A stretch of DNA of 32,000 bases, from contig OY759724.1 of NCBI GenBank assembly GCA_963662715.1, positions 2,670,001-2,702,000 of the forward strand. The letters run 5' to 3'. Positions 1-32,000 of this stretch are shown here, piece by piece. Positions within the stretch are counted from its first letter, which is position 1; each line of letters opens with the position of its first letter. Source of the stretch: Candidatus Omnitrophota bacterium. Lineage in GTDB: Bacteria; Omnitrophota; Gorgyraeia; Zapsychrales; JANLHA01. The translations under genes were made by a program, and so were the position numbers. The notes below the pieces were generated by a model. It did no database searches. It saw nothing but the letters and a program-made list of their open reading frames with translations, and had not been told where the DNA came from.

Positions 1-897
1 GTATCCGTGGGTAATCTGGATGAAAGGCTGGATATTGCGAGAAAGGATGAAATAGGCGAACTTTTTGAGTCATTTAACAGGATGACAGTCAAGTTGAAGG
101 AAGCCAAACATTCTGAGAAGCTTTCCACAATCGGAAAAGCAGCGACGGCTATTGCCCATGAACTCAAGAATTCCTTGGTGATGGTTAATGCCTATATTGA
201 TTTATTGCCGGAACGCCATATGAACCGGAAGTTTATACAAGACTTTTCTAAGAATGTATCCGAGGAGCTCGATTCCTGGAAAGCCATGTTGCAGAATATG
301 ATGGAATATTCCAAGTTTTTTAAGTTTAGAATGGAAAAATTGGACGTCAATGAGTTGATGGTGGATATTAAAAGTCTGGCTTATCAGCGGACCCAGCAGA
401 AAGGCGTTGATTTGATGATGCATGCGGGGTCTTTTATCCCGCCTGTTATCGGTAATGCGGCAAAATTGAAAGAGGTCCTGACGAATTTAATCAATAATGC
501 GGTAGATGCGACCTCTCCGGGAGGAGTGATTACGCTATCGATGGATTTCCTTGAGCAAGCATCAGAGTGGGGCAAACCCCATGTGCGGATTCAGGTCATT
601 GATTCCGGAGAAGGCATAGCGGAAGAAGATATCGATAATATATTTGAACCTTTTTATACAACCAAAGAAAGCGGGCTGGGATTAGGGCTGGCCATCAGCA
701 AAAAGATCATTGAATATCATGGCGGAACCCTTGAAGCCATGAAAGGTCGCTCAAAAGGGGCGGTCTTTACCATTCGGCTTCCGATCCTTAAGAAATTTTA
801 TGAACGCCGAAATCAGCAGGGGAAGGAGGATGGCTTTAAGGCATCTTTGCCCGGCAGGAACCAAAGAGGCGGTTATAAAAACTTTTTGAAACAGTGA
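1..897 (+). CDS. Sensor histidine kinase, 3' portion (end of HAMP - HisKA - HATPase_c); 5' end lies outside the window
   Basis: The frame is open from base 1. HAMP-like DEIGELFESFNRM, H-box IAHELKNSL, N-box NLINNAVDA, G1 DSGEGI, G2 GLGLGLAISKKIIEYHGG. Stop at 895-897. Confidence 0.9.
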   Translation, partial: VSVGNLDERLDIARKDEIGELFESFNRMTVKLKEAKHSEKLSTIGKAATAIAHELKNSLVMVNAYIDLLPERHMNRKFIQDFSKNVSEELDSWKAMLQNMMEYSKFFKFRMEKLDVNELMVDIKSLAYQRTQQKGVDLMMHAGSFIPPVIGNAAKLKEVLTNLINNAVDATSPGGVITLSMDFLEQASEWGKPHVRIQVIDSGEGIAEEDIDNIFEPFYTTKESGLGLGLAISKKIIEYHGGTLEAMKGRSKGAVFTIRLPILKKFYERRNQQGKEDGFKASLPGRNQRGGYKNFLKQ

Positions 898-964
898 AAA
901 GCTTAATTCTAACGTAATTTCCCTTAAAGGCTGTGGCCTGTGAAAGGGAGGAAAGGCTGGGGAT

Positions 965-1672
965 ATGCTTTCAGACAAGATTCTGGTTATTGACGACGAT
1001 CCCAAAATTATCCAGACGATTGATTTGATTTTCCGAGAATACGACATCATTGGTTTTCAGGACGGGAAAAGGGCCATAGAATATCTAAAAAAACCTAATA
1101 ATGTCCTGATCGTTCTGCTTGATGTCTGCATGAAGACGATCAACGGACTGGACGTTCTGCAGGAGATTAAAAGGATCGACAAAAATATTGCCGTTATTAT
1201 GATGACGGCTTTCGGAACCAAGGAAGTCGTGCTTGAAGCCTTGCGGGGGCATGCAGATGACTTCTTGGACAAGCCTTTCCATGTTGATGATTTAAGATAC
1301 AAAGTGAAGATTCATCTTAAAGACCGGATGTTGAAATGTCATGTCGGAGAGAACAGCCGGGTTGAACGGATCAAACGTTATATTGAAAGAAATTCTGACG
1401 TTGTCTCTCTTGAGCATGTCGCGGAAGAGTTGAATTTAAGCCCCCAGTATGTCAGCCGGTTTTTTAGAGAGCACAATATTAAGGGATTCAGGGATTATAA
1501 AATTGAAATTAAGCTCACCCGGGCAAAACATTTGCTTAAAAATACAACTTTCTCCGTAAGCCAGATTGGAGAACAGCTGGGGTATCAGAACCCCGAATCA
1601 TTTATGAGAATTTTTAAGAAGAACACCCAGGTCACCCCTTCGCAATTCAGAGAACGGGCCCTGGATTCTTAG
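965..1672 (+). CDS. Response regulator, receiver domain + AraC/XylS-type HTH output
   Basis: REC motifs: ILVIDDD, LLDVCMKTINGLDVL (acceptor Asp), DFLDKPF. The C-terminal half has AraC-like twin HTH (LSPQYVSRFFRE ... SVSQIGEQLGYQNPESFMRIFKK). Purine-rich gggaggaaagg lies upstream. Confidence 0.88.
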   Translation: MLSDKILVIDDDPKIIQTIDLIFREYDIIGFQDGKRAIEYLKKPNNVLIVLLDVCMKTINGLDVLQEIKRIDKNIAVIMMTAFGTKEVVLEALRGHADDFLDKPFHVDDLRYKVKIHLKDRMLKCHVGENSRVERIKRYIERNSDVVSLEHVAEELNLSPQYVSRFFREHNIKGFRDYKIEIKLTRAKHLLKNTTFSVSQIGEQLGYQNPESFMRIFKKNTQVTPSQFRERALDS

Positions 1673-1935
1673 GCCGTCAGGATTTCCTCCCGGTCCCGAA
1701 TCAGTTTTTCCTCAGGTCATTTGAGGGCAATAACGGATTTTTTGCATTTATTCCCCTGCTGTGAGCATGAATTTTTAGGGGAGTTTAAGAAAAGTCAGTT
1801 TAAAGCCTTCTTGTCCTATTTACATATTTTAAAAACGTATTATAACTATTTTATGAACGCAGCCGTAGGCCGCGGATTAACTTTGTCCTATGAAGGTGAG
1901 AATGATCTATCGTTCCCATATCAAGGAGATGAGAC

Positions 1936-3414
1936 ATGTTGAAACCTATTAAAACGCTTTTAATTGAAGATGACCAGAGCAGTGCGGATCTTATTTCGGA
2001 ATTCCTGCGACAAAATCATTGCCGGGCCTCAGTTTGTCACGTCGGTTCAATCAAGGAGTCGGTCGATTGCCTTAAAAATGAGACGTTTGATGTGATACTG
2101 CTGGATTTGACCCTCCCGGACAGCGAGGGCATGAATACCCTTGATAGCATTACTCGGGTCAACACGGTTCTGCCTATCGTTATTTTAACCGGCCTTAATG
2201 ACGAAAGCCTTGCTGTAGAAATGATCAAAAAGGGAGCCCAGGATTATTTGGTGAAAGGGCAGTTCAACAGTTCATTGCTGATGAGGGTGATTCAATATGC
2301 TATTGAGCGAAAAATTATCGAACAGGCGCTTCGTATTTCCGAGCAGGAATGGAGAAAAACGTTTAATGCCATTTCTGACAGGATCTTTATTCAGGATGAG
2401 GATTTTCGAATAGTAAAAATGAACAAAGCCTTTGCCCAGACCATGAAATTGAACCCGGAAGATATTTTCGGAAAAAAATGCCATGAAGTCCTGCACGGGA
2501 GTGATCAGCCGATACCGCAATGTCCCTGCGTTAAGACCCGCTGCGATGGAATCTCTCACTGTGAAGAAATCCTGGATACGGAAACCGGGCAGTCTTTCCA
2601 GGTCACAACGTCACCGATTATCGAAAATAGTCTTTATAAAGGCGCTGTTCACATCGCCCGGGATATCACATCTCAAAAAAAGACGGACGAAGAATTGAAG
2701 GATATTCAGGCCCAGCTGCTGCAATTGGAGAAGATGGCTGTCCTTGGTCAGATGTCCGCGGGCATAACTCATGAGATTAAGAACCCTTTGTCGACGATTT
2801 TATTAAGTATAGACTGCATCAAAACAAAAATGGGAGGGAAGGACCCTATCCAGATAAAAGAGCTGCTCAATCTTCTGGAAGAGTCGGCTCAGCGTATTAA
2901 TAAAGTCATCAACGAATTATTAAGCTTTGTGCGAACTCCGAATATCAAGGTCCAGAGGGTTAATTTGCACAGGGCGATAGACACGGCTATTTCCCTGCTG
3001 GACAATAAGGCCAGGCACAAGAACGTGATTTGTGAAAAATATTATTCGAAGGAAGATATTGAAATTAATGCCGATAAACTGCTGATAGAACAGGTGTTTT
3101 ATAATCTGCTTTCCAACGCCGTTGATGCCATGGAACCCGGGGGACGCATCAAATTGAGAACAGAATGCCCGGGGATGTCCGGGGGAGAAATGGTTGATGT
3201 CGAAATCTCCGATACCGGATGCGGCATGACAGACGAGGAAATCGTTAAAATTTTTGAACCTTTCTTTACCACCAAGGATTATGGCAAAGGGACGGGGCTT
3301 GGATTAAGTATCGTCAAAATGGTCGTGGAAAAACATAAAGGTTCTATTAACGTGGTCAGTCAAAAAGGTTCCGGCACATCCTTTACTGTCAGCCTTCCGG
3401 TCAGTGCCGGTTAA
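1936..3414 (+). CDS. Hybrid sensor: N-terminal receiver - PAS (Cys/His-rich) - HisKA - HATPase_c histidine kinase
   Basis: REC: TLLIEDDQ, ILLDLTLPDSEGMNTL, DYLVKG. PAS-like WRKTFNAISDRIFIQDEDFRIVKMNKAF. H-box ITHEIKNPLS, N-box NLLSNAVDAM, G1 DTGCGM, G2 GTGLGLSIVKMVVEKHKGSI. RBS aaggag lies before the ATG. Confidence 0.9.
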   Translation: MLKPIKTLLIEDDQSSADLISEFLRQNHCRASVCHVGSIKESVDCLKNETFDVILLDLTLPDSEGMNTLDSITRVNTVLPIVILTGLNDESLAVEMIKKGAQDYLVKGQFNSSLLMRVIQYAIERKIIEQALRISEQEWRKTFNAISDRIFIQDEDFRIVKMNKAFAQTMKLNPEDIFGKKCHEVLHGSDQPIPQCPCVKTRCDGISHCEEILDTETGQSFQVTTSPIIENSLYKGAVHIARDITSQKKTDEELKDIQAQLLQLEKMAVLGQMSAGITHEIKNPLSTILLSIDCIKTKMGGKDPIQIKELLNLLEESAQRINKVINELLSFVRTPNIKVQRVNLHRAIDTAISLLDNKARHKNVICEKYYSKEDIEINADKLLIEQVFYNLLSNAVDAMEPGGRIKLRTECPGMSGGEMVDVEISDTGCGMTDEEIVKIFEPFFTTKDYGKGTGLGLSIVKMVVEKHKGSINVVSQKGSGTSFTVSLPVSAG

Positions 3415-3427
3415 AAAAGGGGAATAT

Positions 3428-3901
3428 ATGCCGTTCAGGAAAATTGTTGTTATTGATGATGAAAAAGATATCTGTCGTCTCATGAGAAGCATTTTAACCG
3501 AACTGGGCGATTATGAAGTCTTTGTCGCTTACAACGGGTCGATGGGGATGGCCCGATGCCTGACAGAGAAACCCGATATCATTTTTCTCGATTATGTTAT
3601 GCCCCAGGAGAAAGGCAGCACGATGATTAAGCTTTTTAAGAGAAATAGGATCACCCAAAATACGCCTATTATTGTCATGAGCGGGTTAGGGGAAGCCATC
3701 ACATTCGAAGAAAAGGAGTCATGGAGTTGGCTGACGGATTATTTGGATAATTTGGACCCCGACCAGGAATTGGATGCGGTTAAAATTCCCGAAGAGATCG
3801 CCCGGTCCCTGGGCATTCGAGTCTACCTGCCTAAGCCGTTTAACAAAGAAGCTATTGCCCTGGCCCTTTCCTATATCCTGACGAAAGATGCCTCCGTATA
3901 G
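3428..3901 (+). CDS. Single-domain response regulator (CheY-like receiver) with an insertion before beta5
   Basis: VVIDDEKD, IIFLDYVMPQEKG, IIVMSG, YLPKPF. I chose the ATG at 3428 (aaaaggggaatat ATG) over the track start at 3404, which overlaps the upstream kinase. About 49 aa separate MSG from KPF, versus about 20 in typical receivers. Confidence 0.8.
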   Translation: MPFRKIVVIDDEKDICRLMRSILTELGDYEVFVAYNGSMGMARCLTEKPDIIFLDYVMPQEKGSTMIKLFKRNRITQNTPIIVMSGLGEAITFEEKESWSWLTDYLDNLDPDQELDAVKIPEEIARSLGIRVYLPKPFNKEAIALALSYILTKDASV

Positions 3902-4171
3902 ATGAATGAGCAAGAAACTGCTTTCCTGCCTCATACATCCTCATAAAAAGTTCCCGTATAAATATTACAGATGTTGACGTTCTTCTTTTAAACTCCCAAG
4001 GTGCTGAAAGTTTTCATTTCCTGGTGATTACCTGCTCGAAAGGTCTTTGTTTTTGATAATCAATCCTAAGAGGCGGAGGCGGCGCTTTTGAATAAAATAC
4101 TTCCTAATTTCTTTGTTATGGTTTAAACTACAATGGGCTTTTGATAACTTAAATTTTTATTAATATTAATA

Positions 4172-4972
4172 ATGAAATATTTCATTTTAATACTATTTAA
4201 TGCATTTTTGCTTTTTATCTTTATATCACAAGGGACTTTTGTCCAGGCGTCCATTCTTTATCAGGATTTTGAGCCTAACAACGGCACGCCGGCGAAACCG
4301 GCCTCTGATTCTCAAGATCCAGAATATGGCTGGGCTTTTAACGAGGCTGATGCGAGATTATCCCTGGATGGAGAACCTGTTCAGGCCGGGCTGTATTCCT
4401 GGCGGGTCGGGATCCCCTTTGCTGAAAAACTTGACTCGGGCAGTGGAATCGCCTCCCAAACCCAGACCTATAATATGAATTTTATCCCGGAATGCTTTGA
4501 TCGTTTAACATTCTGGATCTATTCCGAACCCCTGCATCCCGGGGCGCATACCGTCATGGTTAAATTTTTTGACCACGGAAAATATCATGATGAAGGTGTC
4601 GGGGTCTGGACCGCGGGGAAGGCTGCGCCGAATCAATGGGTTCGGCTGGAAATATTATTTGATCAACTGCCCGCGGACTTTGACCTGGCCCATGTTGACA
4701 AAATTGAGTTTTTTAATTATTGGGACGGCATTTACTATTATGACGACATTCTCATTGCTTCCGCGCAGGGAGAGGGGGAAGATGCGGCTTGCCTGGAGAC
4801 CGAAGGGTATGTCGTTTGTCATGAAGACCCTTTGAGGTCAGACAAGACGAAGAGTCTTTGTGTTTCTGTTTACAGCGGTCATGGCGAACAGTTGACGGAT
4901 TATTCATATATCAAAAGCAAGAAACGGTTAAGGATTTTTGACCGGTTGCAGTCTTCGAAAGAGAAGAATTGA
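4172..4972 (+). CDS. Secreted hypothetical protein, probable galactose-binding/CBM-like beta-sandwich
   Basis: Signal peptide MKYFILILFNAFLLFIFISQGTFVQA. The pattern W..NEADARLS ... LTFWIYS ... NQWVRLEILFDQLP ... VDKIEFFNYWDGIYYYDDILI resembles CBM11/CIA30-like sandwich domains. The upstream region is very AT-rich. The fold call is tentative. Confidence 0.7.
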   Translation: MKYFILILFNAFLLFIFISQGTFVQASILYQDFEPNNGTPAKPASDSQDPEYGWAFNEADARLSLDGEPVQAGLYSWRVGIPFAEKLDSGSGIASQTQTYNMNFIPECFDRLTFWIYSEPLHPGAHTVMVKFFDHGKYHDEGVGVWTAGKAAPNQWVRLEILFDQLPADFDLAHVDKIEFFNYWDGIYYYDDILIASAQGEGEDAACLETEGYVVCHEDPLRSDKTKSLCVSVYSGHGEQLTDYSYIKSKKRLRIFDRLQSSKEKN

Positions 4973-4990
4973 AAAGGGGACGAGTGGCCC

Positions 4991-5596
4991 ATGGATGAAC
5001 AGGTCCTGTTGGAAAATTGCCTGGAGGGGAATAAAGCAGGGTGGGATGAATTCATGGAGAAATATTCCCCGCTCATTTACGACTCCATCTTAAGAACGTT
5101 CCGCCGCTTTAATTACCAGGCTACACACGAGATGCTGGCTGACGTTCATCATGATTTCATCGTTTATCTGCTGGAGAATGATCATAAGATTTTAGGAGGT
5201 TTTGAAGGCCGCAATGGATGCCGATTTAAGCATTATCTGAGAACGGTTGTGATCCGTAAAACCATTGATTTCTTGAGAAAGTCCAAGCAGGGCGGGCGTC
5301 CCCAGCGGGTGATGAGCATCAATTCGCAGAATGAGGCGGCCGTGCATCAGGCCCTCCCGATCACGTCTTTTGAGCAGGATATTGATACCCGGTTAATTCT
5401 GCAGGCCGCGAATGAGATTTTTGATGAATTAAACAGCAACGAAAAAGATTTATGGCGGATGTTCTTTTCAGAAGAAATGAATCCTAAGGATATTGCTTTT
5501 CATCTGGGGATATCGGTTGACTGCTTCTATGTCCGAAAACAAAGATTATTAAGGAAACTCAAGACTTTAGCCGCGCGTAAGAATTTAACCTTTTAA
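4991..5596 (+). CDS. ECF-type (group 4) sigma-70 family sigma factor
   Basis: Region 2-like WDEFMEKYSPLIYDSILRTF ... ADVHHDFIVYLLEN ... FKHYLRTVVIRKTIDFLRK. Region 4.2 HTH MNPKDIAFHLGISVDCFYVRKQRLLRKLK. Starts 18 nt after the upstream gene. Confidence 0.85.
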   Translation: MDEQVLLENCLEGNKAGWDEFMEKYSPLIYDSILRTFRRFNYQATHEMLADVHHDFIVYLLENDHKILGGFEGRNGCRFKHYLRTVVIRKTIDFLRKSKQGGRPQRVMSINSQNEAAVHQALPITSFEQDIDTRLILQAANEIFDELNSNEKDLWRMFFSEEMNPKDIAFHLGISVDCFYVRKQRLLRKLKTLAARKNLTF

Positions 5597-5612
5597 TGTT
5601 GCGCATTGCCGG

Positions 5613-6296
5613 GTGACAACGCATATGATCAATAATAATGAGCCTCAAAACGGAGCAGAGCTCACGGATGAGATGCTGACGAGTTACGTTGAAGGCCTTC
5701 TGCCTGATGCCGACCGACAGCGGGTCGAACGTTTTATCTCTCAAAATGTCTTCCTGCATGAGGAGGTGGAGGCTTTAAAGTCCGTTTATCAGGCCCAGCA
5801 GGCCGAGGGACTTAATGTGGTCCCTGATGACATAACGGAAAGGACACAGAAGATACTCGGGGAATATTTTCAGACGGATGTCCTGAAAATTGTCGTATCA
5901 TGGGCGGACAATATATTCAGAGTTATCAAGAGCACCGGAGTCCTTCTCGTGGACCCTCAGGCTGCGGTTAAGCATGCTTTGCGGGACTCCGTGGCCAAGA
6001 GGAATGCCGCCGCTGTTCTGCAGAAGGATTTTCATAGGGCCCGGCTGATTGTCGAACTGTTCCCCCAGGGGGATGCCGCCATGACAGCGACAGTTATCCT
6101 TAAGAATTTTCAGGGACAGCTTGTCCAGACAATTCTGCGGATCACTTTGAAAGATCCTCAGGGAGAGCTGGAATCCCAGGATGTCAGTTCGGGGTACGCT
6201 GAGTTTGCGAATATCAAACCAGGAGAGTATCAGATCGATATCGCAGATTCCGGTCGTCGCATTGGAATGATATCGCTACAAATAAACCATTTATGA
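5613..6296 (+). CDS. Putative anti-sigma factor-like protein (no TM, no zinc ligands) with C-terminal beta-sandwich-like region
   Basis: It sits immediately downstream of the ECF sigma gene. The N-terminus LTDEMLTSYVEGLLPDADRQRVERFISQNVFLHEEVEAL follows the anti-sigma-domain helix pattern but lacks the H-x3-C-x2-C residues. The C-terminus (TLKDPQGELESQDVSSGYAEFANIKPGEYQIDIADSG) resembles carboxypeptidase-regulatory/Ig-like folds. An alternative ATG start lies at 5625. Confidence 0.6.
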   Translation: MTTHMINNNEPQNGAELTDEMLTSYVEGLLPDADRQRVERFISQNVFLHEEVEALKSVYQAQQAEGLNVVPDDITERTQKILGEYFQTDVLKIVVSWADNIFRVIKSTGVLLVDPQAAVKHALRDSVAKRNAAAVLQKDFHRARLIVELFPQGDAAMTATVILKNFQGQLVQTILRITLKDPQGELESQDVSSGYAEFANIKPGEYQIDIADSGRRIGMISLQINHL

Positions 6297-8398
6297 TGGC
6301 AAGTTCTACTTTTATATTGGAAGTTATTATTGCTCGGAAGGCTCTGGCCATGAGTCTTTATGAACGCGATTCCACCATGCGTCATTTTGATGAGGTCCTT
6401 CCCAATCAGCTGGTTATTGAACATTTATGTGCGGAAGCGATCCGTCTTATGAACAAGACGAATGTCTTAGGTCCGGCATCCGTAGGGTTATCATTCGAGT
6501 TGAAGAAAATAGGGCGTGCTCTTTTTGACCAATTGTTGAGTGAAACAGTCAAGGTCAAGTTGATCGACTCTCCGGTAGAGAACCTGATCTTTCTTATGGA
6601 TGAGGCTTTAATCCCCATCCCTTGGGAATTGTTGCATAACGGTCAGCAGTTCCTCTGTCTGCAATACAATGTGGGCCGCTCGGTCCGTACAAAGCGCCCT
6701 TCCTCGAAAACCGCCGAAAGAACCAGCTCATCGCCGATAAAAATGCTTGTCATGGCCGATCCCATCGGGGATCTGGATGAGGCCCGGGCGGAGGCGTTTA
6801 ATATCCGTCAGGAGACAGACCAGAAAAAACATTTTTTTTCTGTGACGACGAAGTTAAAGAAAATAACAGTTGATTATGTCATCAAAAATTTGCAGGACTA
6901 CGATATTGTTCATTTTGCCGGTCATAATGAATTTGACTACCAGAATCCCCTGAACAGCGGGTGGAAATTTTCCGACGGTCTATTCCGGGTTGAGGACGTT
7001 ATTAAAATGAAGGGCGGGGCTGCTATGCCGCTGCTGATATTCTCCAACGCCTGTCAATCGGCGGTTTTATTGCGTGGGCAAAAAGTCATCGGAGAAACAG
7101 GCCGGATATTTTATGGCATTGCGAATGCCTTTTTGCTGGCCGGAGTGAAGCATTTTCTGGGAACGTTATGGGAAATCCCGGATCAGGTTGCGGCTGTTTT
7201 TTCCCGCGAGTTTTATGCGCAGATCTGTGAGGGCATGCCGATCGGGACGGCGATAAGAGAAGCGCGTTTAAAGATTATCCGGGTCTTTGGAGAAGATACG
7301 GTCATCTGGTCCTCCTATGTTTTATATGGGGACCCTTCGGCCCCGGTTGTTTCTCCGGAAATGCTGGCAGCGCCGTCAGGGGAATCGGCTCCGGTTTTTA
7401 CTCCGGTCTCGAAACAGATAGCCATATATGTCGGGATAGGATTGTTCACGCTTTTGGCGTTGGCCGTCTTGGAGAATGTCTCGCGACAAAGATCCCGGCA
7501 GTCTCTTATCCCGGACGTGAATGCCGTATCAGCACAAAAAAAGGTCGAGAAAAAACAGCCCAAAACATCTCCCCAAAAGAAAGACGTCACGCAGGAGGAT
7601 ATTCATGCTGTTTTCTGGCCCCCGGCGGAAAAAATTAATCAGATAATTCATGATCTTAATCTTGACCTCGGCAAGGTTGAGGATCCCAAGGTCCTTTACG
7701 AGTATTATCGTCTTTTGATAGATTCCTATGCCATGGTGAATCAATATCGTCTGGCAACGCTTTATACGGAAGCTGTCATAGAATTGGCTAAGGCTCAGGA
7801 CGATAAAGATGTTTTGGTCGAGGCGTATCTGGAGTGCGCCGATGTCCTGCTGGAAGAATTTGTGTATTTCCGGCTTCCTATCGAATCAGTTGAGGAAAGA
7901 GGCAAGTTCGGGGATGCCGTCAGTAAACAGATTTTAACGAGGATAACAGGCTATTATCAGGAGGGCATGTCCCTGACGGTCGGGAAAGAAAATGTCCGGC
8001 AGCTTCTCCGGGCTTATCAGGGATTAGGAAGAGTCTATAAATATCACGACGACAACAAATCGGCGATTGCTTTTTACGAGAAAGCCGTAGAGATACTTGA
8101 ACAAAGTCCCCAGCTGCCCCGCAGCGAAGTGTATCAGCTGGCCTATGATTATGTGGAGTTAGCCACTCTTTATCTGGAGGAACATAAGGCTTTTGACAGG
8201 GCCCTTGTATATTTAAGCCGTATGGTCAGGCAAATGAATGGCATCTCTCCCACGTCTTTGGAGGACCATGTCATTTTAAAACCCGTTATCCGGAAATTTG
8301 ATCTGCTGCTCCGCGATCTTCATCAAAAAGGCTTGTCATCCACGCAGTTTTATCCTAAGGCTATGCAGTTATACCGGAATCTGAACACAAAACGGTAA
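6293..8398 (+). CDS. CHAT-domain (caspase-fold) protease - single TM - basic linker - TPR-like helical repeats
   Basis: CHAT motifs: IPWELLH, IVHFAGH (His211, nt 6923-6925), LLIFSNACQSA (Cys254, nt 7052-7054), FLLAGVKHFLGTLWEIPD, WSSYVLYGDP. Hydrophobic span IAIYVGIGLFTLLALAVLENV. C-terminal TPR-like AIAFYEKAVEIL / LATLYLEEHKAFDRALVYL. The ATG overlaps the upstream stop (ATGA at 6293-6296). Confidence 0.85.
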   Translation: MMASSTFILEVIIARKALAMSLYERDSTMRHFDEVLPNQLVIEHLCAEAIRLMNKTNVLGPASVGLSFELKKIGRALFDQLLSETVKVKLIDSPVENLIFLMDEALIPIPWELLHNGQQFLCLQYNVGRSVRTKRPSSKTAERTSSSPIKMLVMADPIGDLDEARAEAFNIRQETDQKKHFFSVTTKLKKITVDYVIKNLQDYDIVHFAGHNEFDYQNPLNSGWKFSDGLFRVEDVIKMKGGAAMPLLIFSNACQSAVLLRGQKVIGETGRIFYGIANAFLLAGVKHFLGTLWEIPDQVAAVFSREFYAQICEGMPIGTAIREARLKIIRVFGEDTVIWSSYVLYGDPSAPVVSPEMLAAPSGESAPVFTPVSKQIAIYVGIGLFTLLALAVLENVSRQRSRQSLIPDVNAVSAQKKVEKKQPKTSPQKKDVTQEDIHAVFWPPAEKINQIIHDLNLDLGKVEDPKVLYEYYRLLIDSYAMVNQYRLATLYTEAVIELAKAQDDKDVLVEAYLECADVLLEEFVYFRLPIESVEERGKFGDAVSKQILTRITGYYQEGMSLTVGKENVRQLLRAYQGLGRVYKYHDDNKSAIAFYEKAVEILEQSPQLPRSEVYQLAYDYVELATLYLEEHKAFDRALVYLSRMVRQMNGISPTSLEDHVILKPVIRKFDLLLRDLHQKGLSSTQFYPKAMQLYRNLNTKR

Positions 8399-8489
8399 TA
8401 TTTGTTGTGCAGCATTAAAACAGGAAGATCCAGCGTGGGGGGCAGAAGAATTTTTCCCGGGACCAACAGATGCAGAAATGATTTAATGT

Positions 8490-9089
8490 GTGAATTCTAT
8501 GACGGAAGCGATCAGCAGCCTACAAACACTGCAAAATTCCATTGTTTATGACTTTTATACTTCCTGCTGGTTTCATAATCTGTTATCCCAGCCGGCCGTG
8601 AAGGAATGCTTTGCCCGGCGTGCCCCGGAAACAACGGAAGCATATCAGAGGTACCGGAAAATATCTCAAGTGACCCAGCTTCCGCTTCTTGGTGTCTGTC
8701 TGTCCCTGATACTGGTTTTTATAAGTCGTCATTATGCTTTTTTGGTCATAAGCTGCGGGTTTTTGCTGCTTTATTTCAGGTTTGTGAGAAATCAACGGCA
8801 GATTCTGGCCCGTTTGTCATCTGTTTTGCTCCGGCAGGAATTTGCAGTAGCTGATTTTTCCGGGAGAACCCTGTACGAAATTACCGAACACCTGGGCCGT
8901 CAATATGGCATCCCGTCGATGGTGGACACTATATACAGATCGGACAATATCTTAAGAAGATTATTTTTGCTGGGGTTTTTTCTGCCTTGGCCGGATTTTG
9001 GCAGGAGCGTTCTGATTTTTTTTGTTGTTTATTTTTCCTGCAAATATTTGCTGAATTCGCGGATCGGCTATCGCATCTTGGCCGGATAG
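8490..9089 (+). CDS. Hypothetical polytopic membrane protein
   Basis: Two hydrophobic hairpins: LPLLGVCLSLILVFISRHYAFLVISCGFLLLYF and LFLLGFFLPWPDFGRSVLIFFVVYFSCKYLL. Same strand as the CHAT gene, 91 nt downstream. I recognise no family. GTG at 8490 or ATG at 8499. Confidence 0.55.
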   Translation: MNSMTEAISSLQTLQNSIVYDFYTSCWFHNLLSQPAVKECFARRAPETTEAYQRYRKISQVTQLPLLGVCLSLILVFISRHYAFLVISCGFLLLYFRFVRNQRQILARLSSVLLRQEFAVADFSGRTLYEITEHLGRQYGIPSMVDTIYRSDNILRRLFLLGFFLPWPDFGRSVLIFFVVYFSCKYLLNSRIGYRILAG

Positions 9090-9120
9090 AAAGATTTTTA
9101 TTCAGCGCAGCCGGGGTATG

Positions 9121-11088
9121 TCAGAAAAGATAAGCGCCCCAGAAGGAAAGGATAAGGACAAACAGAATCGCGAGTCCCCATTTGCATGTTGTGAAAAGAA
9201 AAGCAAAGAATATGACCGGATGCAGAATGCTTATGGAGGCGTGAGTGAAATGTTTGGTCTGAAATACGGGCCAGTAGCAGGAGAAGTTCCGCCAGTTCAG
9301 GCTGAGCATCCGCTCTTGTTGCAGCATATCTTTATACAATTGGGTTCCTGGCAGAGGCGTCAGAAGAGAGACAGCGGTCCAGTCCGGAAAAATACGGAAA
9401 CAACACAGCCAATATTTGAAGATGTTTTTTATCCTGTCTGAATCAAAGCCGATGATGAAATGTCCTTCAATATGTATTCCCGCCTTTTTAATCCTTTTCG
9501 TATATTCAATAAACTTGTCTGCCAGGGCGAACTTCCCTCCTTGAGACTTTTCCAGGGAAGCGCTGGTGATTTCATACCCGATCAGCAGCCCCTGACAGCC
9601 GCTTTCTTTAGCCAATTTCAGCAGGGGTTCGTTGCCTCCGATATCGATACTACAGTTGGCAATCCATTTCATTTTTAACGGTTTCAGGGCCGTGAACAAT
9701 TGTTTGGCATAGGCCGGGTCAGAATAAATGTTGTTGTCAATAAAGCTGACGGTCGTGTATTTGGTCCTTACTCTTTCAAGTATTCTGACGACCTGTTCCA
9801 CCGTCCTGTGCCCGAACCGGCCTTGGCACAGAGCGGAAATGCAGCAAAAGGAACAGTGGAACTTACAGCCATAACTCGCTTCCAGATAATAACGGATAAT
9901 ATCCGGGGAGGCGTTCAGAAGTTCATTGTAAATCCTGTCGCGGACAGCTTGCGAGGCCGCGCCGCCCTGATACATTTTTTTGAGGGAATTGTTTTCATGA
10001 TCCCGAACAACCTCTTCCCAGACACTTTCAACCTCTCCGACCACCACGGCATCGCAGAATTCCAAAGCTTCATGGGGGACAAAAGACACATGAGGCCCGC
10101 CCATGATGACAGTAGAGCCTTTTTGGCGAAAGCCTTTGGCGATACGGTAGGCTTCAAAGCAGTTGCTGGTAAAGCAGGTGATCGCCACCAATTTCCCGGG
10201 GCGGAAGTAAGACGACTGCCAGAAAACTCTTGAAAAGCTGCGGACGGAATAATTCTTAGGCGTTAAGGCCGAAAGCACGACGAACACCGGCGGATAAAAT
10301 CGCAGAAAGATAGAGGTTAAGACTTCGATGACAGAGCCTCCTCCCAGGGGATTGATAAGAAAAAGCTCTTTCTCCGGAGGAGGATTCCGGCTGAAGTAGT
10401 CCGTTTTTGAAAAAAACAAAAGGCAGAGATAAACGAATAGAAAAAGGTGCGTATATTTTACGATAAATATGAGGCTTAAAGTCAGAAGGGCATGTATTTG
10501 CGGTTCTTGTTTTAACAACACGGCACAAGAGATGTTGATAAGGATAATCAGCAGAATCTGGACGACTGTCTTCAGAGGTAGCGGAAGGCTTAAAAGCTTG
10601 CCGGGAGATGTTTTAAGGAAATATCTCGCAATAATGAGCAGGGTTAAAAATATGAGGCAAACGGGCTCCAAAAAAACAGTCCAGTAGGCGTAATCCATGC
10701 GCGGGAGGAAGACAAAGGAACAAAACTGTATGCCTAGAAGGAAAATTTGAAAAAAGGTGAAAAGAAGCCAGGTGCGCTTGATTTGTTCTATGATCAAAGG
10801 TCTGGATACGAGATATTCTTTCCCGGAGCACAGCACGGCAAAACAGCCGTATATCCCTGAGTAAATGATGATTTTTAAAGGCAGTAAGCTCAGGAATATG
10901 AAAGGGAAGAGAGACTTGAAAATGCCGGCAGGCAGGAGGATGCTGATGGACGGGATCTCCAGTAAAAGAATAAGGAAGACGGCGGACATCAGGGAATGAA
11001 GAATATTCCAAGTGTCTTTTAACGGATGTTCAGCTGAATTCATGATCAAAAGAATCCGAAGGCGGCAGATATCTGTCCCCGGGTTCAT
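9121..11088 (-). CDS. B12-binding-domain radical SAM enzyme fused to an N-terminal polytopic membrane domain (about 6 TM) and a C-terminal hydrophobic tail
   Basis: Radical SAM motif YGCKFHCSFC (C408-x3-C412-x2-C415, nt 9844-9867). B12-binding-like KLVAITCFTSNCFEAYRIAKGFRQKGSTVIMGGPHVSF. aa ~30-228 form successive hydrophobic helices. C-terminus ILHPVIFFAFLFTTCKWGLAILFVLILSFWGAYLF. An alternative start is Met16 (nt 11043). Confidence 0.85.
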   Translation of the reverse strand: MNPGTDICRLRILLIMNSAEHPLKDTWNILHSLMSAVFLILLLEIPSISILLPAGIFKSLFPFIFLSLLPLKIIIYSGIYGCFAVLCSGKEYLVSRPLIIEQIKRTWLLFTFFQIFLLGIQFCSFVFLPRMDYAYWTVFLEPVCLIFLTLLIIARYFLKTSPGKLLSLPLPLKTVVQILLIILINISCAVLLKQEPQIHALLTLSLIFIVKYTHLFLFVYLCLLFFSKTDYFSRNPPPEKELFLINPLGGGSVIEVLTSIFLRFYPPVFVVLSALTPKNYSVRSFSRVFWQSSYFRPGKLVAITCFTSNCFEAYRIAKGFRQKGSTVIMGGPHVSFVPHEALEFCDAVVVGEVESVWEEVVRDHENNSLKKMYQGGAASQAVRDRIYNELLNASPDIIRYYLEASYGCKFHCSFCCISALCQGRFGHRTVEQVVRILERVRTKYTTVSFIDNNIYSDPAYAKQLFTALKPLKMKWIANCSIDIGGNEPLLKLAKESGCQGLLIGYEITSASLEKSQGGKFALADKFIEYTKRIKKAGIHIEGHFIIGFDSDRIKNIFKYWLCCFRIFPDWTAVSLLTPLPGTQLYKDMLQQERMLSLNWRNFSCYWPVFQTKHFTHASISILHPVIFFAFLFTTCKWGLAILFVLILSFWGAYLF

Positions 11089-11231
11089 CTTTGAAAAAAT
11101 ATTTTCTGATTTGTTAAATTATGATATTATTAGTTTTCTAAAAATCAGCCCCAGATACGTGATTTGGCCATAAAAGGCATAATAACCTGGAAAGTTAATC
11201 TATAATACCACAGACGGAGGAAAAAAGGACA

Positions 11232-12119
11232 ATGAAGAATTTGATTTCTTTCAATACGAATGAATGGTTTTTTGAGACGGCCTTCCCTGGAATACGGAGA
11301 TGTAAAAGAGATGGTTTCTGGATTGAAAAGGAAATATTCAAGGGAAAGACGAAATATCAGGATATTTATATTTTTAAAAGTCTTGGTTTCGGCCGGGTTT
11401 TGACTTTGGATGGTATTGTCCAATTATCGGAAAGCGACGAGTTTATTTACCATGAAATGATTGTGCACGTGCCCTTAATGGCGCATCGTAATGCCCGGAA
11501 GGTCCTGATAGTCGGGGGGGGCGACGGGGGGACGTTAAGGGAGGCGGCCAAACATCCTTTGCAGGAAATCGTTATGGTCGATTTAGATGAAGGCGTGATT
11601 GACATTTCCAAGAAATACCTGCCTTTCGTTTCCCAGGGCAGTTTTTCCGACAAACGCCTGCAATTGCATATTGAGGATGGCTTGAAGTTTATTAAGAAAT
11701 ACTCTGATTACTTTGATATTATTATTGTCGATTGCACTGATCCCGTTGGCCCGGGAAAAGTCCTGTTTGAGATGGACTTTTACCGGAAGGTTTTTTCGGC
11801 TTTGAATAAAGACGGGATAGCCATGTTTCAGCTGGGGCCATTTCTGGATTTTGATCTTATCATTCAGCCGAGCGCTAAAAAACTCCGAAAGCTTTTTTCA
11901 TCGGTACATCCGGTGAGACTTCCCATGCCATCGTATAGTTGCGGTTCGGAATATTGTTTTATGGCGGCTTCCAAAACTACGGACTTAGCTAAAACCAGCA
12001 GGTCAGTTATTGAAAAAAGAGTAAAACAAAGACTTGGTGGACACGCTAAAAAACTTAAGTATTACTCACCGGAAATTCATTTTACCAGTATGGTTATGCC
12101 CCGGTTATGGCAGCTATGA
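11232..12119 (+). CDS. speE: Spermidine synthase (aminopropyltransferase)
   Basis: KYQDIYIFKSLGFGRVLTLDGIVQLSESDEFIYHEMIVHVPL, VLIVGGGDGGTLRE, DIIIVDCTDPVGPGKVLF. RBS ggagg lies 12 nt upstream. Confidence 0.9.
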   Translation: MKNLISFNTNEWFFETAFPGIRRCKRDGFWIEKEIFKGKTKYQDIYIFKSLGFGRVLTLDGIVQLSESDEFIYHEMIVHVPLMAHRNARKVLIVGGGDGGTLREAAKHPLQEIVMVDLDEGVIDISKKYLPFVSQGSFSDKRLQLHIEDGLKFIKKYSDYFDIIIVDCTDPVGPGKVLFEMDFYRKVFSALNKDGIAMFQLGPFLDFDLIIQPSAKKLRKLFSSVHPVRLPMPSYSCGSEYCFMAASKTTDLAKTSRSVIEKRVKQRLGGHAKKLKYYSPEIHFTSMVMPRLWQL

Positions 12120-13138
12120 ACAGGAAAGTAACGCCAAACATTGCCATATTAGGGGATGGCCGCATCGGTCAGGCCGTGGCTTATTACTTCAAGAAATGCC
12201 GGGGTATCGGCCGGGTCGAGTTTGTCACGGCAGAACAGCAGCTGAAGCAGAGTCATCTGCTTGTCGGGGCTCTGCCGGGAGAACTTGGCGAAAAGGGCCT
12301 GAAACTGGCGCTGAAATACCGGCTGCCCCTTATAGACATTTCTGATCTGGACCCGGAATTTTACCTGGATCAGGAGGCGGCGATTTTTGAAAGACAAATT
12401 CTCGTTGTCCCTGGCTGCGGTTTTTGTCCGGGACTGATGAATTTTCTCCTTGGCCGCGAAATAAACAATTTGAAAGATCCTGTTGAGGACATTGAGGTAA
12501 AAGCAGGATCTCTGTCTCCGCAGGATCATTATTTCCCTTTTCTTTGGTGTTTTGAAGATTTGATCAACGAACACCGGATCCCCTCCTGGCAAATTATCAG
12601 CGGAAGAAAGAAAAAGTTTGCCCCGTTTGCCGGGTATCAACACGAGAAATTTTTTGATATCAACGCGGAGAGTTATTTTTCCGCCAGCGGTTTTGAGAAT
12701 GTTCTTGATAAAGTCAAAATTAAAAATCTCAAATGCCGCGTTGTCAGGCCGAGGGGGTTTATGGCTTTTTTCCTTTTCCTGGAACACGCGGGATATCTGA
12801 ACAAAGAAAATTTTATGCTATCTAAAAAAATCCTGGAATCGAAAAAGGAAGCCAACTATACGTTAGCAGAAATGACTTTACTCACCCGAAAGGAGAAAAT
12901 TGTTTGGGGACTTAAAACTTATGCGAAGAAGAACGCAGGACTTAATTCCATGCAGAAAATAACGGCCTCGGTTGCCGCTGTGCTGGGACAGACTATTTTG
13001 CGGGATAAGATAAAAAGGAGGGGTTTGCTGTTTTTAGAAGATTTGAGCGGTGATGCACACATTTTTTCTTTACTTTTAGCTGAACTCAAAAAGAAGGGTG
13101 TCGATATTTCGAGAAAAAAGGAGAAGCGGAAGTTATGA
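12107..13138 (+). CDS. Saccharopine dehydrogenase-family NAD(P) oxidoreductase (carboxy(nor)spermidine dehydrogenase-like, short form)
   Basis: Rossmann IAILGDGRIGQAV. LVVPGCGFCPGLMNFL matches the G-x-x-PG-l-x-n motif. YFPFLWCFEDLINE matches the f-s-W-S-p-x-x-l-i-x-e motif of Sacchrp_dh_C. It overlaps the speE stop; the in-frame ATG at 12116 would give an ATGA overlap. Confidence 0.65.
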   Translation: MAAMNRKVTPNIAILGDGRIGQAVAYYFKKCRGIGRVEFVTAEQQLKQSHLLVGALPGELGEKGLKLALKYRLPLIDISDLDPEFYLDQEAAIFERQILVVPGCGFCPGLMNFLLGREINNLKDPVEDIEVKAGSLSPQDHYFPFLWCFEDLINEHRIPSWQIISGRKKKFAPFAGYQHEKFFDINAESYFSASGFENVLDKVKIKNLKCRVVRPRGFMAFFLFLEHAGYLNKENFMLSKKILESKKEANYTLAEMTLLTRKEKIVWGLKTYAKKNAGLNSMQKITASVAAVLGQTILRDKIKRRGLLFLEDLSGDAHIFSLLLAELKKKGVDISRKKEKRKL

Positions 13139-13671
13139 AGCCTCACTCTTATATAACAAACAAAGTGGAAGTCCGGGAATCAGGGAAGGACCGTAAGGGC
13201 GTATTTGCTCTTCAGGAAATTGCGAAAGACGAAATTATTTCCATCTGGAGCGGGTATATCGTTTCCGGTGATGAATTGGTGTCCTTGTCCGAGACAACTT
13301 TCAAGAATGTTTATGATTATGCCATAGATATTGCAGACAACTTTTTTTTGGTGTCCAGCCGGGACGGCACGTTGGAGGACGATGATTTCTTTAATCACAG
13401 CTGTGAGCCCAATGCCGGGATAAAAGGCCAGTCGGTTTTGGTGGCGATGCGCAGCATTGCCCCGGGGGAAGAAATCACCTATGATTACGCGATGACGGAC
13501 GCCCAGTCAGACCTGTCTTTTGAATGCCATTGCGGCAGTCCGCAGTGCCGCGGATATGTTTCGTCGTCCGATTGGAAAAGACGGGAACTGCAGCAGAAGT
13601 ACAGAGATTATTTTTCAAGTTATATTCAAGGGAAGATTGATCAATCTCGGGACGTGCATTGCAAATTTTGA
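13135..13671 (+). CDS. SET-domain (lysine-type) N-methyltransferase with post-SET cysteine cluster
   Basis: KGVFALQEIAKDEIISIWSGYIV, FFNHSCEPN, GEEITYDYAM, post-SET CHCGSPQCRGY. ATGA stop/start overlap with the upstream gene at 13135-13138. Confidence 0.88.
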   Translation: MKPHSYITNKVEVRESGKDRKGVFALQEIAKDEIISIWSGYIVSGDELVSLSETTFKNVYDYAIDIADNFFLVSSRDGTLEDDDFFNHSCEPNAGIKGQSVLVAMRSIAPGEEITYDYAMTDAQSDLSFECHCGSPQCRGYVSSSDWKRRELQQKYRDYFSSYIQGKIDQSRDVHCKF

Positions 13672-13687
13672 ACCTACGGTTTTTTTT

Positions 13688-14269
13688 ATGGAATTTTATG
13701 AATACAGAATCAGGTTAGACGAAGCTTTGACCTATAATAATTTGCGACAGGCCAAGGTTATTGCTACGCTGGCTTACCTTAAAGCGCGAAGGGTGGAGTG
13801 TTTATCGGAAAGGCTTTATTTTAAGGCGCAGTTGGCGATCATTGATGAGGATTATATTGAAGCTATCGAACTGTTGGAAAAGACGATCCAACATAACCCT
13901 CATGATGGCGCAGCCTTTAATGATCTGGCCCTTTGCCTGGTCGAACTGGGTCTGCTTAAGGAATCCTTGTTTTATTTTGACCGGGGTATCAAAGCTGAGC
14001 CGGATTATGCCAATATTTATCACAATAAAGGCTGGTTGCTCGCTCATTTAGGGCATTATACGGAAGCCATGGCTCTTTATCATAAGGCTTTGTTTTTAGA
14101 GCCGCACAGGGCTGTGACCTATGAGAACCTGGGGCATATTTTGGAAGGTTTAGGCCGAAAAGAGGAGGCTGTTTCTGCCTACAGGAAGGCGGTTGGGTTG
14201 CTTAAGTCCGAACATGGGACCATACGGCGTCAAATTCAAGACCGTATTCAGGAAATCCTTTGTAACTGA
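13688..14269 (+). CDS. Tetratricopeptide repeat (TPR) protein
   Basis: Consecutive TPR units: AAFNDLALCLVELGLLKESLFYFDRGIKAEPDY, ANIYHNKGWLLAHLGHYTEAMALYHKALFLEPH, AVTYENLGHILEGLGRKEEAVSAYRKAV. I used the ATG at 13688 because the track start at 13520 would overlap the SET gene by about 150 nt. Confidence 0.85.
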   Translation: MEFYEYRIRLDEALTYNNLRQAKVIATLAYLKARRVECLSERLYFKAQLAIIDEDYIEAIELLEKTIQHNPHDGAAFNDLALCLVELGLLKESLFYFDRGIKAEPDYANIYHNKGWLLAHLGHYTEAMALYHKALFLEPHRAVTYENLGHILEGLGRKEEAVSAYRKAVGLLKSEHGTIRRQIQDRIQEILCN

Positions 14270-14307
14270 TAGTTTTTCATGAGGATACGAAAGAACTAAA
14301 TGATGAT

Positions 14308-14336
14308 TAGACAAGAGGGAAAAATAAGATTATAAT
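14308..14336 (+). promoter_or_regulatory. Candidate sigma70-type promoter (TAGACA - 17 nt - TATAAT)
   Basis: -35 TAGACA at 14308-14313, exactly 17-nt spacer, perfect -10 TATAAT at 14331-14336. About 80 nt upstream of the ATG at 14416, in an AT-rich gap. Confidence 0.4.
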
Positions 14337-14415
14337 ATTTTGTAATCTAAAATATGCGAAAATGACTTAAATTTACTGAAAATGGCTTTAATTGTGCTTA
14401 ATAAAGGAGATTGCT

Positions 14416-14724
14416 ATGCAGGAATATCAAGACACGAATTTTGCCGATGAATTTCTGCCATATCTTTTGGTTTTGTTGGTGGTTTCGTTGCTGTTATATC
14501 TGTTTTTATATTTTCTGAATATAAACGCGTCCCAATACAAAAGAGCCTCCGCGGAAAAACCTAGGATTGATTTCCTGGGCCGGCCCATTGCCGACAAGGC
14601 CTCGAAAAGAGCAGAAATTGTCCTTGAAAAACAGAAACTGCTTCTGGAAAGACGCAAAGACCGGTTAAAGAACCAGCAAAGTCTTTCTGATCTGAGAAAG
14701 TCGTTTCGTAGAAATGATATTTAG
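14416..14724 (+). CDS. Small single-pass membrane protein with basic coiled-coil tail (hypothetical)
   Basis: RBS aaaggag lies 6 nt before the ATG at 14416. TM LPYLLVLLVVSLLLYLFLYFL. Charged tail EKQKLLLERRKDRLKNQQ. A good sigma70-like promoter lies upstream. Confidence 0.5.
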   Translation: MQEYQDTNFADEFLPYLLVLLVVSLLLYLFLYFLNINASQYKRASAEKPRIDFLGRPIADKASKRAEIVLEKQKLLLERRKDRLKNQQSLSDLRKSFRRNDI

Positions 14725-14966
14725 GGCTTGGATAATCTCTGGGGCTTATTTTTAATATTTCTGCAGTAGAATTGTTATCCTGCTTGTGACAAATCTTTAA
14801 ATTTTATTAAAAATGCATAAGAATATCCCGTGTCCGCGGCTTTTTTGTTAGCCGCATGGGTTTGTAGATGAATTTTATGGCAGAAACAAATCGGAGTGGG
14901 ATAGATCCGCTTTGAAAATTTGTTGGCTGAGAAAAACATATTACCGACTTACTTCCGGAGGGACAC

Positions 14967-15782
14967 TTGAAAACCGTTATTTCTGCTTCCCGCAGAACGG
15001 ATATCCCGGCCTTTTATCTGCCCTGGTTTATTGATTGTCTGAAACAGGGATATGCTGATATCATAATTCCCCGGGGCCTGCCCAAAAGGGTCGACCTGCA
15101 GCCGGATGCGGTTCATTCGATTGTTCTCTGGTCAAAGAATTTCCGGCCCTTTTTAAAACGCCGGAGTGAATTCAAGAAATACCGTCTTTATTTTCAGTTT
15201 ACGGTTAATGATTGTGCGGTGTTGGAGCCGCGCGTTCCCGGTCTTCCGGAGCGCCTTGAACAAGTCAGGGAACTCGCGGATATTTTCGGGCCGGAATATA
15301 TTCACTGGCGTTTTGACCCGATTATCTTTTGGGATGAAGGGCGGGCCAGTAATATGGGCCACTTTTGCGATATCGCGCAAAAGATGTTTTCCTCCGGCAT
15401 TCGCAGGTGTACATTCTCCTTCTGCACCCATTACCGGAAGACCGTTAACCAGACACGGCGGAAAGGGCTGATATTGTTTGATCCGCCTTTGGAAGAAAAG
15501 AGGCGCATCGCGGAGGAATTAGGGCGCATAACCCAATCCCTGGGTATAACCCTGTATGCATGCAGCCAGCCGGGATTGTCAGGAATAAAACATGTCTCCG
15601 TCGCGAAATGTATCGATGGGAATTTATTGGAACAATTGTTCGGAGAAAGGGCTTCCAGGGCAAGGGACAGGTCGCAGAGGGAGGAATGTCATTGCACTAA
15701 AAGCGTGGATGTCGGAAGTTACAACTTGAAATGTCTGCACGGCTGCAGCTATTGTTATGCGAATCCCGGAATTCTTGCATAG
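14967..15782 (+). CDS. DUF1848-family protein (uncharacterised, Cys-rich C-terminus)
   Basis: N-terminal signature ISASRRTDIPAFYLPWF and C-terminal cluster CHCTKSVDVGSYNLKCLHGCSYCYANP, as I recall for DUF1848. TTG start follows ggaggg. Confidence 0.75.
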   Translation: MKTVISASRRTDIPAFYLPWFIDCLKQGYADIIIPRGLPKRVDLQPDAVHSIVLWSKNFRPFLKRRSEFKKYRLYFQFTVNDCAVLEPRVPGLPERLEQVRELADIFGPEYIHWRFDPIIFWDEGRASNMGHFCDIAQKMFSSGIRRCTFSFCTHYRKTVNQTRRKGLILFDPPLEEKRRIAEELGRITQSLGITLYACSQPGLSGIKHVSVAKCIDGNLLEQLFGERASRARDRSQREECHCTKSVDVGSYNLKCLHGCSYCYANPGILA

Positions 15783-15910
15783 AATGTCTTAAAAGGAAAA
15801 AGAGGAATTTTACTATCACTTTATGAAAAAGTATGGTAAAAACATGTGAGTTGGAATGATTCTTTTGGGAAAGCCCCCTGATTTTATTGTAGAGAGGGGA
15901 GAGGTTGATT

Positions 15911-16657
15911 ATGACTCGGCAATTAAATATATTAATCGTGGACGATGAAGAAGCGATCCGCACGTTACTTGTCCGTTTTTTGTCGAAGATGCATAAGACG
16001 TTCGGGGCCGCAACCGGTGAAGAAGCCGTGGAACTTGCTCAGCAACGTCGTTTTGATGTGGCTTTTGTTGATATGCGAATGCCTGGCATGGATGGCTTGG
16101 ACACTTTACGCGCCTTAAAAACCATTTGTCCGGATACCTGTATTGTCATTATTACCGGCTATGCTGAAGATGAGCGTCTGACCGCTGCGTTGCGGGAGGG
16201 GGCGATTACCTGTCTTAAAAAGCCGTTCCGTATTGATGAAATAAGAAATATCATTGATCAAAACGTCCAGAGTCTGGGCGGCGCTCCCCTGAAAATCCTT
16301 GTTGTCGATGATGACGAAATTTTCCGCAAGTTGTTTATGAAACTGGATGAAGATGATAAATACGCGGTTACGGCTGTAGCTAAAGCCAGTGACGCTCTGG
16401 CGGCTCTTAAAGCGGAGAAATTTGACATCTGTTTTATTGACATTATTCTTCCGGGGGTCAGCGGCTTTCAGCTGTATGATGAATGCCGGGTTTTGTCTCC
16501 GGAAACCAAGGTCGTTTTGTTCACCGGTTCAGACGAGAAGTTTTCGGCTATTCAGTCAAAAAAGGAAGACGGCGTTGATTATTCACTTAAAAAGCCTTTC
16601 AATTTGGATGACGTTGTTCATATCATCGATATGATTGAGGAAAAACATCTGTCTTAA
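15911..16657 (+). CDS. Response regulator with two tandem receiver domains and no output domain
   Basis: REC1: ILIVDDEEAIR, VAFVDMRMPGMDGLDTL, CLKKPF. REC2: ILVVDDDEIFR, ICFIDIILPGVSGFQL, SLKKPF. ATG at 15911 follows ggggagagg. Confidence 0.85.
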   Translation: MTRQLNILIVDDEEAIRTLLVRFLSKMHKTFGAATGEEAVELAQQRRFDVAFVDMRMPGMDGLDTLRALKTICPDTCIVIITGYAEDERLTAALREGAITCLKKPFRIDEIRNIIDQNVQSLGGAPLKILVVDDDEIFRKLFMKLDEDDKYAVTAVAKASDALAALKAEKFDICFIDIILPGVSGFQLYDECRVLSPETKVVLFTGSDEKFSAIQSKKEDGVDYSLKKPFNLDDVVHIIDMIEEKHLS

Positions 16658-16756
16658 GAGGTGCAAGCTATCTGTTGCGCCCCTCCTTCTGCTCCCGCAT
16701 TCGAGTTTTAAAAAACATCTTTTTTAATGAAATGCCCGTTTCCTGGCGGGAAAATT

Positions 16757-16793
16757 AAATTGTTGTCCGATAATATTTTTATTGTTACAATTT
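16757..16793. repeat. Inverted repeat AAATTGT-N23-ACAATTT with an internal ATTGTT direct repeat (possible operator/UAS)
   Basis: 16757-16763 AAATTGT is the reverse complement of 16787-16793 ACAATTT. ATTGTT occurs at 16759-16764 and 16781-16786. Located just upstream of the sigma54-like element. Confidence 0.3.
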
Positions 16794-16805
16794 CGGTAAA
16801 CAGCC

Positions 16806-16821
16806 TGGCAGGTAGGCTGCA
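16806..16821 (+). promoter_or_regulatory. Candidate sigma54 (-24/-12) promoter TGGCAG-N5-CTGCA
   Basis: TGGCAGGTAGGCTGCA has correct GG-N10-GC spacing and lies 45 nt upstream of the TamB-like ATG. No enhancer-binding protein is encoded in the window, and the site overlaps a CAGCCT/AGGCTG hairpin. Confidence 0.25.
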
Positions 16822-16865
16822 GGGGCTGTTCTCAGACATCCGCAAGAAAGGGCATCGTCTCAATT

Positions 16866-18155
16866 ATGAAGAAGACATTCATAGTCATTTTTAGGTTGCT
16901 GTTCTTCTTGGCTGTCCTGGCCCTGATCGGCGCGGTTTATGCGTTGTGGGCAACGACGCCGGGAGCTAAATTTGTAACAGATGTTTCTTTATCTTCGTAT
17001 TTAAGCGAGGAACAGCTCCGGATTGACGATATTTCGGGCAATTTTAAAGAAAGAGTGGTGTACTCAGATATAGAAATAAAAAATCTGCCCTATCTCCCGG
17101 AGGGAACATTATTTAAAGTGAAGGAATTAAGCCTTTCCGTAACGTCGCTGGACTGGGATGGGGTGACGATGTTGCTGGAGCAGGCCCGGATTTTTCTTCC
17201 TCTGTCTGACCCTCTGTTTGTGCAGGGGCGCATTCTTTACGGGGTTTTGGATTTCAATATTTACGCCAGTTATATCACATTAAGGGATGTTCAGAGTTTT
17301 TCCCCGCAGAACCGTTATTTGAAATCTCTGGACGGAGATTTTCAGGATATTGATATTTATGTCTCGAATAAGATATTGGAGCCTTTTATTAAAGGAGAAA
17401 TCCGTATCGAAAAATTAACCAATGATACCATCCAGCTCCTTAAAAGCAAGCTGGATTTTATCCTGGAATTAAAAGATGTCACGACGCCCAAGCCGTTATT
17501 ATATGGTGTTGTGAAAGTCAATGAGGGGACGTTATCGGCCCGGAAAACAGCTGTTCTTCAGCTGGAAGACAGCAGTATACGCTTTGAGGGGGACATGGAA
17601 AATCCTTCTTTAAATGTCAGAGGACGGTCTGTTGTTGACGGAGTTAAAATCCGGGTGCATTGTTCCGGTACGCTGCAGAAGCCGGAGCTGTCGTTTTCGT
17701 CCACCCCTCCTTTACCGGAGCAGCAATTGCTGGTGATGCTCGCTACGGGGAAAGCATGGACAGGGGCCACGGCAGATTTGACCAGCGGACAGATTACCAC
17801 TGAGACGGCCAAAGATTTTCTGGATTATTTTTTGCTGGGGGGCGCAGGCGGTCGGTTAGCGGAAACGCTGGGGATAAAAGAGTTTAAAGTGATTTTTGAG
17901 AAGGAGACCAAAGGGCTTGGGGTGACAAAATCCCTATCCGATAACGTGGACGCGAGTTATACTGTGGAACAGTCAAAAGAGTCTTTGGGGGAAGAGACAT
18001 TGACGCAAAAAATAGGCGGAGAACTCCACCTGAATGAGAAGGTCTCTGTGGGCGCCGAGCGGGAGATCCTGGACGAGAGATATCCTGACCGGGAGACCGC
18101 GGGGGATGTCGAGAAACGGGATACTTTTTTCATGAAGTTTGAAACGAATTTTTAA
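16866..18155 (+). CDS. Short TamB/DUF490-like translocation-and-assembly-module protein with N-terminal membrane anchor
   Basis: Anchor FIVIFRLLFFLAVLALIGAVYALWA. The C-terminal core VRGRSVVDGVKIRVHCSGTLQKPELSFSSTPPLPEQQLLVMLATGKAW resembles the conserved DUF490 segment of TamB. At 429 aa it is far shorter than canonical TamB. Confidence 0.6.
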   Translation: MKKTFIVIFRLLFFLAVLALIGAVYALWATTPGAKFVTDVSLSSYLSEEQLRIDDISGNFKERVVYSDIEIKNLPYLPEGTLFKVKELSLSVTSLDWDGVTMLLEQARIFLPLSDPLFVQGRILYGVLDFNIYASYITLRDVQSFSPQNRYLKSLDGDFQDIDIYVSNKILEPFIKGEIRIEKLTNDTIQLLKSKLDFILELKDVTTPKPLLYGVVKVNEGTLSARKTAVLQLEDSSIRFEGDMENPSLNVRGRSVVDGVKIRVHCSGTLQKPELSFSSTPPLPEQQLLVMLATGKAWTGATADLTSGQITTETAKDFLDYFLLGGAGGRLAETLGIKEFKVIFEKETKGLGVTKSLSDNVDASYTVEQSKESLGEETLTQKIGGELHLNEKVSVGAEREILDERYPDRETAGDVEKRDTFFMKFETNF

Positions 18156-18239
18156 TGCTGTATTCTGTCTGCGCGCTTCCCCGGGGGACTGCCCGGGTAT
18201 TTCAGTCGAAATTTTTGCCAGCCATGAAAATCCGGCGCC

Positions 18240-18656
18240 TCAGCTTTTTCCCGGCATTTCCTGGATGAGTTTGTTGATGCGCAAAATCATTCCCTGCCCG
18301 AAATCATTTTTCCGTAAATGGAGTGGCTTCTTTTCTTTATTGGAAATAATATTATCCAGTTCCTGCAGGATCCTTTCATAGGAACCAAAGGTGCGGTGCA
18401 CAAAGCTAAAGACGAAACGGGCAAACAGGATATAGTAAAATAAAATCAGGGCCGAAAATATAAGAACCCGGTCCATGAAATGCTGGCTGAGATCTGTATG
18501 AATGTAGGTGTAAATAAGATCGCTGAATAAGCCCCAGAAAAGAAAAAAGATCAGGATGACAGGCAAAGCCGCAAATAAGAAAATCATTTTTAGGACCTTC
18601 CTTTCATAAGGATTTTTGTTGAGGATGTTTCTTTGTGATGTTTTCTCATTATTCAT
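18240..18656 (-). CDS. Small two-TM protein with HAMP-like C-terminal segment (hypothetical)
   Basis: ATG at 18656 is preceded by GGGAGG plus 5 nt on the minus strand; the track start at 18674 is a TTG. TMs MIFLFAALPVILIFFLFWGLF and VLIFSALILFYYILFARFVFSF. HAMP-like YERILQELDNI ... RKNDFGQGMILRINKLIQEM. Confidence 0.5.
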   Translation of the reverse strand: MNNEKTSQRNILNKNPYERKVLKMIFLFAALPVILIFFLFWGLFSDLIYTYIHTDLSQHFMDRVLIFSALILFYYILFARFVFSFVHRTFGSYERILQELDNIISNKEKKPLHLRKNDFGQGMILRINKLIQEMPGKS

Positions 18657-18686
18657 AAGTTCCTCCCTGTCCAATGAATTGCTATC

Positions 18687-19085
18687 TTAAAGAGTTCTCT
18701 CTTCAATCATTTTGCCCCCGGATAGAATCCTGTAGGTAACTCCGGAATTTTCTTCAGACACCGGTTCGGCTGAAATTGTGTACTGGTCAGCCGAAATGTC
18801 GCAGGTGAACCGAAACCCGTGATGTGTCCCTTTGAAATAAGCGTCTATACGGTAAGGGTATTCTTCAATCATTAATTGTTTGAGGTTGCGCGGGTAGAAG
18901 CCGTTTTCCTCCCGATACTTTTCCAGCGCGTCAGAAATTTTCCGCAGAACGGATTGCGCCAGAACATCGTGAGTGGCTGTTTGAACTTCACTGATGATCT
19001 GATACGTTAAGATTGCCAAAAGGATAACAAGAATGGAAAAAAGAATCAGTTTAACACGGTCTAAATTTGAATCGATGATGTTCAT
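18687..19085 (-). CDS. Membrane-anchored pseudopilin/GspG-fold-like protein lacking a prepilin cleavage motif (hypothetical)
   Basis: Internal ATG at 19085 gives MNIIDSNLDRVKLILFSILVILLAILTYQII (TM). VLRKISDALEKYREENGFYPRNLKQL resembles the alpha1-C/beta-sheet junction of type II secretion pseudopilins. There is no G/FTLIE motif. Confidence 0.5.
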   Translation of the reverse strand: MNIIDSNLDRVKLILFSILVILLAILTYQIISEVQTATHDVLAQSVLRKISDALEKYREENGFYPRNLKQLMIEEYPYRIDAYFKGTHHGFRFTCDISADQYTISAEPVSEENSGVTYRILSGGKMIEERTL

Positions 19086-19247
19086 GGGGCTTCCCCGGGA
19101 AAAAGTGGCTTTCTTATATCTTAATAAAAAGAGGAAGTATTTTCTATGATAATGATATAAAAATTGTCTCAATTCCATGTATAATAAAAAAAGGGAATAA
19201 GCGTTGAACTTTTATCCCGGAGCCTGAATAAGGGAGAGGTGTGCTTG

Positions 19248-20312
19248 GTGAAACAAGTCTCGAGAAGGGAGTTCTTGCAGAGGTGTCTGTTCTGGATCTC
19301 TTCCGGATTAATTCTTGCTGTGCCGGGCTTAATATCGATTGTTCAGGGTCAAAAGAGAAGGCCGAAGTCCATGCAACCCCATCTTTCCGAACCAGGGTAT
19401 CTTAAGCTGCACCGGCAAGGACAACTGACTGAACGGGCGCAGACATTGTGGAATATGATGGGACGTTGCGAACTCTGTCCCCGGCGCTGTCATAAAAACC
19501 GTCTGAAGGGAGAAACAGGATTTTGCGGAGCTGCAAAGGATCTTGTTATTGCGTCTCATGGGCCGCATTTTGGCGAGGAAAAGCCGTTGGTCGGCCGCGG
19601 GGGATCAGGCACGATCTTTTTTTCTCATTGCAGTCTGCGGTGTGTGTTTTGTATCAATTGGGACATCAGCCATCTCGGGAAAGGGACGGTCAGGGGCATC
19701 AATGATCTTGCTTATATGATGATGGATCTGCAACAGCAGGGATGCCATAATATCAATCTCGTGACGCCCACGCATTATGTCCCGCACATCCTTTTAGCCG
19801 TGGATAAGGCGGCGGGGTATGGCCTGCATTTGCCTTTGGTTTATAATACCTGTGGCTGGGAACGCCTTGAGATCCTGGAATTCCTGGATGGGGTCATAGA
19901 TGTCTATCTCCCGGATTATAAGTATGCGTCTTCGGCCATGTCAGAAAAGTATTCGGCAGGCGCTTCTTCCTATCCTTTCGTCGCTCAAAAAGCTCTTCTG
20001 CAGATGTACCGGCAGGTCGGCACGGCCCGGGTGGAGGCTGATGGACTCGTTAAAAAAGGGCTTATGATCCGGCATCTTGTCATGCCGGACCATGTTGGCG
20101 GCACGAAAGATGTCATTCAATGGATTGCGTCTCATTTGCCCAAAGACACGTATTTCAACCTTATGTCGCAGTATCATCCTTATCATAAAGCTTTTGACTA
20201 CCCGGAGATCGCAAGAACTATTACGCCGCAGGAGTACCGGGAGTCCATCCAATGGGTGAAGGAGTCTGGTTTAACGCGTGTGGATTTCCAAAGAATGCCT
20301 TTGGGCGGTTAA
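19248..20312 (+). CDS. Radical SAM protein of the PflX (COG1313, PFL-activase-like) type with Tat-like N-terminal signal/anchor
   Basis: GSGTIFFSHCSLRCVFCINWDIS (C-x3-C-x2-C, nt 19629-19652). Upstream Cys cluster CELCPRRC...FCG. N-terminus SRREFLQ plus hydrophobic CLFWISSGLILAVPGLISIV. The GTG at 19248 follows gggagagg; the track start is 19239, and an internal ATG at 19371 is also possible. Confidence 0.85.
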   Translation: MKQVSRREFLQRCLFWISSGLILAVPGLISIVQGQKRRPKSMQPHLSEPGYLKLHRQGQLTERAQTLWNMMGRCELCPRRCHKNRLKGETGFCGAAKDLVIASHGPHFGEEKPLVGRGGSGTIFFSHCSLRCVFCINWDISHLGKGTVRGINDLAYMMMDLQQQGCHNINLVTPTHYVPHILLAVDKAAGYGLHLPLVYNTCGWERLEILEFLDGVIDVYLPDYKYASSAMSEKYSAGASSYPFVAQKALLQMYRQVGTARVEADGLVKKGLMIRHLVMPDHVGGTKDVIQWIASHLPKDTYFNLMSQYHPYHKAFDYPEIARTITPQEYRESIQWVKESGLTRVDFQRMPLGG

Positions 20313-20418
20313 GGGGACCTTATAGCGGGGAGGCCCCCAGGGGCTGTCTCCGAGAAAAAAAAGAAATTGCTAGTTATGAAGAGAGAATTCTGTTAATTTA
20401 ACTCAAAGTGGAGGTCAT

Positions 20419-20580
20419 ATGAAAAAATATCGATGTGTTGTTTGCGGGTATGAATACGACCCGGCTGCCGGGGATCCTGAACAGGGGATCAATCCGGGTA
20501 CGCCTTTTGAGGCATTGCCGGAAACATGGGTTTGCCCTGAATGCGGGGTTTCAAAATCCGAGTTTGAAGCTATTGATTGA
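20419..20580 (+). CDS. Rubredoxin (53 aa; not in the supplied ORF track)
   Basis: My own translation: [53 protein letters not shown]. It has both CxxCG and CPxCG knuckles, and GGAGG lies 5 nt upstream of the ATG. Confidence 0.92.
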
Positions 20581-20607
20581 GTTGTTTAAGAAACATCTTT
20601 AGTCCGT

Positions 20608-21318
20608 ATGACATACATAACCGGGACATTCCTTGAAAAAGTACAGCGAACCTCAACGATCGAAAGTTTCCGATTCCGTTGGAGCGCCCCGGTGACTTTT
20701 CTCCCGGGGCAGTTTTCAAAAGTTGTCTTTGACAAGGACCGCCCTGATAATTCTGCCCAGAACAAATTTTTATCTTTTTCCTCTCCGCCGCAGGCCCCCT
20801 ATATGGAAATGACGAAACGACTCTCGCAAAGCGTTTTTTCAGAAAAGTTGAGAACCCTGGAGAAAGGGGATGAGGTTTCTTTCCTGGGTCCTATGGGGGC
20901 ATGCACGTTTCAGGATGATTTTTCTAAGATCGGGTTTCTGATCGGCGGGATCGGGATCACCCCGGTTATGTCCATCGCGGGATATGTTATCGCCAAACAG
21001 CTCCCTGTTGATATGGTTTTGATTTATGCCAACAGGGACAAGGAACACATCGCCTTTCAGCAGGAATTACGGGCATTTTCAAAAGAATGCCCCGGACTCC
21101 ATCTTCTGTTTGCTGTTGATGAAGGCCCGTGCCCGGATCCGCATTTTCACCTGGGACGTATTGACCGGCAGTTGATAGAGACGGGGATGCCTGATTACCG
21201 GAACCGCACCATTTTTTCCTACGGCCCGCCGGCTATGGTTAAGGCTATGTGTGAATTATGTCTGGACATGGGATGTCAGCGGGAAAACTTAAGGACAGAG
21301 ATATTTGCGGGGTACTAG
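20608..21318 (+). CDS. FNR-like FAD/NAD(P)-binding oxidoreductase (possible rubredoxin reductase partner)
   Basis: Beta-barrel FAD part with FLPGQFSKVVF and KFLSFSS (R-x-Y-S-like). NAD(P) motif IGFLIGGIGITPVMS. C-terminal SYGPPAMV. Starts 27 nt downstream of rubredoxin. Confidence 0.8.
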   Translation: MTYITGTFLEKVQRTSTIESFRFRWSAPVTFLPGQFSKVVFDKDRPDNSAQNKFLSFSSPPQAPYMEMTKRLSQSVFSEKLRTLEKGDEVSFLGPMGACTFQDDFSKIGFLIGGIGITPVMSIAGYVIAKQLPVDMVLIYANRDKEHIAFQQELRAFSKECPGLHLLFAVDEGPCPDPHFHLGRIDRQLIETGMPDYRNRTIFSYGPPAMVKAMCELCLDMGCQRENLRTEIFAGY

Positions 21319-21441
21319 CCGGTGTCGTGAATATGCCTGGCCTGCTCCCGGGGGCTTTCAGCCGGCGATAAGTTGACGTATTATTTGACAGCGGGATGCT
21401 GGTCCCCCTGAGTTTTAACTTTTCTATTACAGGAGGTATTC

Positions 21442-22089
21442 GTGGGTAATTATAAAACATTGGATAACCCCTTTGACGCTCAGCAGGCCTGGGCTGATGA
21501 AAACCGGCTTTTGCTGAATGCCAAGGGTATCAAATTGTTTAATATCATCGGAATGCCTGGCTCAGGCAAGACGAGTCTGATCGAGCGGACCATTGAAAAG
21601 CTGAAAGACCATATTACTATAGGCGTGATTGTGGGGCATATGGCCTCTTGCAAAGATGCCGAACGCCTGGTATCTCAAAATATTCCTGTCTGCCTGATTC
21701 AGTCGGAGAACAACGGTCAATTAGCCGCTCACCAGATCCACTGGGCGTTGCAGGAATTATGTGCTGAAGATAAGTTGGACCTGATTTTTCTGGAAAATAT
21801 CGGGACTATGATTTGCCCGGAGAATTACGATGTCGGAGAGTTTACCAAAATCGTTATTTTAAACGTGACGGCCGGACAGGATATCGCGGAGAAATATCCC
21901 GGGATTTTTAAACAGGCTCAAGTCGTTGTCTTAACAAAGGTGGGGCTTTTGCCTTATGTGAATTGTGATGTGTCTGTTATTAGGAAGAATATCAAAGAAT
22001 TAAACTCCTCTGTTCATTTGTGTGAGGTTGATAATGTCCTGGGGACAGGGTTTGACGACTGGATTGATATTATAAGCAAGATTGTCTGA
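21442..22089 (+). CDS. hypB: HypB-type nickel-insertion GTPase (SIMIBI class G3E family)
   Basis: P-loop GMPGSGKTSL. ENIGTMICPENYDVGE matches HypB ENVGNLVCPxxFDLGE. VVLTKVGLLPYV matches NKxDL. AGGAGG lies 5 nt before the GTG start. There is no N-terminal CxxCGC metal site. Confidence 0.85.
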   Translation: MGNYKTLDNPFDAQQAWADENRLLLNAKGIKLFNIIGMPGSGKTSLIERTIEKLKDHITIGVIVGHMASCKDAERLVSQNIPVCLIQSENNGQLAAHQIHWALQELCAEDKLDLIFLENIGTMICPENYDVGEFTKIVILNVTAGQDIAEKYPGIFKQAQVVVLTKVGLLPYVNCDVSVIRKNIKELNSSVHLCEVDNVLGTGFDDWIDIISKIV

Positions 22090-22148
22090 GAAAGAAGGAC
22101 GACAGAAGGCTGTATCCCGGATTTTGTGTAAAATATATGAGTATTGAG

Positions 22149-22178
22149 TTGACAATTAAATTAGCCGGGTGCAATAAT
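22149..22178 (+). promoter_or_regulatory. Candidate sigma70-type promoter of the che operon (TTGACA - 18 nt - TGcAATAAT)
   Basis: Perfect -35 TTGACA at 22149-22154. Extended -10 TG-c-AATAAT at 22170-22178. Located in the 226-nt gap upstream of cheX. I found no convincing sigma28 TAAA-N15-GCCGATAA match. Confidence 0.4.
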
Positions 22179-22315
22179 ACGCTGGAGTCTCCGGGGCATC
22201 GATGACCAAAGTTATAACGTTTACTCTCCCTTTGAGTTGCCTTTGCTGATTTTTTAACAAAAGATTCAAAAAGAGGAAGGAAAGTTTATCTTTCTGCAAA
22301 AGAGGAAAGTTTTTT

Positions 22316-22906
22316 ATGGCTGAACTGAAGCGTGTTGGCCCGTCCCTGCAAAAAAGTGCTTTGATCGCTTCTGTGAAAAGTATCGTGACAACAACATGTC
22401 ATGAAAAGCTCAGTTGCGAGCCGGCACTGAAAACAGGGCATATTAAGTGGAATGATAAGCATAAAATGATTATCCGTAGCAAGGACAGAGGATTTGAAGG
22501 CCCCTCTGTGGTTTCTGCTATCGGTTTGTTCCTTTCTGATAAACATGTTACGAAAGGCCTGCCTTGCGGGGCTGTCGTCCTTTTTTCCGATGAGTATTAT
22601 GTCCGTAAACTCATGAGTTCTTCCGGGTTGCTCGGGGGGGATGTGTCGGATCCCGGTGTGATTGTGGATTTTTGCAGTGAATTGTGCAATATGATTACCG
22701 GAGGCTTGATCAACAGGATTGTCATAGAAGGATATCAGGAAATATTGATGACAGCTCCTATCACCAACCGGGAAGAGATTCCTGACGGGATCGCTTTTAA
22801 CCCGGACTATACGGAATACATCGAATTTGTATTTTCCCTGTGGGATAAGCATGTTTTTACGATTGTTTTAACATTGTCGGCAATTTTTTCTAAAGAGTAC
22901 CCTTAA
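22316..22906 (+). CDS. cheX: CheX-like CheY-P phosphatase
   Basis: DFCSELCNMITGGLINRI carries the E-x2-N phosphatase motif in the CheX position. It lies directly upstream of cheY (6-nt gap). RBS agaggaaag. The antisense 188-aa ORF has no recognisable features. Confidence 0.65.
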   Translation: MAELKRVGPSLQKSALIASVKSIVTTTCHEKLSCEPALKTGHIKWNDKHKMIIRSKDRGFEGPSVVSAIGLFLSDKHVTKGLPCGAVVLFSDEYYVRKLMSSSGLLGGDVSDPGVIVDFCSELCNMITGGLINRIVIEGYQEILMTAPITNREEIPDGIAFNPDYTEYIEFVFSLWDKHVFTIVLTLSAIFSKEYP

Positions 22907-22912
22907 GGATTC

Positions 22913-23305
22913 ATGATGAAAAAGATACTTGTTGTTGATGACTCCTCTGTTCAGCGTAAAATGATACACCAAATCATTAAACAAGCCGGTTTTGAAAATG
23001 ATGTCCTGGAAGCAGGAAATGGAGAAGACGCGATTCAGGTCCTTGGGACAAATTTTAAAGAAGTCGGACTTATTTTATGTGACTGGCATATGCCGGAGAT
23101 GAATGGTGTGGAGTTTATTGCAGGGGTCGCGAAGGTTCAAGCTGTAGCTGAAATCCCTGTGGTTATGGTTACGACGGCGGGAACGGAAGAGAAACTCAAG
23201 CAGGCGTACAGCGTCCATCCAAATTTGAAGGGGTATGTCGTAAAACCCTTTACATCTGAAAAATTGCGGACAATTATTGCACCATTGTTGGAGAGCACCT
23301 CTTAA
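22913..23305 (+). CDS. cheY: Chemotaxis response regulator CheY
   Basis: ILVVDDSSVQRKMI, LILCDWHMPEMNGVEF, VVMVTT, YVVKPF. 130 aa, single domain. Confidence 0.88.
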   Translation: MMKKILVVDDSSVQRKMIHQIIKQAGFENDVLEAGNGEDAIQVLGTNFKEVGLILCDWHMPEMNGVEFIAGVAKVQAVAEIPVVMVTTAGTEEKLKQAYSVHPNLKGYVVKPFTSEKLRTIIAPLLESTS

Positions 23306-23322
23306 TTTGAACGAAAAATCGT

Positions 23323-23826
23323 ATGGAAGAACAGAACCAGAATACAAAGAATGACTCCGGATTGCCTAAGGACATTCTCCAATTTGTTTGTTTTAAATTG
23401 GCGGAGGAAGAATATGCTATTGATATCAGCCTGATTATGGAAGTTATCAAAATTCTTCCCGTTACCCCTGTTCCTCAGGTTCCTGATTTTTGCCTGGGGC
23501 TCATTAATTGCCGGGGAACGATTATTCCTCTTTTTGATCTCAGGATCAAGGTCCGGTTGCCCCAGAAACCTTTTGATTCAAAATCGAGGATCCTCATTGC
23601 CAATGTCGGGCAAGATTTCATTGGCTTGGTCATTGACGAAATACTGGATAATATCCGTGTCGAAACAAATCAAGTGGATTTAACGAAGTATTTGGCTATG
23701 AAAATCGGGAAGGAATATATTTGCGGGGTTGCGAGGGTGGAGGACCGGATGGTTGCCATATTGGATTTTCAGAGAATGCATAGTGTTATTTTTGAAGAAA
23801 TGACCTCGACACATGTTCAACCGTGA
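23323..23826 (+). CDS. cheW: Chemotaxis coupling protein CheW (copy 1)
   Basis: FVCFKLAEEEYAIDISLIMEVIKILPVTPVPQVPDFCLGLINCRGTIIPLFDLR ... LIGLVIDEI. Confidence 0.88.
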   Translation: MEEQNQNTKNDSGLPKDILQFVCFKLAEEEYAIDISLIMEVIKILPVTPVPQVPDFCLGLINCRGTIIPLFDLRIKVRLPQKPFDSKSRILIANVGQDFIGLVIDEILDNIRVETNQVDLTKYLAMKIGKEYICGVARVEDRMVAILDFQRMHSVIFEEMTSTHVQP

Positions 23827-23859
23827 GGGCATATTGTTGCAGATACCGAGAGGATTACG

Positions 23860-24318
23860 ATGCAGGATAGTGAAAAAAGAAAACCGTCAGAAAGTCAGGA
23901 AGAAGTAAAGGTCATTGAGTTTTCTATTGGAGATTCGAGCTACGGGGTCTCTATCGACCAGGTTAAGGAGATTATTGCGGCTAATATTATGGTTGTCCCA
24001 GTCCCGGATGCCTTGCCGACCATTGAGGGAGCTATTAATTTGCGCGGGAGAATTATCCCGCTTATTAATTTGGCCAAGTTTCTGAACGCTGATACGGATA
24101 AAATAGGAAGGATTATTATTTCTGAGTTCCAGCAGAATTATTTTGGTTTTGGCGTGACAGAGGTGGCGAAATTGCACTCGGTGTCCGCGCGGGATATTGA
24201 AGACCCGCTTGATTTGCTGCAGGCCCGGGAGGGCTATGTGGTCGGCATTTCCAAGATTAACGAAAGAATCCTTTATTTATTAGATTTGAAAAAAATCGCA
24301 CAGTCCATTAACGCCTGA
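23860..24318 (+). CDS. cheW: Chemotaxis coupling protein CheW (copy 2)
   Basis: VIEFSIGDSSYGVSIDQVKEIIAANIMVVPVPDALPTIEGAINLRGRIIPLINLAKFL. RBS gagagga. Confidence 0.85.
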   Translation: MQDSEKRKPSESQEEVKVIEFSIGDSSYGVSIDQVKEIIAANIMVVPVPDALPTIEGAINLRGRIIPLINLAKFLNADTDKIGRIIISEFQQNYFGFGVTEVAKLHSVSARDIEDPLDLLQAREGYVVGISKINERILYLLDLKKIAQSINA

Positions 24319-24337
24319 ATCGGGGGGATTGGTTTAT

Positions 24338-24769
24338 ATGATGAATCGACAGCAAGCTGAACACGGGGAACAGCGGAAGTATGTCCGGATCGACCGTCGT
24401 TATATCATAAAATGTTCCCCTTTTTCGGCCAAAGATTTTTTGTCCCCCTCATCCGCGGATATTACAGAAGGGTTATTGAAAAATATCAGTTGCGGCGGAG
24501 CTCTTTTTGAATCAGGAGCCAAATATGATGTGGGGACATTGCTGCGGATTGAACTGGCTTTGCCGGGATGGGAGCAGTTCAAGGTCGAGTTCCTTAAAGA
24601 TGACAAGACGACATATTCCGCCCCTTTAACCGTCCTGGCCCATGTCGTGAGATTGGAAGTCCTTATCCAGAATGAGTTGTATGATATCGGGGCGTGCTTT
24701 TCCGCGATTGATGAAGGAGACAAATGGGCCTTATTTAAATATATCCAGAAATATTCCAAGAAGCATTAG
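24338..24769 (+). CDS. PilZ-domain (c-di-GMP binding) protein
   Basis: RxxxR motif in QRKYVRIDRRY, and (D/N)xSxxG motif in NISCGGALF. ATG at 24338 follows gggggg; the track TTG is at 24329. Confidence 0.8.
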   Translation: MMNRQQAEHGEQRKYVRIDRRYIIKCSPFSAKDFLSPSSADITEGLLKNISCGGALFESGAKYDVGTLLRIELALPGWEQFKVEFLKDDKTTYSAPLTVLAHVVRLEVLIQNELYDIGACFSAIDEGDKWALFKYIQKYSKKH

Positions 24770-24784
24770 AGCCTATTTTTTAGA

Positions 24785-25642
24785 ATGACGAATACCCCAC
24801 TTAAGATCAGTGATTATGAATTTGATGTCTTAAAAGACATTATGTATAAGCGTACCGGAGTTTTCTTGCGAGAGACAAAAAAGGCGTTGGTGATTTCCCG
24901 GCTGCGGAAGCGGCTGCTTGAGTTGGGCCTTTCCACTTTTGCAGAGTATATCTCTCTTCTGCGGGCGCCCGGCAGTCCGGAGGGGGACATCTTTGTTAAT
25001 GCGATCACGACCAATGAAACCAATTTTTACCGGCATCCCAAACAATTTGATTATCTGTCAGCACATGTGTTGCCTGAATTGCGGGACGTGAAAACAAAAA
25101 TTGGCCAGAAAACAATACGTATATGGTCTGCGGCCTGCTCTACAGGGGAAGAGCCCTATACGATCGCTATGATCTGTCAGGAATTCTTTATGTCGGATAA
25201 ATCCTGGGATGTCCGGATTTACGCTTCGGATATTAATAGCGAAGTCCTGAACTATGCCAAGAAAGGGGAATACTCGGAGCGGTCAGTCCGGGAACTCCCG
25301 GAACATTTGCTGGAAAAATATTTCCAACACAAAGAATTTGAGACAACTTATGGGAAAGAGAAGAAATATCTCTTGTCCGATAATATTATGAAGTTAGTCC
25401 AATTCCAGCGGCATAACCTGTTAACGTCTTTCAGGCAGAAGTATATCGATGTGGTTTTTTTTCGTAACGTTATGATCTATTTTGGAACAGAAAGCAAAGA
25501 AGACGTCTTGAGAAAAATTCATGCGATCATGTCCCCCGGGGGGTATTTGTTTATCAGCCTTTCTGAAAATCTTCCGTATAAGGGGATGGGGTTTGAGTTT
25601 CTGACTTTAGGGGTGCACCGCAGGCTGGATGATAAGGCCTGA
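24785..25642 (+). CDS. cheR: Chemotaxis protein methyltransferase CheR
   Basis: TNETNFYRHPKQFDYL, IRIWSAACSTGEEPYTIAM, DVVFFRNVMIYF. Confidence 0.92.
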   Translation: MTNTPLKISDYEFDVLKDIMYKRTGVFLRETKKALVISRLRKRLLELGLSTFAEYISLLRAPGSPEGDIFVNAITTNETNFYRHPKQFDYLSAHVLPELRDVKTKIGQKTIRIWSAACSTGEEPYTIAMICQEFFMSDKSWDVRIYASDINSEVLNYAKKGEYSERSVRELPEHLLEKYFQHKEFETTYGKEKKYLLSDNIMKLVQFQRHNLLTSFRQKYIDVVFFRNVMIYFGTESKEDVLRKIHAIMSPGGYLFISLSENLPYKGMGFEFLTLGVHRRLDDKA

Positions 25643-25664
25643 TCTGCGGGACAAGGAGCCGAAA

Positions 25665-26723
25665 ATGATAAAAGCCGTTATTGCCGATGACTCCCAGCTT
25701 TTTAGAAAGGCATTAACAGAACTGTTGGAAACAGACGGGCGGATTTCCGTTATCGGAGCCGCTGCGGACGGACATGAAGCCATCCAGTATGTTAAAACCT
25801 TGACACCGGATGTCCTGATCCTGGACTATCAAATGCCGGGGATAGATGGGTTGGAAACGCTTAAGATCATTATGGAGGAAAATCCTCTCCCGGTCCTTAT
25901 GCTGAGCGCCTTAACAAAAGAAGGGGCGGCTGTGACATTGCGGGCTTTGGAATTAGGAGCCGTAGATTATTTTACAAAACCTATCAGACATGCCGGGGAT
26001 ATTAAACAAGTTTCTGATGAGCTCATACAAAAAATTGTCGCTGTTGTGCAAACCAAAGCCATTTCATATCCTAAGCCCATCCCCCGACCTGTCAAGGGAG
26101 ATCTTAAAGCACTTAAAGATTTGAAAAAGAGAGACGTAGATATTATTGCCGTCGGTTCATCCACGGGAGGCGTTAAGGCGGCCGTCGATATCCTTTCGGA
26201 CCTGCCTTCGGCCATGAAACCTATCGTCTGGGTGCAGCACATGCCCCGTACTTTTACGGCCAGTTTTGCGGAACGCCTGAATCAATATTCCAAACTGCAT
26301 GTTAAGGAAGCAGAAGACGGCGATGTCGTTCAGCCCGATACCTGTTATATTGCCCGGGCAGGTTTTCAGATGGTCGTTGAATCCAAGGATAATCACCGGC
26401 GGCTTCGTTTGTATGAGGATCTCAGTTCGGACAATCTCCATTGCCCGTCATGTGATGTCCTGTTTGAATCCGTGGCCAAGCTATACGGTACTAAGGCCAT
26501 CGGTGTCATTTTGACCGGTATGGGCAAAGACGGAACCGAAGGGTTGCTGAAAATGCATGAACAGGGGGCCTTTGTGATTGGCCAGAATGAGGCCAGCAGT
26601 ATTGTTTACGGCATGGCTAAAGCCGCGAGAAAAGCCGGAGCCGTTGATCTGGAATTAGACGTGTGTTATGTAGCGGAAGCGCTCGTGCGACTAGGCTCAG
26701 CGCAGATGAAACTGAATTTATAA
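25665..26723 (+). CDS. cheB: Chemotaxis methylesterase/deamidase CheB (REC + esterase)
   Basis: REC: AVIADDSQLFR, VLILDYQMPGIDGLETL, DYFTKP. Esterase triad context: IIAVGSSTGG, WVQHMP, VILTGMGKDG. ATG at 25665 follows aaggag; the track start at 25629 overlaps cheR. Confidence 0.92.
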   Translation: MIKAVIADDSQLFRKALTELLETDGRISVIGAAADGHEAIQYVKTLTPDVLILDYQMPGIDGLETLKIIMEENPLPVLMLSALTKEGAAVTLRALELGAVDYFTKPIRHAGDIKQVSDELIQKIVAVVQTKAISYPKPIPRPVKGDLKALKDLKKRDVDIIAVGSSTGGVKAAVDILSDLPSAMKPIVWVQHMPRTFTASFAERLNQYSKLHVKEAEDGDVVQPDTCYIARAGFQMVVESKDNHRRLRLYEDLSSDNLHCPSCDVLFESVAKLYGTKAIGVILTGMGKDGTEGLLKMHEQGAFVIGQNEASSIVYGMAKAARKAGAVDLELDVCYVAEALVRLGSAQMKLNL

Positions 26724-26742
26724 ACATCCTTCAGGAATTCTT

Positions 26743-29574
26743 ATGAGTCAGAATGAATATGATAATATCCCGGAAGAAATAAAAAAGTTTCTTCCTGATT
26801 TTATCGCTGAAACCGAGGAAAACCTCCGGATTCTCAACGAGAAGTTATTAGCGACAGAAGAGGCTTATAAAAAAGGAGAGGCCATCAGTGCGGACAATCT
26901 TAACAGCCTTTTCCGTGCGGCGCACTCCATTAAAGGAACAGCGTCCTTTGTCGGGTTAAAAAAGATTGTAGATCTGACTCATAAACTGGAGACAATTCTT
27001 CAGAAACTTCGGGATCAGGATCTTGAAGTGGCACCCCCGCTTTTTGATGCGCTTTTTGTCGCCTTTGATCTGTTGACAAAAATGTTGAAAAAATTGAGGA
27101 AGGGGCAGGATGATAAAGTCGATATCGGCCCGGTCGTCGCCGATATCGACCAGATCCTTTCCACAGTAAAGCATGAACCAGAGGGCGCCGAACTTGCGGA
27201 GGAACCCGCAGGCAATGCTCAAGACAAACAAGTCCCGGTTTCCGCCAAGGAGGGGGTAGGGCCTGAAAGTGTGCTGTCCGAAGAATCCCTGCTGGGGTCC
27301 TGCGACCAGCTGCTTTGTCGCTTGCAGGAGCTTCTGGATTCCCTGAAGACAGAGAAGGCCGACAGCGGTGTGCCCCGGGAACCCTTGTTGCAGATTTTAC
27401 AGCAGATATATCGCGTGGCGGTATTCTTGTCTTCTTCTCCTTTGCAGGAATTGACTCAGAAAATTTTCGTCATTATTTATTCCCGGCCGCAGACCAGCCC
27501 CGAGGCTTCCCCTTTCCCCCTGGAGTTGATCTTCAAGAGCCTGGGGGCTTTTCGTCTTATCCTGGACTCCATGAAATCCAAAAGTCAGCTGAACAAGGAT
27601 GATCTTAAACAGATTTGCGGGAAGTTGCAGGCTTACATTAAACAGAATGTCAAACAAGACTTAGATGTGAATATAACGCAGTGGTCCCCTGGCGCGTCTC
27701 CGGATACGGCTGAGCCTTTTGAGGATTTTATGCAGTTGAAAAATTTAAATGTCTCGGAAAAGAATGCGTTATTTGATGCTTTGGATCAAGGTTATGACTT
27801 GTTCAAAATTATGAGTGTCATCGCCCAGGATATCCCGGAAAAGGTCATTAAGGTCGTTTTGATTGAAGAGAGATTGAAGAAGTGCGGGGTTGTTATTTCC
27901 GTTAAGACGTCAGCGAAGAAAATTGAAGGGATCAGTCGGGAAATTGAGGTGGGGGCCTTCCTGTGTTCCGTTGAGAATGAAACGAATATCCGCAAAGCCC
28001 TTATGATTGACGGCGTAAAAGTCAATTCCGTTGAACGCCAGGGCCCGGCGGAACTTAAGGATTTTTTGGATCAATATGCCGCCGATCATGCGGAGATTTT
28101 CGGGGAAAAGGCGGAAGACCCTGCTGTCCATATGGATAGTGAAGGGGCCCTGCTACCTGAAAAAGCACCGGATTTCCCGAGGAGGGGCGGGGATCATGAT
28201 ATCTCCATATTGAAAATAGATTCCAGAAAGATTGATAAATTGATGATCCTCTCCGGAGAACTTGTCACTATACGGGCCCAGTTCTCCAGGCTGGGGGCGT
28301 TGCTTAAAACCGCGATCAGGCAAGGGGACAACTTGAATTCCGTGGTCAATAATTTTTCCGCATCTCTGTTGAACCTTCAGAAGGGAATGACGAATATCAT
28401 AGAAATCGAATCTATAGATAAACGGATTGAAGGAGGGCTGGAATTGGCCAAATTGATCACCAGCCTGAATGAATCTTTATCGAATATCAAGAGAGACACT
28501 TCAGTCAAGGAGACGGCTGAAAACGTTAATTTCCTGGATGAAACGACGAGTCAACTGGAGAAGGTCGCTTCGGAAATCCAAAGCAGCGTTATGAATGCCC
28601 GCATGGTTCCTGTGGAGGGCGTTTTTAACCGTTTTAAGCGGATTATCCGTGATATCGCCAAAGAAGTCCAGAAAGACGTTGTCTTGGAACTTGAAGGAGA
28701 AGAGACCGAATTGGATAAGAAGATTGTTGATGCTTTGGTTGAGCCGCTGACCCATATGATTCGCAACGCCATCGATCACGGGATAGAGGATAAAGGGACA
28801 AGAGTTCAACAGGGCAAGCCGGAAAGCGGTGCGATTCAATTGAAAGCATCACATTTGGGAAACAGCATCTGTATTGAGATGGTTGACGATGGGCGGGGTA
28901 TCGATCTCAACAAGGTCATTAAGACAGCTACCAAAAAGGGATTGATAAACCAGGCGAAGCTGGAAACTATGACGGAACAGGAAAAGTATGGGTTGATTTT
29001 TCTCCCCGGGTTCAGCACAAGTGAACAGATAACAGGGCTGTCCGGCCGTGGCGTGGGCATGGATTCGGTGAAAAATATGATTAACAGTCTGAACGGGATG
29101 ATTGATATTAAAAGTGAACCTGGGCAAGGGACGACTTTTGTTATAAAGATCCCGCTCACTCTTGCTATTATTCAGGCCTTGCTGGTTAAGATCGGTGACT
29201 ATACGTTTGCCTTCCCGGTGGAAACGGTCGTGGAAATTATTAAAGTGAATATTTCTGATATTTATTTGATTGATGGGAATCCGATAGTAAAATTAAGGGA
29301 ACATGCCCTGAGTTTGGTGGAGTTAAAAAATGTTATTTATGTCCAAGGAAAGGACCGGTCGAATTACAGCTATTATAACGTGGTGATCATCTCTGACGGG
29401 ATTAATCGAGTCGGGGTTGTTGTCGATGAGCTGATTGCTAAAGAAGAAATCGTTATTAAATCCCTGCCGAACCATTTCGTCAATGTGCAGGGGGTTGCGG
29501 GGGCTGCCATTTTGGCCGATGGAAGCATTTCGTTAATACTTGACATACATACAATCATTCATTCAACAATGTAA
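26743..29574 (+). CDS. cheA: Chemotaxis histidine kinase CheA, long form (P1 - degenerate P1-like - P2-like - extended P3 - P4 - P5)
   Basis: Hpt FRAAHSIKGTASFVGL (His61, nt 26923-26925). Dimerisation start ILKIDSRKIDKLMILSGELV. RMVPVEGVFNRFKRIIRDIAKE. N-box THMIRNAIDHGIE, G1 DDGRGI, G2 GLSGRGVGMDSV. CheW-like P5 at aa ~805-940. Confidence 0.93.
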   Translation: MSQNEYDNIPEEIKKFLPDFIAETEENLRILNEKLLATEEAYKKGEAISADNLNSLFRAAHSIKGTASFVGLKKIVDLTHKLETILQKLRDQDLEVAPPLFDALFVAFDLLTKMLKKLRKGQDDKVDIGPVVADIDQILSTVKHEPEGAELAEEPAGNAQDKQVPVSAKEGVGPESVLSEESLLGSCDQLLCRLQELLDSLKTEKADSGVPREPLLQILQQIYRVAVFLSSSPLQELTQKIFVIIYSRPQTSPEASPFPLELIFKSLGAFRLILDSMKSKSQLNKDDLKQICGKLQAYIKQNVKQDLDVNITQWSPGASPDTAEPFEDFMQLKNLNVSEKNALFDALDQGYDLFKIMSVIAQDIPEKVIKVVLIEERLKKCGVVISVKTSAKKIEGISREIEVGAFLCSVENETNIRKALMIDGVKVNSVERQGPAELKDFLDQYAADHAEIFGEKAEDPAVHMDSEGALLPEKAPDFPRRGGDHDISILKIDSRKIDKLMILSGELVTIRAQFSRLGALLKTAIRQGDNLNSVVNNFSASLLNLQKGMTNIIEIESIDKRIEGGLELAKLITSLNESLSNIKRDTSVKETAENVNFLDETTSQLEKVASEIQSSVMNARMVPVEGVFNRFKRIIRDIAKEVQKDVVLELEGEETELDKKIVDALVEPLTHMIRNAIDHGIEDKGTRVQQGKPESGAIQLKASHLGNSICIEMVDDGRGIDLNKVIKTATKKGLINQAKLETMTEQEKYGLIFLPGFSTSEQITGLSGRGVGMDSVKNMINSLNGMIDIKSEPGQGTTFVIKIPLTLAIIQALLVKIGDYTFAFPVETVVEIIKVNISDIYLIDGNPIVKLREHALSLVELKNVIYVQGKDRSNYSYYNVVIISDGINRVGVVVDELIAKEEIVIKSLPNHFVNVQGVAGAAILADGSISLILDIHTIIHSTM

Positions 29575-29575
29575 A

Positions 29576-30070
29576 ATGGATTTTTATCAAGTCGACCAAA
29601 AACTGATCGTGGGGATTGCCGATATAAAAGTTGCAAAGGCTCCCTATGTTATTGAGACCAATCTCGGTTCTTGTATTGCCGTCTGTCTGTATGCGCAAGA
29701 GGAAAAAGCGGGGGGGATGGTGCATATCATGATGCCTTATGCCGAAGAGAATTCGGAGCAGGCCCGGCAGAAGAAAGCCAAATATGCCAATACCGCCATC
29801 CCGGAACTCATCCATCAAATGAAAATAAAATTTGGAATTGATGCCCAGAAATTAAAAGCCAAAATGTTCGGTGGCGGAAAAATATTAAAGGATTTTACTA
29901 TTAATATCGGAGAACTCAATGAACAGGCTTCGCGGGAAGCTCTGCGCCTTGTCGGAATTCCTATTCTTGCGGCTAAAACCGGCGGGGAGAAGGGGTACCG
30001 GGTCGCATTCAATTTGGAAGACGGGAAAGTCCGTTGTCAAAGATTCGGAGATACGATAGAGGAGTTTTAG
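29576..30070 (+). CDS. cheD: Chemoreceptor glutamine deamidase CheD
   Basis: ETNLGSCIAVCLY (catalytic Cys), GGMVHIMMP, KMFGGGKIL. ATG lies 1 nt after the cheA stop; the track start at 29540 overlaps cheA. Confidence 0.88.
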   Translation: MDFYQVDQKLIVGIADIKVAKAPYVIETNLGSCIAVCLYAQEEKAGGMVHIMMPYAEENSEQARQKKAKYANTAIPELIHQMKIKFGIDAQKLKAKMFGGGKILKDFTINIGELNEQASREALRLVGIPILAAKTGGEKGYRVAFNLEDGKVRCQRFGDTIEEF

Positions 30071-30072
30071 TT

Positions 30073-30675
30073 ATGTTAAACGAGCCAAGAATCAACAAAG
30101 CGATTAAAATGGTTGCGAAGTTAAGCATTGATAAGGGGTCTCAGGTTTTTTCGAAACTGATCAAGACCGGCGCCCGCATCGATATGGAAAACGCCTTTTT
30201 GGGGGATTTAACAACCGTTACGGAAGATATTAACCGCCAGAACACCAGCGTTGTCGGGGCGATCATCAACCTGGTCGGGGACGCTAATTTTAAGTTCTTA
30301 TTTTATGTGCAGATCGAAGACAGTATGATCTTGGCCGACCTAATGCTGAAGCGGGAAGTGGGGACAACTAAGGAATTTGATATTTACGCTTCCAGCGCTG
30401 TGCAGGAAGTGGGAAATATTTTGGCAAGCGCTATTTCCGGGGTTTTTGCGTCGGATTTCAGCATCAATTTAAAGCCAACACCCCCTGTCGTGATCAACGA
30501 TTTTGTCGGTTCTCTCTTTCAGGAATTCTTGCTCAGTTCTGTGGGAGAAAAGAATGAAATCCTTATTATTGAAAGCTGTTTTCACATCGTGCGGAACAAT
30601 ATTCATGCCCACATGTTTTTGCTCCCGTTGGGAGATAGCGAAAAAGTATTAAGTTATATTGCCAATACTATGTAG
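30073..30675 (+). CDS. cheC: CheC-like CheY-P phosphatase (only the second active-site motif intact)
   Basis: SSAVQEVGNILASAISGVF carries E-x2-N-x3-G. The N-terminal pseudo-repeat (GSQVFSKLIKTG) lacks E/N. ATG lies 2 nt after the cheD stop, and cheD-cheC adjacency is classical. Confidence 0.7.
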   Translation: MLNEPRINKAIKMVAKLSIDKGSQVFSKLIKTGARIDMENAFLGDLTTVTEDINRQNTSVVGAIINLVGDANFKFLFYVQIEDSMILADLMLKREVGTTKEFDIYASSAVQEVGNILASAISGVFASDFSINLKPTPPVVINDFVGSLFQEFLLSSVGEKNEILIIESCFHIVRNNIHAHMFLLPLGDSEKVLSYIANTM

Positions 30676-30689
30676 AAACGAGGTGTTTT

Positions 30690-31058
30690 ATGTCCAAAAG
30701 AATTGTTATCGTTGATGACGCGCCGATCATCCGCTCGATGCTGAGGGATATCCTGGAACAGGGGGGCTACGAGGTTATTGCGGAATGTAATAATGGTTTT
30801 GAAGCCGTGGAAACCTATCGCGAACTGAATCCCGATCTCCTGACTATGGATATTGTCATGCCGGAGAAAGACGGCCTGGAGGCTTTGCACGATATCTTGG
30901 CCATTGACGGGAACGCCAAGATTGTTATGGTCACAGCTGTTGATCAACGGGTATCCTTAATGAAAGCGATTCGGGCCGGTGCGGTGGATTATATCATTAA
31001 ACCGTTTGAGAGTGAACGGGTCCTGTCTGCCGTCCGGACAGCCTTGGGCGTAGAATAG
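30690..31058 (+). CDS. cheY: Chemotaxis response regulator CheY (second copy)
   Basis: IVIVDDAPIIRSML, LLTMDIVMPEKDGLEAL, IVMVTA, DYIIKPF. RBS gaggtg. Confidence 0.9.
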   Translation: MSKRIVIVDDAPIIRSMLRDILEQGGYEVIAECNNGFEAVETYRELNPDLLTMDIVMPEKDGLEALHDILAIDGNAKIVMVTAVDQRVSLMKAIRAGAVDYIIKPFESERVLSAVRTALGVE

Positions 31059-31067
31059 GAGGGGCAT

Positions 31068-31466
31068 GTGTTAAAAGCAGCTAAAATTATGACAAAAGAG
31101 GTGATCTTTGTTAAGCCGACAACGACATTGCTGGAGGCGATGAGCCTTCTCGTGAAACATAAAATCAGCGGGTTGCCTGTCGTTGATGATCAGGAAAAAA
31201 TTGTCGGAATGATAACCGAGAAGGACTTTCTGCAACTGTTGGTGAGTGATTTTATTACAAGCAACGAACTCGTCGGGGACTATATGTCCAAGGACGTGCA
31301 GTTTTTTGGCCCTGAGGACAGTGTTATTTTGATTTGCGATTTTTTCATGAAAATGAATGTCCGCCGTGTTCCTATTGTTGAAAACGGGAAAATGGTCGGG
31401 GTTATCAGCCGCAGAGATATTATTGATTTGATCCTGAAATCTTCCAGATCCAAGACGTCATTCTAG
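31068..31466 (+). CDS. CBS-domain pair (Bateman module) protein
   Basis: Two CBS units: IMTKEVIFVKPTTTLLEAMSLLVKHKISGLPVVDDQEKIVGMITEKDFL and YMSKDVQFFGPEDSVILICDFFMKMNVRRVPIVENGKMVGVISRRDII. AGGAGGGG lies before the GTG. Confidence 0.85.
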   Translation: MLKAAKIMTKEVIFVKPTTTLLEAMSLLVKHKISGLPVVDDQEKIVGMITEKDFLQLLVSDFITSNELVGDYMSKDVQFFGPEDSVILICDFFMKMNVRRVPIVENGKMVGVISRRDIIDLILKSSRSKTSF

Positions 31467-31495
31467 GCACCGGTCGATTCGGAGGAAGTTTTCTT

Positions 31496-32000
31496 ATGGC
31501 CTATGAATATACGGTGGGTAAAATTTTGAATTTGCGGGAGGAACAGGAAAAAACCCTCAAGACACCGTGTTTGAAACCCAATGTTATTTTGCAGGGGATG
31601 TATATCACCTTTGATCTTTTTTATGGGCCAAAGCGCACCCTCCCGAAGTTTCTTGTCCTGGAAATTCTGGCCCGCTACCCTTATTGGGCCTGGGAACAGG
31701 GAAGCTATAAAAAACTTTCCCGGATTTATGCTCGCCCCGCACCGGCAGACCAAGAAACGGTTAAGCAACTGCTGCAGACGATTCAGTTAGGCCGGGACAG
31801 CCAGGATAATGAACAGTGGCATATGTTGCTGTTGGCTGATATTATTCAGCAGAAGGGGATCCGGCTGGGGTGGCTGAAACATGGCCTTCTGCCAAGAATT
31901 ATGGCCGGTGTCTATTATTGTCTTACTCGTCTTATTTATTGGATTAAGCCTGCCTGGTCGTTCTCCATGAATGCCGCTTTTGAATCTCATGCCGAACACG
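31496..32000 (+). CDS. Alternative-oxidase (AOX/PTOX)-like di-iron carboxylate protein, 5' portion; runs off the window end (not in the ORF track)
   Basis: My own translation from the ATG at 31496 (GGAGGAAG 7 nt upstream) is open for 168 codons to the window edge: MAYEYTVGK...KFLVLEILARYPYWAWE...GRDSQDNEQWHMLLL...SMNAAFESHAEH. LEI / NEQWHM / FESHAEH resemble AOX LET / NERMHL / LEEEA, with spacings of about 50 and 57 aa versus about 39 and 51 in AOX. Confidence 0.55.
   Translation, partial: MAYEYTVGKILNLREEQEKTLKTPCLKPNVILQGMYITFDLFYGPKRTLPKFLVLEILARYPYWAWEQGSYKKLSRIYARPAPADQETVKQLLQTIQLGRDSQDNEQWHMLLLADIIQQKGIRLGWLKHGLLPRIMAGVYYCLTRLIYWIKPAWSFSMNAAFESHAEH

Follow-up and report, generated by a model that had tools for sequence, protein, structure and literature searches.

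The window analysed here, a 32,000-nucleotide stretch of DNA from a Candidatus Omnitrophota bacterium, carries two-component, chemotaxis and polyamine genes around the region under study. All five plus-strand open reading frames called in the first-pass annotation were present at their coordinates, with the intergenic gaps of 18 nt (4972/4991), 16 nt (5596/5613) and 91 nt (8398/8490) and the ATGA stop/start overlap of the third and fourth genes (6293-6296) as described there. The features referred to below are as follows:

4078..4135, + strand: promoter-like conserved element upstream of p1, with the near-palindrome TGGTTTAAACTA at 4119-4130
4172..4972, + strand: p1, secreted protein, first operon gene in Omnitrophota cassettes
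4991..5596, + strand: sigma, divergent ECF-like sigma-70 family factor (sigma2 and sigma4)
5613..6296, + strand: X, predicted soluble anti-sigma factor
5982..5984, + strand: codon of Arg124 of X (R in 85/85 sequences)
6293..8398, + strand: CHAT-TM-TPR, predicted bitopic membrane CHAT protease
6458-7372, + strand: CHAT domain, with His211 at 6923-6925 and Cys254 at 7052-7054
approximately 7415-7477, + strand: the one hydrophobic span (TM) of the CHAT protein, residues ~375-395
8490..9089, + strand: gene 5

The start of X was ambiguous (GTG at 5613, or ATG at 5625 as used by the database protein P0129). A single operon comprising p1, sigma, X and CHAT is the best explanation of the arrangement. 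The proposal of a five-gene module was not upheld: homologs of gene 5 were confined to close syntenic relatives of the window and occurred at no other cassette locus, and in those relatives gene 5 lies about 3 kb from CHAT, past CBM_11, CorA and 303-aa protein genes, where it adjoins a convergent radical-SAM gene. Gene 5 is only a syntenic neighbour, and the conserved core, smaller than the unit first claimed, is sigma, X and CHAT-TM-TPR, with p1 ahead of them in Omnitrophota. No cas domains or CRISPR genes were detected among the window ORFs scanned, and no cas genes among the called genes of related loci. PADLOC gave no match apart from weak BovA and TPR ones, the cassette was absent from the viral contigs searched, and an Rfam search found nothing.

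The p1 product, for which a signal peptide had been predicted, indeed starts with a hydrophobic signal-like segment (ending VQA↓S), followed by the motifs YQDFEPxNGT and EFFNYWDGxYYYDDI and by conserved Cys residues. It had no match in Pfam, NCBIfam or the PDB, and constitutes a domain family not described before, 42-61% identical to homologs in the position upstream of sigma (L002, L003, L005, L010, L014, L016, L017, L019, L021). Two tandem p1 domains are also found in giant proteins encoded downstream of CHAT in L005, L016 and L021. A CBM_11-like identity was considered and rejected (hhalign probability 1.4%; no Pfam or PDB match), and the single-sequence AF2 model was poor (pLDDT 50). We regard p1 as a candidate extracytoplasmic partner or output of the system. 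Alignment of the upstream regions of the window, L003, L010, L014 and L002 revealed a block of invariant columns, which in the window occurs as a single copy, and a perfect palindrome, TAGTTTAAACTA, in all four relatives. This element could be an operator or promoter for the operon. Nothing above shuffles was obtained when 38 intergenic regions were searched for a shared bipartite ECF-type promoter motif, and the generic sigma-70 promoter and terminator scan was below expectation.

The sigma protein (201 aa) carries the family signatures LIYDSI[IL]RTF and FEGRNGC (family alignment A2). Its designation as an ECF sigma factor was supported by the curated model TIGR02937 (61.4 bits, cut-off 42.9, residues 18-192) but not by Pfam, where the r2/r4 matches stayed below threshold (r2 E 0.034 for the window protein). 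Within the family, Sigma70_r2 was matched in 6/9 members, r4_2 in 5/9 and r3 in 0/9, the two-domain sigma2 plus sigma4 layout of ECF (group 4) factors; as its own r2 match is sub-threshold, the window sigma is a divergent ECF member. The type III-E sigma model NF041236 scored 40.2 (cut-off 100) and ranked second for this protein because the window sigma diverges from everything. A special kinship to type III-E CASP-sigma was rejected, since in the relatives L022 and L029 the same model ranks 13th-17th with the same ~40 bits.

X (227 aa) has a class-I anti-sigma domain at its N-terminus (nt 5661-5867), a central part made up of a middle beta element followed by a flexible loop, and an Ig-like beta-sandwich at its C-terminus (nt 6012-6293). 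An exhaustive search of the representative set returned 134 family matches (E<=1e-3; clusters at 50% identity), about 125 of them full-length at 206-266 aa, and family members are compact proteins of roughly 220 aa. The word-indexed search with X recovered X itself only, and its alignment contained no stretch conserved enough to serve as a genome-scan seed. The profile of 85 members (alignment A3) matched the solved anti-sigma domains of RslA (3hug_B, 1.8e-5), RsiW (1.4e-4) and DdvA (8rlz, 3.4e-4), as well as ChrR and RsrA, which places the N-terminus among class-I anti-sigma domains by similarity. No hydrophobic span was present in the window protein or in six homologs, two of which showed weak 1.6-level peaks. 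The profile matches and the lack of a TM agree with the first description of X, as a protein with an anti-sigma-like N-terminus and no membrane span. The AF2 model (pLDDT 88) has a compact soluble two-domain fold with N-terminal helices at residues 19-26, 32-44, 46-64 and 72-85. X was also considered as a Csx30 homolog and rejected: the fold search of the PDB returned generic Ig, FN3 and macroglobulin folds only, all with E > 1e-3.

The zinc motif H-x3-C-x2-C (consensus C...H-x3-C-x2-C) was found in 66/85 family members. At this position the window X reads ERFISQNVFLHEE, without Cys ligands, which makes it a non-zinc member of this ZAS-derived family; the ligands are also lost in the window X clade, where the cassette is still kept. 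The sole invariant residue of the X family is Arg124, in the motif (A/V)-L-R-(S/G/A), followed by an unconserved loop of 9-10 residues and flanked by low-information columns. It lies outside the anti-sigma domain, within residues 115-133, the one internal stretch that was modelled with low confidence. We propose that Arg124 may be the P1 residue of a cleavage site for the CHAT protease; it could instead be a structural or binding residue.

The CHAT domain of the fourth gene product matched PF12770 with 139.8 bits (cut-off 24, E 1.6e-40) over residues 72-347, covering profile positions 2-289 of 289. The His/Cys dyad reported at first pass is intact in the sequence: His211 (HFAGH) and Cys254 (FxNACQS) are invariant in 17/17 cassette proteins and in alignment A6, and approximately 35 further CHAT positions are strictly invariant across phyla. 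The TM and TPR-like tail called at first pass were likewise recovered, as one hydrophobic span followed by a K-rich linker and a TPR-like helical tail with a weak TPR match (567-604). Every cassette CHAT protein has a single TM, located 10-40 residues past the CHAT domain. Compared with the PDB, the cassette CHAT profile was remote to solved CHAT proteins, the best match being SAVED-CHAT (8tl0, E 3.7e-5); DdvA was matched with E 1e-3.

A cytoplasmic CHAT domain and an extracytoplasmic TPR tail are predicted because the protein has no signal peptide, the TM follows the domain, and the K/R bias points to a cytoplasmic CHAT side in 12/17 cassette CHAT proteins. This orientation is also indicated by the domains of CHAT relatives: many have an ATP-dependent class III cyclase domain N-terminal to CHAT, and CsgG/LpoB-like periplasmic-type domains are found C-terminal to the TM. 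For CHAT proteins of the window's own clade, K/R residues around the TM are distributed the other way round (0-2 before, 3-4 after), so the predicted topology is less secure exactly there.

The wiring of a sigma/anti-sigma-like pair to a CHAT protease, as first suggested, recurs across phyla with unrelated flanks. Sigma, X and CHAT were adjacent in at least 18 of the 35 sigma-seeded species-representative genomes, from Omnitrophota, Desulfobacterota, Nitrospirota, Myxococcota and unclassified MAGs. When loci were seeded with CHAT, without regard to sigma, X adjoined CHAT in 4/4 and sigma was present too in 3/4, the fourth (L051) ending at X. These counts speak against the concern that homologs of the pair might mostly occur without CHAT. 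The triad lies in unrelated neighbourhoods (L005/L006, L007, L009 and window-like loci), the 4-nt overlap of X and CHAT is common across loci, and the pairwise distances of sigma, X and CHAT in 21 loci correlate with r = 0.85-0.91 (Mantel p <= 0.0005).

Some loci departed from this arrangement. At L002, p1 and an intact CHAT are kept but sigma and X are cleanly missing, so CHAT has or can have a sigma-independent role; the conserved upstream element is kept in this locus. In L023 and L028, sigma and X were present and CHAT was not detected, with a matrixin nearby. In L022 (Scalindua rubra), which was examined as a Craspase locus and rejected as such, an anti-sigma::HtrA fusion and a TPR protein were found. 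Genes that recur beside the cassette encode proteins of the envelope or surface (p1, FadL, CsgG/LpoB-like and giant adhesin-like proteins). The flanks of L007 hold ThsB-TIR, HTH and LexA/IMS genes, those of L009 Fic/RhuM genes.

The first-pass annotation knew of no characterised sigma/anti-sigma pair controlled by a CHAT protease, but two CHAT/sigma systems have been characterised: Csx29/Csx30/CASP-sigma (PMC10028731) and DdvA/DdvS (PMC11506125). The type III-E CRISPR protease Csx29 cuts Csx30, the inhibitor of CASP-sigma, at a flexible loop in the C-terminal part of Csx30, and the inhibition of sigma is thereby lifted (PMC10028731). The cassette resembles this Craspase system in encoding a CHAT protease beside an ECF-like sigma and a soluble inhibitor, and the proposed logic is the same. 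It differs as follows: the window cassette has no Cas7-11 (gRAMP) or CRISPR array; Csx29 is soluble with its TPR N-terminal to CHAT, whereas CHAT-TM-TPR is predicted to be membrane-anchored; X (ZAS-type plus Ig-like) has no sequence or fold match to Csx30; and the Csx29 model NF041237 scored 15.3 (cut-off 300), the sigma model being likewise below its cut-off. The trigger of Craspase is target RNA; that of the cassette would presumably be an envelope signal.

DdvA of Myxococcus xanthus is a structurally solved anti-sigma factor with its own TPR-CHAT domain (PMC11506125). DdvA/DdvS shares with the cassette an ECF sigma, a CHCC-type zinc anti-sigma domain and a membrane TPR-CHAT module, and the X profile matches the N-terminal domain of DdvA. 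Unlike the cassette proteins, DdvA is one polypeptide, ASD-TM-(scaffold)-TPR-CHAT, with a periplasmic CHAT, and RseP-type intramembrane proteolysis has been proposed for it (PMC11506125). In the cassette, a separate soluble protein carries the ASD, and CHAT-TM-TPR has no ASD and a CHAT domain predicted to be cytoplasmic. Fusions of the DdvA type were reported from Myxococcota and one Comamonas only, whereas the cassette occurs in at least four named lineages.

In CalpL/CalpT/CalpS and SAVED-CHAT/PCaspase/PCc-sigma, a protease activated by a signal cuts either an anti-sigma-like partner or the sigma itself (bioRxiv 10.1101/2023.06.23.546230). Transcription is reprogrammed by a protease in these systems as it would be here, and SAVED-CHAT is the solved protein nearest to the CHAT profile; however, they are soluble, activated by cyclic oligoadenylate via SAVED and located in defence loci (type III CRISPR/CBASS-linked), and the window CHAT protein has no SAVED domain or nucleotide-second-messenger sensor. 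In regulated intramembrane proteolysis (RIP; RseA/DegS/RseP, RsiW/PrsW/RasP), proteolysis of a class-I anti-sigma likewise frees an ECF sigma on an envelope signal. Site-1/site-2 cleavage cannot apply to X, which lacks a TM; what spans the membrane in the cassette is the predicted protease itself, and the signal would cross the membrane within one caspase-fold protein. ECF groups with CHAT or caspase proteases in their conserved context have been flagged by comparative genomics (PMC8999054, PMC8195603), and CHAT-domain neighbours were already reported for ECF54 (PMC8999054), contrary to the lack of precedent assumed initially. The neighbourhoods of ECF54 and of EACC2 (caspase plus ECF) share with the cassette a protease near an ECF sigma, but ECF54 is actinobacterial and was described without an anti-sigma (PMC7826278), while the cassette family has X as a dedicated, predicted one.

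We propose that the region is a stand-alone, CRISPR-independent proteolytic sigma switch, a proposal on which we consider the evidence evenly balanced. The N-terminal helical domain of X would sequester the ECF-like sigma in the cytoplasm, and the CHAT protein would act as a single-pass membrane receptor-protease, with its caspase fold inside and its TPR tail towards the envelope. The CHAT domain would be activated by an extracytoplasmic cue, which the TPR tail would sense, possibly via secreted p1 (or, in other phyla, with CsgG/LpoB-like lipoproteins as partners), and would then cut X in the exposed loop after the invariant Arg124. Clipped X would be destabilised and sigma freed for transcription of its regulon, which probably includes the large surface proteins encoded beside the cassette.

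This switch is supported by the triad with unrelated flanks, the adjacency counts, the co-divergence of the three proteins, the common 4-nt overlap of X and CHAT, the invariant dyad, the predicted cytoplasmic side of CHAT, the lack of a TM in X, and the profile and fold of X with Arg124 in a loop. The other proteases beside sigma and X where CHAT is missing (the HtrA fusion in L022, the matrixin in L023/L028) and the Csx29/Csx30/CASP-sigma precedent (PMC10028731) also count for it. Against it were counted L002 without sigma and X, the reversed K/R of the window clade, the zinc loss in the window X, the absence of CHAT from L023/L028, the absence of a shared promoter motif, and the persistence of the upstream element in the sigma-less L002.

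The same L002 locus, with p1 and CHAT kept in the absence of sigma and X, would be expected if X were a conventional anti-sigma factor inactivated by thiol/zinc chemistry or partner switching, and CHAT-TM-TPR and p1 were co-transcribed regulon output with other substrates. The redox-type H-x3-C-x2-C of 66/85 X members fits such chemistry, and ECF operons commonly contain the sigma's own targets (PMC7826278). We nevertheless consider this unlikely: the zinc ligands are gone from the window X and its clade while the cassette is kept, the X-CHAT coupling is tight and often translational across phyla, the one residue that never varies in X, an Arg, sits outside the anti-sigma domain in a flexible loop, and different protease classes replace CHAT beside sigma and X.

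Another reading is a split membrane anti-sigma, in which no substrate would be cut: CHAT-TM-TPR would dock X-sigma via the Ig-like domain of X, as a two-polypeptide DdvA, and release would follow from conformational change or autoprocessing. The strictly invariant His/Cys dyad and the ~35 invariant CHAT positions argue for catalysis, and the domain order and predicted sidedness are unlike those of DdvA, CHAT preceding the TM and being probably cytoplasmic. In favour of docking, DdvA unites anti-sigma domain, TM and TPR-CHAT in one chain, its dyad adopts a resting state and no substrate of it has been demonstrated (PMC11506125), and the X and CHAT profiles both match DdvA chains. On balance, we judge a split anti-sigma distinctly improbable.

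An anti-phage or abortive-infection module like Craspase, in which infection would trigger CHAT and sigma would turn on defence genes, is very improbable, because PADLOC gave only the weak matches above and the cas/CRISPR and viral-contig searches nothing, the usual neighbours are envelope or surface proteins and the window context is one of two-component, chemotaxis and polyamine genes, even though every characterised CHAT/sigma circuit is linked to defence (PMC10028731, PMC11506125, bioRxiv 10.1101/2023.06.23.546230) and the flanks of L007 and L009 would suit such a role.

A broader proposal, which we put forward tentatively and hold with less than even confidence, is that CRISPR-independent, one-protein transmembrane caspase-like receptor-proteases that cut a dedicated soluble anti-sigma after an invariant Arg are widespread, transmit envelope signals to the cytoplasm in this way, replace the two-protease RIP cascade, and are perhaps the cellular ancestor of the Craspase Csx29/Csx30/sigma module.

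CHAT-gated sigma release has so far been shown only in CRISPR/defence loci, and the cassette would extend it to ordinary envelope signalling in several poorly studied phyla. It would do so as a compact three-protein system composed of a receptor-protease, a cleavable anti-sigma and an orthogonal sigma, with a predicted cleavage site in X, (A/V)-L-R↓S/G, that is precise enough for testing. If validated, ECF-type sigma factors would gain a further, new mode of regulation, and synthetic biology possibly a switch. A first functional hypothesis is also provided for two large unannotated groups, the ~220-aa X family and the hundreds of proteins that bear the annotation "class 3 adenylate cyclase/CHAT/TPR".

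The five same-strand genes described in the first-pass annotation were recovered by ORF listing. The junctions between them (an 18-nt gap, a 16-nt gap, an ATGA overlap at 6293-6296 and a 91-nt gap) were confirmed by direct reading. The genes are arranged as follows:

4172-4972, + strand: p1, encoding a 266-aa protein
4991-5596, + strand: sigma, encoding the sigma factor
5613-6296, + strand: X, encoding the 227-aa anti-sigma-like protein
6293-8398, + strand: CHAT, encoding the CHAT-TM-TPR protease
8490-9089, + strand: gene 5, encoding a 199-aa membrane protein

X has two possible starts, GTG 5613 or ATG 5625, and the database protein P0129 begins at ATG 5625. Upstream of the sigma-X-CHAT cassette (window 1-3901) is a dense two-component cluster (histidine kinase, RR-AraC, RR-PAS-HK and stand-alone RR). 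Spermidine synthase-like polyamine genes, a SET-domain protein, DUF1848, a TamB-like protein and a cheR/cheB/cheA operon lie downstream (window 15905-29574). No CRISPR, cas or defence genes and no Rfam matches were seen in the window.

Sigma scored above the TIGR02937 cut-off (NCBIfam; 61.4 bits versus 42.9), with a sub-threshold Pfam r2 match. Close homologs of CHAT and sigma all came from Candidatus Omnitrophota MAGs. The gene order p1-sigma-X-CHAT was found on the homologous loci L001, L003 and L010-L014, which proves little alone because synteny between these loci and the window is global. The order sigma-X-CHAT was also found with wholly different flanks on L005/L006, L007 (Ca. Gygaella obscura) and L009. 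For a sigma-seeded scan, one genome per GTDB species was searched with the signature motifs LIYDSI[IL]RT and EGRNGC, and the 35 loci returned were annotated with HMMs of sigma, X, CHAT and p1 built in this analysis. The triad was adjacent in at least 18 of the 35 loci; on L019, L026 and L045, the contig ends ahead of any possible CHAT. Triads were found in Omnitrophota, Desulfobacterota (L032, L048), Nitrospirota (L038), unclassified MAGs (L027, L029, L047) and Myxococcota (L024, L025, with divergent CHAT). In the reverse look-up, four CHAT-subfamily proteins were picked regardless of sigma: an X-family gene adjoined CHAT in all four, and sigma was upstream in three, the fourth (L051) being two tandem CHAT genes cut at X. 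Because adjacency recurs in sigma-seeded and CHAT-seeded loci alike, the proposed linkage of the sigma/X pair to CHAT stands; the first-pass annotation would have been refuted had homologs of the pair generally lacked CHAT, which was not the case. Pairwise distances of sigma, X and CHAT were correlated across 21 loci (r = 0.85-0.91, Mantel p <= 0.0005), which fits inheritance as a unit, with a contribution from shared species phylogeny.

Two cysteines of sigma (C10 and C77 of the 4991-5596 product) are invariant family-wide, one of them inside the signature FEGRNGC, and the sigma2-sigma4 linker is unusually long in this family. The cysteine pair could possibly serve metal binding, redox chemistry or anti-sigma contact.

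X gave weak zf-HC2 and anti-sigma matches (E 0.03-0.06) and contained no hydrophobic span, in agreement with its earlier description as anti-sigma-like at the N-terminus. Searched exhaustively with phmmer, 1.84 billion representative sequences yielded 134 matches, about 125 of which were full-length proteins of 206-266 aa. In an 85-member alignment, the N-terminal consensus (C...E..A.Y.EG.L...E.....HL..C..C.E) is the CHCC/ZAS anti-sigma motif. H-x3-C-x2-C is kept in 66/85 members, and the zinc ligands are gone from the window protein, which reads ERFISQNVFLHEE. The X profile matched solved class-I anti-sigma domains (RslA 1.8e-5, RsiW 1.4e-4, DdvA 3.4e-4; also ChrR and RsrA). X is a predicted soluble anti-sigma factor with a family of its own. 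Its AlphaFold2 model, built from the same alignment (pLDDT 88), comprises helices (19-85), a small beta element (89-113), a low-confidence stretch (115-133) and an Ig-like sandwich (134-226), and Foldseek retrieved nothing Csx30-like, all matches being to generic Ig, FN3 and macroglobulin domains. R124, in the motif (A/V)-L-R-(S/G/A), is the sole invariant column in the whole family and is directly followed by an unconserved loop of 9-10 residues. Such a position would suit a scissile site with Arg at P1, exposed in a loop; the analogy is with Csx30, which is cleaved in a loop, and with the Arg-specific proteases separase, metacaspases and gingipain (PMC10028731, PMC11506125).

The CHAT protein matched PF12770 (E 1.6e-40, residues 72-347), with weak TPR matches at residues 567-604. 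The His/Cys dyad was correctly placed by the first-pass annotation: H211 and C254 do not vary among 17 homologs. None of the 17 cassette CHAT proteins examined has a signal peptide; each carries a single strong hydrophobic helix, 10-40 residues past the CHAT domain, and a C-terminal TPR region. Their CHAT domains are strongly conserved, 37-61% identical to that of the window (about 37 invariant positions), and the domain sequence is remote from all solved CHAT proteins (SAVED-CHAT 8tl0, 3.7e-5; DdvA, 1e-3; Csx29, about 0.015). Many relatives carry a class III nucleotide cyclase domain N-terminal to CHAT, and CsgG/LpoB-like domains occur C-terminal to the TPR region in relatives with cyclase-CHAT. 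Cyclases require cytoplasmic ATP. The K/R bias supports a cytoplasmic CHAT domain in 12/17 proteins; for the window protein this topology is only probable, because the bias is reversed in its own clade.

The p1 product has a signal-like N-terminus ending VQA|S, in line with the signal peptide annotated earlier. Its homologs are 42-61% identical, far above the conservation of X. The family shares conserved cysteines as well as the motifs YQDFEPxNGT and EFFNYWDGxYYYDDI. No relatives were found in family searches (including Pfam) or in the PDB, and p1 defines a secreted domain of about 180 aa that has apparently not been described before. Two tandem p1 domains occur in giant surface proteins of the Laminin_G_3 type, whose genes come directly after CHAT (L005:7414-11835, L016:5840-10081, L021:4611-7373). 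A conserved promoter-like element with a palindrome lies 5' of p1:

4078-4135: conserved block of ~50 nt, shared by the window, L003, L010, L014 and L002
4119-4130: palindrome T(A/G)GTTTAAACTA, inside the block

The palindrome is a perfect 12-bp one, TAGTTTAAACTA (window version TGGTTTAAACTA), and the block resembles an operator or promoter. It is unlikely to be the promoter of the cassette sigma itself, because it is retained by L002, which is without sigma and X; autoregulation is therefore putative. No ECF-type promoter motif common to the loci was found.

In lineages other than Omnitrophota, three kinds of neighbour recur: FadL-type outer-membrane proteins, giant surface proteins (2296 and 4493 aa) and a ~690-aa TPR/Glucodextran_B (Ig-like)/CsgG-LpoB-like protein. 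The gene of the latter is almost always immediately upstream of sigma, at times overlapping it, and its product is likely the functional counterpart of p1:

L047:2005-4074, ~690-aa protein gene
L048:5875-7938, ~690-aa protein gene
L049:1786-3822, ~690-aa protein gene
L050:2121-4235, ~690-aa protein gene
L052:2605-4659, ~690-aa protein gene

Because of these accessory genes, p1 included, the biology of the cassette looks envelope- or surface-related. As for a defence system, PADLOC gave no match of note and no cassette was found on viral contigs.

Gene 5, proposed earlier as a module component, does not belong to the module and is only its neighbour. Its product is a membrane protein without a family match, 42% identical to that of a 210-aa gene which, in syntenic relatives, lies three genes past CHAT (after CBM_11, CorA and 303-aa genes) and directly adjoins a B12-radical-SAM gene in convergent orientation. 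No gene 5 was found in other cassette loci with an HMM built here. The window has simply lost the genes between CHAT and gene 5. In the B12-binding radical SAM enzyme (window 9121-11088, - strand), the N-terminal half is a polytopic membrane region of about 300 aa; the gene of this enzyme is always convergent with gene 5 in syntenic Omnitrophota relatives, and the two are a conserved pair unrelated to the sigma cassette.

A four-step model is best supported. A cue would be sensed by the TPR tail outside the cytoplasm, perhaps together with p1 or the CsgG/LpoB-like partners; the CHAT domain on the cytoplasmic side would be activated; X, predicted to bind sigma, would be cleaved by CHAT after R124; and sigma would be set free to act on its putative regulon. 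The analysis itself shows the architecture, its conservation, the co-occurrence of the genes and where R124 sits in the structure; binding, cleavage, topology, signal and regulon are inferred. The cassette allows a sharp, cheap experimental test.

The first-pass annotation knew of no characterised ECF/anti-sigma pair controlled by a CHAT protease, which is incorrect: there are four precedents, including Csx29/Csx30 and DdvA. Csx30, which inhibits the ECF-like CASP-sigma, is cleaved by Csx29 (TPR-CHAT) (PMC10028731), and DdvA is an anti-sigma carrying its own periplasmic TPR-CHAT domain (PMC11506125). Other protease-sigma circuits are CalpL/T/S and SAVED-CHAT/PCaspase/PCc-sigma (bioRxiv 10.1101/2023.06.23.546230), and ECF54 contexts and EACC2 caspase/ECF neighbourhoods were noted earlier (PMC8999054, PMC8195603). 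By membership tests, the cassette belongs to neither the Craspase nor the DdvA type. Unlike these, it is stand-alone, CRISPR-independent and widespread across phyla, its anti-sigma is encoded separately as a soluble ZAS-plus-Ig protein, and the protease itself is a predicted membrane-spanning receptor (order CHAT-TM-TPR). No description of this arrangement was found in the full-text literature searched, a scope without subscription papers and the ECF Hub.

Several loci depart from the triad and set limits on the model. On L002 (Omnitrophota, 9144-12115), sigma and X are cleanly missing and p1 is followed by an intact CHAT after a 20-nt gap, which implies a p1-CHAT functional link independent of sigma. 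Relatives in this sigma/anti-sigma lineage also occur with proteases of other classes. L023 and L028 carry sigma and X without CHAT, with a matrixin-type (M10) metalloprotease nearby. On L022 (3970-10955, Ca. Scalindua rubra), the anti-sigma domain and an HtrA/DegP serine protease form one fusion protein, and a 1228-aa TPR protein is encoded after it. Ordinary membrane anti-sigmas accompany the sigma relatives that are most distant, those of Binatia. Taken together, these exceptions suggest that the sigma/anti-sigma lineage is habitually protease-gated, with CHAT as its commonest partner, and that X may not be the only target of CHAT.

Follow-up and report, generated by a model that had tools for sequence, protein, structure and literature searches.

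Gene content and organization of the locus

Within the window, the whole stretch of 32,000 nucleotides of Omnitrophota DNA that was analysed, four genes lie head to tail on the plus strand and are joined by two ATGA overlaps and one 16-nt gap. The unit is headed in the source genome by speE (11232..12119), assigned by using Pfam and NCBIfam as a polyamine aminopropyltransferase of 295 aa. The second gene (12116..13138) encodes a 340-aa NAD(P)-binding protein of the saccharopine-dehydrogenase fold that is placed in a family of its own, here called SDHL (Sacchrp_dh_C domain, AF2 model, and Foldseek). It is followed by a gene for a 178-aa SET-domain methyltransferase (13135..13671), consisting of SET, post-SET, and a family-specific C-terminal helix (Pfam SET and AF2), and then by a gene for a 193-aa TPR protein (13688..14269), recognized by several TPR Pfam families.

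The TGA stop codon of speE occupies 12117-12119. SDHL has in-frame ATG codons at 12107 (343 aa) and 12116 (340 aa), the second of which creates the ATGA overlap with the speE stop and yields the product of the public gene call (P0001). The SDHL stop (13136-13138) overlaps the SET start (ATG 13135-13137) in a further ATGA, and the SET stop (13669-13671) is separated from the TPR ATG at 13688 by the 16-nt gap. A longer reading of the TPR ORF from a TTG start (13520-14269, 249 aa) overlaps the SET gene, and the ATG at 13688 was preferred. The four genes and their coupling, as first described in the original prediction, were confirmed by reading the ORFs, junctions, and domains directly. A promoter-like TAGACA-17-TATAAT sequence is present at 14308-14336, downstream of the TPR gene. 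Rfam and tRNA scans of the window gave zero matches and therefore indicated no riboswitch leader, and no homologue of speD, CANSDC, or deoxyhypusine synthase was detected among the scanned window ORFs.

Conservation of the operon in Omnitrophota

Conservation was determined across 47 loci from GTDB species representatives obtained by genome scan, in which SDHL identity is 35-64% and the flanking genes are unrelated. SDHL is directly preceded by speE in all 46 loci with upstream DNA, and SET lies directly downstream of SDHL in 38 of the 47. Gaps are tight, with a median of -4 nt between speE and SDHL (≤ 20 nt in 48/49) and of -1.5 nt between SDHL and SET (≤ 20 nt in 36/40). Because the arrangement recurs in 47 species at this SDHL identity, with unrelated flanks and tight gaps, it is far beyond chance, and the linkage of the three genes on which the original prediction was built is strongly conserved. 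The operon is typical of Omnitrophota; in literature on SET domains with polyamines, on Omnitrophota spermidine synthase, and on saccharopine dehydrogenase-like proteins it was nowhere described.

Three operon types were distinguished. The commonest is speD-speE-SDHL-SET (32 loci), followed by speD-bpsA-speE-SDHL (7 loci, one of them without speD), a bpsA clade from which SET is absent. The window type, speE-SDHL-SET-TPR, accounts for 5 loci in which speD is absent from the operon and the TPR gene has been gained. The claim that no speD is present therefore holds among the scanned window ORFs, but it describes a peculiarity of the window clade, since most relatives carry speD as the first gene of the operon. 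Genes for ODC, ADC, agmatinase, and transporters were sought within ~7 kb of 50 loci, and only speD, speE, bpsA, and SET recur; carboxynorspermidine decarboxylase, which had likewise been reported missing, was found neither among the scanned window ORFs nor as a recurring neighbor of these 50 loci. Gene fusions also occur, with an SDHL::Spermine_synth fusion in L049 and a SpeD::SpeE fusion ORF preceding SDHL-SET in L040. A 541-aa SDHL homologue (P0106) was considered as an SDHL-SET fusion and rejected, as no SET domain was detected.

In the genome scan, a TPR homologue at this position was found only in the window and in L001, L005, L006, and L007, and was missing from the remaining 33 operons that contain SET. 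Because it is confined to these five loci of the window clade, the TPR protein is not a core adaptor, the role first suggested for it. The gene is better viewed as a lineage-specific addition, probably a recent passenger, whose place in the functional unit is doubtful. A B12-radical-SAM neighbor was similarly rejected as a core gene, with clear homologues only in the window clade and weak matches (23-68 bits) at three other loci.

The aminopropyltransferase and its dcSAM supply

The speE product matched the catalytic domain Spermine_synth (Pfam, 196 bits) and the N-terminal tetramerisation domain Spermine_synt_N and passed two NCBIfam equivalogs, PRK00811 (NF002010; 299.9 bits, cut-off 260) and TIGR00417 (278.8 bits, cut-off 249.55). 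Its translation carries VGGGDGG and VDCTDPVGP, in which we take GGGDG to be the dcSAM-binding motif and D-x-x-D-P the catalytic loop, as in SpeE structures generally. With scores above curated cut-offs, the protein is predicted to be a polyamine aminopropyltransferase. In the relatives, the speD of the operon passes TIGR03330 and shows the signature of a bona fide AdoMetDC (AESHIAIHTWPE).

A canonical SpeE is common to this operon and to described speD-speE operons, including SpeD1::SpeDC-SpeE of Omnitrophota (Li et al. 2023, PMC10407285), and the relatives of the window have a bona fide class 1b speD directly upstream of speE, in the same phylum and with the same PLP-independent logic. In contrast, SDHL and SET are two extra conserved, translationally coupled genes found in none of the described spermidine operons. 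Other Omnitrophota have a complete pathway in the SpeD1::SpeDC fusion plus SpeE, and the phylum is reported to be without PLP synthesis (PMC10407285), whereas the present operon is without an ODC domain and its window version is also without speD.

SDHL family and active site

SDHL matched Sacchrp_dh_C (41.3 bits, cut-off 31) and had no NCBIfam match. Its AF2 model (pLDDT 93.4) was searched with Foldseek, and the best match was the L-lysine dehydrogenase of P. horikoshii (PH1688, 3ABI; E 2e-29, TM 0.8, 24% identity), followed by CASDH, AASS, and saccharopine reductase. A family profile built from 32 SDHL sequences gave a strong match to 3ABI alone (E 6e-36) and reached none of the CASDH chains at E ≤ 0.01. 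Homospermidine synthase was absent from the 50 best Foldseek matches and from the profile matches. By these comparisons, SDHL forms a separate family, the nearest relative of which is archaeal L-lysine 6-dehydrogenase (LysDH).

SDHL and PH1688 are similar in length and share the GxG, ALPG, DxS, and GFxPG motifs as well as D148, E152, E185, and R211. SDHL differs, however, in missing a ~29-residue segment of the Rossmann domain and in replacing four LysDH-family residues, with R212, Y172, D209, and H233 becoming E194, H153, S191, and F215. The beta-2 segment is deleted, such that the Asp with which strand beta-2 ends throughout the LysDH family has no counterpart; in Rossmann folds generally, a missing Asp at this position fits use of NADP(H) and a reductive role. 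D148, E147, E185, W144, W264, N195, N247, and E194 are invariant and E152 is nearly so. This acidic, Trp, and Asn set, together with Glu (E194) in place of Arg, is what would be expected for a polyamine-type substrate. Archaeal LysDH genes were tested for linkage to polyamine genes and are not linked.

The enzymes CASDH/CANSDH and CAPA dehydrogenase resemble SDHL in fold (TM ~0.75) and are likewise NAD(P)-dependent, forming a C-N bond on a diamine in polyamine biosynthesis. Assignment of SDHL as a CASDH/CANSDH was nonetheless rejected, given that the profile misses CASDH, the resemblance is at fold level (12-18% identity), and a decarboxylase partner is missing. SDHL is also ~50 residues shorter than CASDH, so the earlier impression of an unusually short protein was correct, and it occurs alongside SpeE instead of replacing it. 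The catalytic triad of BfCASDH is His228, Glu229, and Glu230 (PMC10413350); the SDHL consensus has no conserved HEE, and E194 falls roughly in the equivalent segment, going by offsets in the alignment and not by superposed structures. The fungal Spe3-Lys9 fusion (PMC10051792) similarly links an aminopropyltransferase to an enzyme of the SDH superfamily and is comparable to the fusion in L049, but Lys9 is a genuine lysine-biosynthesis enzyme, the domain order is reversed, and there is no SET partner.

SET protein

The SET protein matched Pfam SET (53.9 bits, cut-off 22.4) and has the conserved motifs NHSC, EEITYDY (containing the catalytic Tyr of ELxYDY), and post-SET CxCx4C, as well as a family-specific C-terminal segment (DWKxPELQxKYxGYFSxYLQxRI). 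Across 40 family members, the invariant positions are N87, H88, C90, D117, Y118, C131, C133, and C138, with S89 and Y116 close to invariant. Foldseek matches to its AF2 model (pLDDT 90.7) were ASH1L, NSD1, SETD2, MLL1, and BurB, all at TM 0.55-0.67, so structure comparison, tried as a means of separating protein from small-molecule SET methyltransferases, gave no separation (ASH1L to BurB alike). In fold and motifs, the protein is indistinguishable from protein-lysine methyltransferases.

BurB (PDB 9L4T; PMC12542666), a methionine S-methyltransferase of 172 aa that consists of SET alone, provides a precedent for the favored role of the window SET, being a stand-alone bacterial SET protein of similar size (~175 aa) whose substrate is a free small molecule, an amino acid. 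It was among the PDB sequence matches (E 5.5e-10) over residues 86-145 only, and its TM of 0.55-0.61 was no better than that of the histone methyltransferases. In contrast to BurB, which performs S-methylation in DMSP/malleicyprol chemistry and to which the similarity is weak and partial, the window SET retains every N-methyltransferase motif and has polyamine genes as neighbors.

Relatives of the SET gene were also found beside polyamine genes outside this operon. These arrangements were speE-SET-apt with mtnN and speD nearby (L064 and L092), bpsA-SET-MFS with a 4-nt overlap (L053 and L054), and speD followed by a SET::SpeD-like fusion (L068 and L090). The SET part of the fusion is 40% identical to the window SET over the whole domain, including the C-terminal helix, and its C-terminal domain shares 48% identity (E 3e-42) with the SpeDC domain of Ca. 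Omnitrophica OLB16, a biochemically validated ornithine decarboxylase (Fig. S5, PMC10407285). A role for SET in polyamine chemistry, as originally proposed, thus gains independent support from speE-SET-apt, from bpsA-SET-MFS, and from fusion to a SpeDC-type ornithine decarboxylase. More distant SET relatives (~65 metagenomic loci) have mostly heterogeneous neighbors, so the SET family overall is not obligatorily tied to polyamines.

The branched-chain polyamine synthase BpsA is a useful comparison, being present in the SET-less operon clade and elsewhere coupled directly to SET. Both enzymes would increase substitution of polyamine nitrogens. However, BpsA chemistry is aminopropyl transfer from dcSAM, and bpsA is absent from the window.

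Proposed pathway and alternatives

The genes of this operon are identified, coupled, conserved, in places fused, and assigned to families, and the operon points to an undescribed route of polyamine making or methylation. The reading that we favor, with a probability of roughly 0.5, is a module for polyamine biosynthesis and tailoring, in which SET N-methylates a di- or polyamine and SDHL performs NAD(P)-dependent C-N chemistry. SpeE would use decarboxylated SAM as aminopropyl donor and an amine as acceptor, with spermidine or a closely related compound as the product. The dcSAM would come from the operon-leading speD in most relatives and, in the window genome, from a speD located elsewhere than among the scanned window ORFs. 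SDHL, a shortened and previously uncharacterised member of the lysine-6-dehydrogenase/CASDH/saccharopine-reductase superfamily that is coupled translationally to speE throughout, would act with NAD(P)(H) on a terminal aminoalkyl carbon of a polycationic substrate, by either oxidative deamination or reductive condensation. This substrate may be the SpeE product or its precursor. SET would act as a small-molecule N-methyltransferase, using SAM and a primary amine of a di- or polyamine that resembles a lysine side chain. SDHL and SET are each found without the other, so the same molecule is not required as their substrate.

To our knowledge, N-methylated polyamines are unreported from these bacteria, and we know of no methyltransferases that make N-methylated polyamines such as diatom long-chain polyamines. 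A bolder version of the favored reading, held at somewhat under even odds, is that the SET family represents these missing polyamine N-methyltransferases and makes an N-methylated, possibly permanently charged polyamine, with SDHL forming or remodeling a backbone C-N bond without PLP. We infer what the enzymes act on, which way the SDHL reaction runs, polyamine N-methylation itself, and the actual product, which may be methylated, extended, or branched.

The operon encodes no ODC, ADC, or agmatinase from which the amine acceptor could come, so SDHL could precede SpeE rather than follow it. In that case SDHL would be a reductive aminase or condensing enzyme, dependent on NAD(P)H but not on PLP, and would provide the acceptor in place of the pyruvoyl ornithine decarboxylase SpeDC of other Omnitrophota, with SET still acting in tailoring. 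An operon with dcSAM supply and transfer and none of these acceptor enzymes fits such an order, as do the missing beta-2 Asp, the complete SpeD1::SpeDC plus SpeE pathway of other Omnitrophota, and the reported lack of PLP synthesis (PMC10407285). This order is considered rather unlikely, as it is hard to see how a central metabolite could become a diamine in a single step without a decarboxylase, and SDHL also shares operons with BpsA, which needs preformed spermidine.

The nearest structural matches of SET, the histone methyltransferases ASH1L, NSD1, SETD2, and MLL1, the intact catalytic motifs, and the presence in the SDH superfamily of enzymes acting on lysine epsilon-amines are compatible with a hypusine-like, methylated polyamine modification on a protein lysine, in which SET would methylate lysine in a protein substrate presented by the TPR protein. 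The original prediction had raised this hypusine-style modification, and it gained no support; the scanned window ORFs include no deoxyhypusine-synthase-like element, so nothing specific favors it. The TPR gene is restricted to the window clade, the neighborhood (~7 kb, 50 loci) encodes no conserved protein that could serve as the target, and both the SET-ornithine decarboxylase fusion and bpsA-SET-MFS point to small molecules, which together leave this modification improbable.

Lower still in probability is a SET enzyme that, like BurB, S-methylates a thioether of the SAM/MTA type (e.g., methionine) to a sulfonium and is linked to polyamines through shared SAM-derived substrates. BurB is a sequence match of similar size, and the L064 SET gene lies beside apt, mtnN, and speD, which are genes of SAM by-product salvage. 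However, SET resembles BurB no more closely than it resembles lysine methyltransferases, it keeps the catalytic Tyr found in N-methylating SET enzymes, and the ornithine decarboxylase fusion and BpsA coupling suggest an amine substrate. Adjacency without a functional link, in which SDHL is an ordinary lysine-catabolic dehydrogenase, as its closest characterised relative (L-lysine 6-dehydrogenase) might suggest, and SET an unrelated protein methyltransferase, is hardly credible and largely refuted by the synteny data, as gene order and codon overlaps are kept across 47 species with unrelated flanks, fusions exist, archaeal LysDH genes are not beside polyamine genes, and SDHL departs from archaeal LysDH at conserved active-site positions.

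Significance

Polyamine pathways are regarded as largely mapped, and a conserved module of four genes, two of them for uncharacterised enzymes, across a whole phylum would add new chemistry to that map. In the bolder version of the favored reading, the operon would contain the first SET enzyme to N-methylate a small molecule, within a new bacterial polyamine pathway. The favored module would also broaden the substrate range of SET enzymes, in which free amines would join protein lysines and the one thioether known so far. The operon would also provide candidate enzymes for N-methylated polyamines, and it may reveal how polyamines are built in organisms with little or no PLP.

Genes and junctions of the window operon

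Read as ORFs, four genes run head to tail on the + strand of the window: speE (11232-12119), a saccharopine-dehydrogenase-fold gene (SDHL, 12116 to 13138), a SET-domain methyltransferase gene (SET, 13135-13671) and a gene with TPR repeats (TPR, ATG 13688 to 14269). The speE product passes two NCBIfam equivalog cut-offs and carries the motifs GGGDGG and VDCTDPVGP; Sacchrp_dh_C (41 bits) is the sole domain match of SDHL, and SET matches Pfam SET at 54 bits. SDHL, encoded on a 3.36-Mb contig, has two in-frame ATGs (12107 and 12116); the second overlaps the stop of speE as ATGA and yields a 340-aa product in agreement with the public gene call. SET starts in an ATGA overlap with the SDHL stop, and its own stop lies 16 nt upstream of TPR. 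ORF reading and domain matches bear out the original prediction of a four-gene unit with two such overlaps and a 16-nt gap.

Terminator-like sites were found at none of the four gene junctions of the operon, and a good promoter-like site (TAGACA-17-TATAAT, 14308-14336) is located downstream of TPR. Rfam and tRNA scans of the window returned no matches. The window ORFs scanned included no speD, carboxyspermidine decarboxylase or deoxyhypusine synthase, the first two of which had already been noted as missing. Two further reading frames are probably spurious: a 212-aa antisense ORF within SDHL (12149-12787, - strand) and a TTG-start extension of the TPR ORF that overlaps SET (13520-13687, + strand).

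The remaining window genes encode signalling, CHAT, TamB-like and chemotaxis proteins. Three successive ORFs without a Pfam match (266, 201 and 227 aa) are followed by a 701-aa CHAT-domain protein (4172-8398, + strand), and a CHAT gene also lies upstream of the operon in one homologous locus (L001). Divergent from speE is a gene for a B12-binding radical SAM protein (9121-11088, - strand) whose N-terminal hydrophobic region of ~280 aa is probably polytopic in the membrane; its position is kept in the window clade, and the radical SAM genes close to the operon in L037, L041 and L042 resemble it only weakly. Downstream of TPR, a small hydrophobic 110-aa ORF precedes a DUF1848 protein (14392-15782, + strand), an order kept in L001, L005 and L007. 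A complete chemotaxis cluster (CheY, two CheW, PilZ, CheR, CheB, CheA, CheD, CheC/CheX-like, CheY) runs in one direction at 22913-31058 (+ strand). Every 1-kb step of window 1-32000 shows a positive GC skew (cumulative 4.05) and nearly all genes are on the + strand, which fits a leading-strand segment far from origin and terminus.

Conservation of the gene order

Genomes were scanned at one genome per GTDB species, yielding 47 loci with SDHL identities of 35-64%. ORFs in these loci were called by a simple longest-ORF procedure and annotated by phmmer, using as queries the window proteins plus speD, bpsA (branched-chain polyamine synthase) and GNAT genes from relatives. SDHL homologues come nearly all from Candidatus Omnitrophota.

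Conservation of the gene order in related genomes had been named beforehand as a test, and it was found: speE lies directly upstream of SDHL in 46/46 species-scan loci with upstream DNA, and SET directly downstream in 38/47. The genes form a conserved module with translational coupling, in which the canonical aminopropyltransferase gene speE is joined in every case by SDHL and in most cases by SET. Between speE and SDHL the median spacing is -4 nt (≤ 20 nt in 48/49), and between SDHL and SET it is -1.5 nt (≤ 20 nt in 36/40).

Architectures were counted over the 47 species loci, the window and four further contigs. The most frequent was speD-speE-SDHL-SET (32 loci), followed by speD-bpsA-speE-SDHL without SET (7 loci, one of these without speD), the window-clade order speE-SDHL-SET-TPR (5 loci), two tandem speE genes before SDHL-SET (3 loci), and either speE-SDHL only or speD-speE-SDHL (3 loci); one locus had speE-SDHL-SET and one had SDHL-SET on a contig ending upstream. 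Where relatives carry speD as the first operon gene it is bona fide, carrying the AESHIAIHTWPE signature and passing TIGR03330. In a neighbour-joining tree of SDHL, the bpsA type formed a single clade nested among speD-speE-SDHL-SET types, and the window type a single derived clade.

Flanking genes vary by lineage, and no other recurrent gene family was found within ~7 kb of the operon loci. As clear homologues, TPR, the divergent B12-radical-SAM gene, the 110-aa ORF and DUF1848 are limited to the window clade. This leaves speD-speE-SDHL as the core, either with SET or lacking it. In one locus (L040:5498-6739), a single 413-aa ORF upstream of SDHL-SET joins AdoMetDC and spermidine synthase (SpeD::SpeE); this fusion may be real or may stem from misassembly.

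SDHL family and active site

The AlphaFold model of SDHL (pLDDT 93.4) was matched best by Foldseek to the L-lysine 6-dehydrogenase (LysDH) of P. horikoshii (3ABI; E 2e-29, TM 0.8, 24% identity). Next came carboxyspermidine dehydrogenases (8H4Z, 8DEB, 4INA), the AASS saccharopine dehydrogenase domain and saccharopine reductase (TM 0.73-0.82, 12-18% identity); homospermidine synthase was absent from the top 50 matches. The SDHL family profile reached 3ABI at E 6e-36 and saccharopine reductase and AASS at about 1e-5 at best, and it reached no carboxyspermidine dehydrogenase at E 0.01.

Residue roles were assigned by sequence alignment of 32 SDHL and 23 archaeal LysDH-family members. Both groups share GxG, ALPG, DxS, GFxPG, D148, E152, E185 and R211, whereas at other conserved positions SDHL has E194 for R212, H153 for Y172, S191 for D209, F215 for H233, CF for SP and D77 for F96. 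SDHL also lacks ~29 Rossmann-domain residues of LysDH, including the conserved Asp ending beta-2, and may prefer NADP(H). No polyamine genes were found beside archaeal LysDH genes. From these sequence comparisons we infer that SDHL constitutes a separate family, whose active site would be more acidic and would fit a cationic amine and not the carboxylate of an amino acid.

A Nannocystaceae MAG (L049, 8651-10618) encodes a 655-aa SDHL::Spermine_synth fusion, echoing the Spe3-Lys9 fusion on record in fungi (PMC10051792). Its neighbours are another speE, a flavin monooxygenase-like gene and, on the opposite strand, a third Spermine_synth gene; together these genes may form a cluster for a secondary metabolite derived from polyamines.

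SET family and its gene contexts

All catalytic motifs of the SET family are kept (NHSC, EEITYDY, post-SET CxCx4C), and a C-terminal helix specific to this family, DWKxPELQxKYxGYFSxYLQxRI, is conserved. By Foldseek, the SET model (pLDDT 90.7) resembles ASH1L, NSD1, SETD2 and MLL1, and to the same degree BurB, a ~172-aa SET-only protein that methylates a free amino acid (PMC12542666). Since histone methyltransferases and BurB are equally similar, structure does not discriminate between substrate classes, and gene context is more telling.

More distant family members were sampled at 35-59% identity to P0234, the SET protein that served as query in the scan and that shares 47% identity with the window SET. 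Their neighbours were mostly heterogeneous, and the only recurrent partners were polyamine and dcSAM (decarboxylated SAM) genes: bpsA-SET-MFS with a 4-nt overlap (L053, L054), speE-SET-apt in the same order in two loci (L064, L092), and a separate bona fide speD upstream of a 300-aa SET::AdoMet_dc fusion (L068:1717-2619, L090:3725-4624). At L064:7091-10201, speE-SET-apt on one strand is followed by mtnN on the other and then speD (the latter two NCBIfam equivalogs). This compact cluster combines polyamine genes with the salvage of SAM by-products, and in it MtnN (MTA/SAH nucleosidase) would clear MTA from SpeE and SAH from SET.

In the fusion, the N-terminal SET domain shares 40% identity with the window SET over 168 residues, C-terminal helix included, and the C-terminal decarboxylase domain retains the catalytic residues Ser, His and Cys. 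This decarboxylase domain is 48% identical (E 3e-42) to the C-terminal domain of SpeD1SpeD2 from Ca. Omnitrophica OLB16, as transcribed from a machine-read figure, with the common motif FGEDERV..SLVQLIETSLVSGHFAN. The OLB16 protein was shown by Li et al. to be an L-ornithine decarboxylase (PMC10407285). Literature searches found no description of a fusion of SET to this pyruvoyl ornithine decarboxylase type (SpeDC). A protein-lysine target is hard to reconcile with SET fused to a putrescine-forming enzyme, and the fusion argues for a diamine, polyamine or ornithine as the probable SET substrate.

Proposed pathway and alternatives

SpeE would produce spermidine or an analogue, SDHL would act on a polyamine-type substrate in an NAD(P)-dependent reaction, either as an amine dehydrogenase or by reductive condensation, and SET would N-methylate a terminal primary amine. 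The main rival places SDHL before SpeE, as supplier of its acceptor amine; the operon is without ODC, and PLP biosynthesis is reported missing from the phylum (PMC10407285), both of which favour that order. The originally suggested hypusine-like protein modification with TPR as adaptor was not borne out and has no specific support, as TPR is confined to the 5 window-clade loci and no DHS-like gene occurs among the scanned window ORFs.

In full-text literature searches, neither a SET-polyamine operon nor the SDHL family came up; the enzyme superfamilies of the operon are all known. We rate the unit as a polyamine operon extended by two new accessory enzymes, a prediction that is specific, phylum-wide and readily testable.
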